Of a stretch of DNA of 53,982 nucleotides, positions 1 through 53,982 are shown one piece after another. The notes below the pieces were generated by a model. That model searched no databases and was not told the origin of the DNA. It saw only the letters and a list, made by a program, of their open reading frames with translations. How positions within the stretch are numbered: the stretch's first letter is position 1; every line of letters starts with the position of its first letter. Both the position numbers and the translations under genes were made by a program. This DNA comes from a virus, in the IMG/VR virus record IMGVR_UViG_3300028840_003311; one strand, written 5' to 3'.

Positions 1-144
1 GTCGAGTACCACTTGCGGGCCACGTGGAACAGCGCAGACGACCAAGGTTATGACGATGAACAGGTCTTGGACACCGTAGCAGAGGGCGTCGAGGACGGCT
101 CCTTGGTCGTCAACGAGGATACGAATCGGACCTGGACAGTAGAA
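1..144. repeat. Terminal redundancy: bases 1-144 are identical to 53839-53982 (closed circular or circularly permuted assembly, or a short direct terminal repeat)
   Basis: Manual comparison of the first and last 144 nt found them identical. An ORF reads through the junction without a stop. Confidence 0.9.
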
Positions 145-1260
145 AGCAACTGGGCAAAACTCGTCTCTACGGGCGGCTCTTGGGGCTTGAGCTCTCTCAT
201 TGAGCCGGATGGCATGAGCAGGAGTTTGGGCCTGGGCCTGCTGTGCGATATGAAATCCTCAACAAATGGCATTGGCATGCTGACCTGGCTGAACACGGCC
301 ACGCCAACAAACGAACATAGCGCCAGCCAGCACGGCGCGGACATTGTCAATCAATCTAGCATCACCTACAGATGCTACGACGGGGTGGCATACCGCAGCC
401 AGCAGATAGGCGAATACTCGAGCGGTGACACGCTGCATCTAGCCATAGTTCTCGGGGGATACGATTCCAACGGTGTCCCTTGGCGAGACGGCGAGACGGC
501 ATCCAGCTACCTGTATGGCGCGGCGGTGTTTGCCAAGTCCACTACATACGCAGCTTGGACCCTGCTATGGAGGGCCGTGAGGCCAAACACATCCACTCTA
601 TATGCGGGCGTAGCTCGGTATAGCTCAGGAACGCACTACTACAAAAACATGCGCGTCCCCGACGTCGACTTGAGTGACGTTCTCCAGCCGACCTGTCTGA
701 GCACGTTCGATGCATCAAATGGAACAGGGCTGGACGCCATAACGCCCGAGGTCGGCGGGACGTGGACGGAGCAGAGCGGGAATTGGGAGATTCAAGGCAA
801 CCGGGCTGTTGCCGATCAGGATTCCGTGACTGCGACCGTGAGTTCCGGTATCGCAGATGTGGTTTGTGACGTGGAGGTGTTCATGCCGTCTGGGGCGCGT
901 TCGGCCCTGGTTTTTCGGCTGTCTGATAGCACAAACTACTGGCACTTATCGCTCAGGAATCCAGATGATGATGTGCGGCTGATAGAGACCGTTGACGCCG
1001 TTAGCACGACAAGAGCGTCATCGGCGTTTACAGTGACCGACGACCAAACGTATGCACTGAGAGTTACTGCTGACGGGCAAGACATCCAGGGGTATGCTGA
1101 TGAGAGCACACGGCTGGCCTATGCGTCGGCCTCGTTCAACGAGACAGCAACATTGCACGGTCTCCGGCGAGATGCAGGGGTGAACACGCAAGCGTGGGAC
1201 AAGTTTGCTGTCTACCCACGTACAAGCACGACCTACGACACGGCTCTGGACGCAGTATAG
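1..1260 (+). CDS. Head-module structural protein with C-terminal ConA/LamG-like jelly-roll signature (3' part; the ORF starts at ATG 53755 and continues through the junction)
   Basis: Open frame is continuous with 53755-53982. C-terminal segment GNWEIQGNRAVA...YWHLSLR...YALRVTADGQDIQGY resembles lectin/LamG folds. Stop at 1258-1260. Confidence 0.6.
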   Translation, partial: VEYHLRATWNSADDQGYDDEQVLDTVAEGVEDGSLVVNEDTNRTWTVESNWAKLVSTGGSWGLSSLIEPDGMSRSLGLGLLCDMKSSTNGIGMLTWLNTATPTNEHSASQHGADIVNQSSITYRCYDGVAYRSQQIGEYSSGDTLHLAIVLGGYDSNGVPWRDGETASSYLYGAAVFAKSTTYAAWTLLWRAVRPNTSTLYAGVARYSSGTHYYKNMRVPDVDLSDVLQPTCLSTFDASNGTGLDAITPEVGGTWTEQSGNWEIQGNRAVADQDSVTATVSSGIADVVCDVEVFMPSGARSALVFRLSDSTNYWHLSLRNPDDDVRLIETVDAVSTTRASSAFTVTDDQTYALRVTADGQDIQGYADESTRLAYASASFNETATLHGLRRDAGVNTQAWDKFAVYPRTSTTYDTALDAV

Positions 1261-1268
1261 GAGGAAAC

Positions 1269-1862
1269 ATGGTAAAGGTTTTTTGGCTCTTTGCGGCGCG
1301 AGACGGAAGCGGGACGGACGGCGATCCCTACCGCCCTCACTTGCCCCCTGGCGTGGGCGGGCGGTGGACGTGTCCGGGGGACGTTCGCAGGCTTACAGGG
1401 CCGACAGCCGCCCCTCATGTCCATCTTCTGGCGGGCGGCATCGCCTTGCCAGATGATAACCTGGCGGGCCAGACCGGGGAGGGCCATCACCACTATCTAG
1501 TGGAGGGCGTCTTAGTCACCGTCAACGGGCCAGAGCATTCCCACGACATAGACGCTGCTCCGGCGTTCTACCTGCTACATTGGGGCGGCGCTGACTCGGA
1601 CGCGGTGGCCATCGCACAGGATGGCCAGTGTTACCCTGTGGTAGAAAACGACGTCACCGTCGACGATTCCGGCACTCACGTGGGCGCATTAAAGGACGGA
1701 TGGGCTACGGGGGATGCTGAGATCTGGGCCAGCCGGATGTTGAACATGCTGGGCGTCTCTATGCCTGTTGAGGTGGACAGCGGGCGCCGGTTGGTAAAGT
1801 TGTTCTTGGGCGCCCTACTGTCTCGTGTGACCAGCGATGTCCAAGTGTACGGATTGAGGTAA
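1269..1862 (+). CDS. Hypothetical structural-module protein
   Basis: ATG at 1269 preceded by TAGGAGGAAAC. The track ORF 1194-1862 is trimmed to this start. It lies between co-directional structural genes. Confidence 0.6.
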   Translation: MVKVFWLFAARDGSGTDGDPYRPHLPPGVGGRWTCPGDVRRLTGPTAAPHVHLLAGGIALPDDNLAGQTGEGHHHYLVEGVLVTVNGPEHSHDIDAAPAFYLLHWGGADSDAVAIAQDGQCYPVVENDVTVDDSGTHVGALKDGWATGDAEIWASRMLNMLGVSMPVEVDSGRRLVKLFLGALLSRVTSDVQVYGLR

Positions 1863-1866
1863 GGCT

Positions 1867-2589
1867 ATGGCTAGTACAATTCCCCCTGTAAAGGGCCAGG
1901 CGTTCTCTTGTGAGGTCAGTCTGGTCAGCCAGGCAGACACAAACGTGTTCAAAACGTCCGTCACTTTGGCGGCGGGTGATGTGACTGTCCAGAAGGACGG
2001 AGGCACGCCAGCAAACATAGCCACGTTGCCAACCGAGTCGGGAAGCACGGGCATTCTGACCGTCGCGCTTTCGACAAGCGAGATGAACGCAGACCGGGTT
2101 ACCGTTCGCTTTCACGACGCGTCCGGGAGCGAATGGCAAGACCTGCTTGTCCACATTCAGACAGCCGCCCAAACGCACGATACGACAGATGCAGCCGTGG
2201 ACGCTATCGCCTCGGCGGCATTGGACGCCGCGGGCGTGCGGTCGGCCGTAGGCCTGGCCTCCGCAAACCTGGACACCCAGATAGGCTTACTGGCAACCGC
2301 TGCCGCGGTGGCCGCTTTGAACGATCTAAGCACGGCGGACGTGAACGCCCAGGTTGTAGACGCCCTGGCAACGGACACATATGCGGAGCCTGGCCAAGGC
2401 GCGCCTGCCGCGACAGCGTCTTTGAGCACCAAGCTCGGGTATCTGTACAAGGTTATGCGGAACAAGCTGACCCAAACGGCTACCCAACTGTCCATCTACA
2501 ATGACGCGGGCGATACGGTGGACCAAAAGGCGACCACGAGTGACGACGGAACCACGTTCACCAGGGGCGAGATCGAGAGCGGGCCGTGA
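1867..2589 (+). CDS. Hypothetical structural protein (beta-rich N-terminus, Ala-rich centre)
   Basis: ATG 1867 after GAGGTAAGG. The stop overlaps the next start (GTGA at 2586-2589). Confidence 0.65.
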   Translation: MASTIPPVKGQAFSCEVSLVSQADTNVFKTSVTLAAGDVTVQKDGGTPANIATLPTESGSTGILTVALSTSEMNADRVTVRFHDASGSEWQDLLVHIQTAAQTHDTTDAAVDAIASAALDAAGVRSAVGLASANLDTQIGLLATAAAVAALNDLSTADVNAQVVDALATDTYAEPGQGAPAATASLSTKLGYLYKVMRNKLTQTATQLSIYNDAGDTVDQKATTSDDGTTFTRGEIESGP

Positions 2590-2807
2590 GTATCGACACA
2601 AGGGCAAAGCGCGCGTCCGCAGCCCAAGTTTTGCGGACCTATGGCCTGGCCCTCCCGGCTCCAACCGGATCGGTCGGCGCCGGGGACCGAAAGCATGTGG
2701 CGTGGTGCTATGTTGGCGATGGGCTAGTGTATACCAGTGCAGGCCCGGACATCCGCCAAGCCCATGATGTGCCTGCGCCAATTCTTAGAGAGGCAAGGGT
2801 GATATGA
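2586..2807 (+). CDS. Small hypothetical protein
   Basis: GTG start overlaps the upstream stop, and its own stop overlaps the next ATG (ATGA at 2804-2807). Confidence 0.5.
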   Translation: MSIDTRAKRASAAQVLRTYGLALPAPTGSVGAGDRKHVAWCYVGDGLVYTSAGPDIRQAHDVPAPILREARVI

Positions 2808-3685
2808 TTCGGCTAGAAATCACCGTAGCGGAAATTGGCCAGCTATTGGACCAGGGCTACACGCACATCCGCGTCTACACAGATTCCACGGCCGATGGCG
2901 CCTTTTCGACGCTGGACGGGTCCGTCGCCCTGGTAGCTGAAACCACTGGTTACAGCTACATTGATACGGACGGTGACAGTTCAACTTACTACAAGTCCGC
3001 CTTCTATGGCGCGGCTACGGGCGAGAGCGCCAAAAGCGACAGCCAGCAAGGCGCGACCATTGACGCCTATGTGTCCGCCTATGCGGTTCGGCAAGAGCTC
3101 AGCGTGGGGAGCGGGAAGGCCGCTATTGGCGGTAAGTGGGAACACGTGCTATGGAACATGGCTGTGGAGGCCTCTCGCCTTGTCGATAGCTACCGGTCTC
3201 TTGAGGACGGCGCCTACATGGCTACAGCATCATCCGCCAGGCTCATTGATGGCAACGGAGCAGTGAGGCTCAAGCTCCCCTGGCCAGCCGTCAGCGTCAG
3301 CCTAGTGGAGGTAGAAGAGACAGACGGAACGTTCACGGAATGGACGCTCAACCAGGACTACCTTCTCTTTCCGCGAAACGCCATTGCCGGGCGCCCATAC
3401 AGACGCGTGGATGTGAATCCAAAAAGTGGAACGACCAAGAGCGTATGGACCTATGGCCCATCCCGTGTTCGCGTAACGGCAGTGTGGGGCGTCTCCGCGA
3501 CTCCGCCTGACCTGATTGTGCGGGCGGTCAAGGTCCAATGCGCCATCTGGTATAAGATGGCTATGACCGGGTGGAGCGCCAGTTCGGGCGCCCAGGAGCT
3601 CGGCATGCTGGACTACCCCCGTAAGCTGGACCCTGCCGTCAAGCAGATGGTGGCCAAGGCGCCTCCCAGGGGCGCCAGGCTGTAA
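2804..3685 (+). CDS. Head-tail connector/adaptor-like protein
   Basis: Called from its position before the gp10-like gene and a C-terminal region resembling gp6-type connectors. The call is positional and weak. Confidence 0.45.
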   Translation: MIRLEITVAEIGQLLDQGYTHIRVYTDSTADGAFSTLDGSVALVAETTGYSYIDTDGDSSTYYKSAFYGAATGESAKSDSQQGATIDAYVSAYAVRQELSVGSGKAAIGGKWEHVLWNMAVEASRLVDSYRSLEDGAYMATASSARLIDGNGAVRLKLPWPAVSVSLVEVEETDGTFTEWTLNQDYLLFPRNAIAGRPYRRVDVNPKSGTTKSVWTYGPSRVRVTAVWGVSATPPDLIVRAVKVQCAIWYKMAMTGWSASSGAQELGMLDYPRKLDPAVKQMVAKAPPRGARL

Positions 3686-3713
3686 AAACCGCGGGTTTTG
3701 AGCAAAAACACGT

Positions 3714-3801
3714 CTGAGTGTCAAGTGACCATATCATAACGTATCTCAGAATGAGCGTGGATATTCAAAGGAGGGGTTACTGTGCGACGTCCTGGGGATT
3801 T
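3714..3801 (+). repeat. Copy A of a perfect 88-bp inverted repeat (partner 35854-35941)
   Basis: Manual reverse-complement comparison gave 88/88 identity. Intergenic. Contains AAAGGAGGGG-N5-GTG (GTG at 3782). Confidence 0.9.
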
Positions 3802-3854
3802 GTCCGCAAAAAAGCAGGGGCGGGACATTCTAAACCAAAACCTGGGAGCGCCTT

Positions 3855-4379
3855 GTGGCCAGTGACAGTATAGCTGTCAACTATGTCGTAGACGCTTACG
3901 ACGTGGAGCAGTTCGCGAAGGTGCTAAAGCGGTACCCGGACATCGCGCGGGCCGTCATCAAGGACACGATGGCCTCCAGCGTGGTTTATGTCATCAGCCG
4001 CATACAACCCTTGACGCCGGTCAACACGGGCGCCCTGAGAAATTCCATCAGTGGGTTTGTGGAAGAACTGACCGTTATCGGCTCGGTCGGTGGCGTGGTA
4101 CGCGGGATCGTAGAATCTGACATGGAGTACGCCCAGGCCGTGGAAATGGGAACAGATCCCCACTGGGTCCCCATCGAACCATTGAAGCGGTGGGCACACC
4201 TTGTCCTTGGCGACGAGAGCGCGGCTTACGCGGTGCAGGCCAAAATCGCGCGGGTCGGGACAGTGGGCTACGGCATGTTTGCGTTCGGGTGGCGCGAGGC
4301 TCAGCCCTGGGTGGCCGCCCGGTTTGACCAAGCTTTGTACAAGATTGTACAGAAAGTGGCCGCAGAAAATGACCACTAG
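3855..4379 (+). CDS. HK97 gp10-like head-tail joining protein
   Basis: GTG start after GGGAG. Motifs NTGALRNSI and MEYAQAVEMGT resemble the HK97 gp10 family. Position is between connector and tail genes. Confidence 0.6.
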   Translation: MASDSIAVNYVVDAYDVEQFAKVLKRYPDIARAVIKDTMASSVVYVISRIQPLTPVNTGALRNSISGFVEELTVIGSVGGVVRGIVESDMEYAQAVEMGTDPHWVPIEPLKRWAHLVLGDESAAYAVQAKIARVGTVGYGMFAFGWREAQPWVAARFDQALYKIVQKVAAENDH

Positions 4380-4797
4380 GACGACAGACGAACTGGATGA
4401 TTTTTTCATTGCCCTACAAGCGTTACTGGGTGGCATCACGGGCGTGCAGCAGGCTGTGGAGAATCCCCCGGAGGGCCTGGGTGACCCACCGATGGCTATG
4501 GCTTATGTGGTCTACTGGACGCCAGCCTCCAACTCCTTGGTGGTTTACCGTGTCCACGCAGAGATCATCCTGGCGCGGTCCTCTCTGCCGGATGACATGG
4601 TGGCCGCGCGGCCTTTTGTTCTAAAGGGCCTGGCGGCATTCGCTGATGATGTGTACGTGGGCGGGACATGTCAGTACTGTATGGTGGTAAGAGGGGTAGG
4701 CCCTGGCCCCATAAAATGGCAGGGACAAGAATACTTTGGAGTGAGGTTTGAGCTAGATGTCAAAATCGACCACAAGGACACCTTTACGTTCTTCTAG
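4369..4797 (+). CDS. Neck/tail-terminator-position hypothetical protein
   Basis: ATG 4369 overlaps the upstream stop by 11 nt. Track ORF 4201-4797 trimmed to this start. Confidence 0.5.
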   Translation: MTTRTTDELDDFFIALQALLGGITGVQQAVENPPEGLGDPPMAMAYVVYWTPASNSLVVYRVHAEIILARSSLPDDMVAARPFVLKGLAAFADDVYVGGTCQYCMVVRGVGPGPIKWQGQEYFGVRFELDVKIDHKDTFTFF

Positions 4798-4987
4798 GGT
4801 TTGGGCGCGCTATGTAGGCACGCCTGAACACCGCGCGGTCCCAGGCGTCCCCGCCCGCGACCTCTCCGCGGAAGAGGTGGAGCGGTACGGAGGCGAGGCG
4901 GTCCTGGCCAACGCTCAATGCTGGGAGTTTGTCCCGGTAGAGGAAAAAGGCGCCCAGGGCGCCGAAGGAGACGACGATGGGAGTTGA
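4757..4987 (+). CDS. Small hypothetical protein
   Basis: ATG 4757 after GGAGTGAGG. It overlaps both neighbours, so coding status is uncertain. Confidence 0.35.
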   Translation: MSKSTTRTPLRSSRVWARYVGTPEHRAVPGVPARDLSAEEVERYGGEAVLANAQCWEFVPVEEKGAQGAEGDDDGS

Positions 4988-5993
4988 GGTACTCAAGTTT
5001 AATCAGTACGGCCTGGAATCCGTCCACGGAACGCATGTGGCCGCGGACACCAAGCTGGGCGTCACAATGGGCCTTCCCTCAAGCGACCGAGAACAGGTTA
5101 TCCCTCAAATGGAGCTTGGCGTCAGGATGGCCAACTACCTGGACGCTGCCTACTGCAAGCGCGTCCTGGCAGATGGTATCTCGCTCGAGTGCAACGCGGG
5201 CGCCTACTTTGAGATCCTGCCCTTGATTTTCAGCCTGGGCCTGCGGGGAGGCATCTCACCCAGCGCGGGCGGGAGCGGCGACTACACGTGGGAGTTTGCA
5301 GTCAACCAGACCGGCACCGTGGACGTGGACACGGCAACCTTTGAGTGCTCGGACGATGTCCAGGCCTACGAGGTGGGCCACGTGTTCGCCAAGACCATCA
5401 ACATGTCCGGCGTGTCCGATGAAGGGGATGTCACCCTGCGGTCAGACCTATGCGGAGACAAGGTCACGCAAACCACGGCTACGGGCGCTATCAGCCTCCC
5501 CACGGTCAACATGATGGTGGGCAAAAAGAGCCGGGTGTATGTGGATAGCTCCTGGGCTAACCTGGGCAACACCGAGCTGGCCAACGGTCTCGTTTCCTGG
5601 GAATTGAACATTGATACGGGCGTTCACGAAAAACTGTGGGGAAGCGCACAGATGGAGCTAGACGACCATCAGCAGGGCTTTGTTGGCGGCAGCCTGGTTA
5701 TGACGTTTGAAAGAAACTCGGCATTGGCCAGCGAGGAATTGAACTACAGGCCCACGTCCACCTACAGCGGAACGACGCGGTTTGTGCGACTTGTGAACAC
5801 GGGTCCCCTGATTGGTGGCGGCGCCTACCATACCCTTACCGTCGACATGGCTGGGCAATGGCAGGACTGGGGCGCGATGGGCACCAGCAAAAACGGCAAC
5901 ACCTTGGACGTGGCAACCCTGACGTTCGGCTATGACGCAACGGGCGCCCAGGGCCTCCGGGTGGAAGTTGTAACGGGCGTCTCAGGCATCTAA
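4977..5993 (+). CDS. Major tail (tube) protein candidate
   Basis: ATG after GAAGGAG. The 338-aa beta-rich protein lies immediately upstream of the chaperone and tape-measure genes. Confidence 0.55.
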   Translation: MGVEVLKFNQYGLESVHGTHVAADTKLGVTMGLPSSDREQVIPQMELGVRMANYLDAAYCKRVLADGISLECNAGAYFEILPLIFSLGLRGGISPSAGGSGDYTWEFAVNQTGTVDVDTATFECSDDVQAYEVGHVFAKTINMSGVSDEGDVTLRSDLCGDKVTQTTATGAISLPTVNMMVGKKSRVYVDSSWANLGNTELANGLVSWELNIDTGVHEKLWGSAQMELDDHQQGFVGGSLVMTFERNSALASEELNYRPTSTYSGTTRFVRLVNTGPLIGGGAYHTLTVDMAGQWQDWGAMGTSKNGNTLDVATLTFGYDATGAQGLRVEVVTGVSGI

Positions 5994-6004
5994 AGGAGAG
6001 AACA

Positions 6005-6454
6005 GTGGCAACCAAGCAAAACAAACTCAGCATCATTGAGGCAGCAGGCTGCCTGCAGGATAGCGTCACGCTGGACATGGCGGAGCTCCACCCACAATAC
6101 GAGGGCGTCACCGTTGAAGTTTGGGTGACGCTTACCCGGTCCCACAAAGAGTGGTGGATAGCGAACAACAAATGGCGCGAAGCCCAGATTGCTGAGGGCA
6201 GGGAATCGCGCGACCAAATGCCGGAAGGGCCAGAGCGGGACGCTTACGATGTAGCCAGGGCGGAGGAAATCCGCCAAGGGTACAATGAGCGCATGGTCAA
6301 GTGGCTGGCTGTAACGTGGCTCGACTGGGAAGAGGAACATGTCCGCGAGTTGTACAGGTTGCTGGACGAAAAGAATCCAATGGCGTGGGAGTGGCTTATA
6401 CAACAGACCGCGTTTGCCATTGGCGCCTATAGGGACGCGCGCATAAAAAACTAA
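6005..6454 (+). CDS. Tail assembly chaperone (G-like, zero-frame product)
   Basis: Position directly upstream of the tape measure. Ends ATA AAA AAC TAA, which carries a canonical slippery heptamer. Confidence 0.7.
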   Translation: MATKQNKLSIIEAAGCLQDSVTLDMAELHPQYEGVTVEVWVTLTRSHKEWWIANNKWREAQIAEGRESRDQMPEGPERDAYDVARAEEIRQGYNERMVKWLAVTWLDWEEEHVRELYRLLDEKNPMAWEWLIQQTAFAIGAYRDARIKN

Positions 6455-6693
6455 CACGGCGGCTGACGACCTATGCCCTGGGACACGGGAGATCCCAGCC
6501 GCCAGTTGATTGGTCACGCGTTGAATTGGCCAGGCAGCTCAATGCTGCCTTGGGCACGACTACTATAACGCCCTGGAACGTGGGGGACATTCCTGAAATA
6601 TGGCTTGACATTATCGTGGAAGGGATGGCCGTTCAGGAGGACGCTGCCAAGGTTCGGGCCGCCATTCAGGCGGCGAAAGCAGGCGCGCAATGA
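6005..6693 (+). CDS. Tail assembly chaperone GT-like fusion made by a -1 frameshift at 6445-6451
   Basis: The -1 frame is open for 80 codons from 6451 to TGA 6691-6693. That stop overlaps the tape-measure ATG at 6690 (ATGA). The extension reads like real protein (PWNVGDIPEIWLDIIVEGMAVQEDAAKVRAAIQAAK). Confidence 0.6.
6445..6451 (+). promoter_or_regulatory. -1 programmed ribosomal frameshift slippery site A_AAA_AAC
   Basis: The heptamer is in the correct zero-frame phase one codon before the stop. An 8-bp stem GGCGGCTG (6458-6465) / CAGCCGCC (6496-6503) begins 6 nt downstream. Confidence 0.6.
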
Positions 6694-8666
6694 CGGTAGA
6701 GCGACTACGCATCATTCTCGAAACAAAAGCCGAGGGAGACGGCTCGCAAAAGGCCAACAAGGGCTTGGAAGCTATTGGAAAAGCGGCCAAGTTTGCAGCG
6801 GGTGCCTTTGCGACTATCAAGAGCGCGGAAGCCGTCGTAGAGGTGGCCAAGGTGGGCGCCGAATCCAGACGCCAGCGCGGCGCCCTTGAAAACCTGGCAG
6901 AGGCGGCAGGGACAACGGGGGACGCCATTGTCAATGCCATGCAAGAGGCGTCTGACCTGACCATCGACAGATCGAATGCTATGGCAGCAGCAAACCGGGC
7001 CTTGGTGATGGAGGTGGCCAAAACACCGGAAGAGTTTGGCCGGATGACCAAGGTGGCTACGGCCTTGTCCCGCGCGATGGGCGAGGACGTCACCAAGGGT
7101 ATGGACGATTTTATGACCGCGGCAGCGCGCCAGTCGGTCATGATCGCGGACAATCTCGGCCTCACCATCTCACTGTCCCGGGCAAACGAGAACTACGCCC
7201 GAAAGCTGGGCGTTACCTCTGCCAGCCTCACGGACGCCCAAAAGAAGCAGGCATTCCTGAATGAAATGTTGGCCCAAGGCGAAGAAAAGATGCTCGCTTT
7301 GGGTGACAGCCTGGATGAAATGGCCAAGATCGAAATGATTACGGCCGCGGTGGAGGACGCCAAGACCGGTTTCGCTGAGCTCTTTGTGGAAATCGTGGGT
7401 GGCGTGGAGGGCGTCAAGGAACTCTCGAAACGAATGCGCGACCTGCCGCAGACATTCCGCCAGGTGGCCACGTTTGTGGGCGCGGGCGCCAAGGCCCTGG
7501 GCGGCTACCTCAAAACGGGCGACGAGTTTGTCCCGATGGCTGTCAGAATGGAGCGCGCGCAGTACGCCTTTAGCAATGCGATGCTAAAGGGCGCCGGTTT
7601 GCTGGACGACTACAGGCGCGGGACAGAAGAGTTACAGTATGCGCGCCTGGCGGGCCTTCCCACGTATCAGCAGGAGCAAGCGAACCTTGAAACGCTGAAC
7701 GCCCTGCGGGACGCCAGCGCGACGGGCCTGACGCGTTACTGGGATGCACAGAACCGTGTTCACGAAAGCGTGGGCGCCAGTACGGACAGCCTCACTCAGT
7801 ACCAAGCGGCGATTGCTGCCCAGGAGGCGGCAAGCTTGAGCGCCGTAGCCTCCGCGAATGCTATGGCGGAGGCCCAGGCCGCGGCCAATGACGCCATCCA
7901 GTACGGGATCAAGAGCAACCTTGAGCTAGCACAGAGCCTCAAGGGCGCGTCCGAGGTGGAGATTGTCGCGGCGGCCACGAAGCAGTTAGGTGGCGCCCTG
8001 GCCGAAGGGGACATCACAATCGACCAGTATAACACTGCCGTGGGTGAGATGAACAGCGCGTTCGGCTTCATGGATGAAGCGACCTTGAACCTGGCTACTC
8101 GCATGACAGCCCTGACCACGGGCGTCGCCGATGGGACGCTTGCCGCGGAGGACTACAGCGACAGCTTGGAAGTGGTCATCCAGATGCACGAGACGGAAAA
8201 GGGCCAGCTAGAAAAGTTCGGGGAGCTTCTGTCAACGGCCACGACGAAAACAGGAGAACAGACCTCCAGCCTGGGCGACCTGGCGGGCCAGGCTGGGACG
8301 ACCACGGGCAAAGTGAACGACCTGGGCGGCGCCCTGGACGCCCTGCCCAGCAACATTGATATCAAAATCAACTACAAGGTATCTTCTCCGCCTAGTCTGC
8401 CCAGCGATGTCCCAACCTATGCACAGGGGACATCTTTTGCGCCGGGTGGCTGGGCAGTGGTCGGGGAAAAGGGCGCCGAGCTTGTCCATCTGCCGCGCGG
8501 TAGCCAGGTGTTCAGCAACTCGGCGTCAGCCAGCATGGCCGGGCGCGGCGCAGTTACCGTGAATGTGTACAATACCATCATAGATCCAAACCCGGAGCGC
8601 CTTGTCCGCGACATAGAAGAGCACCTACAGCTAGTCAATAGGGCCTTGCCTCCTATAGGAGCATAA
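6690..8666 (+). CDS. Tape measure protein
   Basis: 658 aa, Ala-rich and helical, following the chaperone genes. Has the conserved C-terminal motif GGWAVVGEKGAELVHLPRGSQVF. Confidence 0.85.
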   Translation: MTVERLRIILETKAEGDGSQKANKGLEAIGKAAKFAAGAFATIKSAEAVVEVAKVGAESRRQRGALENLAEAAGTTGDAIVNAMQEASDLTIDRSNAMAAANRALVMEVAKTPEEFGRMTKVATALSRAMGEDVTKGMDDFMTAAARQSVMIADNLGLTISLSRANENYARKLGVTSASLTDAQKKQAFLNEMLAQGEEKMLALGDSLDEMAKIEMITAAVEDAKTGFAELFVEIVGGVEGVKELSKRMRDLPQTFRQVATFVGAGAKALGGYLKTGDEFVPMAVRMERAQYAFSNAMLKGAGLLDDYRRGTEELQYARLAGLPTYQQEQANLETLNALRDASATGLTRYWDAQNRVHESVGASTDSLTQYQAAIAAQEAASLSAVASANAMAEAQAAANDAIQYGIKSNLELAQSLKGASEVEIVAAATKQLGGALAEGDITIDQYNTAVGEMNSAFGFMDEATLNLATRMTALTTGVADGTLAAEDYSDSLEVVIQMHETEKGQLEKFGELLSTATTKTGEQTSSLGDLAGQAGTTTGKVNDLGGALDALPSNIDIKINYKVSSPPSLPSDVPTYAQGTSFAPGGWAVVGEKGAELVHLPRGSQVFSNSASASMAGRGAVTVNVYNTIIDPNPERLVRDIEEHLQLVNRALPPIGA

Positions 8667-8667
8667 C

Positions 8668-11600
8668 ATGACCGTCACGATCGAACGGTGGACCGGTTCG
8701 GCCTGGACAGACATCACGGCTACGGTCCCACTGCGCGGCTACCCACAACTGGGCTTGCAGGCGATGACCTGTCAAAAGCAAAGCGCAAACCGCGTGACGC
8801 TGGCCAGGTTTTCAGTGGAGGGGGACGACGCTTGGGATACGGACTGCGGGGACGAGATTCGCATTTCTGGCGCCCTCAACACGTTTTTTGGTGGCTATGT
8901 GGCCAGGCGGAAAATGAAGCGGCGCGGCACGATGCTGGGCGCCAATTACGAGCTAGTTGACTACACATCCCTCCTGGATCGAATCGTGGTCCCGGACTAC
9001 ACAGTGGACGCCGGCGATACGGACAGCACAGAAGTTACAGCCCTAGTCAATACGTATCTGGTGCCCCTGGGCGTCACGGTGGGCCAGATTGACACGATCC
9101 AAGCGTCTCTGGAAGAAATCTTTCTACAAGGGACATTCCGCCAGGCTATGGAGGCCATCGCCGCCCAGGCTGCGGGCGCCTACTTCTACATTGACGCCTA
9201 TAAGCAATTCCACTACTTTGAGGCTCCCGCGGACCTCTCCGCCCCAAGCTGGACCGGGCTGGACCTCTCAGACGACCCGACAGACCATCTCTTGTACTCG
9301 GCGTCTCCGTATGCAGAACTCGAGTACATAGAGGACAACACAAGGCGCGTGGACCGGGTATACATTGTCGGGGACGGCGTGGAAGGGTGGTATGGGCCAG
9401 TGTATGGCACCTACCAGGCCATCGTGTGGGATGAAACCGTGACCTCTTCCGCGGCGCTGACCGCCCTGGGCCAGGCTATCACGGCCTGGCAGAACCCCAT
9501 GACCAGCTACACGCTTGTTACCAATAGGGAAAACCCGTTTCACGCGCCAGGTGTGCGGCTCAAGCATAGCGAGTTTACATCTGGCTATGAGGACTTGTTT
9601 GTCAACCGGGCGGAGCTATGGGCTCTAAGCGACGGAACAAATCCAGCCGTCGCATGCCGGATCGAGCTAGGGGACCATCGACTAACGGATGGGTCATTCT
9701 CGGGCGGCGGGCCAGCGGGTAGCACGAGTGGGCGCGGGCCAATATTTGGAGACGGCTCCGAGCATACAGACATTGAGCCGGACGATACCAGCACGGCGGG
9801 CGTGTCCAGGTATGCTGCCCGCGAGGACCATCAACACGGGTTTGAAACGGTGGCGCCCAGCAATATCGGGACAGCCAATGCGGAGGGCAGCGCGGACAGC
9901 ATGGTCCGCAGTGACCACGTTCACAATCACCCCTCGGGCCTGGGCGCGGACCTGCACCACAATCAAAGCCACGTCTTGGCCACGACGGCGGGCCTGGGCG
10001 CGGACCACACGACGAGCGGCCTGACGTCTGGCCAAGTCTTACGGGCTACGGGCGCGACCTCTGCCGCATTCCAGAGTATCCAGGCTGCGGACCTGCCAGC
10101 CCTGGGCGGGACGCCTGGCCTGACCTTGAGCACGGCCAACGCGGCAGGCTCGGCCTCTACGTATGTAAGAACGGATGCGACCATAGCGGTTTTTGATGCT
10201 ACGGCGCCGGACACCTTGACGCCGGACCAGGCGGGCGCGGCAGGTTCTGCCAGCGTGGCCGCTCGACGCGACCACGCGCATGCCATCACGTGTGCGGCGC
10301 CCACGGGCACCCTGACAGAATCTTCCACAAACACAGAGGGAACAGCCTCCACATTCGCTAGAAGTGACCATACACACGCTATCAGCGTGGCCGCAAGTGG
10401 GGCGCCATCCGACGCGCAATACTTGACGCTGGCCTATGACGGCGACCTGTCAGCCGAGCGGCTTTTCACGGCGGGCAACGGGTTGGACGATACAGACGGC
10501 GGGGCAAATGGCGCCTACACCTTGTTCCTTGGCACGCCGGGAACCTTGTCCGTGACCTCTTCCAATGGCGTTACAGCGACCAGTCACACCCACACGGTCA
10601 CGAGCAGTTCCAACCCGGGGAGCGCGGCGTCCTTGCTGGCTACGGATTCCAATGGGCAGGTGCGCGTGATGCGGCTGGGCATCGGCGGCGCCAGCACCGC
10701 GAGTGATAATTCGATCAAATTCGCGGATGACGGATGGGTCGGGCTGGCCTACAACGGCGGGCGTTTTGTGTTCGACTCTACGCCTAGTCCGGACAACATA
10801 CGCGTTGACGACGCAAACCTTGACCTGGACGGGAACGCCCTCGTGCTCGACCCGGACGGGGACACAACTCTGTACGCAACGGAGGACACGGCCATCTTTT
10901 CGGTCGCGGGGAACGACCAATACGAGTTCACAGCGGCCAAGTTGACCATCAAGGCCGCGGGCGGCGGGACCTCCCTGGAAGTTTTTACCCATGGGGATGT
11001 TGACTCGACTGGGCCAGATTTCAAGGCAACCTCCCAGCTTGGCTTGGCGGGCGATAACGTGTGGGTGTTCATAGATCCAGATAGCGGCAGCAGCTCAGGC
11101 CATTTTTCCATCATCAATAACGTTAGCACGTCAGGGGGCGTAACCACGCCCCTGTTCCGCGTTCTAGAGGCGGGCCAGGTGGCTATAAACACGTCGGCCG
11201 CGAGTACCAAGCAAGGCAAGGGCCTGACTATTCACCAAGGCAGCGAGACGGACATTATCCTTGCCCTGCAGGGAACAGGCGTCAACCATGGCTTTACGAC
11301 CTTGGCCGACAATGACACGTTTGGACATTTTCAGAGGGCCAGTTCCACGCGCGGTGGCTTGCGTGTGCGTGGGTGGCGCGAGAACTCTAGCACCTCAACG
11401 CCATACGGCGCGCTAGAGTTGGGCGGCTACCTTGACGAGAACGCCAACACGACCAAGACATCAGGAGGGGGATATGGTATAATACGTCTTATCGGCGGAA
11501 TAGAAAGCGGCGGCGGCGTAACTGCGGCCAACTCGGACGCCAACATTGTATCTATTGAGAGCCACGGATCTGTGCGTTATATTTTTGACGCAGAGGGCAG

Positions 11601-11889
11601 CGCCCACAGTGACGTGGAGTGGACCACGTTCGACGCACATGACGATGTGGGGCTACTGGGCCTGCTGGAAAGCTCCTTTGGTAAGTTCGCGGACGAGCAC
11701 CGGGCGCAATTGGAGGGCCTGGGAATTGCGACCTATGATGGCCAGGCGGGACACGCCATGGTCAACTGGACCAAACTGACCATGCTCTTGGTTGGAAGCG
11801 CGCGACAAACGGGCGCGCGCCTGGCGGCAATCGAACGTTATCTAGGACCTGGCCTGGCCCTGGGCCAGCTAACGGAGGGAGCGAATTGA
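8668..11889 (+). CDS. Large tail tip/tail fibre protein with five R-x-D-H-x-H type repeats
   Basis: 1073 aa immediately after the tape measure. Repeated modules are AAREDHQH, VRSDHVHNH, VRTDATI (degenerate), ARRDHAH and ARSDHTH, at about nt 9800-10400. Confidence 0.7.
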   Translation: MTVTIERWTGSAWTDITATVPLRGYPQLGLQAMTCQKQSANRVTLARFSVEGDDAWDTDCGDEIRISGALNTFFGGYVARRKMKRRGTMLGANYELVDYTSLLDRIVVPDYTVDAGDTDSTEVTALVNTYLVPLGVTVGQIDTIQASLEEIFLQGTFRQAMEAIAAQAAGAYFYIDAYKQFHYFEAPADLSAPSWTGLDLSDDPTDHLLYSASPYAELEYIEDNTRRVDRVYIVGDGVEGWYGPVYGTYQAIVWDETVTSSAALTALGQAITAWQNPMTSYTLVTNRENPFHAPGVRLKHSEFTSGYEDLFVNRAELWALSDGTNPAVACRIELGDHRLTDGSFSGGGPAGSTSGRGPIFGDGSEHTDIEPDDTSTAGVSRYAAREDHQHGFETVAPSNIGTANAEGSADSMVRSDHVHNHPSGLGADLHHNQSHVLATTAGLGADHTTSGLTSGQVLRATGATSAAFQSIQAADLPALGGTPGLTLSTANAAGSASTYVRTDATIAVFDATAPDTLTPDQAGAAGSASVAARRDHAHAITCAAPTGTLTESSTNTEGTASTFARSDHTHAISVAASGAPSDAQYLTLAYDGDLSAERLFTAGNGLDDTDGGANGAYTLFLGTPGTLSVTSSNGVTATSHTHTVTSSSNPGSAASLLATDSNGQVRVMRLGIGGASTASDNSIKFADDGWVGLAYNGGRFVFDSTPSPDNIRVDDANLDLDGNALVLDPDGDTTLYATEDTAIFSVAGNDQYEFTAAKLTIKAAGGGTSLEVFTHGDVDSTGPDFKATSQLGLAGDNVWVFIDPDSGSSSGHFSIINNVSTSGGVTTPLFRVLEAGQVAINTSAASTKQGKGLTIHQGSETDIILALQGTGVNHGFTTLADNDTFGHFQRASSTRGGLRVRGWRENSSTSTPYGALELGGYLDENANTTKTSGGGYGIIRLIGGIESGGGVTAANSDANIVSIESHGSVRYIFDAEGSAHSDVEWTTFDAHDDVGLLGLLESSFGKFADEHRAQLEGLGIATYDGQAGHAMVNWTKLTMLLVGSARQTGARLAAIERYLGPGLALGQLTEGAN

Positions 11890-12116
11890 CGCACATCATC
11901 AGTATACACATCATCACCGGGGAGGCGGGCCAGCCGCCAAGTATACAGTTTGTCCTCAGCGAGGGCGTCACGCCGGACATGGGCGCGGATGCGTGCGCTG
12001 CGGTTCGGCGGGAATTGGAGATAAGGGCGCGCGAGGCCTACGCCAAGGCCCAGGTGGAGCTCGCCCTGGCAGACAAGGCGGATACGGACAAGGAGGCGTC
12101 AGATGGAGCCGATTAG
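11886..12116 (+). CDS. Small hypothetical protein
   Basis: TTG start after GGAGGGAG, overlapping the upstream stop. 76 aa. Confidence 0.4.
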   Translation: MTHIISIHIITGEAGQPPSIQFVLSEGVTPDMGADACAAVRRELEIRAREAYAKAQVELALADKADTDKEASDGAD

Positions 12117-13191
12117 GCTACTGCTTAGAGATCCCTGGCCCATCCTGGGAATGCATGGCGAGTCCCCCATGGAGGGTGGCGGGTGGACTGTGCTGACCAG
12201 GGAGCACGGCGACGATCCCACCCACACGGGTGGCGGGGACTTCCGCTTTGTTCTCGAAAAAGGGAGACGCCCCATCGTCCGCCTCAATGTGGGCTACGGG
12301 GAGCGAGGCACTATCCCAAGGCGTGACCGGTACGACCAAGGATCCCACAGGGCGGCGGTCTACGTGCGGGACTCAAAGGGCTGTGACGTTTGGGTTATCG
12401 GGAACGAATGGAATTGTTCTTGGGAGCGCCCACGTTACCCAAACGGGACCCGCCCGCCCATCATGCCATGGGAATACGCTTCTTACTACGACATGGCCAG
12501 GGAGCGCATTCGGAACGTCCCAGGCCACGAAATGGACATTGTCCTCTTTGCGCCGGTCGGGCCGTGGAACCCTGAAACGGTTTACAAAACCAATGAGCGC
12601 GGCGACTGGCTCCGCGCATACCAGGACGCCCAGGCGGCAGTCGAGACAGACATTGACGGGTTTGCATGGCACGCCTACGCCAGAGAGCAGGACGCGACGC
12701 GCCTTTCGCGGCATCACTATATGGACCAGCCAGGCTGGACGGACCATCACTGGGAGTTCCACGTATTTGAGGACTGGCACCGGGCGACACTGGCCAAGTA
12801 CCAAAGCCGCTATAGGTTCATTACAGAGTTCAATGCAAACAAGCCCTGGCAGGACATCAACGTGGGCTTCATTCGCCAGGCCGTTCTCGAGATTTTCGCC
12901 TGGAACCAAACGCGCGATGCTGGCCCAGCGGCCATCCAGGCCCTGGCGACCTACAGGTGGGAATACGACCGGTGGGAGATGAAGGGCAAGAACGCCCTCC
13001 TGCAAGACTGGCAGCAGGCTGCCTATGATGGGTATATGGCGCCGGGGGCGGACGATCCTACAGTTCCGCCCATCAACCCGGACCCGGACCCGGACCCAGG
13101 GGGGAACACGTGGAGCTTGACCGGGCGCCTTGTCGGCCCGGATGGCCAACAGTACAGAATAGAAGGGAGTGTGATCCGTGAGGCAATTTGA
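12103..13191 (+). CDS. Glycoside hydrolase, clan GH-A-like (beta/alpha)8 enzyme (candidate lysin or depolymerase)
   Basis: ATG after AAGGAGG. VWVIGNEWN provides an acid/base NE motif and ITEFN a candidate nucleophile Glu. C-terminal PDPDPDP linker. Confidence 0.5.
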   Translation: MEPIRLLLRDPWPILGMHGESPMEGGGWTVLTREHGDDPTHTGGGDFRFVLEKGRRPIVRLNVGYGERGTIPRRDRYDQGSHRAAVYVRDSKGCDVWVIGNEWNCSWERPRYPNGTRPPIMPWEYASYYDMARERIRNVPGHEMDIVLFAPVGPWNPETVYKTNERGDWLRAYQDAQAAVETDIDGFAWHAYAREQDATRLSRHHYMDQPGWTDHHWEFHVFEDWHRATLAKYQSRYRFITEFNANKPWQDINVGFIRQAVLEIFAWNQTRDAGPAAIQALATYRWEYDRWEMKGKNALLQDWQQAAYDGYMAPGADDPTVPPINPDPDPDPGGNTWSLTGRLVGPDGQQYRIEGSVIREAI

Positions 13192-14089
13192 TCAATGGCG
13201 ACTTGAGCGGCGGCACTATCATAGGCGCCTTGGGCGACGTCGGCCGGCAGCGGCGAACGCATGGCTTTTGGCCTTGGCTGGCCTGTTGACCGTGTGCGCG
13301 ATGCTGACTCCGCCTTCCCCGGTGGCCGCCAAGGAAGTGGAAACGGCGGGCAGCCTGGCCCAGGTGGCCAGCGTTCCCCCTCCCAGGCGCATTCCGGCCC
13401 TGCTCAATCCATCCTTTGAGGATGGCTTTACGGTGCGCGAGGCCTCGGAGTTGGAGGGCGCGCGCGAGTGGACGCTTCTCTTTCTGCAGGGCGACCATCC
13501 CTTATGTAGGGCGCCTTGCCATCGGCCAGAGTACAAGCCAGTCAACCGGGCAGACCACGACCAAGCCCAGTATGTGACAGATGGCCAGTTCAGCCAGCGG
13601 TTTTTTTCCACTCACGCGCGCATGTTCGGAACACTGACCCAGCGGGTGGAAGTGGAGCCGCGCGCGTGGTATGAGTTTTCGTGCGATATGAAAGCCAAGC
13701 AAGACAGGCCGGGTGGGCCTGCTATCTTTGTGGGACTCAACCCCTGGGGTGGCGGCGTGTGGGATCGTCAGACCGTTTGGGGAGAAGAAACGGGCGTCCC
13801 TGATGAATGGCATCGGATGACAGTCCGGGCGCAAGCGTGGGGAGGCATGGCGACGGTCATCATCGCATCTAATCCGAAGTGGCCCACGTCCCACACGGTC
13901 TACGTAGACAATTGCACCATCCGAGAAATCCCTGGCCCTGGGGAAGATTGTAACTGCCCAGGCCCTGGGGATTGCCCGGAGTGCCCGGAGTGCCCAGTCG
14001 GTGGCCAGGGCGTGGACTATGGCCGCATTCGGGAAATCGTGGGCCAGGAGGTTCGGGCCGCGAGGCCTATTGTAACCTGGCCAGAGTAG
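13178..14089 (+). CDS. Exported or membrane-anchored protein with carbohydrate-binding-module-like jelly roll and Cys-rich tail
   Basis: GTG after GAAGGGAG. N-terminal Arg-rich segment plus hydrophobic stretch (RRRPAAANAWLLALAGLLTVCAML). NPSFEDGF start typical of CBM4/9-like modules. CNCPGPGDCPECPECP near the C-terminus. Confidence 0.5.
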   Translation: MRQFDQWRLERRHYHRRLGRRRPAAANAWLLALAGLLTVCAMLTPPSPVAAKEVETAGSLAQVASVPPPRRIPALLNPSFEDGFTVREASELEGAREWTLLFLQGDHPLCRAPCHRPEYKPVNRADHDQAQYVTDGQFSQRFFSTHARMFGTLTQRVEVEPRAWYEFSCDMKAKQDRPGGPAIFVGLNPWGGGVWDRQTVWGEETGVPDEWHRMTVRAQAWGGMATVIIASNPKWPTSHTVYVDNCTIREIPGPGEDCNCPGPGDCPECPECPVGGQGVDYGRIREIVGQEVRAARPIVTWPE

Positions 14090-14098
14090 GGAAAGCCC

Positions 14099-14320
14099 GT
14101 GTCTGACGACGCGACCATCTCAACTAAAATCGCCCTCGCGCGTGTCGACGAACGACTAAAGGCCCTGGAAGAAGAAGCCCTTGCGAAGCTGGGCGCGGAC
14201 TTGCGGGTGGCCGTTACGGACATTCGGTCACAACTGAAGATTATATGGGCGTTAGTGTTTTTGGTGATTTCTGGCCTGGTTAGTGTGGCTTTTAGCATGT
14301 GGCAGGGAGGGATACCTTGA
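14099..14320 (+). CDS. Small coiled-coil protein with C-terminal transmembrane helix (holin/spanin-like)
   Basis: GTG start. Contains IIWALVFLVISGLVSVAF. Located in the lysis-region position. Confidence 0.5.
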   Translation: MSDDATISTKIALARVDERLKALEEEALAKLGADLRVAVTDIRSQLKIIWALVFLVISGLVSVAFSMWQGGIP

Positions 14321-14775
14321 GGACGCCAAGATACCACAGATGGAGGCTGATTTGCGTTTCCGCCCTGACTGCGTGTGCGGTGGCCGCGGTGGCTTGGGTG
14401 ATTGCTATGTCACTCCTGAGCCTGTTCGCCAATGGCTCAATCTACCACGTGGAGCAGCCAGTCCCCGTTTTGAGTGTCAATCAAGAGGAAATCCTCCTGC
14501 TGTACCACAGATGGGCCAGGCTGGACATGGCGGGAACGTGCTCCAGGGAACTACAATGCGAACAGGTTTATGAGTTTGGGGCGCGCGCCTGCCCATTGGA
14601 AAAGGGCGCGTCAACGTTTGGCCTGGCCATCCCCGTCCCGGAGACGGCGAACGGCACGTGTGTAGCGCGTGGCGTAGTGGAATACAGCCCTTTGGGCACG
14701 CTCGGGCCAAGATTGACCCACATGTGGGAATCGGAGCCGTTTGAAGTGGGCGGACAGCCCACAAGAAAGGAGTAA
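14317..14775 (+). CDS. N-terminally membrane-anchored protein (lysis-region)
   Basis: TTG 14317 after GGGAGGGA, overlapping the upstream TGA (TTGA). TM segment LICVSALTACAVAAVAWVIAMSLL. Confidence 0.5.
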   Translation: MRTPRYHRWRLICVSALTACAVAAVAWVIAMSLLSLFANGSIYHVEQPVPVLSVNQEEILLLYHRWARLDMAGTCSRELQCEQVYEFGARACPLEKGASTFGLAIPVPETANGTCVARGVVEYSPLGTLGPRLTHMWESEPFEVGGQPTRKE

Positions 14776-14779
14776 CCCC

Positions 14780-15178
14780 TTGAGGAATCGTCAATGGATC
14801 GTGTTGGTGTTTGCGGTGGGCGCCTTGCTGGCCCTGGGCTTTACGCGGGCCGCCCAGGATGTACCCGTGTTCACGTGGGCGGCGGCTTGGCCGCCCCTCT
14901 TGTCCTTGGTGGGCGGCGTAGCTGGGCGGGCGTTCCTGCCCTATATCCTCACTGGGCTAAAGGTTGTCCAGGACGAAAAAACGTGGGCGGCCTGGCCCAA
15001 GTTTGAACCTGTCTATGTGACCACGTTTCTGGCGTCGGCCATCGGGTACGCGGTGATTTTGGCGACGGTGATGGGAGTGTTTGAAAGGCTCTTGGGCCTG
15101 ACCATACGCGAGGCGGCAGCCGTGGGCTACGGCCTGGCAGACTTGACCAGGGAGGTAACCAAAAATCCAAAGCCGTAG
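14780..15178 (+). CDS. Multi-pass membrane protein (holin-like)
   Basis: TTG 14780 after AAAGGAG. Three to four hydrophobic helices. It is the last gene of the rightward arm. Confidence 0.5.
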   Translation: MRNRQWIVLVFAVGALLALGFTRAAQDVPVFTWAAAWPPLLSLVGGVAGRAFLPYILTGLKVVQDEKTWAAWPKFEPVYVTTFLASAIGYAVILATVMGVFERLLGLTIREAAAVGYGLADLTREVTKNPKP

Positions 15179-15205
15179 CGCAAAACGCCCAAGTTGACCA
15201 TTTTC

Positions 15206-15239
15206 AAAAGGCGCCCGGTCACACGACCAGGCGCCTTTT
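15206..15239. terminator. Bidirectional intrinsic terminator at the convergence of the two arms
   Basis: AAAAGGCGCC-c-GGTC-acac-GACC-a-GGCGCCTTTT, a GC-rich stem flanked by an A-run and a T-run. It lies between the + gene ending at 15178 and the - gene ending at 15241. Confidence 0.7.
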
Positions 15240-15240
15240 G

Positions 15241-15870
15241 CTATTCGGTGGCCGCCCAGGGCGGCGCCTCGTTCTTGCGTGGTCCCCACGGCCTGAGCGG
15301 TGGAGGATCCTCGCAGTTCAGCGCTACGGTGTAGGCGGACGACTGCACCATCCCGATGACGCGCGGGCGCATCACGAACACCCGATGGGCGTCCCAGCTA
15401 CCACAGTGGATGCACGTCGTGCTCTTTAGGTGCGGGACGCCTGGCGGCGGCGCCAGGTTGAAGTCCCGCCCACAGGCGGAGCATCGCCAGGTGGGCGCGC
15501 TCGGGCTGTAGTCCACGCCAGGCTGAAACACAAACTGGGGCGGCTCGGGCGGATAGCTCAGGAAAAGGTCCATCTCCTGGGCCATCGGCGGGCCTGGCGC
15601 GAACCAAATCTCGTCATTCATATCAGAGAAGTAGCGGCCATCCGGTTCGCGGCGGATGGCGCCCATGTAGCTGTTCGTGGCCAAGGGTTTCCCCGCCTCT
15701 TTCATCACAAGGTTGACCACGGGCCAGGCGCGCACGATCCATTCCGCATGGTCGTTCCAATGGTCGTAGTAGCGCGGGCCAACGATGTCCGTGACCACGT
15801 GGACCAGGTGGCTGCAGGAACTGGCCACGAGCATCCCCGTCTCGATCCCCAGGGCGGTCTTGAACAGCAT
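15241..15870 (-). CDS. Hypothetical protein with zinc-ribbon (CSACG...CIHCG)
   Basis: The ATG overlaps the upstream stop (TGATG). 209 aa. Confidence 0.6.
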   Translation of the reverse strand: MLFKTALGIETGMLVASSCSHLVHVVTDIVGPRYYDHWNDHAEWIVRAWPVVNLVMKEAGKPLATNSYMGAIRREPDGRYFSDMNDEIWFAPGPPMAQEMDLFLSYPPEPPQFVFQPGVDYSPSAPTWRCSACGRDFNLAPPPGVPHLKSTTCIHCGSWDAHRVFVMRPRVIGMVQSSAYTVALNCEDPPPLRPWGPRKNEAPPWAATE

Positions 15871-16166
15871 CAGCGGGCGCGTTCAACGGGCGCCAGGTGG
15901 CCATCCACGACCACGTTCGCGCGCGTCACGGTCAGCGTAAAATCGGCGGCGGTCGGGTCGGCCAGGGCGGTCAACACGTGGACCAGGGCGGGGAATCCCT
16001 TGTGGGCTACGGCTGACCACAGGTGGTACAGGTCTGCGTCCATCGAAACGACTTTCCAGCCATCCTTGACGGGCGTCTCTAGCATCGTGCTAAGGTCAGG
16101 CGTCGCGTCCGGGTCGTACTCGTCGGCCTCCAGCATGAAATGGCTGGCCCATCTTGCGTTACCCAC
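15870..16166 (-). CDS. Hypothetical protein
   Basis: GTG 16166 after GAAAGGAGA. Track ORF 15870-16214 trimmed. Confidence 0.5.
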   Translation of the reverse strand: MGNARWASHFMLEADEYDPDATPDLSTMLETPVKDGWKVVSMDADLYHLWSAVAHKGFPALVHVLTALADPTAADFTLTVTRANVVVDGHLAPVERAR

Positions 16167-16446
16167 GTTCGTCTCCTTTCGGGCGCTTAGTGGCGTCCTT
16201 TGTTGTATGTGCATCCAAGAAAGCGCCCTTTGGTGGGCTGCGCCATCGAGTCATATGGGCCTGTTCCTGGGAAGCGGTCGGGTCCAACCCAAACGCGAAT
16301 CCGACAGAGATCAAGGCGCTCAGGGCGCCCTCCCTGTACGCTCGAGAGAGAGGGCTCGTATCGGTCGAAAGGGCGGCCTCTATGCTGAAACGGGTAGCCG
16401 TTAGGGCGCGCGCAATATCCTCCTGAAAGTATACGGTTTTTCCCAA
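16159..16446 (-). CDS. Hypothetical protein
   Basis: TTG 16446 after CAGGAGGA. Track ORF 16159-16596 trimmed. Confidence 0.45.
   Translation of the reverse strand: MGKTVYFQEDIARALTATRFSIEAALSTDTSPLSRAYREGALSALISVGFAFGLDPTASQEQAHMTRWRSPPKGAFLDAHTTKDATKRPKGDERG
16203..16218. promoter_or_regulatory. 16-bp near-palindrome TTGTATGTGCATCCAA (one of three related sites)
   Basis: Nearly identical to 27164-27179 (reverse strand TTGTATGTACATCCAA) and to 34342-34357 (TTGGATGTGCATCCAA). Confidence 0.4.
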
Positions 16447-16496
16447 TGTGTCCTCCTGGCGACTACTACTACTACCGCGCGGGCGGCCTGGGCCAG

Positions 16497-18059
16497 CTAT
16501 GTGGCCTGAGAAGAAGTAGTAGAAGTGTAGTATTGAAATAGCGTGTTGACGTCGTACCATGGCTTTCCGCCTGAGCTTCCAGTCAGTTCCTGGCAAATGC
16601 GGGTAGGCTTGTCCCAGCCGAGGTCTACCAGGCCCTTTACCTTGGCAGCCAGGGGTGTGCTAAGGAGGCGGGCCAGGTTGTCGGCTTGCTCCGGCTCCAC
16701 GTCGACAGGAACAGACGCGGGCGCCGGGTGACGCGGGCCTCCGCTCGGAACGCTGCGGAGATCCGAGTCTGAAACAAAGGGCGCCTGTATCTCCACGGGC
16801 GTTTTGCCGGGCAGCGTGACCCAGGCGCGTCCCACGGTGGTCAAGTGTGCGGCGTCCGGCAGGCCCAAAACGCGCGCCTGACTGGGCTTTTCCGCGTGGA
16901 AGTGGACCTTGGTGGAAAACATGGTCCCCATCTTAGAGGGGATGGTGTCCGCGTACCATACAGGGGAAATGAACCACAGGCCAAAGCCATACTTGCGGGC
17001 GCGCTTGAGCATGTCAGCCCCAAGGGCGCGGATGGCTGGATCCTCGAGAACGGTGGCGGCCTCATCCATAAAGACAATGATGGGAACCAGCGGTTGGGGC
17101 GCCAGGGCGTTATACTTGGCCAGCGTGTCCACGCCCTGCTCGCGGTAGGCGCGGTATAGCTCTTCTCGGTGATTCAGTTCGCCCGCAAGCTCCTGCATTA
17201 CGGCCAGTATAGTTCTCTCGTCGCTGGCTACGGGCCATAGAGCGTTCGGTGATCGCTCAAAGGGCGCCAGCGTGACGTCCTGTGGGTCCACAAGGACCAG
17301 GTGGACCGGATCGGTGGAGTTCGCAATCTGCCAGGCCAGAAACCTGGCCAGCATAGACTTGCCCCATCCAGTCACGCCTGCAATAGCGCCGTGCACAAAG
17401 CGCATCACGTTGCCGGTCACTGGCCCATCCACGCCCTGGCCAAGGACCAGGTTGCGATACGTAGGGTCACCACGAATAAGCTGATGCATCGGAATGAACT
17501 CCGGGAGTTGTGGCGCCGGTCCGCTGATGCTCGCAACGGGCGCGGCCTGGGCAGCCTGGGCAGGTCTTGAGCCTTGAGCCTGGGCGGCCATCAAGAGGCG
17601 CTCCATCGGAAGGTCCAGGGCACTAACCTGAAACGATCCATCCGGGGCAACCTCTACAGTCCAACCCCCACGCCCATCGCTCGGCATGAGTTGCCGGACC
17701 TGGGCGTGGGTGGCCATCACTCGCATGTGCTTTGCTTTGATACGGTGGAGCTCAAGCCGACGCATCCGCTTGAACCAGGCATCCCAGGCCAGAAGGCCCA
17801 GGCGGGCCAGGCCAGCCAGGGCGCCCACGGTGAACAGGGCACGGGCGATTCCCTTAACCGTCCACAGTCTGGCCCAGACCATTGTCGCACGGGCGCCCAG
17901 CGTGGGCCACGACTCCGCGACCATAATCGCAGAAACGGCTACAGCAAGGCCCAGCAGGCCGCCCAGCAGAAGGCGGGCGACCATGGTCAGCCGACCAGCC
18001 TGGGCGACTGGCTCAGATTTTGACTGAGGGCAGTTCGTAGGTATCGCCGTCTTGTTCAT
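16497..18059 (-). CDS. Membrane-anchored FtsK/SpoIIIE-family DNA translocase-like ATPase
   Basis: Walker A GVTGWGKS and Walker B IIVFMDEAA. N-terminal TM helices (LLLGGLLGLAVAVSAIMV). ATG 18059 after GGAG. Confidence 0.8.
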   Translation of the reverse strand: MNKTAIPTNCPQSKSEPVAQAGRLTMVARLLLGGLLGLAVAVSAIMVAESWPTLGARATMVWARLWTVKGIARALFTVGALAGLARLGLLAWDAWFKRMRRLELHRIKAKHMRVMATHAQVRQLMPSDGRGGWTVEVAPDGSFQVSALDLPMERLLMAAQAQGSRPAQAAQAAPVASISGPAPQLPEFIPMHQLIRGDPTYRNLVLGQGVDGPVTGNVMRFVHGAIAGVTGWGKSMLARFLAWQIANSTDPVHLVLVDPQDVTLAPFERSPNALWPVASDERTILAVMQELAGELNHREELYRAYREQGVDTLAKYNALAPQPLVPIIVFMDEAATVLEDPAIRALGADMLKRARKYGFGLWFISPVWYADTIPSKMGTMFSTKVHFHAEKPSQARVLGLPDAAHLTTVGRAWVTLPGKTPVEIQAPFVSDSDLRSVPSGGPRHPAPASVPVDVEPEQADNLARLLSTPLAAKVKGLVDLGWDKPTRICQELTGSSGGKPWYDVNTLFQYYTSTTSSQAT

Positions 18060-18462
18060 AGTATAGCTCCCTGTCGATCGTTTCCTTGGACCACGGGTAC
18101 ACAACTCGGCTTGTGGGAATAGCTGGGCGCGTTCCTGGGTAGTTCGGGTCCCAGGCCTCATACCACAGGACGCCCAGGGCGATGACGCATCCAGCCAGCA
18201 CAGAGACGCCCAGGCCGGTGGCAAGCTCCCTGATGTGCGTCCTCAACCATTCCCAAGGCCGTTCCATCCACATGCCAATGAGGGCGTAGGCGACCACGAC
18301 AAAAACGATCCCGACGAGTGCAAAGGCGGCACACGTGGCCAGAACAGCCCGCGGGTCGGTTCGCTCTCCGCGGAGGATCCTCTCTGCCTGGGCTGGCTGC
18401 CTACCCCATCCGGAAAACCATCTCCGCTTCCCTGTAGCCGGTCCCTGATTCTGTCCATCCAT
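18013..18462 (-). CDS. Membrane protein
   Basis: ATG 18462 after GGAGGA-N6. Clean TM helices AVLATCAAFALVGIVFVVVAYALIGMW and LGVSVLAGCVIALGVLWY. Confidence 0.55.
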   Translation of the reverse strand: MDGQNQGPATGKRRWFSGWGRQPAQAERILRGERTDPRAVLATCAAFALVGIVFVVVAYALIGMWMERPWEWLRTHIRELATGLGVSVLAGCVIALGVLWYEAWDPNYPGTRPAIPTSRVVYPWSKETIDRELYYEQDGDTYELPSVKI

Positions 18463-18764
18463 GGCTTGTCCTCCATCACTTCATCACCCGGGACCAGCCG
18501 GAGCGGGCTGGCCTGAATGCACCAGGAATTGTACCCTATGTAGTAGTCGTCATAGCCTGCGTCAGCGCAAGCGCGGGCCAGCCGCACGTCCCGGACCAAG
18601 ATGGTATAGGTGATGGCGGCATAGGCCATACAGGCAATAGAGAGAATAAGCAAAAGCCAGTCTCTCACACCAAGAGGCTCCGGGGCGGGCGGCGTCCTCA
18701 ATGTGCGAGGGCGCCAGAACAGCCAGTCTTTTTTCCAGCCTTGGTCACTCTTGGCGTGTCTCAT
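18243..18764 (-). CDS. Membrane protein whose reading frame overlaps the next gene by about 220 nt
   Basis: ATG 18764 after GGAAGGAGGGG, overlapping the upstream stop (ATGA). TM segment WLLLILSIACMAYAAITYTIL. The C-terminal third looks like an out-of-frame tail. Confidence 0.5.
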   Translation of the reverse strand: MRHAKSDQGWKKDWLFWRPRTLRTPPAPEPLGVRDWLLLILSIACMAYAAITYTILVRDVRLARACADAGYDDYYIGYNSWCIQASPLRLVPGDEVMEDKPWMDRIRDRLQGSGDGFPDGVGSQPRQRGSSAESEPTRGLFWPRVPPLHSSGSFLSWSPTPSLACGWNGLGNG

Positions 18765-19447
18765 TTGGCAGCCCCTCCTTCCCGACTGATGACCCAAAAC
18801 TCAACAGTTCCGGCGCCATCGGGCTTGTTCGGGTCGGCGGGCGTCCAGCGGGTCACGGTGGCAAACGGCCAAGGTAAGCGCGTGCCTCCCGTCGCATTTG
18901 TCGAACCGCGCGGCTTGCTTGAGACGCCAGAGCTCGCGTTTTGCGCTGCGCGACCCTCAGCCCTGCTGCTGAACTGGAGCACCAAGCTCGCGTCCCCTGG
19001 GCGCATCTTGAGCAGGAAGGCGCGCAGTTCGCCGTACTTGGTTATGCGGGTACCCGTGGAAGGGACATGGGCGGATCCACGGGTAGCTATCACCTTGCGG
19101 CCATTGATGACCATTTCAAATGACCTGTCATCGAGGCGGGCCTGGATGGCCTGGCGGGCGGTGGTCGGCGCCTCGTGGCCGTGGGCCTGGCGGGCGGCCT
19201 TGACGGCCTTCTTGGCGGCGGCGGCCTGCTCGGCGGCCTGCTCGGCGGCCATCGCCTCGCCCAGTTCAGCGCCGTCAAGGAATCGCCTGAGAACCTGGGG
19301 CGATACCTTGGGCGACAAAGTGGCGGCCACTCGTTTCCGAGCCATGAAACCTTTTAGCTGCCCGCACTGGGCCAAGTTGACCGTTTCGGAATCCACAAGG
19401 GCCTGGATTACTTTGCGGTTTTCGGGTGTCAAGTCCATCGGGTTCAT
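18761..19447 (-). CDS. Hypothetical protein
   Basis: 228-aa ORF in the co-directional operon with an Ala/Glu-rich central segment. Confidence 0.6.
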   Translation of the reverse strand: MNPMDLTPENRKVIQALVDSETVNLAQCGQLKGFMARKRVAATLSPKVSPQVLRRFLDGAELGEAMAAEQAAEQAAAAKKAVKAARQAHGHEAPTTARQAIQARLDDRSFEMVINGRKVIATRGSAHVPSTGTRITKYGELRAFLLKMRPGDASLVLQFSSRAEGRAAQNASSGVSSKPRGSTNATGGTRLPWPFATVTRWTPADPNKPDGAGTVEFWVISREGGAAK

Positions 19448-19450
19448 GTT

Positions 19451-20290
19451 CTACTCCTTGTGTTTGGCGTGGGCGATTTTCAAGTATCGCCTCGTGGTTG
19501 AGCGGCTTGGTAGCGCGCGCTCAAGGTATGCAAACTCCACTTCTAGGCCCTGGGCGTCCAAGGTGGCGGAGGCGCCATTCAGCTTGCCCAGGACGGCGTC
19601 CAAGTGTTCCCGCCTGGCAGGTGGCCAGTCCGGGTTGATGCGAACGACCTGGCCAGGCTTGCCGGGGACCTCTACGGTCCGCCAGGTGGCCACGTCGGCC
19701 TCGGCCTCGGCGCTGGCCGGCAGCGCGGCGGGGATGCCCTGGCCCAGGAGCCAGGCGCGGCGCTCTTCCAGCCAGGCCTCTTTCCGGATCTCGAACGAAC
19801 CGAACAGGAATCCCAGTTCCACAAGGGCGCCGTAGTAGTCGCACGCTACGGCAATCCCCGACAAGAGAGGTCCCCAGTCCAGCATCCAGGCCGTCCAGGG
19901 CGCGGCGACCTTGAGGCGCGCGGAGAACGTCACCAGCAGGTTAGCCAGAGTCCCCACCAAGGACACGACCAGGGCGCTATAGTCCCACCCGTTCGCCTCC
20001 TTGCGTAAGATTTTACGGAACGTCTCAATGGTCGTGAACGGCGTGTTGAGCTCGGCGCCGAACACAATCAGGCCACTACCCAAGATGACCAGCCACGATT
20101 GAACCGGGCCGGGGATAACCTGGATGTCCTCGAACGTGAAAGCGAACAGCCCAGTGACAAAGAAACCAAGGGCGCTGAGCAGGATGGGGACCAGCATACC
20201 GAACATGCGCCAGTCTGTCCACGGGCGCCGTGGTTCCTCTTTGTAAAACGGCATCACCTGGGCCTGATGCACTGTGGTGGCTTTCATCAC
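19451..20290 (-). CDS. Polytopic membrane protein with soluble C-terminal domain
   Basis: GTG/ATG after AAAAGGAGAG. About five hydrophobic helices in the first 170 aa. Confidence 0.65.
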   Translation of the reverse strand: MMKATTVHQAQVMPFYKEEPRRPWTDWRMFGMLVPILLSALGFFVTGLFAFTFEDIQVIPGPVQSWLVILGSGLIVFGAELNTPFTTIETFRKILRKEANGWDYSALVVSLVGTLANLLVTFSARLKVAAPWTAWMLDWGPLLSGIAVACDYYGALVELGFLFGSFEIRKEAWLEERRAWLLGQGIPAALPASAEAEADVATWRTVEVPGKPGQVVRINPDWPPARREHLDAVLGKLNGASATLDAQGLEVEFAYLERALPSRSTTRRYLKIAHAKHKE

Positions 20291-20305
20291 GGGTGGCTCT
20301 CCTTT

Positions 20306-20452
20306 TCAGTGGGTGAAGCTCAGCTTTTCAGTTACAAGGCGCAGTGGCCACAAGCTGGCCACGAACACGCGGCCAGACTCAAAGCCAAGCGCCAGCCCTA
20401 CGGGCCACAAGACCAAGAACACTTTTAGGCCCAAGTGGCGTACCCAAAGCAT
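20306..20452 (-). CDS. Possible 48-aa hydrophobic peptide (below the ORF-track size cutoff)
   Basis: ATG 20452 after GGGACGGAAAG. Translation is MLWVRHLGLKVFLVLWPVGLALGFESGRVFVASLWPLRLVTEKLSFTH. It fills an otherwise empty 190-bp gap. Confidence 0.3.
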   Translation of the reverse strand: MLWVRHLGLKVFLVLWPVGLALGFESGRVFVASLWPLRLVTEKLSFTH

Positions 20453-20481
20453 CTTTCCGTCCCTGAGCTTCAAAATGTGTT

Positions 20482-21504
20482 TCACAGCAAGCCATCCCCT
20501 GCGGGCGGCTCTTGACTGGGCCAGTCCGGTGGGCCTTCTGGCACGTCCGGGTACGCTGCTCGCTCGGCCAGAATCTGCCGAGCAGAAGGCCCGAAGGGCG
20601 TCGGCCTGCTCTCCACGATGTCCTCCCAGGCCTCCACGCCCAGGGCGTCAATGGTCCACCCATAGTAGGCCTCGCGCGGCCTGGCGCCTCCGGTCATCCA
20701 GGATGTATCTGGAACAGGCTGGCCCATCGCCTCCCAGGCTTTGAGCATACGCGGGCCTTGGGTCGTCTGGACCATCGTGGGGCGCCATGGGTTACGGCTG
20801 AGCGTCCCGCGCGCGGTGACCCATTTCGTTGCCCGGACCTGGAGCATCCTGATGTAGACGTCCAGAGTCAGCCGAGCGTCCTGGCCCACGTACTCAAGGA
20901 CCAGGTCGTGGGCCTGGCGCGTCCCAGGCTGGATACCTCTGGCCAGCAGGGCGGCCACGTTGGCGTCCAACTTCTGGCGGCTTTCGGGCCTCATCGCGTC
21001 CTCTTCGGGCCAGACGGCGGACCACAACACGGGCGCCAGGGCGCCGGACATCCCAGCCGTCTTGGAGCCTACGCCAAGGGCCTCCGCTATCTTGGCCAGC
21101 TTGACCATGTAGCCCATCTTGCAGACTTGCTGAAAGCCCGGATCGTACATCTCTAGCGCCAGGCGGGCCAGGCGGGCGGCCACGTCCGGGTCACGGGCAC
21201 CCTTGGCGATGGCGGGATAGTCAAACCCCAGGCCGTTCCAAGACACGATTTCATAGCCATCATTGGCCAAGCTCAACAGGAGCAGGGCGATGTCACGGAT
21301 CTGCGAATCGCTCATCTCCAAACGGTAGGGCTGCCCAGGGAGCGGGAGCGCCTGCCCATCGTTCGGGTGGAAAATGGTCGGGCCGGTGTCTCCGTCAATC
21401 ATCAGGCCAACACACGAGATTCCAAAAAAGGGCGCCATCATCCAGTCTCCGGACGGGAGCGGGCGCGCGATTTCGATGTCAAAGGCTGCCAGTTTTCTCT
21501 TCAT
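20482..21504 (-). CDS. DnaQ-like 3'-5' exonuclease fold protein
   Basis: Exo I AFDIE, Exo II WNGLGFDYP and Exo III YVGQDARLTLDVY motifs appear in the correct order. Confidence 0.7.
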   Translation of the reverse strand: MKRKLAAFDIEIARPLPSGDWMMAPFFGISCVGLMIDGDTGPTIFHPNDGQALPLPGQPYRLEMSDSQIRDIALLLLSLANDGYEIVSWNGLGFDYPAIAKGARDPDVAARLARLALEMYDPGFQQVCKMGYMVKLAKIAEALGVGSKTAGMSGALAPVLWSAVWPEEDAMRPESRQKLDANVAALLARGIQPGTRQAHDLVLEYVGQDARLTLDVYIRMLQVRATKWVTARGTLSRNPWRPTMVQTTQGPRMLKAWEAMGQPVPDTSWMTGGARPREAYYGWTIDALGVEAWEDIVESRPTPFGPSARQILAERAAYPDVPEGPPDWPSQEPPAGDGLL

Positions 21505-21523
21505 TTCCTTGACCTTTCGTGTT

Positions 21524-21559
21524 CTGACGCCCTGGGCCTTTCATCTCCCAGGGCGTCAG
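21524..21559 (-). other. 13-bp perfect stem hairpin between SSAP and exonuclease genes (no U-tract)
   Basis: CTGACGCCCTGGG-N10-CCCAGGGCGTCAG. Confidence 0.5.
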
Positions 21560-21577
21560 CTTGAGCACGGGTGGCGT

Positions 21578-22972
21578 CTAGTCGGCGGGCGGATATTCGA
21601 CGTTGAGGCCAGTGTCCGTCCGGGTGTAGGTGATCCCCTTGGCCTCGCAAAGGGTGATGACGGCGTCTGCCAATGAGCCGGTGTAGTCCGCCATATGCTT
21701 GACGCCCAGCAGGGCGGTGGCCTCCGCGGGCGGGATATGGGCTTTAGCCAGGAACTTGTGATAGCGCATCACGGCGCCGTTTTCGCTATGGTCCGCTGTC
21801 CAGGGAGCGTCCTGGGCGGCAGTTTGGCCAGTTTCGTGTCCATTTGTGCCAGAGTCCCGCCCAGGGGCAGTCTGTGAGGCCTGCTCCAAAACCTTGGCTT
21901 GCAGGGCATCGCTCAGCGTGCGGAACCGGAGCACGTCCCACGCTTGCTTGATGGTTACGGGCTGACGGTCGGCTTTCTTGCGGACGTTGAAACCCGGGTA
22001 GAACCGGCGAACGGCGTTATAGATGTGGGCCTTGGCCTTGTAATGTCCGAGCTCCTGATTGTCGAGCGCGCGGGCGTAAAACTCGTTCCAGTCGGCCGGG
22101 ACCGGATGGTCGTCGCTGTCCCGGAGAACAAACGCGGCGCCCTCGCTTTGCTGACCTGGCGCGGCGTCTTTGGCCTTGCCCTTGTCCTGTTCGATCAAGG
22201 TGGCTGGATCTCGACCTGCGGTGGTCTTGGCCTTCGGCTCGGGCGGCTCGGGCGGCTCGGGCGGCGGATTTTGCTCATTGTAGGCGGACACGTGGGCGGC
22301 GAACTCGTCCAGTTCCCAGTAGGGGACGTCGGTGGCCAGCCCATCGCTCGACCTCGGGAGTGCCCAGGGCGCGACCTGTTCCAGCATTGGCCTGGCGGCG
22401 ATGACCCATCCCTTGCCGCGTTTCTTGATGGGGACCCACTGGGCAGGGATGCGGTAGCCATAGCGGAACACGCCCAGCTTGACGGCAGCACGTTTCAGGG
22501 CGTCCGATTCGCTGGACTTGTTGACGTCCGGGCCGCGACCTCCACCTGCGGCGCCGAAAGATTGCTTGGTGACCCAAACTCCGCCAGGCCACAAGGTTCT
22601 CAAGGTGCAAAGCAGGCCGCCATTGATGGCGGTGTATTCCTCGGTCCAGCCCTCCACCCCAAAGACGTCGTCCAGGCGGTCTTGAACCGCGCGGGCGTCG
22701 ACGTAGCACACGGCAAGCCCTTGCTTTCGATCTTCCATCGTGTGTTGGAGTTTCCAGCCAATGTAATATTCGGGGAAGGGCGCCAAGAGGCAGTGCCGGA
22801 TGTGTTCGGCGGCCTCCGGGTCAACTTTGGACGGTGGCGCCTGGGCGAGGCCCTTGGCGGCCAAGATGGCGGTCAAGAAGGTGGAGCTCAGGCCATCGGC
22901 CAGGGCGGCCAAGGTGTCGGCGGGGATAGCTGCGGTTGGATCGGAACGGGTGGCTTTGGTTTCTTCTGTCAC
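21578..22972 (-). CDS. Rad52/Sak-like single-strand annealing protein with long C-terminal extension
   Basis: N-terminal region YVDARAVQDRLDDVFGVEGW...SESDALKRAAVKLGVFRYGY matches the Rad52-type SSAP signature. GTG after GGAGA. Confidence 0.7.
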   Translation of the reverse strand: MTEETKATRSDPTAAIPADTLAALADGLSSTFLTAILAAKGLAQAPPSKVDPEAAEHIRHCLLAPFPEYYIGWKLQHTMEDRKQGLAVCYVDARAVQDRLDDVFGVEGWTEEYTAINGGLLCTLRTLWPGGVWVTKQSFGAAGGGRGPDVNKSSESDALKRAAVKLGVFRYGYRIPAQWVPIKKRGKGWVIAARPMLEQVAPWALPRSSDGLATDVPYWELDEFAAHVSAYNEQNPPPEPPEPPEPKAKTTAGRDPATLIEQDKGKAKDAAPGQQSEGAAFVLRDSDDHPVPADWNEFYARALDNQELGHYKAKAHIYNAVRRFYPGFNVRKKADRQPVTIKQAWDVLRFRTLSDALQAKVLEQASQTAPGRDSGTNGHETGQTAAQDAPWTADHSENGAVMRYHKFLAKAHIPPAEATALLGVKHMADYTGSLADAVITLCEAKGITYTRTDTGLNVEYPPAD

Positions 22973-23038
22973 TTTTCAGTCTCCTTTTCTGCGGGAGGGC
23001 CAGGGGCGCCCTCCGGTTCAATAGCGGTGGCGCCTGGC

Positions 23039-23857
23039 CTAGTGTCGGGCGGGCGCCTTACTGTACAAGAACGCCCTGTACAAGCTGATGGCCTGCTCGG
23101 CCTGTTCGTGGTCGGCCTCGGCCTCGGCCAGGGCGTCCTCCCAGTCCTGGACTTGTGCGAGGGCCTGGCGGTACGGTTCGTGGGCGCCAAGGGCGCGCGC
23201 GCGGTCCTCCTTTCGTTCGGTCACACTAGCGCCCTCGGCCTCGTATGCACCAAGGAACGCGTCCTTGATGTCGTCAGCGACGGCTTGGGCGTCTCGGATA
23301 AACCGTTTGGCGTGGGCAATGGCGCGACTGGCGGCGGCCAAGGTGGCCGTCATCTTGTCCAGGTCGCTCAGTCTGACGAAAGCCTCAAAGGGCCTGTGCA
23401 CTCCGGAGCAGGACGGGCAATAGGTCTGATTGGCCAGGTGCCAGCCCAAGATCTCCGGGCTTGCGATCCAGTTCCACTGGACAGCGTGACACGTACCGCA
23501 AGCCTGGGCCAGGTAAAAATCCAGCCCTTCTATGCATAGGCGGGCCTCAATGCGGTGGCCGCCCATCTCAAGCCTGGCCAGGCCAGGCGTGATGTCCACG
23601 ATGGTCAGGTTTTCCAGGTAGTACCCGATGTGGGCGTTCTCGTCGCCAGGCTCGCACCCCTCCGGCTCCGGGAGGAACGTCAGGATAAACTGCTCAGCGG
23701 AGTGGAAGGCAAAGCGGAGGGCCTCCTTGCGGTGTTCCTCGTTTGCCATGCTGTAGATGCGAAGGGCGTGTTCACCGAGAATGTCCCCCTCGTGGACAGG
23801 GGCGGCCTTGGGGTGTGCCACATCATCAACGTCAAACAAGATTCTGGTCGCGTTCAT
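23039..23857 (-). CDS. Hypothetical protein with Cys clusters (CGTCH...CPSC)
   Basis: ATG after AAAGGAGA. It is the first gene downstream of the promoter at 23.9 kb. Confidence 0.6.
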   Translation of the reverse strand: MNATRILFDVDDVAHPKAAPVHEGDILGEHALRIYSMANEEHRKEALRFAFHSAEQFILTFLPEPEGCEPGDENAHIGYYLENLTIVDITPGLARLEMGGHRIEARLCIEGLDFYLAQACGTCHAVQWNWIASPEILGWHLANQTYCPSCSGVHRPFEAFVRLSDLDKMTATLAAASRAIAHAKRFIRDAQAVADDIKDAFLGAYEAEGASVTERKEDRARALGAHEPYRQALAQVQDWEDALAEAEADHEQAEQAISLYRAFLYSKAPARH

Positions 23858-23895
23858 AGCGTCTCCTTTACTGGGTGGCGAAGGCTACTAAAGCC

Positions 23896-23924
23896 ATCAT
23901 ACCACAATAGAATCAAATTGTCAA
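23896..23924 (-). promoter_or_regulatory. Sigma70-type promoter (TTGACA-N17-TGGTATGAT)
   Basis: The minus strand reads TTGACAatttgattctattgTGGTATGAT. -35 at 23919-23924 and -10 at 23896-23901. Confidence 0.7.
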
Positions 23925-24394
23925 GCATCAGTTTGTTGTATGTCCTGCTGGATAGCTTGGGCGCGGGCCTGGGCGGCCACGAGCTCGGCCAAGGTGGGCG
24001 CGTGGTCCTGGTCCCATAGGTCGGCCAGGTGGGCGTCGTGGGTCAGGCGGGTTTCTAGCACGATGCTGAACCCACGGGCGCGAACCTGACCAAGGAGGCC
24101 TGCGACCTGGCCAGGCTCCATCATCACGGTGGCCAGCCCGCCCAGGCCCACGGCGGGCGCCGTGTCGGCAAGCATCCAGATGGCGCCCTCCGCAATCAGC
24201 GTATCGCTGATGTCGTCCAGGCGGGCCACAATCCCGTGAGGAAACCGTAGGCGCCTATTATGGCTCCATCGGGTGGCCTCCACGGAAATCAGGCCAGGGA
24301 CCGAGACGCCCACGAGCGTCCCGGTCAGGCTGTAGCCAAGTTCGGGGTCGGCCCCAAACGCCAGGGTCACTTCTAGCGGTGGATGGTTCACCAT
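23921..24394 (-). CDS. Hypothetical protein
   Basis: ATG 24394 after CAGGAG. Track ORF 23921-24481 trimmed. Confidence 0.55.
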   Translation of the reverse strand: MVNHPPLEVTLAFGADPELGYSLTGTLVGVSVPGLISVEATRWSHNRRLRFPHGIVARLDDISDTLIAEGAIWMLADTAPAVGLGGLATVMMEPGQVAGLLGQVRARGFSIVLETRLTHDAHLADLWDQDHAPTLAELVAAQARAQAIQQDIQQTDA

Positions 24395-25245
24395 CGGATT
24401 CCACTCCTGTAGCTTGTCCCCTTGAACGGGATGGCCTTGGACATCTCTGCCATCCGATCCAAAAGGGCTTTGCCCACCCACGGTTCCAAGTCTTTCGGGG
24501 CGGCGTTCGTGGTGATGATGGTCGGGCGCCCTCTATTGTAGCGAGAGTCCAGCGCAGTGTAGAGGATTTCATGCGTCCAATCGGTGGGCTTGGCCTTGTC
24601 GACGTCGTCCAGAACCAGAAGGCGGGCGCGTTTCAGTTCCGTCTCCACGGTAGCGGTTCGCTCCATACTGTCACGGTCAAACGTGGCCTTGAGCCTGCTC
24701 AGGTATTCGGGCCACACGCGAAAGTAGACGCGGTCCCACCCGTATTCCAGGACGGCGTTCATCACGGCGGCGGCCAGATGGCTCTTGCCCAGGCCGTAGG
24801 CGCCGTGGAAGATTCTCCATCGCTTGGCGCCCAGTTCTCGAGATATCAGGCCGTCAGCGTAGGCGCGCGCGGCGTCAAGCTGCCGTTCGCGGTGGGCCTT
24901 GTCCGGGCTCGGGCTGCCGTCCGGCTTGGTCAAGCTATAGCTATCAAACGTGTGGGTGGCCAGGCGTCCGTTAAGGCCTGCGGCCACACGGGCGGCAGCC
25001 ATCCGGGCGGCGTGTTCCTGGCATTCCTCTTTAGACTGGGCGGCCTGGGCCTTGTCGCAAGGGCATACGCCAGGCTGCCCAAGCATGATGACCATCCCCT
25101 CAAATTCGATGGGCGCGCGCGGGCGCGGCTGCCCACAGTGTTCACAGAAAACGGCGTGTTCCGCCAGGAGGGCGGCTTGGTCAGTTTCCCAACGTTCGTT
25201 GAAGGCGGCAAACTTGGCCCCCATCTTTCCTTGTGTCATCGTCAT
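24388..25245 (-). CDS. DnaC/IstB-like AAA+ helicase-loader protein
   Basis: Walker A GAYGLGKSH and Walker B LLVLDDVDK. N-terminal Cys cluster. ATG after AAGGAG. Confidence 0.75.
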   Translation of the reverse strand: MTMTQGKMGAKFAAFNERWETDQAALLAEHAVFCEHCGQPRPRAPIEFEGMVIMLGQPGVCPCDKAQAAQSKEECQEHAARMAAARVAAGLNGRLATHTFDSYSLTKPDGSPSPDKAHRERQLDAARAYADGLISRELGAKRWRIFHGAYGLGKSHLAAAVMNAVLEYGWDRVYFRVWPEYLSRLKATFDRDSMERTATVETELKRARLLVLDDVDKAKPTDWTHEILYTALDSRYNRGRPTIITTNAAPKDLEPWVGKALLDRMAEMSKAIPFKGTSYRSGIRW

Positions 25246-25270
25246 ACTCCTTGGGTGGCGTGGGTCTGGC

Positions 25271-25993
25271 CTACTTGGCGGCCAAGGCGCGAGCGATGGC
25301 GTCCACGCTATCCTGGATGCGCTGCCGGCTGCCGGGCGCGGATTCCAGGCCGTAGCGGTCGGCTACCTCGGCGGACGTCATCAGGGCGGGCCTTTTGTTC
25401 GCGTCCTCCTGGGCCTGGCGGGCCTGGTCCTCATCCTCGGCGGGGATGCGGACAAAAAGGGCGTTCGCCTTGACGCTGTAGCCCAAGTGGACGGTTTCCC
25501 CCTCTTGGGTTTTATAGGGCGCCAGGTGGACCTCGTCGGTGGCGCCCTGGGGCAAGCCTGGGCGGTGGTAGAACAGATTCAGCACATCGGGCGCCGTGGG
25601 CGGCACCCACAGGAACGCGGTCTTGGACGGCTCCGTGATGGCGTTCCAAGCCTGGCCAGCCAGCAGGCCCAGGTAGGCCATCTGGCGGTCGGCCTGGCAC
25701 ATCGGGACGGGCTGGGACGCATCGGCCGGTAGCGGGCCTGGGGCGCCAGCGTGAACGGGCGTCCACAGAGCACAGGCGCCATTACCGTGTTCCTTGGTGG
25801 TCGGTATCAGGGCCTCTAGGGCCTGGCGGCGGATGGTGTCCCCTTCTTCCGCCGTGTGTTGTTCATAGTTCCAGTCTAGGTGCAGCGCCATCACGGGACA
25901 GATCTCGCCAGGGCGGTCCCCTCCATGGGCGCACGCGGTACAATATTTGGCCTCGTAAAGGTCGGCGTCGTAGCCGTTCGCAAAGTAACCCAT
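25271..25993 (-). CDS. Hypothetical protein
   Basis: ATG after AAGGAGA. 240 aa. Confidence 0.6.
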   Translation of the reverse strand: MGYFANGYDADLYEAKYCTACAHGGDRPGEICPVMALHLDWNYEQHTAEEGDTIRRQALEALIPTTKEHGNGACALWTPVHAGAPGPLPADASQPVPMCQADRQMAYLGLLAGQAWNAITEPSKTAFLWVPPTAPDVLNLFYHRPGLPQGATDEVHLAPYKTQEGETVHLGYSVKANALFVRIPAEDEDQARQAQEDANKRPALMTSAEVADRYGLESAPGSRQRIQDSVDAIARALAAK

Positions 25994-26008
25994 GTTCGTC
26001 TCCTTGGC

Positions 26009-27151
26009 CTATTGGAAGGCGTGTTCTAGCGCCTGGGCCTGCTCGGCGGGCGCGGCCTGGGTGGCTCGGCCGTTTTTGCGGCCTTTTGCATTGATGGGCG
26101 CTCCGGTTCGCAGGCGGTCCAGCATCGTGTTCAAGATGCTGTGAAAACCCGTTTCAAACGGGGACGCGAACGAACGCCAGCTATGTTCACTTTGGGTGAT
26201 GGCCTGGATGGCTTGGGCAGTTTCCTGGGGTGTCGCGGCCTGGTCGCGGGCAGTGGCCCATCGTTCCAGTTCGCGCGGCCAAGCCTCGCGTTCTGCATTG
26301 TCCAGGCCGCCAGGCGTCCGGCCGACAAGCGCACAAAAGGCGGTAGCGGCAGGCGCCCACGGCTCCGGGCTGCCGTCGTCTTGAACCCACGCCCAGTTAC
26401 GGGCGGCCTGGGCGGCCTGAGTCTGCTGGGCCAGAGCCAGCCATCCCTCGGCCAGCCCTTGATCTCCTGGAACGAGGACCATCGGCGCGGCAGGCGCGGC
26501 GCCGTCCTGGGGTGGCTCCCCGCCTTCCCCCCAAAAGAGAAGAGCGTCCTCGTTTTGACCTAATCCTTCCTCTTGTTGTTTTCCTCCTTGTTGTTCTTTT
26601 CGTGTCCTTTTGTGACCCGGTGGTGGACCCATTTTTGACCCGACTGTGGACCCATTTTTGTCTCCACTGTCCAAGGGGACATTTTTGTCCCCACTGGCCA
26701 GGCGGGCGGCCAAGGTCTCGGCCAGGGCCTCGCGCTCCGCCCAGGTAAGTTCCAGCCCGTCTTGTTTCAGGGCGCGCGATACAGCCCTGCGAGACATTTC
26801 CAGCCTGGCTACAGCGACCACTTGGGCGTTTCTGGTCAAATCCTCGATCCAAGTGATGGAGGACGTGCCCATCTGGCGTTCGCGCGTCACATAGCCAGCC
26901 TTGACCAGGTTGGACATGCGGCGGGTGATGGTCTTTTCGGTGACGCCCATCAGGGCGGCCAAGCGTTCGCGGCCTGGGTAGCAAGAATCGGCCTGCTGGG
27001 CATGCATCAGCAGGACCAGGTACAAGCGGAGGGCGCCGTCTGTGACGCGGTGGTCCAAGGTGGCGGCGTGGTACAGGCCAGCCCACCCAGCGCTCTGGAC
27101 AACGTTCCTAAACTTGAGCGGGCCAAGCTGTAGATCGGATAGGGATACCAT
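26009..27151 (-). CDS. Winged-helix DNA-binding protein (replication-initiator/DnaD-like position)
   Basis: ATG 27151 after AAAGGAGCAGAAT. The segment RERLAALMGVTEKTITRRMSNLVKAGYV is HTH-like. It lies upstream of the DnaC-like gene. Confidence 0.55.
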   Translation of the reverse strand: MVSLSDLQLGPLKFRNVVQSAGWAGLYHAATLDHRVTDGALRLYLVLLMHAQQADSCYPGRERLAALMGVTEKTITRRMSNLVKAGYVTRERQMGTSSITWIEDLTRNAQVVAVARLEMSRRAVSRALKQDGLELTWAEREALAETLAARLASGDKNVPLDSGDKNGSTVGSKMGPPPGHKRTRKEQQGGKQQEEGLGQNEDALLFWGEGGEPPQDGAAPAAPMVLVPGDQGLAEGWLALAQQTQAAQAARNWAWVQDDGSPEPWAPAATAFCALVGRTPGGLDNAEREAWPRELERWATARDQAATPQETAQAIQAITQSEHSWRSFASPFETGFHSILNTMLDRLRTGAPINAKGRKNGRATQAAPAEQAQALEHAFQ

Positions 27152-27593
27152 ATTCTGCTCCTTTTGGATGTACATACAAGAACTGGCCATCCTCGGCGGG
27201 CGGGCGGGTGAAGTAGCGGGCCAGGCTGTAGGCGCCATCCGGGTTACAAATGGGACAGAGGCGCGGGGACTCTGCTCTGCATTTCAGGACCATCTCCACG
27301 GCCTGGTCCACAAGGTCCTCTTCCGGGACTGGGCCAAGGGCGGCCTCTGGCGGCCACGTGCGGGCCAGAATCAGCCCATTGGATGCCTGGGCTGCTACGG
27401 CGGATGTCAGGCCAGAGCCGTTCCCGCTGACGTGTTCGCCCAGGCGGAAGGGCAGCGGCCTGGCGGTAAAGCCAAGGTAGTGCTGGCAATGCAGATAGGG
27501 CTGTTCAAAGTGCAGCAGGTAGACCACGCCCAGTTCCCCACGGTAGCCCACGCGTCGGCGTTTGTCGTCGGTGTGAACACGGCGGCTATTCAT
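27108..27593 (-). CDS. GIY-YIG-like nuclease-fold protein
   Basis: VVYLLHF...HYLGFT...RLGEH resembles the GIY-YIG core. ATG 27593 overlaps the upstream stop. Confidence 0.45.
   Translation of the reverse strand: MNSRRVHTDDKRRRVGYRGELGVVYLLHFEQPYLHCQHYLGFTARPLPFRLGEHVSGNGSGLTSAVAAQASNGLILARTWPPEAALGPVPEEDLVDQAVEMVLKCRAESPRLCPICNPDGAYSLARYFTRPPAEDGQFLYVHPKGAEYGIPIRSTAWPAQV
27164..27179. promoter_or_regulatory. 16-bp near-palindrome TTGGATGTACATACAA abutting the RBS of the wHTH gene
   Basis: The minus strand reads TTGTATGTACATCCAA-AAGGAGcagaatATG. Related to sites at 16203 and 34342. Confidence 0.4.
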
Positions 27594-28101
27594 AGCGGGT
27601 CCTGTCGTGGCGGTAGTCTGCCGCAGCCTCGACCTGCTCATAGGCGTAGCGGATGGCCTCATAGATAACACTGCCCTTGGTGTCTGCATGGGGGAACGCG
27701 TCGGCCAGTTCGTTCAGCATGGCGGCCAAGCTGGCCTCCTTGCCCGTGGGCGCCCTGAACCATAGTTGCTCCCTGGCGTCGAACACAGGCGCGCGGCGCA
27801 AGCTCAAGCCTCGGCGTTTGGCCTCGCTTATCACGGCCGATTGTGTCCGCTTGGGCAGCCCTTGGGCGATTTGCTCCGCGGACTGGCCCTTTTCGGCCTG
27901 CTGGACCAGGAAGGCTATTTCTTGATCGCTCCAGGCGCCAGCCCTTCTATCCAGGCTGACCCTGAGCTTGTGGGCGCGGGCGTAGACGCTGGACGCGGTG
28001 CGCCTTGGGGACAGGAGTTGCCCTATCTCGGCGGCGGTACGTGTGCCAGCCAGGGCGCGAATCGTGCTATCGTCCTGCGGAGTGTACGGATTGCGAACCA
28101 T
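27586..28101 (-). CDS. DNA-binding protein with two Myb/SANT-like repeats
   Basis: Two W/Y-x-D-x-I motif repeats (YTPQDDSTIRAL..., WSDQEIAFLVQQ...). ATG after AAAGGAGC. First gene after the promoter at 28.15 kb. Confidence 0.5.
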   Translation of the reverse strand: MVRNPYTPQDDSTIRALAGTRTAAEIGQLLSPRRTASSVYARAHKLRVSLDRRAGAWSDQEIAFLVQQAEKGQSAEQIAQGLPKRTQSAVISEAKRRGLSLRRAPVFDAREQLWFRAPTGKEASLAAMLNELADAFPHADTKGSVIYEAIRYAYEQVEAAADYRHDRTRYE

Positions 28102-28145
28102 GTAAAATGCTCCTTTCGTTTGTGGGTTTGGGTGGCCGCTAGTCC

Positions 28146-28174
28146 ATCATACCATAGGTACAGTCAATTGTCAA
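28146..28174 (-). promoter_or_regulatory. Sigma70-type promoter (TTGACA-N17-TGGTATGAT)
   Basis: The minus strand reads TTGACAattgactgtacctaTGGTATGAT. Confidence 0.7.
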
Positions 28175-29102
28175 GGACTGGCTTGGTTTTTGGTTCAAGC
28201 GACCCGATGTGGGCCAGGGCGCGCTCTAGTTGTTGCCTGGCCTGGGCCAGTTCGTGGCGTAACTCGTCGTTCTCGACCTGTAGATCTTGGGCCAGGCGGG
28301 CCAGTTCCTCCCCGTAGGCGCCACAAGTGCAGCGGGCCTTGTGGAGGGCCGCCAGGCGCCAGCCTTGGCGGTCCCCGCAGAAGGGACACGTCTCGGCCTC
28401 GATGACCACAAGAGGGGCGCCGTCGCTCTCCCATAGCTCCCGGTTGATGACGTCCTTCATCTCGCGCGTATTTTCAAACTCGCCTTGACAGGCGCGCTCT
28501 AAGTAGGCCTCTTTCATCGGTCTGCTAAGGGCGCTTTTGGCTACGCTCTTGTGATGCTCAAAAGTCAGGTCGGGGCGGCGGATTTCATAGGGAACGTGGC
28601 GACACACCCAGGCGTAAGACGCCAAGGTGTCATATTGATGGCCAGTCAGTTCTATGTACTGGGTGTAGGTGTCTCCCCATCGACTGGCGCCATAGTTTAT
28701 CAGGTCGCCCAGGATGAAGGGCATCCTGAAATGGGCCTTGACCAGGCGCCCAGTCAGGTATCCCCATTCTTCCAACGTCGGGTTGCGCGTGAACCGGGCG
28801 CCCACTTCCGAGATCTCTAGGACGTCAGAGGGAACTACGGGTAGACTGGCGGGCTGGCCTGCGTTTGTGGGATAGGGATCAAAGTACCATTCCCCTCTGC
28901 CGTGATGACCATTGAAATTCCAGTGCAAAAGGCGCCCTTTTGTTCCATGCGTTAGGCCCTGCGGAAGGTTGCGCGTCTGGATGGTTACAACGTGGGCGGC
29001 GTCATTGTCCCAGCGGAACGTTGCCGCCTGGGCGCCCAGGCGGTGAACCTGGGCGCCCTCGATGATTTGCCCTATCGCGTTTGCTACTGCGGGCGTGCTC
29101 AT
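28164..29102 (-). CDS. Hypothetical protein (C-terminal Cys pairs and coiled coil)
   Basis: The ATG overlaps the upstream stop (ATGA). 312 aa. Confidence 0.6.
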   Translation of the reverse strand: MSTPAVANAIGQIIEGAQVHRLGAQAATFRWDNDAAHVVTIQTRNLPQGLTHGTKGRLLHWNFNGHHGRGEWYFDPYPTNAGQPASLPVVPSDVLEISEVGARFTRNPTLEEWGYLTGRLVKAHFRMPFILGDLINYGASRWGDTYTQYIELTGHQYDTLASYAWVCRHVPYEIRRPDLTFEHHKSVAKSALSRPMKEAYLERACQGEFENTREMKDVINRELWESDGAPLVVIEAETCPFCGDRQGWRLAALHKARCTCGAYGEELARLAQDLQVENDELRHELAQARQQLERALAHIGSLEPKTKPVLDN

Positions 29103-29953
29103 TGGGTCGAGCTCCGGATCTCTTGGATAGCCTCTAGGATCTGAGCGACGTAGCCATCCAGCCCGTACCAGGAGAGGTACTTTTCAAATGCCTCCACGGG
29201 CGCCAGCCCCTGGACCACGTCATCCAGGGCGGCGTCTGTCTCGTCTCGGGCGCCCATGCTCTGGCGGATGGCGCCCAGGACGTCGCCGGACAGCAAGCCC
29301 AGGTCCAGCCCTCCGGGCGTCGGGTCGGTGGCTAGGAGCTCACCATCCAGGTCCGGGCGGCCTTGGGTGGCCTGGCCCAGGGCGGGCGCCACGATGGGCG
29401 CCCAGTGAGTGACGGCGTGGGCCTCCACGCCCTGGGCGTCAAACCATCGGCCATCTTTGAGGCGGCTCAGCGTGTCGGCGTAGGGCGGGAAGTTCCCCGT
29501 GTCCACCCAGGCCCAAACCTTTTCGCCGGGCGGTGGCGGCTCTTGGTCGACCAGCCTCCACGGCCATGGGCGTTCAACCTTGAACGTGATGGGCGCCTGG
29601 GCGACGCTGACAAACTGGGCGGTCAGGGCGTTCAGTTCGTCAATCCCGCTACTGATGCTGCCCAGGAGGGCAGCGGTCGTCTCGTCCACTTCGTCCTCTT
29701 CGGCCTCCGGGCCAATGATGTAGCGCCAGGCGGTCGGGACGGCCTCTCCGCGTTGCCAGGCCAGGCCAGCCAGGGCCGCGTCGTCCCCAAAGTCGATCCC
29801 GTTCAGGGCGTCGTCTGCGGTCGAGCGGCGGCCAAACGCAATGAAACCGGGCGTGTCCGGGGTGGCCATCCCCGGCACGTACTTCATCCAGATCTCGGTC
29901 CACTTCATCATTGGCGGCGGTGGTCCCTCTCCGAACCTATTCCACGTCTTCAC
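29099..29953 (-). CDS. Hypothetical protein
   Basis: GTG after CAGGAGCAGAACA. Confidence 0.6.
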   Translation of the reverse strand: MKTWNRFGEGPPPPMMKWTEIWMKYVPGMATPDTPGFIAFGRRSTADDALNGIDFGDDAALAGLAWQRGEAVPTAWRYIIGPEAEEDEVDETTAALLGSISSGIDELNALTAQFVSVAQAPITFKVERPWPWRLVDQEPPPPGEKVWAWVDTGNFPPYADTLSRLKDGRWFDAQGVEAHAVTHWAPIVAPALGQATQGRPDLDGELLATDPTPGGLDLGLLSGDVLGAIRQSMGARDETDAALDDVVQGLAPVEAFEKYLSWYGLDGYVAQILEAIQEIRSSTQ

Positions 29954-30554
29954 TGTTCTGCTCCTGGCCCTTGGTGGGCGTATAGGCGGGAATCGCCCGC
30001 CAGGCGAGGACGGTCATGTCCTGGTTTTCGCTGTAGTCGTACCCGTGGACTCTCCACTCCTGGTAGTCGCTGCGGTAGTGGGCCAGATGTGCCCACTCCA
30101 TAGGGCCTTCCGGGCTGCCATCGTCAAACTTGACCCAGGCCAAGACCGTGGTCGTGTCGGTTGGCAGCTCTAGGGCGGGATCAGTCCAGAACGCGGGCGC
30201 GGGCGCGGGCGCGGGCGGGATGGCCAGGGCGTCGGCCAGGCGGGCCTCGGCTCTCAAGCTGTAGGCCCACCCAAGGTAGCAAAAGTCCTCTTCCATCGTG
30301 GGCGCCAGGGCGCTGCACTTGTCGCAGTCGGCCAGGTGGGCGCGGTACTGCTGATGGGCCATCACGGCCTCTCGCCAGATTTCGGCGGCTGCCCATCGTT
30401 CCAGGATGGCCAGGGCGCGGGCCTCGGGGATTTCGGCGTTCATTGCGACCAGGGCGACGGGGACGCCTTCCCCGGTCGCCAGGCGCCACATATCAGCGGC
30501 GGGTGATTTTTCGACGGTCAAGGGCGCGTCGTCGTTCATGCCATAGATAGACAC
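29937..30554 (-). CDS. Hypothetical protein
   Basis: GTG after TAAGGAGCAGAACC. Confidence 0.6.
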   Translation of the reverse strand: MSIYGMNDDAPLTVEKSPAADMWRLATGEGVPVALVAMNAEIPEARALAILERWAAAEIWREAVMAHQQYRAHLADCDKCSALAPTMEEDFCYLGWAYSLRAEARLADALAIPPAPAPAPAFWTDPALELPTDTTTVLAWVKFDDGSPEGPMEWAHLAHYRSDYQEWRVHGYDYSENQDMTVLAWRAIPAYTPTKGQEQNSEDVE

Positions 30555-30565
30555 GGTTCTGCTCC

Positions 30566-30862
30566 TTATCCCTGGCCAAAATCGGCCAGGACCTCTTCAA
30601 GTGTGCGGGCGACAAGGATAGCGCCTGGCCAGGTCGCTATGAACTGCTCTTGGCCAGGCGTCAGGTCGCCCTCGTCGGTTTTGATTTCCACGCCACGTAT
30701 CAGCCAGAGGCCCAGGCGGGCATTGTAACCCCACGTGAAAATGTCGGGCGTCTCAAAGTAGGGCGATGCGTCCCAAACGTGATGGCCACAAGCCCGGAGG
30801 CCTGCGGTAATCTCGGCTTGGTTTGCGTCTCGCTGGGTGGCGTAGCGTGGTTTGTTGCTCAT
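30566..30862 (-). CDS. VRR-NUC / PD-(D/E)xK nuclease (resolvase-like)
   Basis: ETPDIF...GVEIKTDEGDLTPGQEQF fits the D...E-x-K plus downstream Q pattern of VRR-NUC domains. Confidence 0.6.
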   Translation of the reverse strand: MSNKPRYATQRDANQAEITAGLRACGHHVWDASPYFETPDIFTWGYNARLGLWLIRGVEIKTDEGDLTPGQEQFIATWPGAILVARTLEEVLADFGQG

Positions 30863-31197
30863 TCGCGGTGGGTCCCCCAGGTGGCCGCATGGTCCATGTC
30901 ATCCGGGATGCGGTAGCGATTGGCTCCGTAGCGGCGCCAGGTGGGCGCGTCGGTTCGCTCTCCCGTCAGGCGGATGGCGTGGGCGGCCTGGGCGTCCAGC
31001 GGGCCTTTGACGCGCCATGCGTTCCCATCGGTGTGCAGGTCGGCCTCCAGGATCTGGAACGCTTCCACGCCAGCCTCGCGGAGGTCCTCGCTCAATTGGC
31101 GTTTCCACTCTGCGGCGGATTCAACGATCCCATAAAGGGTCAGGTCTAAATGAACCGCGTGGGCCAGCCCTTCCGGGCTGTATTCGATGGTTATCAC
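30859..31197 (-). CDS. Hypothetical protein
   Basis: GTG after GGAGG. Coupled to both neighbours through GTGA and ATGA overlaps. Confidence 0.55.
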   Translation of the reverse strand: MITIEYSPEGLAHAVHLDLTLYGIVESAAEWKRQLSEDLREAGVEAFQILEADLHTDGNAWRVKGPLDAQAAHAIRLTGERTDAPTWRRYGANRYRIPDDMDHAATWGTHRE

Positions 31198-31496
31198 GGG
31201 CAGCCTCCATAGCGAATGGTCTCTTCTGTGTCATCCGGGACAAGTAGGGCCAGCACATAGTCGCCCTCTAGCGGGCCGCTCGGTGCCCGGGCGGATAGCT
31301 CGGCCTGGAGGGCCTGGGCGCGCGGGCTATCGGCCGGAAGGCCAGCCAGGCAGGTTTCTAGTCGCTCTGTGCTCTGGCGGTCCAGCCAGGCTTGGCTCGG
31401 GACCTGGGCGGAGACTGGAAAAGGGCTTGGGCCTTGGCGGGCCAGGGCGCCCACGGGCTCGGGGGGAAACGCGCGAACGGTGTTTTGGGTGGTCAT
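31194..31496 (-). CDS. Hypothetical protein
   Basis: ATG after AGGAGAG. Confidence 0.5.
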   Translation of the reverse strand: MTTQNTVRAFPPEPVGALARQGPSPFPVSAQVPSQAWLDRQSTERLETCLAGLPADSPRAQALQAELSARAPSGPLEGDYVLALLVPDDTEETIRYGGCP

Positions 31497-31507
31497 AGGT
31501 GGCTCTC

Positions 31508-31825
31508 CTAGCAGCAGCCGTCAATGGACGGCACGCGGGCAATGGCGCATCCGCCATCCTGAAAATAGAAGCAGCCCTGGCAGAACTCCGCGTCCAGGGC
31601 TGCAATGAGGGCCTGGCCTGGGCCAGCCATCAGGGCGTCAATGGCGTCACCATTGGGCGCTCTGGTCAACTGGCCCAGGAAGGCGTAAAACCGGGGGAAC
31701 CTGTCGTCAGGTGTTTCGGCCAGGCGCTCGGCGTCGGCCAGGAGAGTGGATAGGCGGGCCACGTTTCCGCGGGCGGCGTCTAGCGCTCTGAGGAAAACGG
31801 CGGGCGTCACGGCCAATTGGTTCAC
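31508..31825 (-). CDS. Hypothetical protein
   Basis: GTG 31825 after AAAGGAGCAACAC. The longer track ORF start at 31855 would abut the promoter -10. Confidence 0.5.
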   Translation of the reverse strand: MNQLAVTPAVFLRALDAARGNVARLSTLLADAERLAETPDDRFPRFYAFLGQLTRAPNGDAIDALMAGPGQALIAALDAEFCQGCFYFQDGGCAIARVPSIDGCC

Positions 31826-31864
31826 GTGTTGCTCCTTTCGCTTGGGCGGCGTCACTGTGTAGCC

Positions 31865-31893
31865 ATTCTACCACAGGCGCGCGGTATTGTCAA
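31865..31893 (-). promoter_or_regulatory. Sigma70-type promoter (TTGACA-N17-TGGTAGAAT)
   Basis: The minus strand reads TTGACAataccgcgcgcctgTGGTAGAAT. Confidence 0.65.
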
Positions 31894-32102
31894 GGGCGGG
31901 TTTTGTCGTTTTGCTGGGCTTGGGCGGCCTCTTCTTCAAGCCATCCTTGGGACCAGGCATATGCCAGGGCGGCGTCCTCTCCCACGCCCAGGGCGTATGG
32001 ATTGCTTGTGTAGCGCCTATTGGCCCGAAACGCGACCCGCCCACGTTCGCGGGCGCTATCAAGGTCTTGTTGGTGGATGTCCTCAAGCGTGAAACGGTTC
32101 AC
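31890..32102 (-). CDS. Small Rmf-like (ribosome modulation factor-like) protein
   Basis: GTG 32102 after CAGGAGG. RGRVAFRANRRYTSNPY...AYAWSQGWLEE resembles the Rmf pattern (basic helix, CPY/NPY, W-x-x-GW). Confidence 0.45.
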   Translation of the reverse strand: MNRFTLEDIHQQDLDSARERGRVAFRANRRYTSNPYALGVGEDAALAYAWSQGWLEEEAAQAQQNDKTRP

Positions 32103-32506
32103 TTGGCGGCCTCCTGGTCGCGGGCGGCGCCGGCGATCTCGGGCGGTGTCTCGGGCGCCACGATTGCCCACGTCTCGGTCCCACAGATTGAGCAGTAGCG
32201 GGTCAGGTTAGAAGTATCCTCCTGCTCATAGGCAACGTCCTGGCAATGCGGGCACCAGCCCAGGCCCTCGCGTTCCGCGAACTCGTAAATCAAGGCCTGG
32301 GCCACGTCTGAGAAATCCGGCCGAGACAAGGTGTACGGGTGGGATCTCCACCTGAGCGAACGTTTGCAGCCGCGTGCGTACATGAAACCGATGGCCGTCC
32401 AGCCTTGTGGGCCTACATAGGAGCTCGGGATCTCGATCCAAAACCCCCTTGTTCCGCTATTGTCCCCAGGGCGGGCGCGGGCCTGGATCGTCTTTCTCTT
32501 TCCCAT
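32099..32506 (-). CDS. Zinc-ribbon protein (paralogue of 32508-32897)
   Basis: ATG 32506 after GGAAAGAGGG. Contains GWCPHC...YCSICG. Confidence 0.55.
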   Translation of the reverse strand: MGKRKTIQARARPGDNSGTRGFWIEIPSSYVGPQGWTAIGFMYARGCKRSLRWRSHPYTLSRPDFSDVAQALIYEFAEREGLGWCPHCQDVAYEQEDTSNLTRYCSICGTETWAIVAPETPPEIAGAARDQEAAK

Positions 32507-32507
32507 T

Positions 32508-32897
32508 TTACCCTCTTTCCGGCTCAAGGCCAAGTATATCGGCCCCACAAGCCATACAAATGTCGCGGATACCACGGGCGTCAAGGGCGCCCTCCACTTC
32601 CACAAGGTTGTCGCAAGCTGGGCACCAGCCCATCTCATGGCTTTCGACTTGTAGCGTAATGAGTGCTTGGGCGGCCTGGGCGCGCGTCCTGTGCGGGAAT
32701 CCGTTCGCGGTTTCTGGCCAAGTGTACCATTCGGTGGGGGCGGTCGGGCCAGGGATTACGGCGTAGACGGTCCCCAGGGCGGTCGGCCAGGCTTGGCGGG
32801 CGTGAGGGATCAAGACAAAGAACCCAGGCATGCATCCGTGAGGGGTGGCTGTCTGTGTGGGTTGGTAGAGCGTGTGTTTCGCTGGCATAGTGTCCAT
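32508..32897 (-). CDS. Zinc-ribbon protein (paralogue of 32099-32506)
   Basis: ATG 32897 after AAGGAGA. Contains GWCPACD...ICMACG. Confidence 0.55.
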   Translation of the reverse strand: MDTMPAKHTLYQPTQTATPHGCMPGFFVLIPHARQAWPTALGTVYAVIPGPTAPTEWYTWPETANGFPHRTRAQAAQALITLQVESHEMGWCPACDNLVEVEGALDARGIRDICMACGADILGLEPERG

Positions 32898-32959
32898 TCG
32901 CGTGCATCTCCTTGGCCAGGGCGGCCACGTGTGCCGCCCTGGCGCTGTGATGAAATCGT

Positions 32960-33757
32960 CTACCTGGCGTCTCTGGCCTCGACGGCATAATCGCGGACTT
33001 GGCGCGCTTGCCATTCGGCTAGCTCGGCCTCTTCGCTCTCCACGTGGAGGATGTAGGCGTCAAGGTATCTCTGGGCGTTCCGGATGGTGTAGCGCGTCCT
33101 TTCCACAAACTGGGCGCGTCCATATTGGCGGTATTGCTTGGCCATCAAATTCGTAATGTTCTCAGTTGAGATGTAGGCCTCGCGGTAGAGATCGGCCTCG
33201 GTTTGGTCCGCCGTTTGTTTGAGTCGGATGGCTATCAAGCGGAGGGCCTTCCAGGTTTCGCCCAGCTCAGCGCGGATCTGATCGGCCTGGGCCAAGAACT
33301 GCTCCGCGACCTCGGCGGCGGCGGCTTCTTTCATCTGGCGATCGCACCAACGGAGCGTTTCGATCGGGCCTCGCGTGTCCAGACGTTCGTGCAGCACGTT
33401 GACGGCATCGGCTCCGGCCTGGGCAATGTCTCTGGCCTGGTAGGTCAAGAACTCGTACACATAGCGCCAGTCCTCGCGGTCGGGCGGCGCTCCGTCCAGT
33501 TCCTTGACGATCTGGTCAATGCGGGCCTGGTTTCGTGCTATCAGGTCGCGCGTTTTCTTGGGCATACGGCCGGAGGGCGTTTTCGGGCCGTCCGGGCCTT
33601 TCAGCCACGTGTTCCGCTGCGTCCACTTGGTCATCCAGAGGCGGCGGCGGTCGCGGCCTTCGGGCGTCATCGGGTAGCGGGCTTTGGCGGCCTGCTGGGC
33701 CTCGGCCAAGGTCTCAAGGTGGGCGTCAAAAACGGTGGTTCGTTGGTCGGCGTTCAT
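32960..33757 (-). CDS. Hypothetical helical protein
   Basis: ATG 33757 after AAAGAGAG. Its leader is duplicated at 38347-38393. Confidence 0.6.
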   Translation of the reverse strand: MNADQRTTVFDAHLETLAEAQQAAKARYPMTPEGRDRRRLWMTKWTQRNTWLKGPDGPKTPSGRMPKKTRDLIARNQARIDQIVKELDGAPPDREDWRYVYEFLTYQARDIAQAGADAVNVLHERLDTRGPIETLRWCDRQMKEAAAAEVAEQFLAQADQIRAELGETWKALRLIAIRLKQTADQTEADLYREAYISTENITNLMAKQYRQYGRAQFVERTRYTIRNAQRYLDAYILHVESEEAELAEWQARQVRDYAVEARDAR

Positions 33758-33793
33758 CGGTCGGCTCTCTTTCTGGCCCAGGCGGGCCAAGGC

Positions 33794-33814
33794 GGGCGCC
33801 CACGGTGGGCGCCC
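33794..33814 (-). repeat. Intergenic GGGCGCCC-pair hairpin
   Basis: GGGCGCCCAC-g-GTGGGCGCCC. Confidence 0.7.
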
Positions 33815-33832
33815 TGGCGGGTTGGGTGGCGT

Positions 33833-34225
33833 TTAGTTGTAGCAAACCAAGCGCATGCGGTTTAGCGCCTGGATGTCCAAAATGTGCTCTTGGCGGGCCA
33901 GCGCGGTGGCGGCCATTTCCACAAACGCGGCCTGGCGGCTTGTGGTGGGCGCCTCCGGGGCGGGCCAGTCACCGATCCAAGCAAAAACCAGGCGGGCCAC
34001 TTGCTCATCTCGGGCGGCCTGCTGAGCGAACCAAACCTTGGCGCGCCTGTTCCGCAGCTCAGTCAAAATTTGGTTTACGGCCTTGGCGGTCCAGATCCCC
34101 CTGTAAAAATCGCGGGCCAAGCGCGCCAGGGCGCGCTCGTCGTTCGACCTGTCTCCGTCAGCGGTTACCTGGAAAAACCAGGCCACAAAATCATCGCGGT
34201 GGTTATAGCGGCTCATGTTTGTCAT
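33833..34225 (-). CDS. Hypothetical protein
   Basis: ATG 34225 after AAAGGAGCAGAACG. First gene after the promoter at 34.27 kb. Confidence 0.55.
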   Translation of the reverse strand: MTNMSRYNHRDDFVAWFFQVTADGDRSNDERALARLARDFYRGIWTAKAVNQILTELRNRRAKVWFAQQAARDEQVARLVFAWIGDWPAPEAPTTSRQAAFVEMAATALARQEHILDIQALNRMRLVCYN

Positions 34226-34269
34226 CGTTCTGCTCCTTTGTGTCTCGCATTCAACCAAACTGTGACACC

Positions 34270-34298
34270 ATCATACCACAATAGCAAAGGTTTGTCAA
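34270..34298 (-). promoter_or_regulatory. Sigma70-type promoter with conserved upstream block
   Basis: The minus strand reads TTGACAaacctttgctattgTGGTATGAT. The upstream block CCCAACCTTAAAATTATAGCAAAGCGCAAAACTGGCCC is shared with the 35.7 and 38.9 kb promoters. Confidence 0.75.
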
Positions 34299-34341
34299 GG
34301 GCCAGTTTTGCGCTTTGCTATAATTTTAAGGTTGGGCGGCC

Positions 34342-34357
34342 TTGGATGTGCATCCAA
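34342..34357. promoter_or_regulatory. 16-bp palindrome TTGGATGTGCATCCAA (operator-like)
   Basis: 14 of 16 positions are self-complementary. It lies about 45 bp upstream of the -35 of the 34.27 kb promoter. Confidence 0.45.
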
Positions 34358-34419
34358 AAAGTCACCGCCCTGGGCCAGGTGGGCGCCAGGGCGGCTAGAA
34401 TATGGTCAACTTGGGCGTT

Positions 34420-34731
34420 TTACTCGCGCGCGGCTGCCCGTTCGCAGGCGCCCAGGCAAGCCTCAAGCTCGGTTTGGATCAAGGCGAGGTCGCGTTGATC
34501 CTGGCGGGTCAGGCGCCCGCCTTGGTGTAGCCTGGCACATTCGCGGATGTCGTTCTGCAGGGCCTTGAGGATGACCAGGCCGAACCATTGGAGGGACACC
34601 ATCGTGTCCATCTGCGTGACGTGAAACGCAGCGGCGGCAGTTTCTATGTTTGTGGCCAAGTGGCCGCCCAGGGCGATGGCGTGGGCCTGATTGATGCGGG
34701 CGAGTGCTTGGGTGTCTCTGTGGTCTGTCAC
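34420..34731 (-). CDS. Hypothetical protein
   Basis: GTG after AAGGAGA. Confidence 0.5.
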   Translation of the reverse strand: MTDHRDTQALARINQAHAIALGGHLATNIETAAAAFHVTQMDTMVSLQWFGLVILKALQNDIRECARLHQGGRLTRQDQRDLALIQTELEACLGACERAAARE

Positions 34732-34750
34732 GGTCGTCTCCTTATCTGTT

Positions 34751-34777
34751 CTAGGGCGCCCACGGTGGGCGCCCTAG
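34751..34777 (-). repeat. Intergenic GGGCGCCC-pair hairpin (13-bp arms)
   Basis: CTAGGGCGCCCAC-g-GTGGGCGCCCTAG. Confidence 0.75.
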
Positions 34778-34811
34778 CAGGTGGCTTGGTGGGCCTGGGC
34801 GGCTTGGCGCT

Positions 34812-35651
34812 TTATGCGGCCTGGGCCAGCCCCATCTCGGCTTGAGCCTGCTCAATGGCGGCCAGAATCGCCTCAACGTCCTTGAGGCTGGCCATCACTG
34901 CTTCAATGGGATCCTTGGCGTATTTTTGGATGTACGCCCAGCTATTGCCGGTCGTGTCGCCAATGTTGTAGAGGTCCATCAGGACGCTGGCCGTAAACTC
35001 GGCTACGGTTTCTTGCTCTTCTTGCTGGCCTCCTTTGATCGTCTCGCCCCTGGCCTTCAAAACGCGCGCGTGAACCGCGTGGGCCAGTTCGTGGAAAAAC
35101 TCGGCGGCGCCGTGGGTGCCCACCCGAATGGCGTCTTTGGTCGGGCTGTAGTCGGCCAGGCGGTCAGGAGGGAGAGGCGTCCACGTTGCTTTCACGCCCA
35201 TGTGGGTGGCCACGTCAACCAGCGGAGGCAGCTTGGTGGGCGCATAGTTGAAGTCGGGCAGCGGTTCGCCCTCGGTCGACTCCACCGGGAAAACGGGGAT
35301 CGTGCGGAACCGCGTAAAGGCTACAACCTTGTGGCCGTCCTCAACTAGGGGTTTTCCATCGGCGCCCTTCTTGTAGACGTTGATGGGCGCAAAGATGAAC
35401 GCGGCAGAGCTGCCCTTCTTGACCTGGCGACCAACTTCCTGCCATTGGCGGTAACCGCGGCAGTCCAAGCTACCTGTCTGCAAGTAGGCCAAAACGACGT
35501 TATTGAACGACCAATGCGCCATTGGGCAGTCGTCGTCCGGGTGCCGGGTTATGCGGGCGATTCTGGTCACGGGTGAGAGGTCGCCGGACTTGAGCCGTTC
35601 GACGACCGAATCAAGGGAGGCTTGGGCCTTGGCTGAAAGTTTGATTTTCAC
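34812..35651 (-). CDS. ArdC-like protein (ssDNA-binding N-domain plus HExxH metalloprotease)
   Basis: GYRQWQEVGRQVKKGSSAAFIFAP resembles the ArdC-N/DUF1738 motif. FFHELAHAVH is a zincin motif. GTG after AAGGAGCAGAACA. Confidence 0.7.
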   Translation of the reverse strand: MKIKLSAKAQASLDSVVERLKSGDLSPVTRIARITRHPDDDCPMAHWSFNNVVLAYLQTGSLDCRGYRQWQEVGRQVKKGSSAAFIFAPINVYKKGADGKPLVEDGHKVVAFTRFRTIPVFPVESTEGEPLPDFNYAPTKLPPLVDVATHMGVKATWTPLPPDRLADYSPTKDAIRVGTHGAAEFFHELAHAVHARVLKARGETIKGGQQEEQETVAEFTASVLMDLYNIGDTTGNSWAYIQKYAKDPIEAVMASLKDVEAILAAIEQAQAEMGLAQAA

Positions 35652-35721
35652 TGTTCTGCTCCTTGGGCTGCCCGTAGCGGCGGGCGCCCTGCTCTAGGTC
35701 GCGGGTGTAAACTACACAGCC

Positions 35722-35750
35722 ATCATACCACAATAGCAAAAACTTGTCAA
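35722..35750 (-). promoter_or_regulatory. Sigma70-type promoter with conserved upstream block
   Basis: The minus strand reads TTGACAagtttttgctattgTGGTATGAT. Confidence 0.75.
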
Positions 35751-35853
35751 GGGCCAGTTTTGCCCTTTTCTAAAAGTTTAAGGTTGGGCAGGCTGGCCAG
35801 GCAGCGCCCTGGGGATGGCCGTTTGGCGCGTTTTGGCCAAGAAAAAAAAAGTA

Positions 35854-35941
35854 AAATCCCCAGGACGTCGCACAGTAACCCCTCCTTTGAATATCCACGC
35901 TCATTCTGAGATACGTTATGATATGGTCACTTGACACTCAG
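35854..35941 (-). repeat. Copy B of the perfect 88-bp inverted repeat (partner 3714-3801)
   Basis: Exact reverse complement of 3714-3801. On the minus strand it lies between the terminator (35945-35987) and a T9 run (35843-35851). Confidence 0.9.
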
Positions 35942-35944
35942 CGA

Positions 35945-35987
35945 CAAAAAGACGCCCAAAAGGGCTTTTTTGGTCCTTTTGGGCGTC
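35945..35987 (-). terminator. Intrinsic terminator after the Rmf-like gene
   Basis: The minus strand reads GACGCCCAAAAGG-N11-CCTTTTGGGCGTC followed by TTTTTG. Confidence 0.7.
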
Positions 35988-36009
35988 TTGGTGGGCCTGG
36001 GCGGCCTGG

Positions 36010-36219
36010 CTATCGGGTAGCTTGAGGTGGCGCCTTGGGCGCGGCCTGGGCCTCTGCGATTCGGTTCATCTGTTCGTTGCGGTCTTGCCAGCCTTGGCGC
36101 CAGGCGTCCACAAGTTCGGCGTCCTGGCCCTTGAACGGGCAGTCATTCAGGGAGACGCCTGAACCGTGGGCGTCCCATCCGCTCCAGCGTGCGACGGTGC
36201 GCTGACGTTGTGTAGCCAC
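36010..36219 (-). CDS. Small Rmf-like (ribosome modulation factor-like) protein
   Basis: GTG 36219 after AAAGGAGG. GWDAHGSGVSLNDCPFKGQDAELVDAWRQGWQDR parallels the Rmf pattern G-x-x-A-x-x-G...CPY...W-x-x-GW. Confidence 0.55.
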   Translation of the reverse strand: MATQRQRTVARWSGWDAHGSGVSLNDCPFKGQDAELVDAWRQGWQDRNEQMNRIAEAQAAPKAPPQATR

Positions 36220-36230
36220 GTGGGCCTCCT

Positions 36231-36587
36231 TTACCCGTAGGGCCTGACGCCGGACATGTCCGGCTCTTCTGTGAAAAAAGTCACCAAGCTGACCAGGAAG
36301 GCGCCAGGGCGCCAGTTCGTGAAGTGCCAGTGAAGGCGGTCCCATACCGTCCACTTGGGCGTCCTGGGCGCGTGGGCCTGGGCCTCGCCGCGCGTTTCGG
36401 CGTCTGCGTCTGGATCGTGGGCCAGGTGGTAGGTGTAGGCCTTGTCCTCGGCGGCCATACGCTGGGTGTATCGCCAGTAGTGGGCGGCCTCCATCTTAGC
36501 ATCGGTCCACATCTCGGCCAGGGCCAGGCGGGTGAGCACTCGGCCGTAACGGTTCGAGATCCGGAGGGGATTCAGTTTGATGTGCAT
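36231..36587 (-). CDS. Hypothetical protein
   Basis: ATG 36587 after AAAGGAGCAAGACA. The 272-aa track ORF N-terminus is an Arg/Pro-rich read-through across a hairpin and the upstream gene. Confidence 0.55.
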   Translation of the reverse strand: MHIKLNPLRISNRYGRVLTRLALAEMWTDAKMEAAHYWRYTQRMAAEDKAYTYHLAHDPDADAETRGEAQAHAPRTPKWTVWDRLHWHFTNWRPGAFLVSLVTFFTEEPDMSGVRPYG

Positions 36588-36607
36588 TGTCTTGCTCCTT
36601 TGTGGCC

Positions 36608-36629
36608 AGGGCGCCCAGGCGGGCGCCCT
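36608..36629 (-). repeat. Intergenic GGGCGCCC-pair hairpin
   Basis: AGGGCGCCC-aggc-GGGCGCCCT followed by TTGGCGGT. Confidence 0.7.
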
Positions 36630-36643
36630 TGGCGGTGATGGCT

Positions 36644-37213
36644 CTACAGCCACGTTTCCAGTTCGGGCGCGTCCATGTTCTCTTCCAAAAAGTCCAAGAT
36701 GACGCGGCGGGCCAGGTACAGGGAGCGCCGTTTTCCCGCCAGGCGCCCTTGGAGGCGGACGCCCATCCGGGAGCCGCAGCGAGTGGTGTACAGGGCGGCG
36801 CCCAAGGGCTTGCCGATCTCGTTGGCGTGGAACGTGATCGTGTCGTCCTCCCGAAAGATGAGGGTGTACTTGTACCCTTGGAAGTCGGCATCCAGGGCGT
36901 GGACGGTGGCGGGCGTCGGCTCGGGTACGTCTACCTGGGCGTAGAAACATTGGCGGCCAGACACGGCGGTGAACGTCCAGGTGAGGCGGGCGCGGAACAC
37001 GCCCTCGTGCAGTTCGGACGGGCCGAGCAGTTCCACATCCGGGTCGCACATCGCGTCCAGCTTGAGCTCGGGCGGGATGGCCTCAAGGGCGGCGGTGACG
37101 GCCTGGGCCTCCAAGTCGTGGGTCATGTTCGGGTCCAGCGGGAACACGACGGTGGCTGTGTAGGTGTGCTCGTGCTCATAATCCAGTTGAACGGCTACGT
37201 TATTCTCTGACAT
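36644..37213 (-). CDS. Hypothetical protein
   Basis: ATG 37213 after AAGGAGG. Confidence 0.6.
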   Translation of the reverse strand: MSENNVAVQLDYEHEHTYTATVVFPLDPNMTHDLEAQAVTAALEAIPPELKLDAMCDPDVELLGPSELHEGVFRARLTWTFTAVSGRQCFYAQVDVPEPTPATVHALDADFQGYKYTLIFREDDTITFHANEIGKPLGAALYTTRCGSRMGVRLQGRLAGKRRSLYLARRVILDFLEENMDAPELETWL

Positions 37214-37237
37214 CGGTTGCCTCCTTGGGTGGCGTGG

Positions 37238-37260
37238 AGGGCGCCCACGGGCGGCGCCCT
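37238..37260 (-). repeat. Intergenic GGCGCC-pair hairpin
   Basis: AGGGCGCC-cacgggc-GGCGCCCT followed by TGGCGGT. Confidence 0.7.
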
Positions 37261-37269
37261 TGGCGGTTT

Positions 37270-37971
37270 CTAGTCCTCGGGCGGGAACTGTTCGCGCTGG
37301 ATCTGCTCCCAAGCCTCGATCTCTTCGGGCGTGCAGCCTGGCGGCGGTTCCAGGTCGGCGGCGATGTCGTCAAAATCCAGGGCGTAGACGTCTACGGCGT
37401 TCATCCCGTAGCGCCCACCATCCAGGTCCCAGATGTAGCGCTGGAAGTCGGCGGCGTCCCCGAAAATGGCGGTGTCCACAAAGACGTACCCATCGGCGCC
37501 GTCGATCTCGGCGCCAGCGTTGAAACCCGTCTCGCGTAGGGCCTGGGCCAGGCTGTGAGCGATGGCCTGCTGAACTTCGATGCACCAGGACCGCGTCGGG
37601 TGGGCGGGCGCCTCGCTGATCTCGACGTAGAGGATGGCCCAGGAATCTTTCGGCCAAGGCTTGGTCTCGAACCGTAGGTGGTCCTTGGTGGCCTTGTCGG
37701 TGGCGCGGTAGGCGCCGTTTTGCCAGGCCAAGGGCGTCACTTCCAGACCGTGGGCGACGGCGAAATGGGTCAGGTCGGCCAGGCGGGCCAGCGTGCTGTT
37801 CTGGCTCGTGTAGTAGTACGAGGTGGCCAGTTCCCAAACCTGGGCGCCCAGGTGGCGCGTCTTTTTCGTCTGTCGCAGGCGTATCCCATAGTCGTCGGCC
37901 AGTTCGGCGGCCTTGGTGGTTTCATAGCGGTGCTCTTTGAAGGCTTTGACCATCTTGGTGGCGGTCGTCAT
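37270..37971 (-). CDS. Hypothetical protein
   Basis: ATG after AAGGAGCAGACCG. Confidence 0.6.
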   Translation of the reverse strand: MTTATKMVKAFKEHRYETTKAAELADDYGIRLRQTKKTRHLGAQVWELATSYYYTSQNSTLARLADLTHFAVAHGLEVTPLAWQNGAYRATDKATKDHLRFETKPWPKDSWAILYVEISEAPAHPTRSWCIEVQQAIAHSLAQALRETGFNAGAEIDGADGYVFVDTAIFGDAADFQRYIWDLDGGRYGMNAVDVYALDFDDIAADLEPPPGCTPEEIEAWEQIQREQFPPED

Positions 37972-37994
37972 CGGTCTGCTCCTTGGTGGCGCCT

Positions 37995-38016
37995 GGGCGC
38001 CTAGTGGGCGGCGCCC
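37995..38016 (-). repeat. Intergenic GGCGCC-pair hairpin (three GGCGCC copies nearby)
   Basis: GGGCGCC-tagtgggc-GGCGCCC followed by TTGGCGGT. An extra GGCGCC lies at 37988-37993. Confidence 0.7.
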
Positions 38017-38025
38017 TTGGCGGTT

Positions 38026-38349
38026 CTAGTCGGCTATTTCACACTCGCGGTGGAGGATGTCCAGGTAGTAGCGATAGGCCACCTTGGCCAGGCCATCGTC
38101 ACACTGCGTGATCTGCTGAAAGGCGACGATCTTGGCGGCGGTCAGTTCTCCGCGCGTTTGGGGGATGTGGATCGTCTCGTAGTCGAATCCCCAGGTGGTG
38201 ATGGTGATTTCGGTCGGCGTTTCGGAGTCCAGAGCCAGTTCCAAAACCCACGGCGTTCCCCATCGGTCTTTATACGTCCGGGCGTCCTGGTCGGCTATCA
38301 GGTGGGCGGTGGCCTGTTGGGTGGCCTGTTTCAGTGCTTTTGTCATCAT
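38026..38349 (-). CDS. Hypothetical protein
   Basis: ATG 38349 after AAAGAGAG-ccgaccg. The leader matches that of 32960-33757. Confidence 0.55.
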   Translation of the reverse strand: MMTKALKQATQQATAHLIADQDARTYKDRWGTPWVLELALDSETPTEITITTWGFDYETIHIPQTRGELTAAKIVAFQQITQCDDGLAKVAYRYYLDILHRECEIAD

Positions 38350-38385
38350 CGGTCGGCTCTCTTTCTGGCCCAAACGGGCCAAGGT

Positions 38386-38406
38386 GGGCGCCCTGGGGCG
38401 GCGCCC
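38386..38406 (-). repeat. Intergenic GGGCGCCC-pair hairpin
   Basis: GGGCGCCC-tggggc-GGCGCCC followed by TTGGCGGC. Confidence 0.7.
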
Positions 38407-38446
38407 TTGGCGGCTACTTAGGCTATTTCGCGCTGGGCCTGCGTGG

Positions 38447-38830
38447 CTACTTGGCCACAAACTCGCCCCATTGATCAATTTCGCGCCCGGCCAAAAGCGC
38501 GGCGAACTCTCGAGCCTCGGCATATGTGGCCAGCGCGCGGGCGCCCTTGCCGAAAAATGAAAAATTGTCTAGCGGGCTTGTGTTTAGCTTGATCTCGTTC
38601 CAACCGACGTCTGACCGCTCATCAAAACCCCAGTAGTCCTGACGCCCATAAAAGCGCCCTTGGGCGCCTTTGTTCAGGATCGTCGAAAAGCTCAACTCGG
38701 CCTTCACGCCGGACTCTGGGAGGACAAACGCCACATGGGCGCGCGCGCGGTTGGTGCTCGGCCCATAAAAGCGCCCACCCACCAACTCGACAAAAGCCTC
38801 AAGGTCTGCTCTCTTCACATAAACTGCCAT
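38447..38830 (-). CDS. Hypothetical protein (first gene of the leftward arm)
   Basis: ATG after CAGGAGG. About 35 nt downstream of the predicted start of the 38.87 kb promoter. Confidence 0.6.
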   Translation of the reverse strand: MAVYVKRADLEAFVELVGGRFYGPSTNRARAHVAFVLPESGVKAELSFSTILNKGAQGRFYGRQDYWGFDERSDVGWNEIKLNTSPLDNFSFFGKGARALATYAEAREFAALLAGREIDQWGEFVAK

Positions 38831-38871
38831 CTCGCTACCTCCTGGGTTTCAGTTCATCAAACTATGGCACT

Positions 38872-38900
38872 ATCATACCACAATAAGCAAAGATTGTCAA
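38872..38900 (-). promoter_or_regulatory. Leftward sigma70-type promoter with conserved upstream block
   Basis: The minus strand reads TTGACAatctttgcttattgTGGTATGAT. Confidence 0.75.
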
Positions 38901-38949
38901 GGGCCAGTTTTGACCTTTGCTCAAATTTTAAGGTTGGGGTACGACCAGG

Positions 38950-38978
38950 TTGACAGGGCGCGCGTGATGTGTTACAAT
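38950..38978 (+). promoter_or_regulatory. Rightward sigma70-type promoter (divergent from 38872-38900)
   Basis: TTGACA-gggcgcgcgtgatgtgt-TACAAT has a 17-nt spacer and an extended -10 TG. Confidence 0.7.
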
Positions 38979-39025
38979 GAAGTTGTTCTGCTCCCAGGGA
39001 GGGCGCCCTGATGTCTTACTAGCGG

Positions 39026-39664
39026 GTGGGACTAAACCACAGGGCGCCCGCTCAATCGGTGGCTCTCACGCTGGGTGGCGTGACCACATACAAGGGACCA
39101 TCGCCCTCCCCCCCAGGCGGTGGTCCTTTGACAAAAGGCGGTGTCTTGGCTCAGCTTTTCATCTTCTTGGTCGTTGCGAACGCCATAGGGGGAGCCGGAA
39201 CCTCTTACGCTGGGGAGTTCGTTGGCCGCCCTCTTTATTGCTCTCCGCCAGGTGGCCCCCATCTCTACTACACCCAGGCCCAGCTACAACAGACGCCCTG
39301 GGTGGCCCTGCCCGTGGGCGGGACTTGGGCCTGCGGAGACCCGATTCTTGTCGTCCCCAACAATCCAGCCTGGGCGTCGCTTGTGGTCCAAGCCCTGGAC
39401 GCTGGGCCTCTGGATGGCTACTATGTGGGGCGGCATCCTATCATTGTAGACGTGCCTCGCGCTCTGGCGCCCTGGCCAGCCTTGAGCGCGCGCGTCAAAA
39501 TCGTCAACTTGGCCGTTTTGGTCAAGCAAGCGGAAAGGGCGACTGAATGTCCGATTCTACCGTACCTCAGAGCCAAGATGGCATTCTCCGGATCGAGTAC
39601 ATCCCACTGGCGCAGTTACTTCTCCTGGACGATAACCCCAAGCTGCATGACCTTGGCGCCCTGA
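39026..39664 (+). CDS. Membrane-anchored DPBB/3D-domain-like protein (lytic transglycosylase-like); start uncertain
   Basis: TM helix VLAQLFIFLVVANAI, then GEFVGRPLYC...WVALPVGGTWACGDPILVV...VQALDAGPLDGYYVGRHPIIVDVP. Alternative starts at 39079 (GTG) or 39129 (TTG). The 3' end overlaps the next gene by 118 nt. Confidence 0.45.
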   Translation: MGLNHRAPAQSVALTLGGVTTYKGPSPSPPGGGPLTKGGVLAQLFIFLVVANAIGGAGTSYAGEFVGRPLYCSPPGGPHLYYTQAQLQQTPWVALPVGGTWACGDPILVVPNNPAWASLVVQALDAGPLDGYYVGRHPIIVDVPRALAPWPALSARVKIVNLAVLVKQAERATECPILPYLRAKMAFSGSSTSHWRSYFSWTITPSCMTLAP

Positions 39665-40320
39665 TTGACTCCATAGGGCGTTACGGATTCAAGGACCCGC
39701 CCAAGTTCGAGCCGACCTTGAACGGCGGCAGCGGTGGCGTAGTGGAGGGAAACGGGCGGACCCAGGCGCTACGCTGGATGCAAAAGCAGGGGCGCGACGT
39801 CCCGCGTGGCATCGCCCTGGCGGAGGATGGAGACTGGGCGGTCCCGGTGTTGTTCGGCGTCGACGCGGAGAGCGAGGCGGCGGCCAAGGCGTACAGCCTG
39901 GACCACAACAACCTGACCTTGGCGGGCGGGGACTTGACCGCGTTCGACTACACACGCATGTATAGTGCAGACTACGTGACGTTCCTTGACGCCCTGGCCC
40001 AGGCCGACCAGCTCCCCGTGTCTATTGACGGCGACACGTTGGACACCCTGAGATTCCTCTCTGATGAGACGTTTGTGGGGGAAGAGATCCCCGACCTGGC
40101 GGGTTGGGAAGAGCCAGCCAAGGACCACAGGCTCATTGTCCAATGCGCCAGCGAGGGCCAGCTTGAGCGCCTGGCGATGCACCTCGGGCTTGAGTGGAAA
40201 TCTGGCCGTGTTCGCTTCCACTTCAGGGATACCACGCTGGCGACTGAAGAGGACCAGGAGACCGAGAGCGACGTGGACGCCCAGGTCGCGCCCAGGCTGG
40301 CAGATGACAGCCCACTATAG
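39547..40320 (+). CDS. ParB/Srx-fold N-terminal domain protein
   Basis: IEYIPLAQLLLLDDNPKLHD...VVEGNGRTQAL matches the ParB-like nuclease domain layout. Acidic C-terminus. Confidence 0.6.
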   Translation: MSDSTVPQSQDGILRIEYIPLAQLLLLDDNPKLHDLGALIDSIGRYGFKDPPKFEPTLNGGSGGVVEGNGRTQALRWMQKQGRDVPRGIALAEDGDWAVPVLFGVDAESEAAAKAYSLDHNNLTLAGGDLTAFDYTRMYSADYVTFLDALAQADQLPVSIDGDTLDTLRFLSDETFVGEEIPDLAGWEEPAKDHRLIVQCASEGQLERLAMHLGLEWKSGRVRFHFRDTTLATEEDQETESDVDAQVAPRLADDSPL

Positions 40321-41575
40321 GGCGGCTGACGACCTGCCAGCCTACGAGAGTCCGCGGTGGAGCCAGGAAATCACGGACTGCTCTATGCCTTTGACGCTGG
40401 ACCAGTACAGCCGGTGCGGATACGATTGCCAATACTGTTTTGCCTATTTCAGAAAAGCCATTGGGAACACAAAGGCTCGGTACTTGTCCAGGGGCGTGGG
40501 CGTAGTCGATGTGAACAAGGTCAAGCGCGTTTTCACAGATCCAGAGTATCCCCAGTTTGGCGCCTTCACACGCCAGCGTTTGGCTGTCCAATGGGGCGGC
40601 ATGGCTGACCCGTTCTGTCCCCTGGAGCATCGCTATGGAGTGGGCCTTGAATTGATCGAGTTCTTTAGGGAGCTGCGTTACCCTATCTCGTTCAGCACCA
40701 AGGGCACATGGTGGACGGAGGACGCGCGGTATGTAGAGCAGTTCAAAGGCGCCGACCACTTCCACGTCAAGATGTCCATTATCACCACAGACAAGGCCAA
40801 GGCCGCCAAGATAGAGCGCGGCGTCCCTGGGCCAGCCCTGCGTCTCAAGGCTATAGAGCGGATGGCCAGGTGGGGCATTGGCGGCATTACGCTGCGGCTC
40901 CGCCCATTCATCTTGGGCGTTTCCACGCCCAGCTACCTGGAGCTCATTCGCCAGGCTGCGGACGCGGGCGCGGAGGCTGTCAGCACTGAGTTTTTGTGCG
41001 TGGAGCTACGCACACCGGGCGCCAAGGCGCGCTACAGGAGAATCGGCAAGCTGGCTGGCTACCCTTTGATTGAGCAATATCAGCTACACAGTCCAGGCCA
41101 GAGCGGCTACCTGCGAGGATCCCGAGGGATGAAGGCGCCCTTTATGCGGTCGATGCAAGCGGAATGCGAACGCTTGGGCCTGCGGTTCTATGTCAGTGAC
41201 GCCCACTTCAAGGAGATGTGCGTGGGCGCGTCCTGCTGCGGCCTGCGGGAGTCCTGGAACTACTCTCGTGGCCAATTCACCCAAGCCCTGCTCATTGCCA
41301 AGGAGCGCGGGCGGGTGATGTGGTCAGACATCGCGCCAGCCTTGGAGTACGCGCGCGGCATCCCGTTTACCACTGCGACCGGATTCAATCAGACGTCCAG
41401 CGAAAAGCGTGGGCAGTTCCACAGTTGGAGCATGTTCGACTGGCTGCACTACCTGTGGAACCACGTCAACGGGCCACGTGGGCCTTACAAGTATTTCGGC
41501 GGCGTCTTGTTGCCGGCCGAGGACCTGGACGCGGCGGGCGACGTGGTCTATGTGTACAATGGAGAGGCGGCATAG
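40304..41575 (+). CDS. Radical SAM enzyme, SplB/COG1533-like
   Basis: CX3CX2C motif C-GYD-C-QY-C followed by FAYF. About 420 aa. The ATG overlaps the upstream gene by 17 nt. Confidence 0.7.
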   Translation: MTAHYRAADDLPAYESPRWSQEITDCSMPLTLDQYSRCGYDCQYCFAYFRKAIGNTKARYLSRGVGVVDVNKVKRVFTDPEYPQFGAFTRQRLAVQWGGMADPFCPLEHRYGVGLELIEFFRELRYPISFSTKGTWWTEDARYVEQFKGADHFHVKMSIITTDKAKAAKIERGVPGPALRLKAIERMARWGIGGITLRLRPFILGVSTPSYLELIRQAADAGAEAVSTEFLCVELRTPGAKARYRRIGKLAGYPLIEQYQLHSPGQSGYLRGSRGMKAPFMRSMQAECERLGLRFYVSDAHFKEMCVGASCCGLRESWNYSRGQFTQALLIAKERGRVMWSDIAPALEYARGIPFTTATGFNQTSSEKRGQFHSWSMFDWLHYLWNHVNGPRGPYKYFGGVLLPAEDLDAAGDVVYVYNGEAA

Positions 41576-42370
41576 ATGACCAGGTACCCGATCTACATAC
41601 CGTCAAAAGGGCGGGCGACTACGGCCTCTACGCCCAGGCTGCTGGGCGACCTGCCATACACCTTGGTAGTTGAGCCGACAGACCTGGGCGCATACCGTGA
41701 GTCCTTCCCGGGTGCAGACATCCTCGCGCTGGACACGTGCGACCGTGGGGCGCAATACGCACGCCAGGCCGCCCTTGCCCACGCCCGAGGCCTGGGCGTG
41801 GGCGCCTTGTGGCAACTTGACGACGACCTGACCGGGCTGTATCGCGTCGCGGCCGGAAAGTGTACGCGGTGCCCTGCTGCGGAGGCCCTGGCCTACGCGG
41901 AAACCCTGATGGACGCCCTCCCGCGCGTGGGGATCGTGGGGTTTGCTGTGCGCCAGTTCGCTTGGTCTGCAAGTAAAGCGTATGAGTGGAACAGATACCC
42001 GGTGATGTGCATCCTGGCCAGCACATCCACAGGCATCGACTACGACCCGGACATCTACCTGGCCGAGGACCTGGCCTTTTGGCTGGCCCACGTGGAGGCG
42101 TTTTGGCGTTCTATCAAGGTCAACGCTTACGCGGTGGCCGCCAGGCCGATGGCCAGCGCACACGAGGGCGGCTACCAGAAGATGTATTCTACAGAGAACG
42201 CGACTCGATACGGGAAGATGGTAGCCAGGCGCTACGCCCGATTTGTGGAGTTCAAGCCTTTGCGCCCAGGGGAATGCATTGGGTGGTCCCGTGTGCGCTA
42301 CGACGCCGTTGACGCTCACTTGGCCAGGCTGGGCAGCACCTCGGCCAGGCTAGAGAGGGAGGGCGCGTAG
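41576..42370 (+). CDS. GT-A-like glycosyltransferase (paralogue 1)
   Basis: N-terminal YPIYIPSKGRA and the DxD-type motif WQLDDDL. TAGATG junction with the upstream gene. Roughly half of positions are identical by eye to 42371-43147. Confidence 0.5.
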   Translation: MTRYPIYIPSKGRATTASTPRLLGDLPYTLVVEPTDLGAYRESFPGADILALDTCDRGAQYARQAALAHARGLGVGALWQLDDDLTGLYRVAAGKCTRCPAAEALAYAETLMDALPRVGIVGFAVRQFAWSASKAYEWNRYPVMCILASTSTGIDYDPDIYLAEDLAFWLAHVEAFWRSIKVNAYAVAARPMASAHEGGYQKMYSTENATRYGKMVARRYARFVEFKPLRPGECIGWSRVRYDAVDAHLARLGSTSARLEREGA

Positions 42371-43147
42371 ATGCTAAAATACCCGGTGTACATACCGTCG
42401 AAAGGGCGCGCGGGCCTGGCCACGACTCCGAACCTGCTGGGTGGCCTGCAGCCCATCTTGGCGGTGGAAGCGCCGGAGGCCGACGCGTACAAGGGCGCCT
42501 TCCCACACGCGGACATTCTGGCCTTGGACCCGGTGCGCGACCGCGGCGTACAGCGCGCGCGTCAAGCGTGCCTAGAACACGCTCGGCGCCTGGGCGTAAA
42601 GGCCCACTGGCAGCTCGACGACGACCTGACGCGGTTTTGCCGCGTGGAGAACCGACGTGCCAGGGACTGTTTCGCCGTGGATGCCCTGGCTTACGGGGAG
42701 GGTATCATGGACGCCTACGCGCGCGTGGGGATGGTGGGCTACAATACGCGAGAGTATGCCTGGGGCGCCAGGAAAGCATGGGACTGGAACAGGTTTGGGG
42801 CCAGGTGTGTACTAATCAATACGACCACAGGCATTGACTATGACCCGGGCCTGTTCCTTGCGGAGGACCTTGTTTTCTGGCTGGCCCACGTGGAGGCGTT
42901 TTGGCGGACCGTCAAGGTCAATGCCTACGGCATAACCACACAAGCCGTGTCCGGGGAGCTAGAGGGCGGGTGCAGCGATGTCTATAGCACAGAGAACGCG
43001 AACAGGTGTGGGAAGGCCGCGGCAGCGCGCATGTCTCGCTTTCTTGAGTTTTTGCCACTGAAACCGGGCCAGGTGATTGGATGGTCCCGCATTCGCTACG
43101 ACGCCATTGACGCCCACTTGGCCAAGTTTGGACAAAAGGAGGAATGA
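42371..43147 (+). CDS. GT-A-like glycosyltransferase (paralogue 2)
   Basis: YPVYIPSKGRA and WQLDDDL. Shares the conserved block GIDYDP..FLAEDL.FWLAHVEAFWR..KVNAY with its paralogue. Confidence 0.5.
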   Translation: MLKYPVYIPSKGRAGLATTPNLLGGLQPILAVEAPEADAYKGAFPHADILALDPVRDRGVQRARQACLEHARRLGVKAHWQLDDDLTRFCRVENRRARDCFAVDALAYGEGIMDAYARVGMVGYNTREYAWGARKAWDWNRFGARCVLINTTTGIDYDPGLFLAEDLVFWLAHVEAFWRTVKVNAYGITTQAVSGELEGGCSDVYSTENANRCGKAAAARMSRFLEFLPLKPGQVIGWSRIRYDAIDAHLAKFGQKEE

Positions 43148-44055
43148 ACGTGTCAGGCTGGGAGCCGCCCGCACAAGGATGGCCCAACTATTTCAAGGTT
43201 GAAAGCGTAGCAGGCTGTAACCTGTGGTGTTCCTTCTGCGGCATTCACGCGACTGGGTGGCCGCGGAACACGGTCGTGGGCGAAATGTCGCTGCCCCTGG
43301 CCAAGGCCATCGCCCTGCACATTCGCGGGATGCGGTCGCATCCACGCATTGACTTACAGATCCGCGGCGAACCACTGATGCATTCAGACCTTCCGGGCCT
43401 CATTCGCACCTTCCGCTATTTCATACCACGGGCGTCTCTGATGGTGGCCACAAATGGGCTGCTGCTGACAAGGGACCTCGGCGTGGCCCTGTTCAAGGCT
43501 GGGCTTACCACGCTTTTAGTGGAGCTCTATCGGCCCATCCGGGAACAGGTACGCGCGCTCAATCTGCCCGCAGAAGAACACGACTACCCAGGCGATTTCA
43601 GCCCTTGGCTATACCACACGGGCCGCCACATTGTCTATATGCCCTCCATAGGGGAGGGCAGCGCGGGCGGGCTGGCCCAAACGAGGCGGCTGACCAATCA
43701 CGCCGGAAATGCGGTCAAGGGCAGCGGACCATTGGCCGCCCCACTAGACAGCCCCTGTGCACATCCGTTCAGGGAACTGTCCATTTTCTATGACGGCCTT
43801 GTCCCCTTGTGTTGCAACGACTGGCGGGAGCAGGCTATCATAGGGCGTTTCCCGGACGACGGCGCCCTGGCGACCATCTGGCGTTCGGCCTGCTACAGCC
43901 ATGCGCGGGCGTTCTTGCGCGTGGGGAAAAGGGCCAGCTTGGCGCCCTGCGACGTCTGCGATGTCAAAACGACCAGAAACGGCCTGCTGCCCAGGGCGTC
44001 TACGCCGGACGCATTGGCCTTGGCTACCTGCGGCCTGGCGGCCAAGGAGGTGTAA
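43144..44055 (+). CDS. Radical SAM enzyme with SPASM/twitch-like C-terminal Cys cluster
   Basis: CX3CX2C motif C-NLW-C-SF-C. C-terminal CAHPF...LCCNDW...CDVCDV. ATGA overlap with the upstream gene. Confidence 0.7.
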   Translation: MNVSGWEPPAQGWPNYFKVESVAGCNLWCSFCGIHATGWPRNTVVGEMSLPLAKAIALHIRGMRSHPRIDLQIRGEPLMHSDLPGLIRTFRYFIPRASLMVATNGLLLTRDLGVALFKAGLTTLLVELYRPIREQVRALNLPAEEHDYPGDFSPWLYHTGRHIVYMPSIGEGSAGGLAQTRRLTNHAGNAVKGSGPLAAPLDSPCAHPFRELSIFYDGLVPLCCNDWREQAIIGRFPDDGALATIWRSACYSHARAFLRVGKRASLAPCDVCDVKTTRNGLLPRASTPDALALATCGLAAKEV

Positions 44056-44056
44056 C

Positions 44057-44818
44057 GTGGAGTATCTTGTTTGCGTGATTTCAAGCGGGCGCGCGGAGGC
44101 TATACGCGGCCTGACCTTGGGCTTGTTCCCTGATGCGCCGGTCGTGGTCCCCCCGGAGCAGGTCGCTGACTACGAGGCGGCGGGCTGCACGGCCATCCCC
44201 CAAAGTGGACGCGGTGTCTCTAACGCGCGGAACACTGTCTTGGACACGTTTGTGGGGGACCATAACGTCCTGATGCTTGATGATGACGTTCGCGCCCTGG
44301 GCCATTTCACCACGAAAAACAACAAGGACAAGGTCGTGTGGGATACGCCAGAGATGCGACAAGAGCGCCTGGGCCAGCTATTTGACGCCTTGGATCGGGC
44401 GCGCGGATGGGCCTTTTCCGGCGCGCCTACCACAAACGCATTCTACTACAATCCTCGCAGGCCTACCGCCACAAACCTGTTCTTGATCGGGACGTTCTCC
44501 GGATACCGCAAGGGCTGCCCGGTGCGCTATGACGAGACGCTCCCCCTCAAGGAGGACTACGACTTCACGGTCAAGGTGTGGAAAGCCTGCGGCCTGGCCC
44601 TGCGGTTCAATAACGTGTGGTGTGACGCCATCCACTATAGTAACGCGGGCGGATGTGTAGCTTACCGGGACGATGCTACGGAGGCCCAGGCCATCGCCAT
44701 CCTGAGAGAGCGTTACCCAAACTGGATCAAGCCTCACCCCACGCGCGGCGAAAACGAGGTCGTCCTAAAACTGCCGGACTATCGGGCGATGCTGGCAAGG
44801 GCCAAGAAGAAGGGCTGA
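44057..44818 (+). CDS. GT-A-like glycosyltransferase (third, divergent)
   Basis: GTG after AAGGAGG. LVCVISSGRAEAI (analogous to IPSKGR) and the MLDDDV DxD-type motif. Confidence 0.45.
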   Translation: MEYLVCVISSGRAEAIRGLTLGLFPDAPVVVPPEQVADYEAAGCTAIPQSGRGVSNARNTVLDTFVGDHNVLMLDDDVRALGHFTTKNNKDKVVWDTPEMRQERLGQLFDALDRARGWAFSGAPTTNAFYYNPRRPTATNLFLIGTFSGYRKGCPVRYDETLPLKEDYDFTVKVWKACGLALRFNNVWCDAIHYSNAGGCVAYRDDATEAQAIAILRERYPNWIKPHPTRGENEVVLKLPDYRAMLARAKKKG

Positions 44819-44821
44819 GCG

Positions 44822-45205
44822 GTGGCCAAGGTATCAGGCGACAAAAAACAGACGCGGGCCAGCCCACTGACCGTAGAACGCCGGGTGCATATGGTCTTGG
44901 TTATGATGTATGAGGGCTGGGACTCGTCGGCCATAGTTCCCAGGATTTCCGAGTTGTGGGACATCGGGGAGCGACAGGCGCGAAACTACATAAAAAAAGC
45001 CCTGGCCAGGAAGCAAGAGCTATCAAAGGAAATAGAGGCGTCGGCACTAGCGGACGCCATCGGCGCGCGTCGCGCCCTGCGGAGAGCATCGCAAGATGAA
45101 GCGTTCAAGTTGGAGGTCCTGCAAGACGAGGCGCGCTTGCTGGGCCTCTACGATAGGGAGGGCGCGGGCCAGGTGGCCGGTGTGCTCATAAGGATGGACG
45201 TGTAG
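44822..45205 (+). CDS. terS: Small terminase subunit candidate
   Basis: 127-aa HTH-like, coiled-coil protein immediately upstream of the large terminase. Confidence 0.5.
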   Translation: MAKVSGDKKQTRASPLTVERRVHMVLVMMYEGWDSSAIVPRISELWDIGERQARNYIKKALARKQELSKEIEASALADAIGARRALRRASQDEAFKLEVLQDEARLLGLYDREGAGQVAGVLIRMDV

Positions 45206-45379
45206 TATGGCGATGGAGGTGGGCGGCATCTGTGGGACCAGGTGGCTTGGTGGGCCAAGGGCCAGCACTCAACCCGTGTGCTCTTGGCGTCCCGACCTTG
45301 GCCTGGCGAGGGCGGCCTGGGCGGCCTGCGACGTGGCCCTGCCAGCCACGAAGGCGCGGGCCTTGTCTGGAGGGTGGGC

Positions 45380-46792
45380 GTGGTAGTCCGGGCGGCTCAG
45401 CCAGAGGTGGCCTTTTCAGACCTTTGCCAATTCACCAAAAAACAGATGGCGGCCTGCGAGGCAGCGGACACCCACCTCTACACCTTGTACGGCGGCAGCC
45501 GTGGGCCTGGGAAGAGCTACTGGCTACGGTGGTATCTGATACGGCGTTTGTTGCAATGGGCGGGCACAGGGCACCGCGGCGTCCGGGTGGGCCTGTTCTG
45601 CGAGGACTACCCGAGCTTGACAGACCGGCAGATCTCAAAGATGGCCGAGTTTCCGCCCTGGCTTGGGCGGCTCCGGTCGACGCGCACAGACGGCCTGGGT
45701 TTCTATCTACACGAGTGCTACGGCGGTGGCGGCATCCTGCTGAGAAACCTGGACGACCCAACTAAGTACCAGTCTGTGGAGTTCGCGGGCCTGGCCATAG
45801 ACGAACTGACCAAGGATCCAGAGAGCGTGTTCGACATTCTCCGCGGCAGCTTGAGGTGGCCAGGTGTCACGGACCCATTCTTTGCCGCGGCCACAAACCC
45901 AAACGGGCGCTACTTCAAGTGGGTACGGCGGTATTGGATCGAGCGGGATCTGCCGGAGAATCTGGCCGGATGCGAGGATGACTTTGTCTATGTGGCCGCC
46001 CTGCCCGCGGACAATCCATACCTTGACGCAGGCTACTGGGCTATGCTCAACACGTTACCCAAGGCCCTGCGGCAGGCCTGGGTGGATGGGGACTGGTACG
46101 TGGGCGTGGATGGCTTGGTCTACGCCACATTCGGGAGCGGCAACGTGACGACCATTGACTATGATCCGGAGCGGCCTTTTGAACTGGGCGTTGATGATGG
46201 CTACGTGGACCCGCGCGCGGTCGTGTTCATCCAGAAGCAGGGCGCCCACGTCGTTGTCTTTGACGAGATCTACGAAAGCTACAAGCTGGAAGAGGAAACG
46301 GTAAGGGGCGTGTTGGCCAAGTGTTACAACTACAGCCCGTGGGCAGCCATTGATCCGCGGGCGCGGACCCGGGGGAAAAAGGACCCGTTCCCGGATGACG
46401 TGGACAAGAACACAGACCTGGCCAGGTGGCTACGTGAACGTAGCGTGAGGCTGCCCGAAATGGCAGCGGTGGCCCACGAAGCGGCAGCGCTGCGTAAACG
46501 GTTCCGCCAGGCGGACATTCCCGCGCGCAACTGGATGGCTAGGAAGGCGGGCGGAGGTGGCTCAACGCGCGCGGCGGCCATCCGAGAAACAAGGGCCTTG
46601 ATCTTGGATGGCCAGCGGAGGCGGACCCTGCTAGTACATCGGCGGTGCAAGAATCTGCTGGACGAGCTCCAAACGGGCTACAAAAACCGGGAGACGCGCG
46701 ACGGGTTTGTGGATGAGCCAGCGGACGGAAACGACCACGCTGCTCAAGCGGTAGAGAATTGGGTATGGCTCAGAGGAAGGGCGGGAGCATGA
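45380..46792 (+). CDS. terL: Large terminase subunit
   Basis: Walker A GGSRGPGKS and Walker B GLAIDEL, with a C-terminal nuclease-like half. The start is uncertain: GTG 45380 after GGAGGG, ATG 45446, or the track start 45242. Confidence 0.85.
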   Translation: MVVRAAQPEVAFSDLCQFTKKQMAACEAADTHLYTLYGGSRGPGKSYWLRWYLIRRLLQWAGTGHRGVRVGLFCEDYPSLTDRQISKMAEFPPWLGRLRSTRTDGLGFYLHECYGGGGILLRNLDDPTKYQSVEFAGLAIDELTKDPESVFDILRGSLRWPGVTDPFFAAATNPNGRYFKWVRRYWIERDLPENLAGCEDDFVYVAALPADNPYLDAGYWAMLNTLPKALRQAWVDGDWYVGVDGLVYATFGSGNVTTIDYDPERPFELGVDDGYVDPRAVVFIQKQGAHVVVFDEIYESYKLEEETVRGVLAKCYNYSPWAAIDPRARTRGKKDPFPDDVDKNTDLARWLRERSVRLPEMAAVAHEAAALRKRFRQADIPARNWMARKAGGGGSTRAAAIRETRALILDGQRRRTLLVHRRCKNLLDELQTGYKNRETRDGFVDEPADGNDHAAQAVENWVWLRGRAGA

Positions 46793-49050
46793 CGACAATC
46801 GCAGACCGTGCACGGGCGGCCTTGGCGGCCTGGCGGGCAGGTGGCCAGCCCGCCAAGGCCATCAGCCATCATCCTGAGTTGACCGGGCGCGAACACGTCT
46901 ACAGTTCTGGCGGCGGGCTGACCTTTGAGCAGCAGGTGGCGGGCGACTTTGACAGCTATGCCAAGGTGTACGAGATCTACGCCTGGATAAGGAAGGCTGT
47001 ACTCAAGTATGCGGAAGCCATCGCGCCCTTGCCGGTCCGCGTAGTGGACGCGGACGGGATGGCCCTTTTGGCTCACCCAGTCACCGAGTTGCTGGACAGC
47101 GTCAACCCGGACCACACGCCGATTGACCTGTGGGAGGCCTATTGTGTTCAAAAGCTCTTGGGCGGCGAAGTGTTCCTGGAGATAGTCGATGACGCGCGCG
47201 GGCGGCCTGTGGAGTTGTGGAACAGACGCCCCGACCTAGTGGACGTGGTGCCTGATGAGACAACACCGGATTACCCCATAGTGGCCGGATACGTCTATGG
47301 GGAGCGGGAGCTTCCCGCCAGTTCAATCATTCATGACAAGTTTTACAATCCTCGAAACCCTTGGCGCGGCCTGGCGCCTGTGACGGCAGCACGTCACGGC
47401 ATCATCATCGACATGTACGCCCAGGCATGGTCACGCAATTTCTTGCGGAGCGGCGCGCGGCCAGACTACGGCCTGGTTGCCCCGGAGGGCCTTACCGAGA
47501 CGGAGCGTCAGGAGTATTTACAGACGCTGGCAGACAACTACAGCGGAATAGAAAACGCCCACAAGCCCATCATCTTGGAAAACGGCGTGACGGACATCAA
47601 GACATTCTCCTGGGCGCCCGTGGACATCCAATGGCTGGAACAGCGCAAAACCAGCAGAGTAGAGGTGGCCGGTGTGTTCGGCGTCCCCCCTGAGATTATG
47701 GGATGGGGGGAGGCCAATACGTACGAGAACATGGACCAGGCCCATCGGTGGTTCTGGCGCTTGACGCTCCTTCCCTTTGTCGGCGCTAGGGACACGGGCT
47801 TGACATCCTTCTTTCGGCGGAGGCGGCCAATGTTGGCGCCGGGGGAACGGGTGGCCACTGACCTGGGCCAGGTAACCGCTCTGCAGGAGGACATTTCTAC
47901 GAAGGCGGAGGCCGCCCGGATATACTGGGCGATGGGCGTCCCCTGGAACACAGTGGACGAGCGAATGGGCCTAGGGTTTGGAGAGGTCCCAGGCGGGGAC
48001 ACTGGCTTTGTACCCGTGGGGATGGTGCCTGTGGTGGCTGCCGCTGAGCGCCAAGTGGCGGATTTTGGGAGCGCGGGCGGAACTCAAATTCCCACAGAGC
48101 CGCCAGGAGAGCGAGGAAACGACCTGCTCAGCGTGGGCCAGGCCGCCCAGGTGGCGCGAATCGCGGCCGAGGTTCTCCGCGTGGGCCAGGCCGCCCAGGT
48201 GGCCAGGCTGCCGGCGACCGTAAAGGCCGGGGTCCCAGCCTATGGAAGCCCACGCCACAAGGCCCTCTGGAAAGCCATCCAGGCCGTTAGCATGCCATTC
48301 GAGCGGAGGATGGCCAAGCGTCTAGCCACTGACTTTGGCAAGCAACGGGATGACATCGCGGATGCCCTGGCCGAGTATATGGCGCCCACAAAGGCGACCC
48401 AGCAAGAGCCAAGGATACCAGATACCGCGTCCCAGTTTTTCGACCTGGCGGCCTGGGTGACGTTCTTTGAGACAGCCTATGAGCCACTATTCACGGACAT
48501 GACGCGGGCGGCAGGTGCGGACGCCCTGGCTACCCTGGGCAGCGACATTCTTTTCGACTTGAGCCGCCCGCACATCTCCCAAGCCATCCAGACGATGAAG
48601 CTCAAGTTCGCGGAGGACATCAACGGGACGACCTTGGAGATGCTTGACGTGGCCCTGCGGAAATTGCTCACCGAGGCCGCGGAAAACGGGTGGGGATCGT
48701 TCAAGATTCAAGAGGAACTGGGGAAGCGGACCAACGATGTATTCGGGCTGCGGACCGAGCTATGGCAGCGCGAGCGGATTGCTAGAACCGAGATGGGCAA
48801 GGCGCGGTCCCTGGGGCGCCATCAGGGCGCCATTCAGTCCGGGCTGGACTTGCTCAAGGGCTGGCTTGCCGCCCTGGACGAAAGGACGCGTACCAGTCAC
48901 CGAAACGCCCATGATCGCTACATGGACCAGCCCATCGCGCTGGACGCCCTATTTCAGGTAGGAGATGACCGGATGGTTTCGCCTCGGACCGGCAGCGACG
49001 CAAAGGAAAACATTAATTGCCGGTGCGCCGAGTGGTGGATACCACAATAG
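46789..49050 (+). CDS. Portal protein fused to a Mu F/SPP1 gp7-like head morphogenesis domain
   Basis: The ATG overlaps the terL stop (ATGA). Portal-like core (VFGVPPEIMGW). C-terminal ERIARTEMG...TSHRNAHD...NCRC is typical of the Mu F domain. Confidence 0.8.
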   Translation: MTTIADRARAALAAWRAGGQPAKAISHHPELTGREHVYSSGGGLTFEQQVAGDFDSYAKVYEIYAWIRKAVLKYAEAIAPLPVRVVDADGMALLAHPVTELLDSVNPDHTPIDLWEAYCVQKLLGGEVFLEIVDDARGRPVELWNRRPDLVDVVPDETTPDYPIVAGYVYGERELPASSIIHDKFYNPRNPWRGLAPVTAARHGIIIDMYAQAWSRNFLRSGARPDYGLVAPEGLTETERQEYLQTLADNYSGIENAHKPIILENGVTDIKTFSWAPVDIQWLEQRKTSRVEVAGVFGVPPEIMGWGEANTYENMDQAHRWFWRLTLLPFVGARDTGLTSFFRRRRPMLAPGERVATDLGQVTALQEDISTKAEAARIYWAMGVPWNTVDERMGLGFGEVPGGDTGFVPVGMVPVVAAAERQVADFGSAGGTQIPTEPPGERGNDLLSVGQAAQVARIAAEVLRVGQAAQVARLPATVKAGVPAYGSPRHKALWKAIQAVSMPFERRMAKRLATDFGKQRDDIADALAEYMAPTKATQQEPRIPDTASQFFDLAAWVTFFETAYEPLFTDMTRAAGADALATLGSDILFDLSRPHISQAIQTMKLKFAEDINGTTLEMLDVALRKLLTEAAENGWGSFKIQEELGKRTNDVFGLRTELWQRERIARTEMGKARSLGRHQGAIQSGLDLLKGWLAALDERTRTSHRNAHDRYMDQPIALDALFQVGDDRMVSPRTGSDAKENINCRCAEWWIPQ

Positions 49051-49081
49051 GCCAGGCGGTGGCCAGGCCAGGAGAACAAAC

Positions 49082-50533
49082 ATGAAGCGAGCAATTCAGA
49101 CTACAGACGTTTTGCACAAGGAGTTTCCCGCCGTGGTAGGCAACGATGGGCGCGTCACCGTCTCTACGCCCAGTCTGGACCGGCACGGCGACCGCGTTCT
49201 TGGTCAGGGGCTGGACGTGTCTGCTTACCTCAACAACCCGGTCCTTCTGTGGGGCCACAATAGCCAAGAGCCCTACGCGGTCATTGGCCAGGCTCAAGGC
49301 GTGGAGGTTGACGCCAGCGGGATGTCGCTTTTGCCTGTATGGCGCGAGGCGGCCAACGACGCGGACCCGATGAATATCGTCCGCCTCCTGTGGGACAGCG
49401 GGATGGTCCGGGCCTTTTCGATCGGGTTTCTGCCCAAGTCCTGGGAGGAAAACGAAGAGGGCGGGTTTGACTTCACGCGGGCGGAGATCCTAGAAGTCAG
49501 CCTGGTCCCGGTCCCGGCGAACGCGGAAGCCCTGCGGGCGGCGGCCTTGGGCCTGGGTGGCGGGCGTTCGGACGGAACGCCCACGGGCTGGCAGGCTCAG
49601 CCGCTCCTTGGCCCACGAACACCCCAGGGGGCCACGCTCAGTAGCGACGATAGAGGGAGCCTTTTGTGGGACAATGTGCTGGGCACGGACACGCTTGGGC
49701 TTGGGCCTTACTCGGAGGCATTCGGGCCATCATCGACCACAGAGGGCCAGCCCACCATCAGCGTCCCGCCCAAAAGCGGAGCGACCAGGCACTCTGAAAC
49801 ACTGAGCGTCATCATAGGCGAAAAAGACCAAAGGGAAGCCGGGGGCGAACATGGCGATTCGCTAAGGGCCTGGATTAGGCGCCTTGTGGTCGACACGAAC
49901 ACAGGCCGCCAGGCGCTATTTGCTTGCTTTTCGCTCAGCCGGGTGGACATCCCGGAGGACGCCACTGCGCTGGACTGCGACGACGAAGGGGAACTAGTAG
50001 AGGTCCCCCATCCGGACGCGGGCCAAACGGTGGAGTGGGTGGACTGCTTCTTTGTGCCGCCCCTGGCCTACCATAGCGAGAAATGGGGCGACGATGCTAC
50101 CTATTGCGTGGGCAGCAGGAGCAAGCCGGATGACGCCATAGTGGCGGGACACGATGACTGGGAGGTCGTGGAGATGGGCGAGATACTGGCCAGCATCAAG
50201 GCCAGCCCACCGACAGGCCAGGGGGCCAGCGTAGGCCTGTCTGATGCGGAACGGCGACAAGCGTTTTTGAATAGCCTGCTGAGGGAGGACAGCCTGGGCC
50301 TGGGCGGCCTGGGCCTCTGCCAGCTAACGAGACGCGGTGTTACCCTCGCGCGGTCATTGATTGCGCGACGGACAACGGCCTGGGCGGGCGACCAGGGCGG
50401 CGACAGCACGGGGAAGGAGCTCGACGCATCCTCGGCGGAAGCTGCTCAGCGCCTACTACAGGCCCTACAGGAAATGACGGAGCAACTACGCGGGCGCGTG
50501 GCGCCCCACATAGGAGGACAATCCGATGGGTGA
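49082..50533 (+). CDS. HK97-type prohead serine protease with about 300-aa C-terminal extension
   Basis: ATG after AGGAGAA. LLWGHN (His) and FSIGF (Ser) motifs fall within the first ~150 aa. The rest is unassigned. Confidence 0.75.
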   Translation: MKRAIQTTDVLHKEFPAVVGNDGRVTVSTPSLDRHGDRVLGQGLDVSAYLNNPVLLWGHNSQEPYAVIGQAQGVEVDASGMSLLPVWREAANDADPMNIVRLLWDSGMVRAFSIGFLPKSWEENEEGGFDFTRAEILEVSLVPVPANAEALRAAALGLGGGRSDGTPTGWQAQPLLGPRTPQGATLSSDDRGSLLWDNVLGTDTLGLGPYSEAFGPSSTTEGQPTISVPPKSGATRHSETLSVIIGEKDQREAGGEHGDSLRAWIRRLVVDTNTGRQALFACFSLSRVDIPEDATALDCDDEGELVEVPHPDAGQTVEWVDCFFVPPLAYHSEKWGDDATYCVGSRSKPDDAIVAGHDDWEVVEMGEILASIKASPPTGQGASVGLSDAERRQAFLNSLLREDSLGLGGLGLCQLTRRGVTLARSLIARRTTAWAGDQGGDSTGKELDASSAEAAQRLLQALQEMTEQLRGRVAPHIGGQSDG

Positions 50534-51959
50534 TGAATTGCGCGAAGTGACGATGGACGATGTCTTGCAGAGCGTCCAAGAATTGACGACCTACCTCCGG
50601 GAGAACAAGGGCGAGGCGACCGTGGACTGGGAGCGCGTCAAGGTCTTGTTTGAAGGCGAGATCCGGGAGATGGTCCAGATCCAGGTCACGGAACAGATGG
50701 CCAAGCAGCCGGTACGCGGAACGCCGGTTGGGCCTTACGTGGCGGGCCGCGCGGACGTGCAGGGCCTGCTGAAAAACAACCGCTACGCCAGGAACGTGCG
50801 CCACATGCTTGTAGACGGCTACGCGCGTGACGGTGGCCAGATCATCAAGCCCGTGGACTTGTGCCTGGCCCAGGTGATGCTGGACGCTCAGATGCGGGCG
50901 AAAATGCTGGGCCATCGGGCAGACGGCGACGAGCACGCGGCTAACCCTTCCGACGACCTGACCAGGGCCATCAAGGCGCTGACCAGCACGGGGACAGGAA
51001 CGGGCGACGAGGTGGTCCCGGAGGACTTGGCGGCTACCCTGTGGGAGGACGTGCATCTGGCCAGTCAGATCAGCGGCCTGATGGTCAACGTCCCGATGCC
51101 CACAGATCCGTTCAATGTGCCCCTGGGCCTGGGGGATCCCACATGGCGCAAGGGGACCGAGACGATCAGTACGACGGTATCCAACCTGAGCACGGCCAAG
51201 TCCACGCTGACCAGCACCGAGCAGGTCACCGAACAGACGTGGAGCTACACGCTGACCGAGGATGCAGCCATCGCGATGGCGCCAGCTATGCGGGCCGCCC
51301 TGGCTCGGTCGGGCGCGGAACAGATCGACTACTTTGCTATCAACGCCGACGCGACCAGTGCCGCGACCGGCAATATCAACAGCGACGACGCGGCGCCAGC
51401 CGATGACGCCAGCTTCTTGTCCGATGGGCAAGACGGCTTGCGCCATCAATGGCTTGTGGACAACACGAACATGAGCATCAACGCGGGCGGGGACGCCCTG
51501 GCCGATGCGGACATTCTCAACGTGATGTCCGCGATGGGCAAGTATGCGGTGGACCCGAATCGCTGCTCCATCGTGACGGACATCTGGACCTACCTGAAAA
51601 ACTTCCTGGACCTGGACAACGTCATCGGGATCGACAAGTTTGGGCCGAACACGCCCATTATCTCGGGCCAGCTTGCTGCTTACCGCGGCTTCCCCATCGT
51701 TATCTCGGCCAGCCATGGCAAGGCGGAGGCGGACGGCAAAATCAGCGCGACGGCGGCCAGCAATACGCTTGGATCGGCCACGTTCTGGAACCGTGACATG
51801 TGGTACATGGGTTTCCGGCGTCAGGTCTTGGTCGAGGCGGACCGGGACATCCGGCGACGGATGTACATTCTTGTGACGTCTTTCCGGGAAGCCGTGGGCG
51901 CCCACGGGACGCGGTCGAGCAATACGCACACGGGCGGCATTCGCAATATCTTGCTCTAA
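50526..51959 (+). CDS. Major capsid protein (HK97 fold) with N-terminal delta-like helical region
   Basis: ATG after AGGAGGA overlapping the protease stop. TGTGTGDEVVPEDLAATLWE is typical of HK97-family capsid proteins. Confidence 0.8.
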   Translation: MGDELREVTMDDVLQSVQELTTYLRENKGEATVDWERVKVLFEGEIREMVQIQVTEQMAKQPVRGTPVGPYVAGRADVQGLLKNNRYARNVRHMLVDGYARDGGQIIKPVDLCLAQVMLDAQMRAKMLGHRADGDEHAANPSDDLTRAIKALTSTGTGTGDEVVPEDLAATLWEDVHLASQISGLMVNVPMPTDPFNVPLGLGDPTWRKGTETISTTVSNLSTAKSTLTSTEQVTEQTWSYTLTEDAAIAMAPAMRAALARSGAEQIDYFAINADATSAATGNINSDDAAPADDASFLSDGQDGLRHQWLVDNTNMSINAGGDALADADILNVMSAMGKYAVDPNRCSIVTDIWTYLKNFLDLDNVIGIDKFGPNTPIISGQLAAYRGFPIVISASHGKAEADGKISATAASNTLGSATFWNRDMWYMGFRRQVLVEADRDIRRRMYILVTSFREAVGAHGTRSSNTHTGGIRNILL

Positions 51960-52022
51960 CGCCCAAGGGCGCCATAGTTATCGGCGGGCGGCCTGGGCGT
52001 CCGCCCCACAGGAGGACGACCT

Positions 52023-52700
52023 ATGAAACGCATCACTGCGGTAGCCATGTGCCTACTGGCCCTTGTGGCCTTGGCGGGCTGCCGCCAAACGCCCACGCCG
52101 GAACCAACTCTAGACCTGGGCGACATCGGCGCGCGGGGAGGCTCTCCAAGAGAGCGTATCTGTATCAACTGCGCGGATGACAGTTACATCAGGCTGGGCG
52201 GCGACCTGCTCTTTTACTCGGACAACCTGACCACGCAAACCATCGGCTTGGCTGGGGATACGGGCAACGTAACGCTGGCCACGGGTGACCTGACCTTGAC
52301 GGCGGGCGACCTGGGCCTTACGGCCGGCAGCGCGACCTTGACGGCGGGCGACCTGACCATTACGGCCGGGGACCTTACGCTCAGCGACGGCGACCTTGTG
52401 GTGGCCGACGACCTACGCATCACCGCCCAAACCAGCATCACCGTAACAAACGGCGCGGCGTTCACGCCCACGGGGACCTACACGCCCATCGCGGCGGCGG
52501 GCGAGGTTACGCCCACCATCACGGCGGGCGCCACTGCGGGCAACCTGGCCATCATCGTGAACACGTCGGACCAGACGGTGAACCTGGCGGACAGCGGAAC
52601 CTTGATGCTGACGGCGGCCTTTGCGATGGGCCAGTATGATGTCCTGACACTGCTCAGCGATGGGACAAACTGGCTGGAAGTCAGCAGGGCGAACAACTGA
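52023..52700 (+). CDS. Predicted lipoprotein with 7-residue (TAGDLTL-type) tandem repeats
   Basis: MKRITAVAMCLLALVALAGC is a signal peptide II with lipobox LAGC. There are at least six consecutive heptads (21-nt DNA periodicity at about 52255-52400). Confidence 0.65.
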   Translation: MKRITAVAMCLLALVALAGCRQTPTPEPTLDLGDIGARGGSPRERICINCADDSYIRLGGDLLFYSDNLTTQTIGLAGDTGNVTLATGDLTLTAGDLGLTAGSATLTAGDLTITAGDLTLSDGDLVVADDLRITAQTSITVTNGAAFTPTGTYTPIAAAGEVTPTITAGATAGNLAIIVNTSDQTVNLADSGTLMLTAAFAMGQYDVLTLLSDGTNWLEVSRANN

Positions 52701-53026
52701 TGGGCAGCGGGCGGTACAAGAAATGGGTGGCTTGGGTGTTTTTGGCGCTTTTGTTCGCCGTAGCGGCCTGCTCGGCAGGAGGCGATGACGCCCAGGCGGA
52801 GGACCTTGGCCGCGAGACAGAAATCCGCCTGGCCGAGCCTGGCCAAACGCCAGAGGCGGAATACCTGGTTATCATCTTGACGTCTGGCGGGCCAGTCGCC
52901 CTACAGGAGAGCGAGGGCCTGCAATTGCAGGCCGTAGCAGGCGCCCAGGCCGGGGACGTCATCGAGTTTGAAATGGGTGGCCAGCCCGTTACGCTGAGCG
53001 TGGGGCGGCCACAAGCAAAACCATAG
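52700..53026 (+). CDS. Predicted small lipoprotein
   Basis: KKWVAWVFLALLFAVAAC has a lipobox-like VAAC. The ATG shares one base with the upstream stop (TGATG). Confidence 0.55.
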   Translation: MGSGRYKKWVAWVFLALLFAVAACSAGGDDAQAEDLGRETEIRLAEPGQTPEAEYLVIILTSGGPVALQESEGLQLQAVAGAQAGDVIEFEMGGQPVTLSVGRPQAKP

Positions 53027-53058
53027 AAAGGGCGCCGAGCGCGCCTAAGGAGTACAAT

Positions 53059-53478
53059 GTGACTGAGTTGTCGGCTGACAAAAGTAACGTTATTCGGCTC
53101 CCGTTCTATATCGCGGACGCGGCAGCCTCGCAGACGGCGGTAGCCTTGTCGCCTCCGGGCGAGGCTACGGCGACAGATGTCGCGGAGCAACCTATCCCGT
53201 GGAAAGGCTCTATCGTGGGCCTCTCGGTGGCCGTGGAGGCTGCCCGGACGGCGGGGACCCTCACCTTGCAGCCCACCATCAATGGGACTGCCCACGGCGA
53301 CGGCGTGATCATTGACGACGACCCAACCCAGTACAACACGGTGACCTACGCCAGGGGGACTTACCAGTTCACGGCGGGCCAGCGCATCGGGATGGACATG
53401 ACCACAGACGCCTCCTGGGCGGCGGGGACCACGCCCAGTGTCGTGGGATGTGTGTTTGTCCATATCGAGGAACAATAA
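53059..53478 (+). CDS. Hypothetical head-module protein
   Basis: GTG after AAGGAG. 139 aa. Confidence 0.55.
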   Translation: MTELSADKSNVIRLPFYIADAAASQTAVALSPPGEATATDVAEQPIPWKGSIVGLSVAVEAARTAGTLTLQPTINGTAHGDGVIIDDDPTQYNTVTYARGTYQFTAGQRIGMDMTTDASWAAGTTPSVVGCVFVHIEEQ

Positions 53479-53708
53479 TGGCGTCAGAAATGGTGACGCT
53501 CAGGACTCTGGCGCCCTATCGTAGCGCGACGGAGCAGTGGGCGGAGGGTGTGCAGTTCGACACTACACCTGAGCATGCGGCCTGGCTGCAGCGCGATGCG
53601 CCGGGTGTCTTTGAGATCGTGGCGCCACAAGCGTCCGCCAGGCCCAAACCCAGGCGGACGCCAAAACGAACCACGACCGTCGAGCCAGATGAAGTGACAA
53701 CGAAGTAA
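53478..53708 (+). CDS. Small hypothetical protein with basic C-terminus
   Basis: ATG 53478 overlaps the upstream TAA (TAATG). Track ORF 53448-53708 trimmed. Confidence 0.5.
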   Translation: MASEMVTLRTLAPYRSATEQWAEGVQFDTTPEHAAWLQRDAPGVFEIVAPQASARPKPRRTPKRTTTVEPDEVTTK

Positions 53709-53710
53709 CC

Positions 53711-53737
53711 GGATGGCCTGGGCAAGCCAGGCCATCC
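53711..53737 (+). terminator. Perfect 11-bp stem hairpin (terminator-like, no clear U-tract)
   Basis: GGATGGCCTGG-gcaag-CCAGGCCATCC, located 3 nt after the stop at 53708. Confidence 0.45.
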
Positions 53738-53754
53738 ATTAAAAGAGGCGCTTT

Positions 53755-53982
53755 ATGTATGTAACAGGGCAAAGCCGGGGGATTGTCAATATCCCCGGTG
53801 GCTGGATATATGCCTTGTTCCCCATGGGCGCGGAAGTGGTCGAGTACCACTTGCGGGCCACGTGGAACAGCGCAGACGACCAAGGTTATGACGATGAACA
53901 GGTCTTGGACACCGTAGCAGAGGGCGTCGAGGACGGCTCCTTGGTCGTCAACGAGGATACGAATCGGACCTGGACAGTAGAA
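53755..53982 (+). CDS. 5' part of the LamG-like structural gene that continues at window position 1
   Basis: ATG 53755 after AAAAGAGG. No stop before the window end. In frame with 1-1260 through the 144-bp overlap. Confidence 0.6.
   Translation, partial: MYVTGQSRGIVNIPGGWIYALFPMGAEVVEYHLRATWNSADDQGYDDEQVLDTVAEGVEDGSLVVNEDTNRTWTVE
53839..53982. repeat. Terminal redundancy (identical to 1-144)
   Basis: See the feature at 1-144. Confidence 0.9.

Follow-up and report, generated by a model that had tools for sequence, protein, structure and literature searches.

This study examined an 88-nt sequence that occurs twice, in inverted orientation, in a phage genome, and the repeat is real, exact, statistically unambiguous, lineage-specific and present in two copies only. 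Most likely, the element is a small cassette of expression signals that was copied recently, and not a new regulatory system, and it most likely represents a further case of a repeated intergenic regulatory cassette in a phage genome. The window, by which we mean the whole stretch of DNA analysed (53,982 nt, GC 61.9%), holds a circular assembly of 53,838 bp, with window bases 1-144 recurring at 53839-53982. Two divergent transcription blocks make up this genome. The plus-strand block, which carries the structural genes and a DNA-modification-like block, runs from about 38977 through the origin to 16404 and has one consensus promoter ahead of it, at 38950; the minus-strand block, with the early, replication and recombination genes, extends from 38830 to 16497 and has six near-identical consensus promoters (TTGACA-17-TGnTATGAT) ahead of it. 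Besides the genes listed in Table 1, the phage encodes an HTH_36 initiator-like protein, a DnaC/IstB-like loader and an FtsK/HerA-type ATPase, and a genome scan detected no tRNA or tmRNA genes.

Table 1. Coordinates of the repeated element, its internal features and the neighbouring or otherwise relevant genes in the window
Feature	Position	Strand	Remarks
Copy A of the 88-nt element	3714-3801	+	exact match to copy B
Copy B of the 88-nt element	35854-35941	-	read on the - strand, same sequence as copy A
Shine-Dalgarno sequence, N5, GTG in copy A	3767-3784	+	SD AAAGGAGGGG at 3767-3776, GTG at 3782
Same SD-start signal in copy B	35888-35871	-	
Mini-ORF A, 27 codons	3782-3865	+	MRRPGD + 21 residues absent from B
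Mini-ORF B, 31 codons	35778-35873	-	MRRPGD + 25 residues absent from A
Best sigma-70-like site in the element (weak)	3725-3752	+	GTGACC, 16 nt, CAGAAT; 6.4 bits
Head-tail adaptor gene, upstream of copy A	2804-3685	+	phrog_442 E 1.5e-07; 29 homologues
Lineage-specific insert at adaptor/gp10 junction, 169 nt	3686-3854	+	28-nt left flank, element, 53-nt right flank
HK97-gp10-like tail-completion gene, downstream of copy A	3855-4379	+	PF04883 E 3e-06; phrog_5 E 5e-11
69-aa gene, weakly RMF-like, upstream of copy B	36010-36219	-	PF04957 E 8.8e-4, below curated cut-off; ENA gene call
Intrinsic terminator hairpin and T-run, directly 5' of copy B	35942-35989	-	15-bp stem; -22.1 kcal/mol, then TTTTT
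Consensus sigma-70 promoter of ArdC-like operon	35722-35750	-	TTGACA-17-TATGAT with TG; within 81-nt cassette
ArdC-like anti-restriction gene, downstream of copy B	34812-35651	-	
Rad52/22-family single-strand-annealing protein	21578-22972	-	PF04098 E 7.8e-09
RNase H-fold nuclease-like protein	20482-21504		PF13482; adjoins Rad52-family gene
GcrA-like DNA-binding protein	27586-28101		

The two copies are exact reverse complements over all 88 positions (88/88), and both are intergenic and co-oriented with the local transcription, as the preliminary description stated. The edges of the repeat are sharp, the first flanking base differing on each side at both ends. No comparable match was obtained in 100 dinucleotide-preserving shuffles of the window, even when three mismatches were allowed, and none is expected by chance. 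After this pair, the longest exact repeat of the 53,838-bp genome measures 29 nt, and no partial third copy of the element was detected by short-word BLAST or by k-mer search. The earlier claim that the window holds no other repeat of such length is true for exact repeats, while imperfect families do exist: three copies of an 81-nt promoter cassette, which are 83-85% identical to the reference copy (about 90% by local alignment), and a 256-nt paralogue pair with 72% identity. A GC-rich hairpin, GGGCGCCCACGGTGGGCGCCC, was also found four times, each time just upstream of the ribosome-binding site of an early gene, and the relatives of this phage have near-identical hairpins of their own, which differ from this one and are placed in a similar way. 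Since the phage and its relatives both harbor repeated intergenic modules, the copying and homogenising of intergenic cassettes is a habit of this phage group.

It had been pointed out that an assembly artefact in one copy would undermine the finding, and this is contradicted by two ENA assemblies and by the break points of a third assembly. The ENA assemblies ERZ27256798 and ERZ27256783, obtained from different samples, contain the element and are 100% identical to the window over the ranges fetched, which cover both copies; the genome was thus recovered unchanged from at least two samples. The Logan k=31 assembly of SRR6963591 breaks at all three of the repeat boundaries retrieved. One contig (L002) breaks off after 31 nt of copy A, counted from its 5' end, and two others (L051 and L049) both start with the last 30 nt of the element, after which the former continues into the flank of site A and the latter into that of site B. 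Breaks of a k=31 assembly at the repeat edges follow from a true repeat that is longer than k.

The 3' third of the element reads TCAAAGGAGGGG-TTACT-GTG, followed by CGA CGT CCT GGG GAT. The Shine-Dalgarno (SD) sequence, five-base spacer and GTG, with the subsequent R-R-P-G-D codons, are therefore present in both copies as previously described, and so are the ORFs of 27 and 31 codons, which diverge right after the repeat and have six codons in common only. From a survey of AGGAG/AAGGAG sites, it was observed that the real genes of the phage start with AAGGAG-N6-8-ATG/GTG and that most of the sense-strand AAGGAG sites with such spacing precede real genes; by this measure the element carries what looks like a genuine gene start. 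The TGA of mini-ORF A (3863-3865) overlaps the start region of the gp10-like gene, whose GTG at 3855 is supported by the ENA gene call and by an upstream in-frame stop. Mini-ORF B stops shortly before the promoter cassette, with about 125 nt left to the next gene, and is coupled to no gene. Consequently, the leader-peptide coupling suggested earlier is plausible at site A, where the stop overlaps the gp10-like start, and fails at site B, where the ORF ends upstream of the promoter. A second frame, which lacks an SD, is open through the whole element (3718-3873 and 35937-35770), and the ENA gene calls at both sites include neither the mini-ORFs nor this other open frame. The Phe-rich FTFFF of mini-ORF B was considered as a sign of an attenuator leader and rejected, as it is merely the translated T9 run and no terminator comes after it.

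The GC content of the element (46.6%) lies within the span shown by those intergenic gaps of the phage that hold a promoter (44-52%), unlike that of the non-promoter gaps of the structural module (60-73%). In its 5' part, only short symmetry was noticed, comprising CTGAG...CTCAG (a quasi-palindrome with N25) and GTCA-AG-TGAC. Of the complementarity first reported as TCTGAG/CTCAGA, the core CTGAG/CTCAG does lie inside the repeat, whereas the first T belongs to the flank of site A. No consensus promoter was found by scanning site A, and in the match seen at site B (TTGTCG-18-TATCAT, 9/12) the -35 hexamer is supplied by the flank. With a matrix built from the seven consensus promoters of the phage, whose own scores are 25-37.5 bits, the best site in the element is weak (Table 1); 59 of 107,676 genome positions score at least as high, and about 0.05 such sites are expected per strand in 88 nt. 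A consensus promoter inside the element was accordingly rejected.

With reference to the relatives, the adaptor protein has homologues of which the closest are about 62% identical, and the comparison covered the contigs of several adaptor homologues together with 34 loci from JGI metagenomes. In most lineages, the gp10-like start touches or overlaps the adaptor stop, as observed in L006/7/8, L009, L013, L017/18, L022/23, L025/26, L028, L031, L035, L036 and L043. Unrelated inserts at this junction were disclosed in four lineages: the 169-nt insert of the window, one of 98 nt in L003, one of about 135-160 nt in L020 that consists largely of 43-nt tandem repeats, and one of about 580 nt in L019 with an ORF inside. 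Homology between the inserts of the window and L003 was rejected, as their local alignment was no better than that of shuffles (p = 0.43). When a 20-mer taken from the centre of the L003 insert was searched in that 53.9-kb genome, a single occurrence was obtained, indicating that the two-copy layout is not common to L003, at least for that part of the insert.

On the minus strand, site B displays the order 69-aa gene, terminator, element, T9 run, about 65 nt, 81-nt promoter cassette and ArdC-like gene, with the ArdC promoter about 100 nt 3' of copy B. L010 is a genome of the type of L006 and L008, and its adaptor and gp10-like genes abut; upstream of its ArdC-like gene lie no more than a terminator and a promoter, and no homologue of the 69-aa gene or of the 189-aa gene of the window was detected in this genome. 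The 69-aa gene was tried as a lead to the source of the cassette and gave none: no homologue besides itself was found among 5.8 billion proteins, and its comparison with PDB 2jrm yielded an E-value of 0.2. The idea that both copies follow a terminator was likewise discarded, being true of site B only; at site A, the hairpin that follows the adaptor gene is weak, and neither terminator scan reported it. Judged by these junctions, both sites are lineage-specific insertion points, and site A a recurrent one.

The element itself was absent from every relative examined, at both sites. Nine exact or degenerate element patterns had no match in IMG/VR, the JGI metagenomes or the GTDB genomes, distant blastn against phage and plasmid records returned no match, and nhmmer and blastn against 46 loci recovered the phage itself only. 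The preliminary description had conceded that its finding would be undermined if related phages lacked the element at both positions; this is the situation among the relatives examined, and it argues against a conserved role. A conserved regulatory device is therefore unlikely as far as the sequence comparison goes. The relatives are distant (about 60% protein identity), so that the age of the duplication cannot be bracketed.

Our preferred explanation, which we put forward tentatively, is that an expression-signal cassette has very recently been copied between two accessory-DNA insertion points of one lineage, or that gene conversion keeps it identical at both. Such a cassette would be a non-coding stretch in which an AT-rich leader runs into a consensus SD and a GTG start with six codons. 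The copy would have been made by recombination, probably through the Rad52-type annealing protein of the phage, or by a short conversion tract. Transposition is not the origin of the copy, because no terminal inverted repeats were found (the element begins with CTGAGTG and ends with GGGGATTT) and no target-site duplication or common target was detected in the flanks (ACGT/GTCC on the two sides of copy A, GTCG/TACT on those of copy B). An element derived from a MITE or IS was rejected on these missing terminal signatures and on the lack of copies in the other genomes searched. Once in mRNA, the cassette would presumably load ribosomes. At site A, the 27-codon ORF ending on the gp10-like start could restore the translational coupling that the insert would have broken, given that the adaptor and gp10-like genes abut in relatives. 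The copy at site B is probably a remnant, the vestigial 5' end of an accessory gene that has been lost, or else the donor copy. As a side effect, the 88-bp inverted homology may be able to invert the 32-kb segment between the copies.

Several observations point to this cassette: the exactness and uniqueness of the repeat, its reality in the reads, the gene-like SD-GTG, a GC content like that of the promoter gaps, the recurrent insertion at site A, the layout upstream of the ArdC-like gene in L010, the overlap of the mini-ORF A stop with the gp10-like start, the Rad52-family protein, the cassette families of the genome and the precedent of the PeSL cassettes (PMC2839356). On the opposing side, two ORFs with only six codons in common do not amount to a conserved product, site B offers nothing to couple to, and the promoter-like site inside the element is weak. 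The gp10-like gene also has its own GGGAG Shine-Dalgarno sequence, so that coupling may be unnecessary. Again, with two identical copies and no homologue, conservation and covariation cannot show selection, and the repeat could be a neutral scar.

That neutral scar is the main rival to the copied cassette and, while we consider it unlikely, it carries real weight. According to this explanation, the second copy is a functionless by-product of recent recombination or repair, such as a conversion or template-switch tract, and its perfect identity would follow from youth alone. It agrees with the presence of just two sharp-edged copies having no homologue in the collections searched, with their absence at both sites in all relatives examined, with the lack of any structure signal, with ORFs that diverge immediately after the repeat, and with the single-copy state, at least for the 20-mer tested, of the L003 insert at the same junction. 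The sense orientation and intergenic position of both copies, with an intact gene-like SD-start, speak against a scar, as does a genome that is unchanged in at least two samples. These points are not strong, because selection removes insertions in genes and a matching orientation has a 50% chance.

A shared operator is quite improbable. Here the 5' half of the element, with CTGAG-N25-CTCAG and GTCA-AG-TGAC, is predicted to be bound by a phage or host regulator that governs the tail module and the ArdC-like operon together. The same sequence does head two transcription blocks in matching orientation, and the phage encodes DNA-binding proteins of the GcrA-like and HTH_36 types. Sites for regulators are usually 15-30 bp long and mismatch-tolerant; the internal symmetry of the element is short (arms of 4-5 bp), identity over 88/88 positions is not what binding-site selection produces, and the relatives regulate the same modules without the element. 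Operator-type repeats are nevertheless well known in phages, and in the study of cluster K mycobacteriophages the stoperators of cluster A phages serve as the contrast to the repeats described there (PMC3203893).

There is very little chance that the element was purpose-built in cis to place the tail-assembly block under one signal with the anti-restriction/early block, even when the two versions of this idea are taken jointly. In one version, an extended-SD translation leader would stay active when a phage factor alters the ribosomes, the adjacent gene being faintly RMF-like; in the other, the Rad52-type recombinase that the phage itself encodes would drive an inversion switch. The way in which the two copies are laid out is the one observation that speaks for such an element. 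Either version, if true, would amount to a type of control that has not been described in phages.

The role of a recombination substrate, which the preliminary description had also proposed, is physically plausible since the phage encodes Rad52-family and RNase H-fold nuclease-like proteins, and the Rad52-type protein may be regarded as a candidate trans-acting factor that copies, homogenises or inverts between the copies. Recombination as the function of the element is a different matter and stands as a candidate only. As a functional switch, the inverted pair would invert the 32-kb segment 3802-35853 and generate two isomers in which the operons are wired differently; a perfect inverted homology of 88 bp and an annealing protein of the Rad52 family are at hand for this, and to judge from the layout an inversion would leave each gene pointing the same way as the gene newly placed upstream of it. 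The window agrees in gene order and strand relations with the L010-type relative, which lacks the repeat, and in both the ArdC-like start lies about 21 kb upstream of the adaptor start in contig coordinates. This match in order and spacing means that the window is not the inverted isomer. Moreover, the window and both ENA assemblies represent one isomer at the junctions fetched from these assembled contigs, and the inverted tail genes would sit behind a strong terminator without a consensus promoter. No integrase, invertase, transposase or serine/tyrosine recombinase was detected among the 48 ORFs scanned against Pfam, a set that leaves aside the small ORFs and some larger ones. We thus regard a functional switch as highly improbable.

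The sites HK022 putL/putR and lambda nutL/nutR are defined by RNA structure or by boxA/boxB, and they lie between the promoter and the terminators. In general, a put/nut site is located downstream of a promoter and upstream of the terminators that are overridden. By analogy, a cis-acting structured RNA of the antitermination or processing type, placed once in each divergent transcription block, might be suggested for the element, as its two copies, one per block and co-oriented with transcription, resemble putL/putR and nutL/nutR. Unlike those sites, the element has no structure signal. Its minimum free energy is -17.1 kcal/mol as against a shuffle mean of -20.2 (z = +1.0, sense), the antisense strand gives z = +0.7, and site A with its flanks again gives z = +0.7. 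The only pairing inside the element is the 5-bp CTGAG/CTCAG, and the sole significant fold at site B is the terminator hairpin. Rfam returned no match at gathering score in the whole window, and at E<=5 around both copies it gave only two weak microRNA-family matches, both on the site B terminator hairpin. The structure prediction and Rfam search recommended in the preliminary description therefore yielded no signal for the element. Copy B comes after a strong terminator and about 100 nt before the next promoter, which is the wrong place for a put/nut site, on the wrong side of both, and copy A is located about 18.6 kb downstream of the sole consensus promoter of the plus strand. Direct evidence against the put/nut-like or RNA-processing element first proposed comes from the structure tests and from where copy B lies, and we give this reading hardly any chance.

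The two mini-ORFs, or the other open frame, as starts of small proteins with a common N-terminus are scarcely credible, for in spite of the strong SD and GTG ahead of the mini-ORFs and a second frame that stays open through the whole element, the SD-led frame provides just six common residues, the other frame has no SD, and the ENA gene calls include neither ORF.

Morons are accessory gene cassettes that are inserted between genes adjacent in related phages, usually with a promoter and a terminator of their own. The element resembles them in that both copies lie in DNA that is extra relative to the relatives, and an ORF-bearing insert is found in L019 at the same adaptor/gp10 junction. It differs from them in carrying only putative 5' expression signals and no accessory gene, ENA calling no gene there. 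A second comparison concerns the SAS/ESAS sequences of cluster K mycobacteriophages, which are repeats that contain a ribosome-binding site (RBS) and whose function is unknown (Pope et al. 2011, PMC3203893). The SAS is 13 bp long, occurs in 11-19 copies, is conserved across the whole cluster and stands 3-7 bp ahead of the start codons of real genes (PMC3203893). The element likewise includes an RBS near a start codon and keeps one orientation relative to transcription, but it is 88 bp long, has two copies in one genome, and lies ahead of ORFs of 27 and 31 codons only.

The closest described counterparts of the element are the PeSL (promoter-early stem-loop) cassettes of T4-type phages, which are mobile regulatory cassettes (Arbiol et al. 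2010, PMC2839356; Comeau et al. 2014, PMC4122927). They are short, AT-rich intergenic repeats that end in the SD and start codon of the next ORF, and they are clustered in plastic regions by accessory ORFs, where they are recombination substrates (PMC2839356). They also display a consensus sigma-70 early promoter and a stable stem-loop that serves as terminator or attenuator, with about 50 copies per genome. The element shares with the PeSLs the terminal SD and start codon and the location in lineage-specific inserts, and differs from them in having neither a consensus promoter nor a stable hairpin and in being limited to two exact copies. It belongs to neither the PeSL nor the SAS family.

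As the element comes from one metagenomic lineage and shows neither conservation nor a structure signal, its wider significance is limited. If the cassette does load ribosomes and re-couple translation into the tail-completion gene, it would represent a phage repairing operon continuity after an insertion between overlapping genes, and, if the copying is true, regulatory cassettes would be seen to spread within a genome outside the T4-type phages. The inverted pair, found together with a Rad52-type annealing protein, also provides a natural test of how much inverted homology can be tolerated by a small phage genome. Within the window, PeSLs find a better match in the 81-nt promoter cassettes and the terminators next to them than in the 88-nt element.

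Recurrent regulatory elements were observed in the minus-strand early operons of the window (see the table). The GC-rich hairpin GGGCGCCCACGGTGGGCGCCC occurs four times in these operons, and is placed after a stop codon and before the next ribosome-binding site. In distant phage relatives, the hairpins detected in the equivalent position, such as GCCGGCCACACGTGGCCGGC, differ in sequence from those of the window, yet are near-identical within each genome, and this pattern suggests within-genome concerted evolution of the intercistronic hairpins.

The 81-nt promoter cassette, comprising an AT-rich upstream portion followed by TTGACA-17-TGnTATGAT, was also found repeated, with its copies displaying 83-85% identity to the reference copy. 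A terminator precedes the cassette at 34.3 kb and at 35.9 kb, an arrangement that resembles the layout of the promoter-early stem-loop (PeSL) cassettes of T4-type phages.

The 69-aa 'Rmf-like' gene exhibited only a weak match to ribosome modulation factor (Pfam E 8.8e-4, under the curated cut-off; PDB 2jrm, E 0.2); a search among 5.8 billion proteins recovered only the self-match, and no homologue was detected in the closest syntenic relative. The protein encoded at 27586-28101 (-) scores 26.9 bits against the GcrA family, which is exactly the Pfam cut-off; a role in regulating phage transcription is possible, and the protein may also give a clue to the host.

Positions of the features detected in the window and in distant relatives (L-numbered contigs)
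Feature	Sequence	Coordinates	Strand
Hairpin GGGCGCCCACGGTGGGCGCCC	window	33791-33826, 34751-34786, 37236-37271, 38383-38418	-
Intercistronic hairpins	L006	13114-13153, 19418-19456	
Intercistronic hairpins	L010	4342-4374, 6817-6849, 10779-10804	
81-nt promoter cassette, three copies	window	34256-34336, 35708-35788, 38858-38938	-
'Rmf-like' gene, 69-aa ORF (ENA gene calling)	window	36010-36219	-
Radical-SAM/SPASM genes	window	40064-41575, 43144-44055	+
TET-associated glycosyltransferase genes, PF20691	window	41576-42370, 42371-43147, 43901-44818	+
Perfect GC-rich hairpin GGCGCCCGGTCACACGACCAGGCGCC, T-runs on both strands	window	15209-15236	
Junction insert, ORF of about 190 aa	L019	3074-3655	
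Junction insert, 43-nt tandem repeats	L020	785-945	
Junction insert, 98-nt non-coding, small hairpin	L003	10880-10977	

On the plus strand, three paralogous PF20691 genes are interspersed with two radical-SAM/SPASM genes (40064-44818), and the sole consensus plus-strand promoter of the window (38950) lies immediately upstream of them. The region looks like a DNA base-hypermodification cluster, and no TET/JBP or methyltransferase partner for it was found.

The junction between the head-tail adaptor and HK97-gp10-like genes is an insertion hot spot throughout this phage group, with the inserts of three relatives being tabulated. In the plus-strand structural block, GGCGCCCGGTCACACGACCAGGCGCC is the sole clean intrinsic terminator and is located ahead of the final plus-strand ORFs. 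At 11455-11590 (+), two sigma-70-like sites, each with 10/12 matches, were noticed within the 1073-aa tail gene, together with AGGAGGGGG-ATG, and these may represent chance matches or an internal start.

Follow-up and report, generated by a model that had tools for sequence, protein, structure and literature searches.

We identified a six-gene cassette that most likely coats phage DNA bases with sugars. The window (the whole stretch of DNA analyzed, 53,982 nucleotides) is a complete circular phage genome of ~53.8 kb with a 144-nt terminal overlap; its circularity is supported by an independent 53,979-bp assembly that begins elsewhere on the genome. The cassette (39547-44818, + strand) encodes a ParB-like protein, a radical-SAM enzyme resembling spore photoproduct lyase (SPL) that we term rSAM1, three PF20691 ‘TET-associated’ DNA glycosyltransferases (TAGTs; here TAGT1, TAGT2 and TAGT3), and a second radical-SAM enzyme, rSAM2. 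The ParB+rSAM1 core and rSAM1 itself are previously uncharacterized. On balance, we consider it probable that rSAM1, without using O2, creates the 5-hydroxymethyl-pyrimidine handle in DNA on which the TAGTs and rSAM2 then build a tailored glycan.

Gene order and encoded proteins

The six genes are read from the sequence with intergenic spacings of -17 to +2 nt, and terS/terL follow directly downstream without a break. A sequence-only reading had proposed one coupled unit at this position; its six ORFs are present at the stated coordinates, and an independent gene caller, applied to two other assemblies of this phage, returns the same genes. The ParB stop (40320) overlaps the rSAM1 ATG (40304) by 17 nt, the rSAM1 TAG (41575) abuts the TAGT1 ATG (41576), and the TAGT1 TAG (42370) abuts the TAGT2 ATG (42371). 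The TAGT3 GTG (44057) is preceded by AAGGAGG and lies 1 nt beyond the rSAM2 TAA (44055). Only one proposed junction, an ATGA overlap at 43144/43147, did not hold: the better rSAM2 start is a GTG at 43150, 2 nt beyond the TAGT2 TGA (43147) and 6 nt downstream of GGAGGA, and the gene caller concurs. The alternative ATG at 43144 would give a 303-aa protein.

A candidate small terminase (44822..45205, + strand, 127 aa) starts with GTG 3 nt after the TAGT3 TGA (44818). It is assigned by position and has no family match in Pfam or PHROG; in related loci, a small-terminase-like gene comes after rSAM1. The large terminase (45380..46792, + strand), for which the independent gene caller predicts 470 aa within an ORF open from 45242, matches phrog_2 (E 1.4e-18). 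At the head of the rightward operon lies a candidate sigma-70-like promoter (38950..38978, + strand; TTGACA-17-TACAAT, TG-extended), identified purely by its 11/12 consensus matches, and a mirror-image candidate (38900-38872), also a consensus match, faces the leftward early genes. The consensus scan returned 4 sites against 1.4 expected.

The ParB-like protein (39547..40320, + strand, 257 aa) combines an N-domain of the ParB/Srx type (residues ~14-128), which contains NPKxHD and GNGR motifs, with a C-terminal domain of ~50 aa that is conserved. The assignment made from the translation is borne out by matches to PHROG 620 ‘ParB-like partition protein’ (E 1.8e-9) and phrog_498. The protein has no Pfam match, but its orthologue in locus L015 matches Pfam ParB_N, and a local HMM built from 66 loci (non-circular) matches it over its full length (E 2.4e-11). 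This HMM places ParB beside rSAM1 in 54/55 dereplicated, well-flanked loci; in the lone exception, L089, a divergent ParB-like ORF was recognized by eye.

rSAM1 (40304..41575, + strand, 423 aa) carries a CX3CX2C motif (C38/C42/C45), and alignment reveals further conserved cysteines at C26, C232, C288, C306 and C311-C312. The last pair forms an S-C-C-G motif that is invariant in the family and a hot spot for intein insertion, a preference that suggests a catalytic role. A weak NCBIfam match (Rv2578c/PA0069, E ~1e-15, far below cut-offs) and structural comparison support the proposed placement in the SPL/COG1533 branch. In a Foldseek search with the AF2 model (pLDDT 92.5), the five best PDB matches are all SPL (SplB; PDB 4fhc and related; E ~1e-7, target-normalized TM 0.55-0.59), while no match to SPL is detectable at the sequence level. 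Both enzymes have CX3CX2C near the N-terminus, and SPL chemistry runs via a thymine C5-methylene radical (PMC8989533). Unlike SPL, rSAM1 is ~80 residues longer, has five or six additional conserved cysteines, and occurs in a modification rather than a repair context. By analogy, we propose rSAM1 as the initiating enzyme that functionalizes the pyrimidine C5-methyl group in DNA.

All three TAGTs exceed the Pfam gathering score for PF20691, the family of T2/T6 beta-glucosyl-HMC-alpha-glucosyltransferase; these matches, like the SPASM match of rSAM2, are much stronger than chance would give. Characterized members use hydroxymethyl-pyrimidine DNA or its glucoside (PMC13216743; PMC8256090). TAGT1 (41576..42370, + strand, 264 aa; Pfam TAGT E 1e-22, 81.6 bits against a cut-off of 27.5; phrog_842 E 5.8e-20; DxD motif QLDDDL) and its tandem paralogue TAGT2 (42371..43147, + strand, 258 aa; Pfam TAGT E 3.2e-21; phrog_842 E 2.3e-22) are 58% identical (BLASTP, E 5e-111). 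TAGT3 (44057..44818, + strand, 253 aa; DxD motif MLDDDV) is more divergent (Pfam TAGT E 1.5e-10, 41.8 bits against 27.5; phrog_842 E 1.7e-16) and is 32% identical to a glycosyltransferase of L090 (E 2e-35) and 28% to L013 GT-b. Its subfamily (cluster C10, 20 loci) is the sole glycosyltransferase beside rSAM1 in minimal ParB-GT-rSAM1 loci. We propose that TAGT3 is the base-proximal transferase and that TAGT1 extends the glycan. The DxD proteins had been read as GT-A glycosyltransferases, which is correct, but they are members of this TET-associated family rather than generic ones.

rSAM2 (43150..44055, + strand, 301 aa) matches Pfam SPASM above the gathering score (E 7.8e-7), as anticipated for a SPASM/twitch protein, and Radical_SAM (E 2.3e-5). 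Every motif quoted for the cassette in the sequence-only reading is present: CGYDCQYCFAYF, YPIYIPSKGR / YPVYIPSKGR, WQLDDDL (twice), MLDDDV and, in this enzyme, CNLWCSFC. Invariant cysteines in the alignment are C23/C27/C30 and C203/C221/C222/C267/C270. The best Foldseek match to the AF2 model (pLDDT 78.9) is BtrN (4m7t, E 1.9e-14, TM 0.78), with AbmM and SpeY next; all three are twitch radical-SAM enzymes whose substrates are sugars or aminocyclitols. Like these, rSAM2 has cysteines clustered toward its C-terminus to hold an auxiliary Fe-S cluster; unlike them, it is predicted to act on a DNA-linked or nucleotide sugar rather than an antibiotic precursor, and it is only about 20% identical. 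The nine rSAM2-family contexts examined are hydroxymethyl-pyrimidine-type modification clusters, usually with a TAGT or other glycosyltransferase adjoining; L155 and L159 have no TAGT within the flank. We propose that rSAM2 is a dehydrogenase of a DNA-linked sugar or of its nucleotide-sugar donor.

ParB+rSAM1 loci and their partners

The co-occurrence search suggested by the sequence-only reading showed that ParB+rSAM1 is a widespread core, with 153 clusters (50% identity, E<=1e-30) and 91 dereplicated loci, covered to +/-10 kb around rSAM1. The core typically lies immediately upstream of terminase, with a TerL cluster <=5 genes downstream of rSAM1 in 52/67 loci. Across the 91 loci, alternative partners include an amino-acid:DNA transferase (ADDT), a 5-hmdU-kinase-like P-loop kinase and ASCH. 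Among 55 dereplicated, well-flanked loci, 34 contain the kinase and/or the ADDT, 13 contain a TAGT, none contains both and eight contain neither. The core is thus joined to a P-loop kinase and ADDT or to TAGTs, almost never to both, and some loci carry ParB+rSAM1 without any decorating enzyme. SAM synthetase genes adjoin the cluster in 18/91 loci, as would suit an enzyme that consumes SAM stoichiometrically.

rSAM1 is also repeatedly fused to TAGT or to the kinase. We identified independent TAGT-rSAM1 (P0242, P0244, P0258, L028), rSAM1-TAGT (P0247, P0248, P0251, P0255, P0256), rSAM1-kinase (L144) and kinase-rSAM1-TAGT (P0259) fusions. Full-length identity between rSAM1 proteins of kinase-class loci and those of TAGT-class loci reaches 83%, and the nearest rSAM1 neighbor comes from the opposite class in 32/75 cases. 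These two findings indicate that one enzyme serves both decorations and point to a common upstream substrate.

The window genome encodes no TS-like hydroxymethylase, TET/JBP, C5-MTase or DNA polymerase detectable by Pfam and PHROG scans of all called genes or by six-frame seed searches; in control loci, the same seeds recover both TS (E 1e-32 to 1e-82) and TET (E 9e-58). Likewise, about 150 rSAM1 loci contain no TS homologue within +/-10 kb. The claim that hallmark modification enzymes are absent thus stands genome-wide for the handle-making step, but PF20691 is itself a hallmark of hydroxymethyl-pyrimidine routes. rSAM1 appears to take the place of both kinds of enzyme that are known to ready a base for decoration. 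In 15 of the about 150 loci, a C5-MTase is encoded 6-8 kb upstream, and some relatives may therefore use chemistry based on cytosine.

The genome-derived loci (n=48) come nearly all from gut, rumen or termite anaerobes, according to host names taken from metagenome bins, which are unreliable. Such hosts would offer little scope for a TET that depends on O2. The window phage has a GcrA-like gene and 62% G+C, and its own host may be aerobic or facultative.

Comparison with known modification systems

Phage TET/JBP clusters combine C5-MT, TET and TAGT, often with ParB, adjoining terminase (Burke et al. 2021, PMC8256090). In a cultured example, Nonlabens phage P12024L, gp26 (PF12851), gp27 (TAGT) and gp28 (methyltransferase) are consecutive. 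The window shares the ParB-like partner, the place beside packaging genes and, as proposed, a hydroxymethyl handle placed on DNA before glycosylation; TAGT1/TAGT2 are 25% identical to the TET-adjacent gp27 (E ~1e-20). It differs in having the SPL-like enzyme in place of TET/JBP and C5-MTase, together with a BtrN-like radical-SAM enzyme and three glycosyltransferases.

The thymidine pathway of Pseudomonas phage M6 comprises a dUMP hydroxymethylase, the kinase 5-HMUDK gp54, the ADDT gp51, the PLP enzyme gp52 and the SPL-like radical-SAM isomerase gp53 (Lee et al. 2021, PMC8989533). On this precedent, the kinase/ADDT partners and the TAGTs alike would need hydroxymethyl on DNA. Both systems include an SPL-like enzyme acting on DNA (predicted for the window) inside a hypermodification cluster. 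Most rSAM1 relatives adjoin an ADDT and a P-loop kinase, and in L020-22 ParB-rSAM1 is inserted alongside close orthologues of gp51, gp52 and gp53, with no TS. The kinases in rSAM1 loci match Pfam Ploopntkinase3, not HMUDK_HMUD1, the family of gp54, which they resemble weakly (E 6e-9 at best). The window lacks the kinase, ADDT and PLP enzyme as well as a TS-like enzyme and DNA polymerase, and its predicted decoration is a sugar, whereas that of M6 is an amino acid.

TAGT plus a BtrN-like radical-SAM enzyme, the half of the cassette assigned to decoration, recurs as a module in other phages. TAGT+rSAM2 pairs with TS and DNA polymerase in L157, L160 and L162 and with ParB+rSAM1 in the window, L009, L071 and L146, and rSAM2 pairs with C5-MT+ParB+TET in L159. 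rSAM1 is absent from the L157, L160, L162 and L159 loci. The TS-type clusters, from metagenomic phages, are arranged HMUDK_hel - TAGT (one or two) - SPASM radical-SAM - Thymidylat_synt - DNA_pol_A; we found no description of them in the searchable literature. Their rSAM2 proteins are 30-38% identical to that of the window. In contrast to the window, these phages rely on a TS-like enzyme and a polymerase of their own, with the modified nucleotide made ahead of replication, and they have no ParB+rSAM1. Since the TAGT family, the gp53 precedent and the TAGT+rSAM2 module already occur, the pathway fits described schemes in part, contrary to the sequence-only reading; what the window genome lacks is a known enzyme for making the hydroxymethyl handle.

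Base J of kinetoplastids is made by the thymine hydroxylases JBP1/2, which are O2- and 2-oxoglutarate-dependent dioxygenases, and then by the glucosyltransferase JGT. The predicted window product would follow the same outline as a functional analogy: thymine in DNA converted to 5-hmU and O-glycosylated. It would differ in using a radical-SAM hydroxylase and, as predicted from the genes, several sugars with radical-SAM tailoring, in a phage.

Proposed pathway and alternatives

We propose a post-replicative DNA hypermodification co-expressed with the packaging genes. The ParB-like protein would recruit the enzymes to phage DNA. Thymine would be flipped out, and the 5'-deoxyadenosyl radical of rSAM1 would take hydrogen from the C5-methyl; the allylic radical would be oxidized, probably with the help of an auxiliary cluster or of the additional conserved cysteines, and trapped by water, giving 5-hydroxymethyluracil in DNA with no need for O2. 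TAGT3 may then place the first sugar on this hydroxyl, TAGT1 and TAGT2 may add further sugars, and rSAM2 may oxidize a sugar hydroxyl. The end product would be a base-J-like, oligoglycosylated thymidine shielding DNA from host nucleases. We know of no radical-SAM enzyme that hydroxylates a DNA base, so the rSAM1 chemistry rests on analogy.

This reading is not proven, because the L090/L093 lineage carries a clear TET/JBP homologue (E 8.6e-44) directly beside rSAM1, in the order ParB-TET-ParB-rSAM1-TAGT-rSAM2. TET and rSAM1 thus do not strictly exclude each other, and in this lineage rSAM1 could serve another step. The arrangement is consistent with an unlikely alternative, in which the cassette glycosylates a handle supplied by the host or an unrecognized phage gene and rSAM1 performs another step, such as radical rearrangement or cleavage of a C5-CH2-O-X adduct, much as gp53 acts on N-alpha-glycinylthymidine. 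gp53 is indeed a late-acting SPL-like isomerase (PMC8989533), and about 35 window ORFs have no family match (Pfam, PHROG). However, rSAM1 is only distantly related to its paralogue gp53 (22% identity over 198 aa) and co-occurs with gp53 orthologues in L015 and L020-22; the two are therefore not isofunctional. The identity of up to 83% between rSAM1 proteins of loci whose expected adducts, sugar or phosphate/amino acid, have no chemical kinship, the loci without decorating enzymes, and the TS-type and TET-type TAGT+rSAM2 clusters that manage without rSAM1 also argue against this alternative.

It is less likely still that ParB+rSAM1 installs some other primary modification, whose hydroxyls, rather than those of 5-hydroxymethyluracil, are decorated by the kinases and glycosyltransferases. 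Candidates are a 5'-deoxyadenosyl or other SAM-derived group on the base, or C-methylation/methylenation via the Cys-Cys pair. The radical-SAM enzymes MqnE and HpnH add the adenosyl radical to alkenes. The S-C-C-G motif would fit such catalysis, rSAM1 occurs together with B12-binding radical-SAM enzymes in L087 and L151, and the frequent SAM synthetase neighbors would be in keeping with it as well. Against this, ADDT, the gp51-53 orthologues and TAGT are all tied elsewhere to 5-hydroxymethyl-pyrimidines, and the TS- and TET-associated TAGT+rSAM2 pairs imply the same acceptor chemistry.

That rSAM1 is a true SPL-type repair enzyme unrelated to the glycosyltransferases, as its Foldseek matches and the JGI name ‘DNA repair photolyase’ on some homologues might suggest, is very improbable given the lack of an SPL match in sequence, the chiefly dark, anoxic gut and rumen origin of the loci, its tight operon linkage and recurrent fusions with TAGT and kinase, and the near-universal ParB partnership. 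Equally improbable is that virion proteins, not DNA, are what the cassette glycosylates and modifies by radical chemistry, an option raised by the sequence-only reading from its position at the head of the structural operon; phage glycosyltransferases do glycosylate virions in mycobacteriophages. It found no support: the core pairs a ParB-like DNA-binding protein with an SPL-like enzyme, its recurrent partners across the 91 loci are all DNA-directed enzyme families, and PF20691 members of known activity work on DNA. DNA is the best-supported target. TET clusters likewise adjoin ParB and terminase (PMC8256090).

Gene layout and the probable decorating enzymes

The cassette comprises six plus-strand genes between 39547 and 44818, which encode a ParB-like protein, a radical-SAM protein resembling spore photoproduct lyase (SPL) (rSAM1), two TET-associated glycosyltransferases (TAGT1 and TAGT2), a SPASM/twitch radical-SAM protein (rSAM2) and a third glycosyltransferase (TAGT3). 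A gene caller applied to two independent assemblies of the same phage places these open reading frames where the sequence-only reading had put them, and every peptide motif quoted in that reading was found in the translations. Its description of one coupled unit stands, and the junctions read from the sequence are tight: rSAM1 begins at ATG 40304, 17 nt before the end of ParB (TAG 40320), rSAM1/TAGT1 and TAGT1/TAGT2 abut as TAG-ATG, and TAGT3 begins at GTG 44057, one base past the rSAM2 stop. The rSAM2 start needs revision and is more likely GTG 43150, which has GGAGGA six bases before it and lies 2 nt past the TAGT2 stop. A candidate small terminase gene starts 3 nt past the TAGT3 stop, also on the plus strand.

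The gap that separates the rightward operon from the leftward early genes (38.8-39.0 kb) contains two divergent sigma-70-like promoter candidates (11/12 matches). The first gene of that operon is a 212-aa open reading frame (39026-39664, plus strand) whose final 118 nt run past the start of ParB; GC3 supports this frame over the 38977-39546 gene of a public gene caller. The encoded protein has an N-terminal hydrophobic helix and, by eye, a double-psi-beta-barrel/RlpA-like region, with no PHROG match.

The ParB-like protein matches PHROG 620 (E = 1.8e-9), contains GNGR and NPKxHD motifs and has no Pfam ParB_N match. Its orthologue in a related locus (L015) matches PF02195, whereas the window protein does not. 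It aligns over its full length with a profile built from the corresponding proteins of 66 other loci. Neither this protein nor TAGT2 gave a usable match when the PDB was searched by sequence or profile.

TAGT and aGPT-Pplase were reportedly defined by Iyer et al. in 2013 (NAR). The three DxD proteins had been taken for glycosyltransferases from sequence motifs, and profile searches place all of them in the TAGT family (Pfam accession PF20691) above its gathering score of 27.5 (TAGT1, 81.6 bits, E = 1e-22; TAGT2, 76.7 bits, E = 3e-21; TAGT3, 41.8 bits, E = 1.5e-10). All three also match phrog_842 (E = 1e-16 to 1e-22). The DDD of the GT-A DxD motif aligns in TAGT1, TAGT2, TAGT3 and P12024L gp27, and the same four proteins keep N-terminal S/T-x-x-R, E-D and G-G motifs. 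TAGT1 and TAGT2 are paralogues (58% identical), while TAGT3 represents a separate subfamily. Other PF20691 members include the T2/T6 enzyme responsible for the second glucose on glucosyl-hmC (PMC13216743) and the glycosyltransferases encoded in TET clusters of phages (PMC8256090). Among cultured phages, Vibrio phage 1.124.O (L154, MG592499.1, 6680-7843) has the best match to TAGT2; it lies in the C-terminal portion of a hypothetical protein of 387 aa, which carries an additional ~110 aa at its N-terminus. This homologue adjoins an N6-adenine methyltransferase and a dUTPase, with no TET annotated close by.

The assignment of the second radical-SAM protein (43150..44055) to the SPASM/twitch type is borne out. 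rSAM2 scores 29.7 bits against SPASM (Pfam cut-off 21.5) and 25.0 bits against the Radical_SAM Pfam, under the gathering score of 29.5; its CX3CX2C motif is nevertheless invariant, as are five C-terminal cysteines in the family alignment. By far the best structural match of the rSAM2 model (pLDDT 78.9) is BtrN, a sugar/aminocyclitol dehydrogenase (E = 1.9e-14, TM 0.78); AbmM and SpeY come next.

The rSAM1 family and its neighbourhoods

rSAM1 (40304..41575, plus strand, 423 aa) shares with SPL a CX3CX2C motif (C38/C42/C45), invariant in 30 diverse members, and an SPL-like fold, but membership fails at the sequence level. The AlphaFold model has a pLDDT of 92.5, and its five best Foldseek matches in the PDB are all SPL. 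Matches to the COG1533-type models Rv2578c/PA0069 are weak (56.8 bits against a cut-off of 430), and searches of the PDB with the single sequence and with a profile gave no match. These weak matches and the SPL fold agree with the earlier placement of this ~420-aa protein in the SPL/COG1533 branch.

Across the 30 diverse members 73 positions are invariant, including C38/42/45, C232 and the C311-C312 pair within an S-C-C-G motif; C26, C288 and C306 are nearly so. Intein-like insertions of roughly 300-350 aa recur at exactly two sites, inside CX3CX2C and at S-C-C-G (L136:8708-11179; P0241, P0255, P0260, P0269, P0335, P0341, P0322 and P0344). Both motifs are therefore functionally critical.

We identified 1,769 rSAM1 homologues by a word-indexed search. 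When 1.84 billion representatives were searched exhaustively, 153 clusters (50% identity) reached E<=1e-30 and 1,413 reached E<=1e-3. Among cultured phages we found no rSAM1 orthologue (one weak tblastn match; BFVD identity <=16%) and, by megablast, no relative of the cassette. Over an aligned 198 aa, rSAM1 is 22% identical to gp53, the SPL-like radical-SAM isomerase of Pseudomonas phage M6 (pairwise E = 5e-6). Four loci (L015 and L020-22) have rSAM1 together with a genuine orthologue of gp53 (E = 1e-98 to 1e-114). The low identity and this coexistence led us to reject orthology; judged by sequence comparison, rSAM1 is a distant paralogue of gp53. A shorter rSAM1-like paralogue (~280 aa) is encoded just upstream of ParB in L028, L037, L038 and L096, beside full-length rSAM1.

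For a census of ParB-rSAM1 loci we fetched 80 IMG/VR, 48 GTDB and other loci, inspected each to +/-10 kb and dereplicated them to 91 at 95% rSAM1 identity; neighbouring genes were clustered and the clusters named with Pfam. Of these loci, 55 had sufficient flanks; an HMM detected a ParB-like gene in 54 of them, and in the remaining one a divergent ParB-like open reading frame was recognised by eye. P-loop kinase and/or amino-acid:DNA transferase (ADDT, Pfam accession PF18724) genes occur in 34/55 loci, often with a GNAT gene. TAGT genes occur in 13/55, sometimes with HAD/kinase and cytidylyltransferase genes. The two decoration types never occur together (0/55); 8/55 have neither, and some of these carry GT2 or GT-B-like glycosyltransferases, B12-binding radical-SAM enzymes or DUF362. 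The large terminase gene lies at most five genes downstream of rSAM1 in 52/67 loci. Phage-encoded SAM synthetase (MetK) neighbours ParB-rSAM1 in 18/91 loci (for example L148:6169-7206, L025, L101 and L105), and ASCH-domain proteins do so in 8/91. Almost all genome-derived loci belong to anaerobes of the gut, rumen or termites, and prophages in Segatella copri chromosomes are among them.

Three minimal loci (L051, L052, L054) encode ParB, a GNAT acetyltransferase, rSAM1 and terminase and lack kinase, ADDT and glycosyltransferase genes; GNAT always directly precedes rSAM1 in class-A loci. In L151:9339-13929 and L087:11248-13282, rSAM1 is followed by a B12-binding radical-SAM protein and a TAGT-like protein, which suggests further tailoring chemistry on the same ParB-rSAM1 core. 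L151 also has an MT-A70 methyltransferase and comes from a phage with its own genes for DNA polymerase A, gp32 and RecA.

The proposed handle-making step

Several observations suggest that rSAM1 shares a pathway with the decorating enzymes and acts before them. Nine separate representative clusters, and also L028, contain TAGT-rSAM1 or rSAM1-TAGT fusions; L144 has an rSAM1-kinase fusion and P0259 a kinase-rSAM1-TAGT triple fusion. By BLASTP of key pairs, rSAM1 proteins from TAGT-class and kinase/ADDT-class loci are as much as 80-83% identical over their full length, and the nearest neighbour of an rSAM1 lies in the other class in 32/75 cases. Across these sequences, rSAM1 does not co-vary with decoration type.

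In published thymidine-hypermodification clusters, a dUMP hydroxymethylase or TET is usually close by (PMC8989533). We found no homologue of the thymidylate-synthase-like enzyme (TS) within +/-10 kb of rSAM1 in about 150 loci; L020-22 contain gp51 and gp52 orthologues and lack TS. The rSAM2 family also occurs in clusters with known enzymes for making the 5-hydroxymethyl handle on pyrimidines, and rSAM1 is absent from these. In L157, L160 and L162, three representatives unrelated to one another, the gene order is HMUDK_hel, one or two TAGTs, a SPASM radical-SAM protein of the rSAM2 family, TS and DNA polymerase A. This arrangement implies glycosylated, radical-SAM-tailored hydroxymethyl-pyrimidine DNA, and we found no description of a TAGT, SPASM radical-SAM and TS cluster in the searchable literature. 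The HMUDK_hel-type cluster is widespread in metagenomic phages and also concerns L155, L158, L161 and L163; one member protein occurs on >70 contigs. In L159, an rSAM2-like gene and a C5 DNA methylase gene are followed by ParB_N and, further on, Tet_JBP and small terminase. In the window, L009, L071 and L146, the rSAM2-family module sits with ParB and rSAM1. Since the module pairs with TS or with C5-methyltransferase plus TET elsewhere and with ParB plus rSAM1 here, rSAM1 appears to fill the handle-making slot. The rSAM2 family sits beside TS or TET, and for this reason we rejected rSAM2 as the handle-making enzyme.

The window is a complete genome: positions 1-144 recur at 53839-53982 (the first 100 nt matched exactly, and the repeat extends to the contig end), a circular-assembly overlap that gives a true length of ~53,838 bp. 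An independent ENA assembly from another sample (53,979 bp) has a different start point. The end repeat and this differently opened assembly together show that the genome is circular and complete at about 53.8 kb. All called genes were scanned with Pfam and PHROG, which revealed no TS, TET/JBP, C5-methyltransferase or DNA polymerase; the whole window has no PF12851 or TS match, hence no sign of a TET/JBP or dCMP/dUMP hydroxymethylase that could supply the TAGTs with an acceptor. Searching the six frames with seeds for TS (M6 gp58) and C5-methyltransferase and with a profile for TET was likewise negative; in control loci the TS and TET queries detected TS at E = 1e-32 to 1e-82 and TET at E = 9e-58. 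Neither an ADDT nor a 5-hmdU kinase was found in the window. About 35 open reading frames have no family match, and the window may therefore hide a cryptic handle-making enzyme.

Other observations count against rSAM1 as the handle-maker. The kinases of related loci match Ploopntkinase3 and not the HMUDK_HMUD1 family of M6 gp54, C5-methylases lie 6-8 kb upstream in 15 of about 150 loci, and we know of no radical-SAM DNA hydroxylase. In L090/L093 (L090:7761-13325), the only lineage found with both a TET/JBP homologue and rSAM1, the order is ParB, TET, ParB, rSAM1, TAGT, rSAM2 and a cupin/mannose-6-P-isomerase-like gene, and terminase is not adjacent. Because this lineage carries both enzymes, we dropped a strict rule that rSAM1 replaces TET. 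Their co-occurrence could reflect oxic/anoxic redundancy, two substrate bases or another role of rSAM1.

To our knowledge, every described phage pyrimidine-hypermodification route starts either with a TS-like hydroxymethylase acting on the nucleotide pool or with an O2-dependent TET/JBP acting on DNA. We tentatively propose, as a reading about as likely as not, that rSAM1 founds a family of O2-independent radical-SAM DNA thymine (C5-methyl) hydroxylases or functionalising enzymes. As a third handle route, the enzyme would be brought to phage DNA by the ParB-like protein at packaging and would feed kinase plus ADDT (amino acids) or TAGTs (sugars); its product here would be base-J-like oligoglycosylated thymidine, oxidised by the BtrN-like rSAM2. 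rSAM1 would bind DNA as SPL does, flipping out a thymine, and its 5'-deoxyadenosyl radical would take a hydrogen from the C5-methyl group. The resulting thymine-methylene radical would be the one that also arises in the SPL and gp53 reactions. Extra rSAM1 cysteines or an auxiliary cluster would then withdraw an electron, with water addition giving 5-hmU. TAGT3, whose subfamily provides the lone glycosyltransferase of minimal ParB-GT-rSAM1 loci, would attach the first sugar; TAGT1 and TAGT2 would lengthen the glycan, and rSAM2 would oxidise a sugar hydroxyl. ParB would direct the enzymes to phage DNA around packaging; a targeting role for ParB in TET clusters was suggested by Aravind and co-workers, according to PMC8256090. 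If each modified base costs one SAM, this would account for the SAM synthetase genes nearby, and O2 independence would explain the bias towards anaerobic habitats.

We regard the cassette as a variant of known post-replicative pyrimidine hypermodification, with a substantial chance that its initiating enzyme represents a new reaction class. With the TET/JBP clusters of Burke 2021 it shares glycosyltransferases, a ParB-like gene and terminase proximity (PMC8256090), but their C5-methyltransferase and TET are both absent from the whole window genome. In the M6 system, ADDT and 5-hmdU kinase make the gp53 substrate, whereas the window lacks both. The cassette is thus not a TET-type or M6-type member, as the defining enzymes of these systems were searched for and are absent. 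With TS-type clusters it shares the decorating module (TAGT and rSAM2), and in its proposed mode of action it resembles both base J synthesis and TET-TAGT clusters. In the literature searchable to August 2026 we found no description of the rSAM1 family or the ParB-rSAM1 core, and a search for a radical-SAM enzyme making 5-hmU in phage DNA returned nothing relevant.

The cassette has relatives in at least 153 protein clusters (50% identity), most of them from phages of the gut and rumen, and together they point to a third way of starting that does not need oxygen. If rSAM1 has the proposed activity, it would explain DNA hypermodification in phages of strict anaerobes and in phages without their own DNA polymerase, and would constitute a new type of radical-SAM reaction that functionalises a base inside duplex DNA. 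ParB and rSAM1 would then form a portable two-gene tool for writing 5-hmU-type handles into DNA, with a bearing on restriction, CRISPR and sequencing behaviour in gut viromes. L159 is a TET-type cluster in a prophage region of a cultured actinomycete genome (Actinomadura litoris GCA_022751195.1, JAICDF010000002.1 63900-76877), a possible experimental handle for the rSAM2 family.

Genome arms and host

The leftward early arm (15241-38830, minus strand) encodes, by Pfam and PHROG scans, FtsK/HerA-like (16497-18224), RNase-H-fold (20482-21504), Erf/Rad52 (21578-22972), DnaC/IstB-like (24388-25245), HTH_36 (26009-27238), GcrA-like (27586-28101) and ArdC-like (34812-35651) proteins, all on the minus strand; ~20 further open reading frames there have no family match. 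The same scans identified portal/MuF, S78 protease and HK97-gp10-like proteins in the rightward arm.

No tRNAs were found in the window, and the large terminase (TerL) matches phages of unrelated hosts at only 27-30%. The GcrA-like gene gives a hint of an alphaproteobacterial host. This gene and a G+C content of 62% raise the possibility that the phage does not infect an anaerobe, which counts against the proposal for rSAM1.

A 38-nt element, CCTTGGCCCGYYTGGGCCAGAAAGAGAGCCGACCGATG, occurs twice in the early arm (33755-33792 and 38347-38384, both minus strand), with 0 copies expected by chance. Each copy ends in the start codon of a leftward early gene and is preceded by a GGGCGCC...GGCGCCC inverted repeat, and the element is possibly a shared leader or regulatory site.
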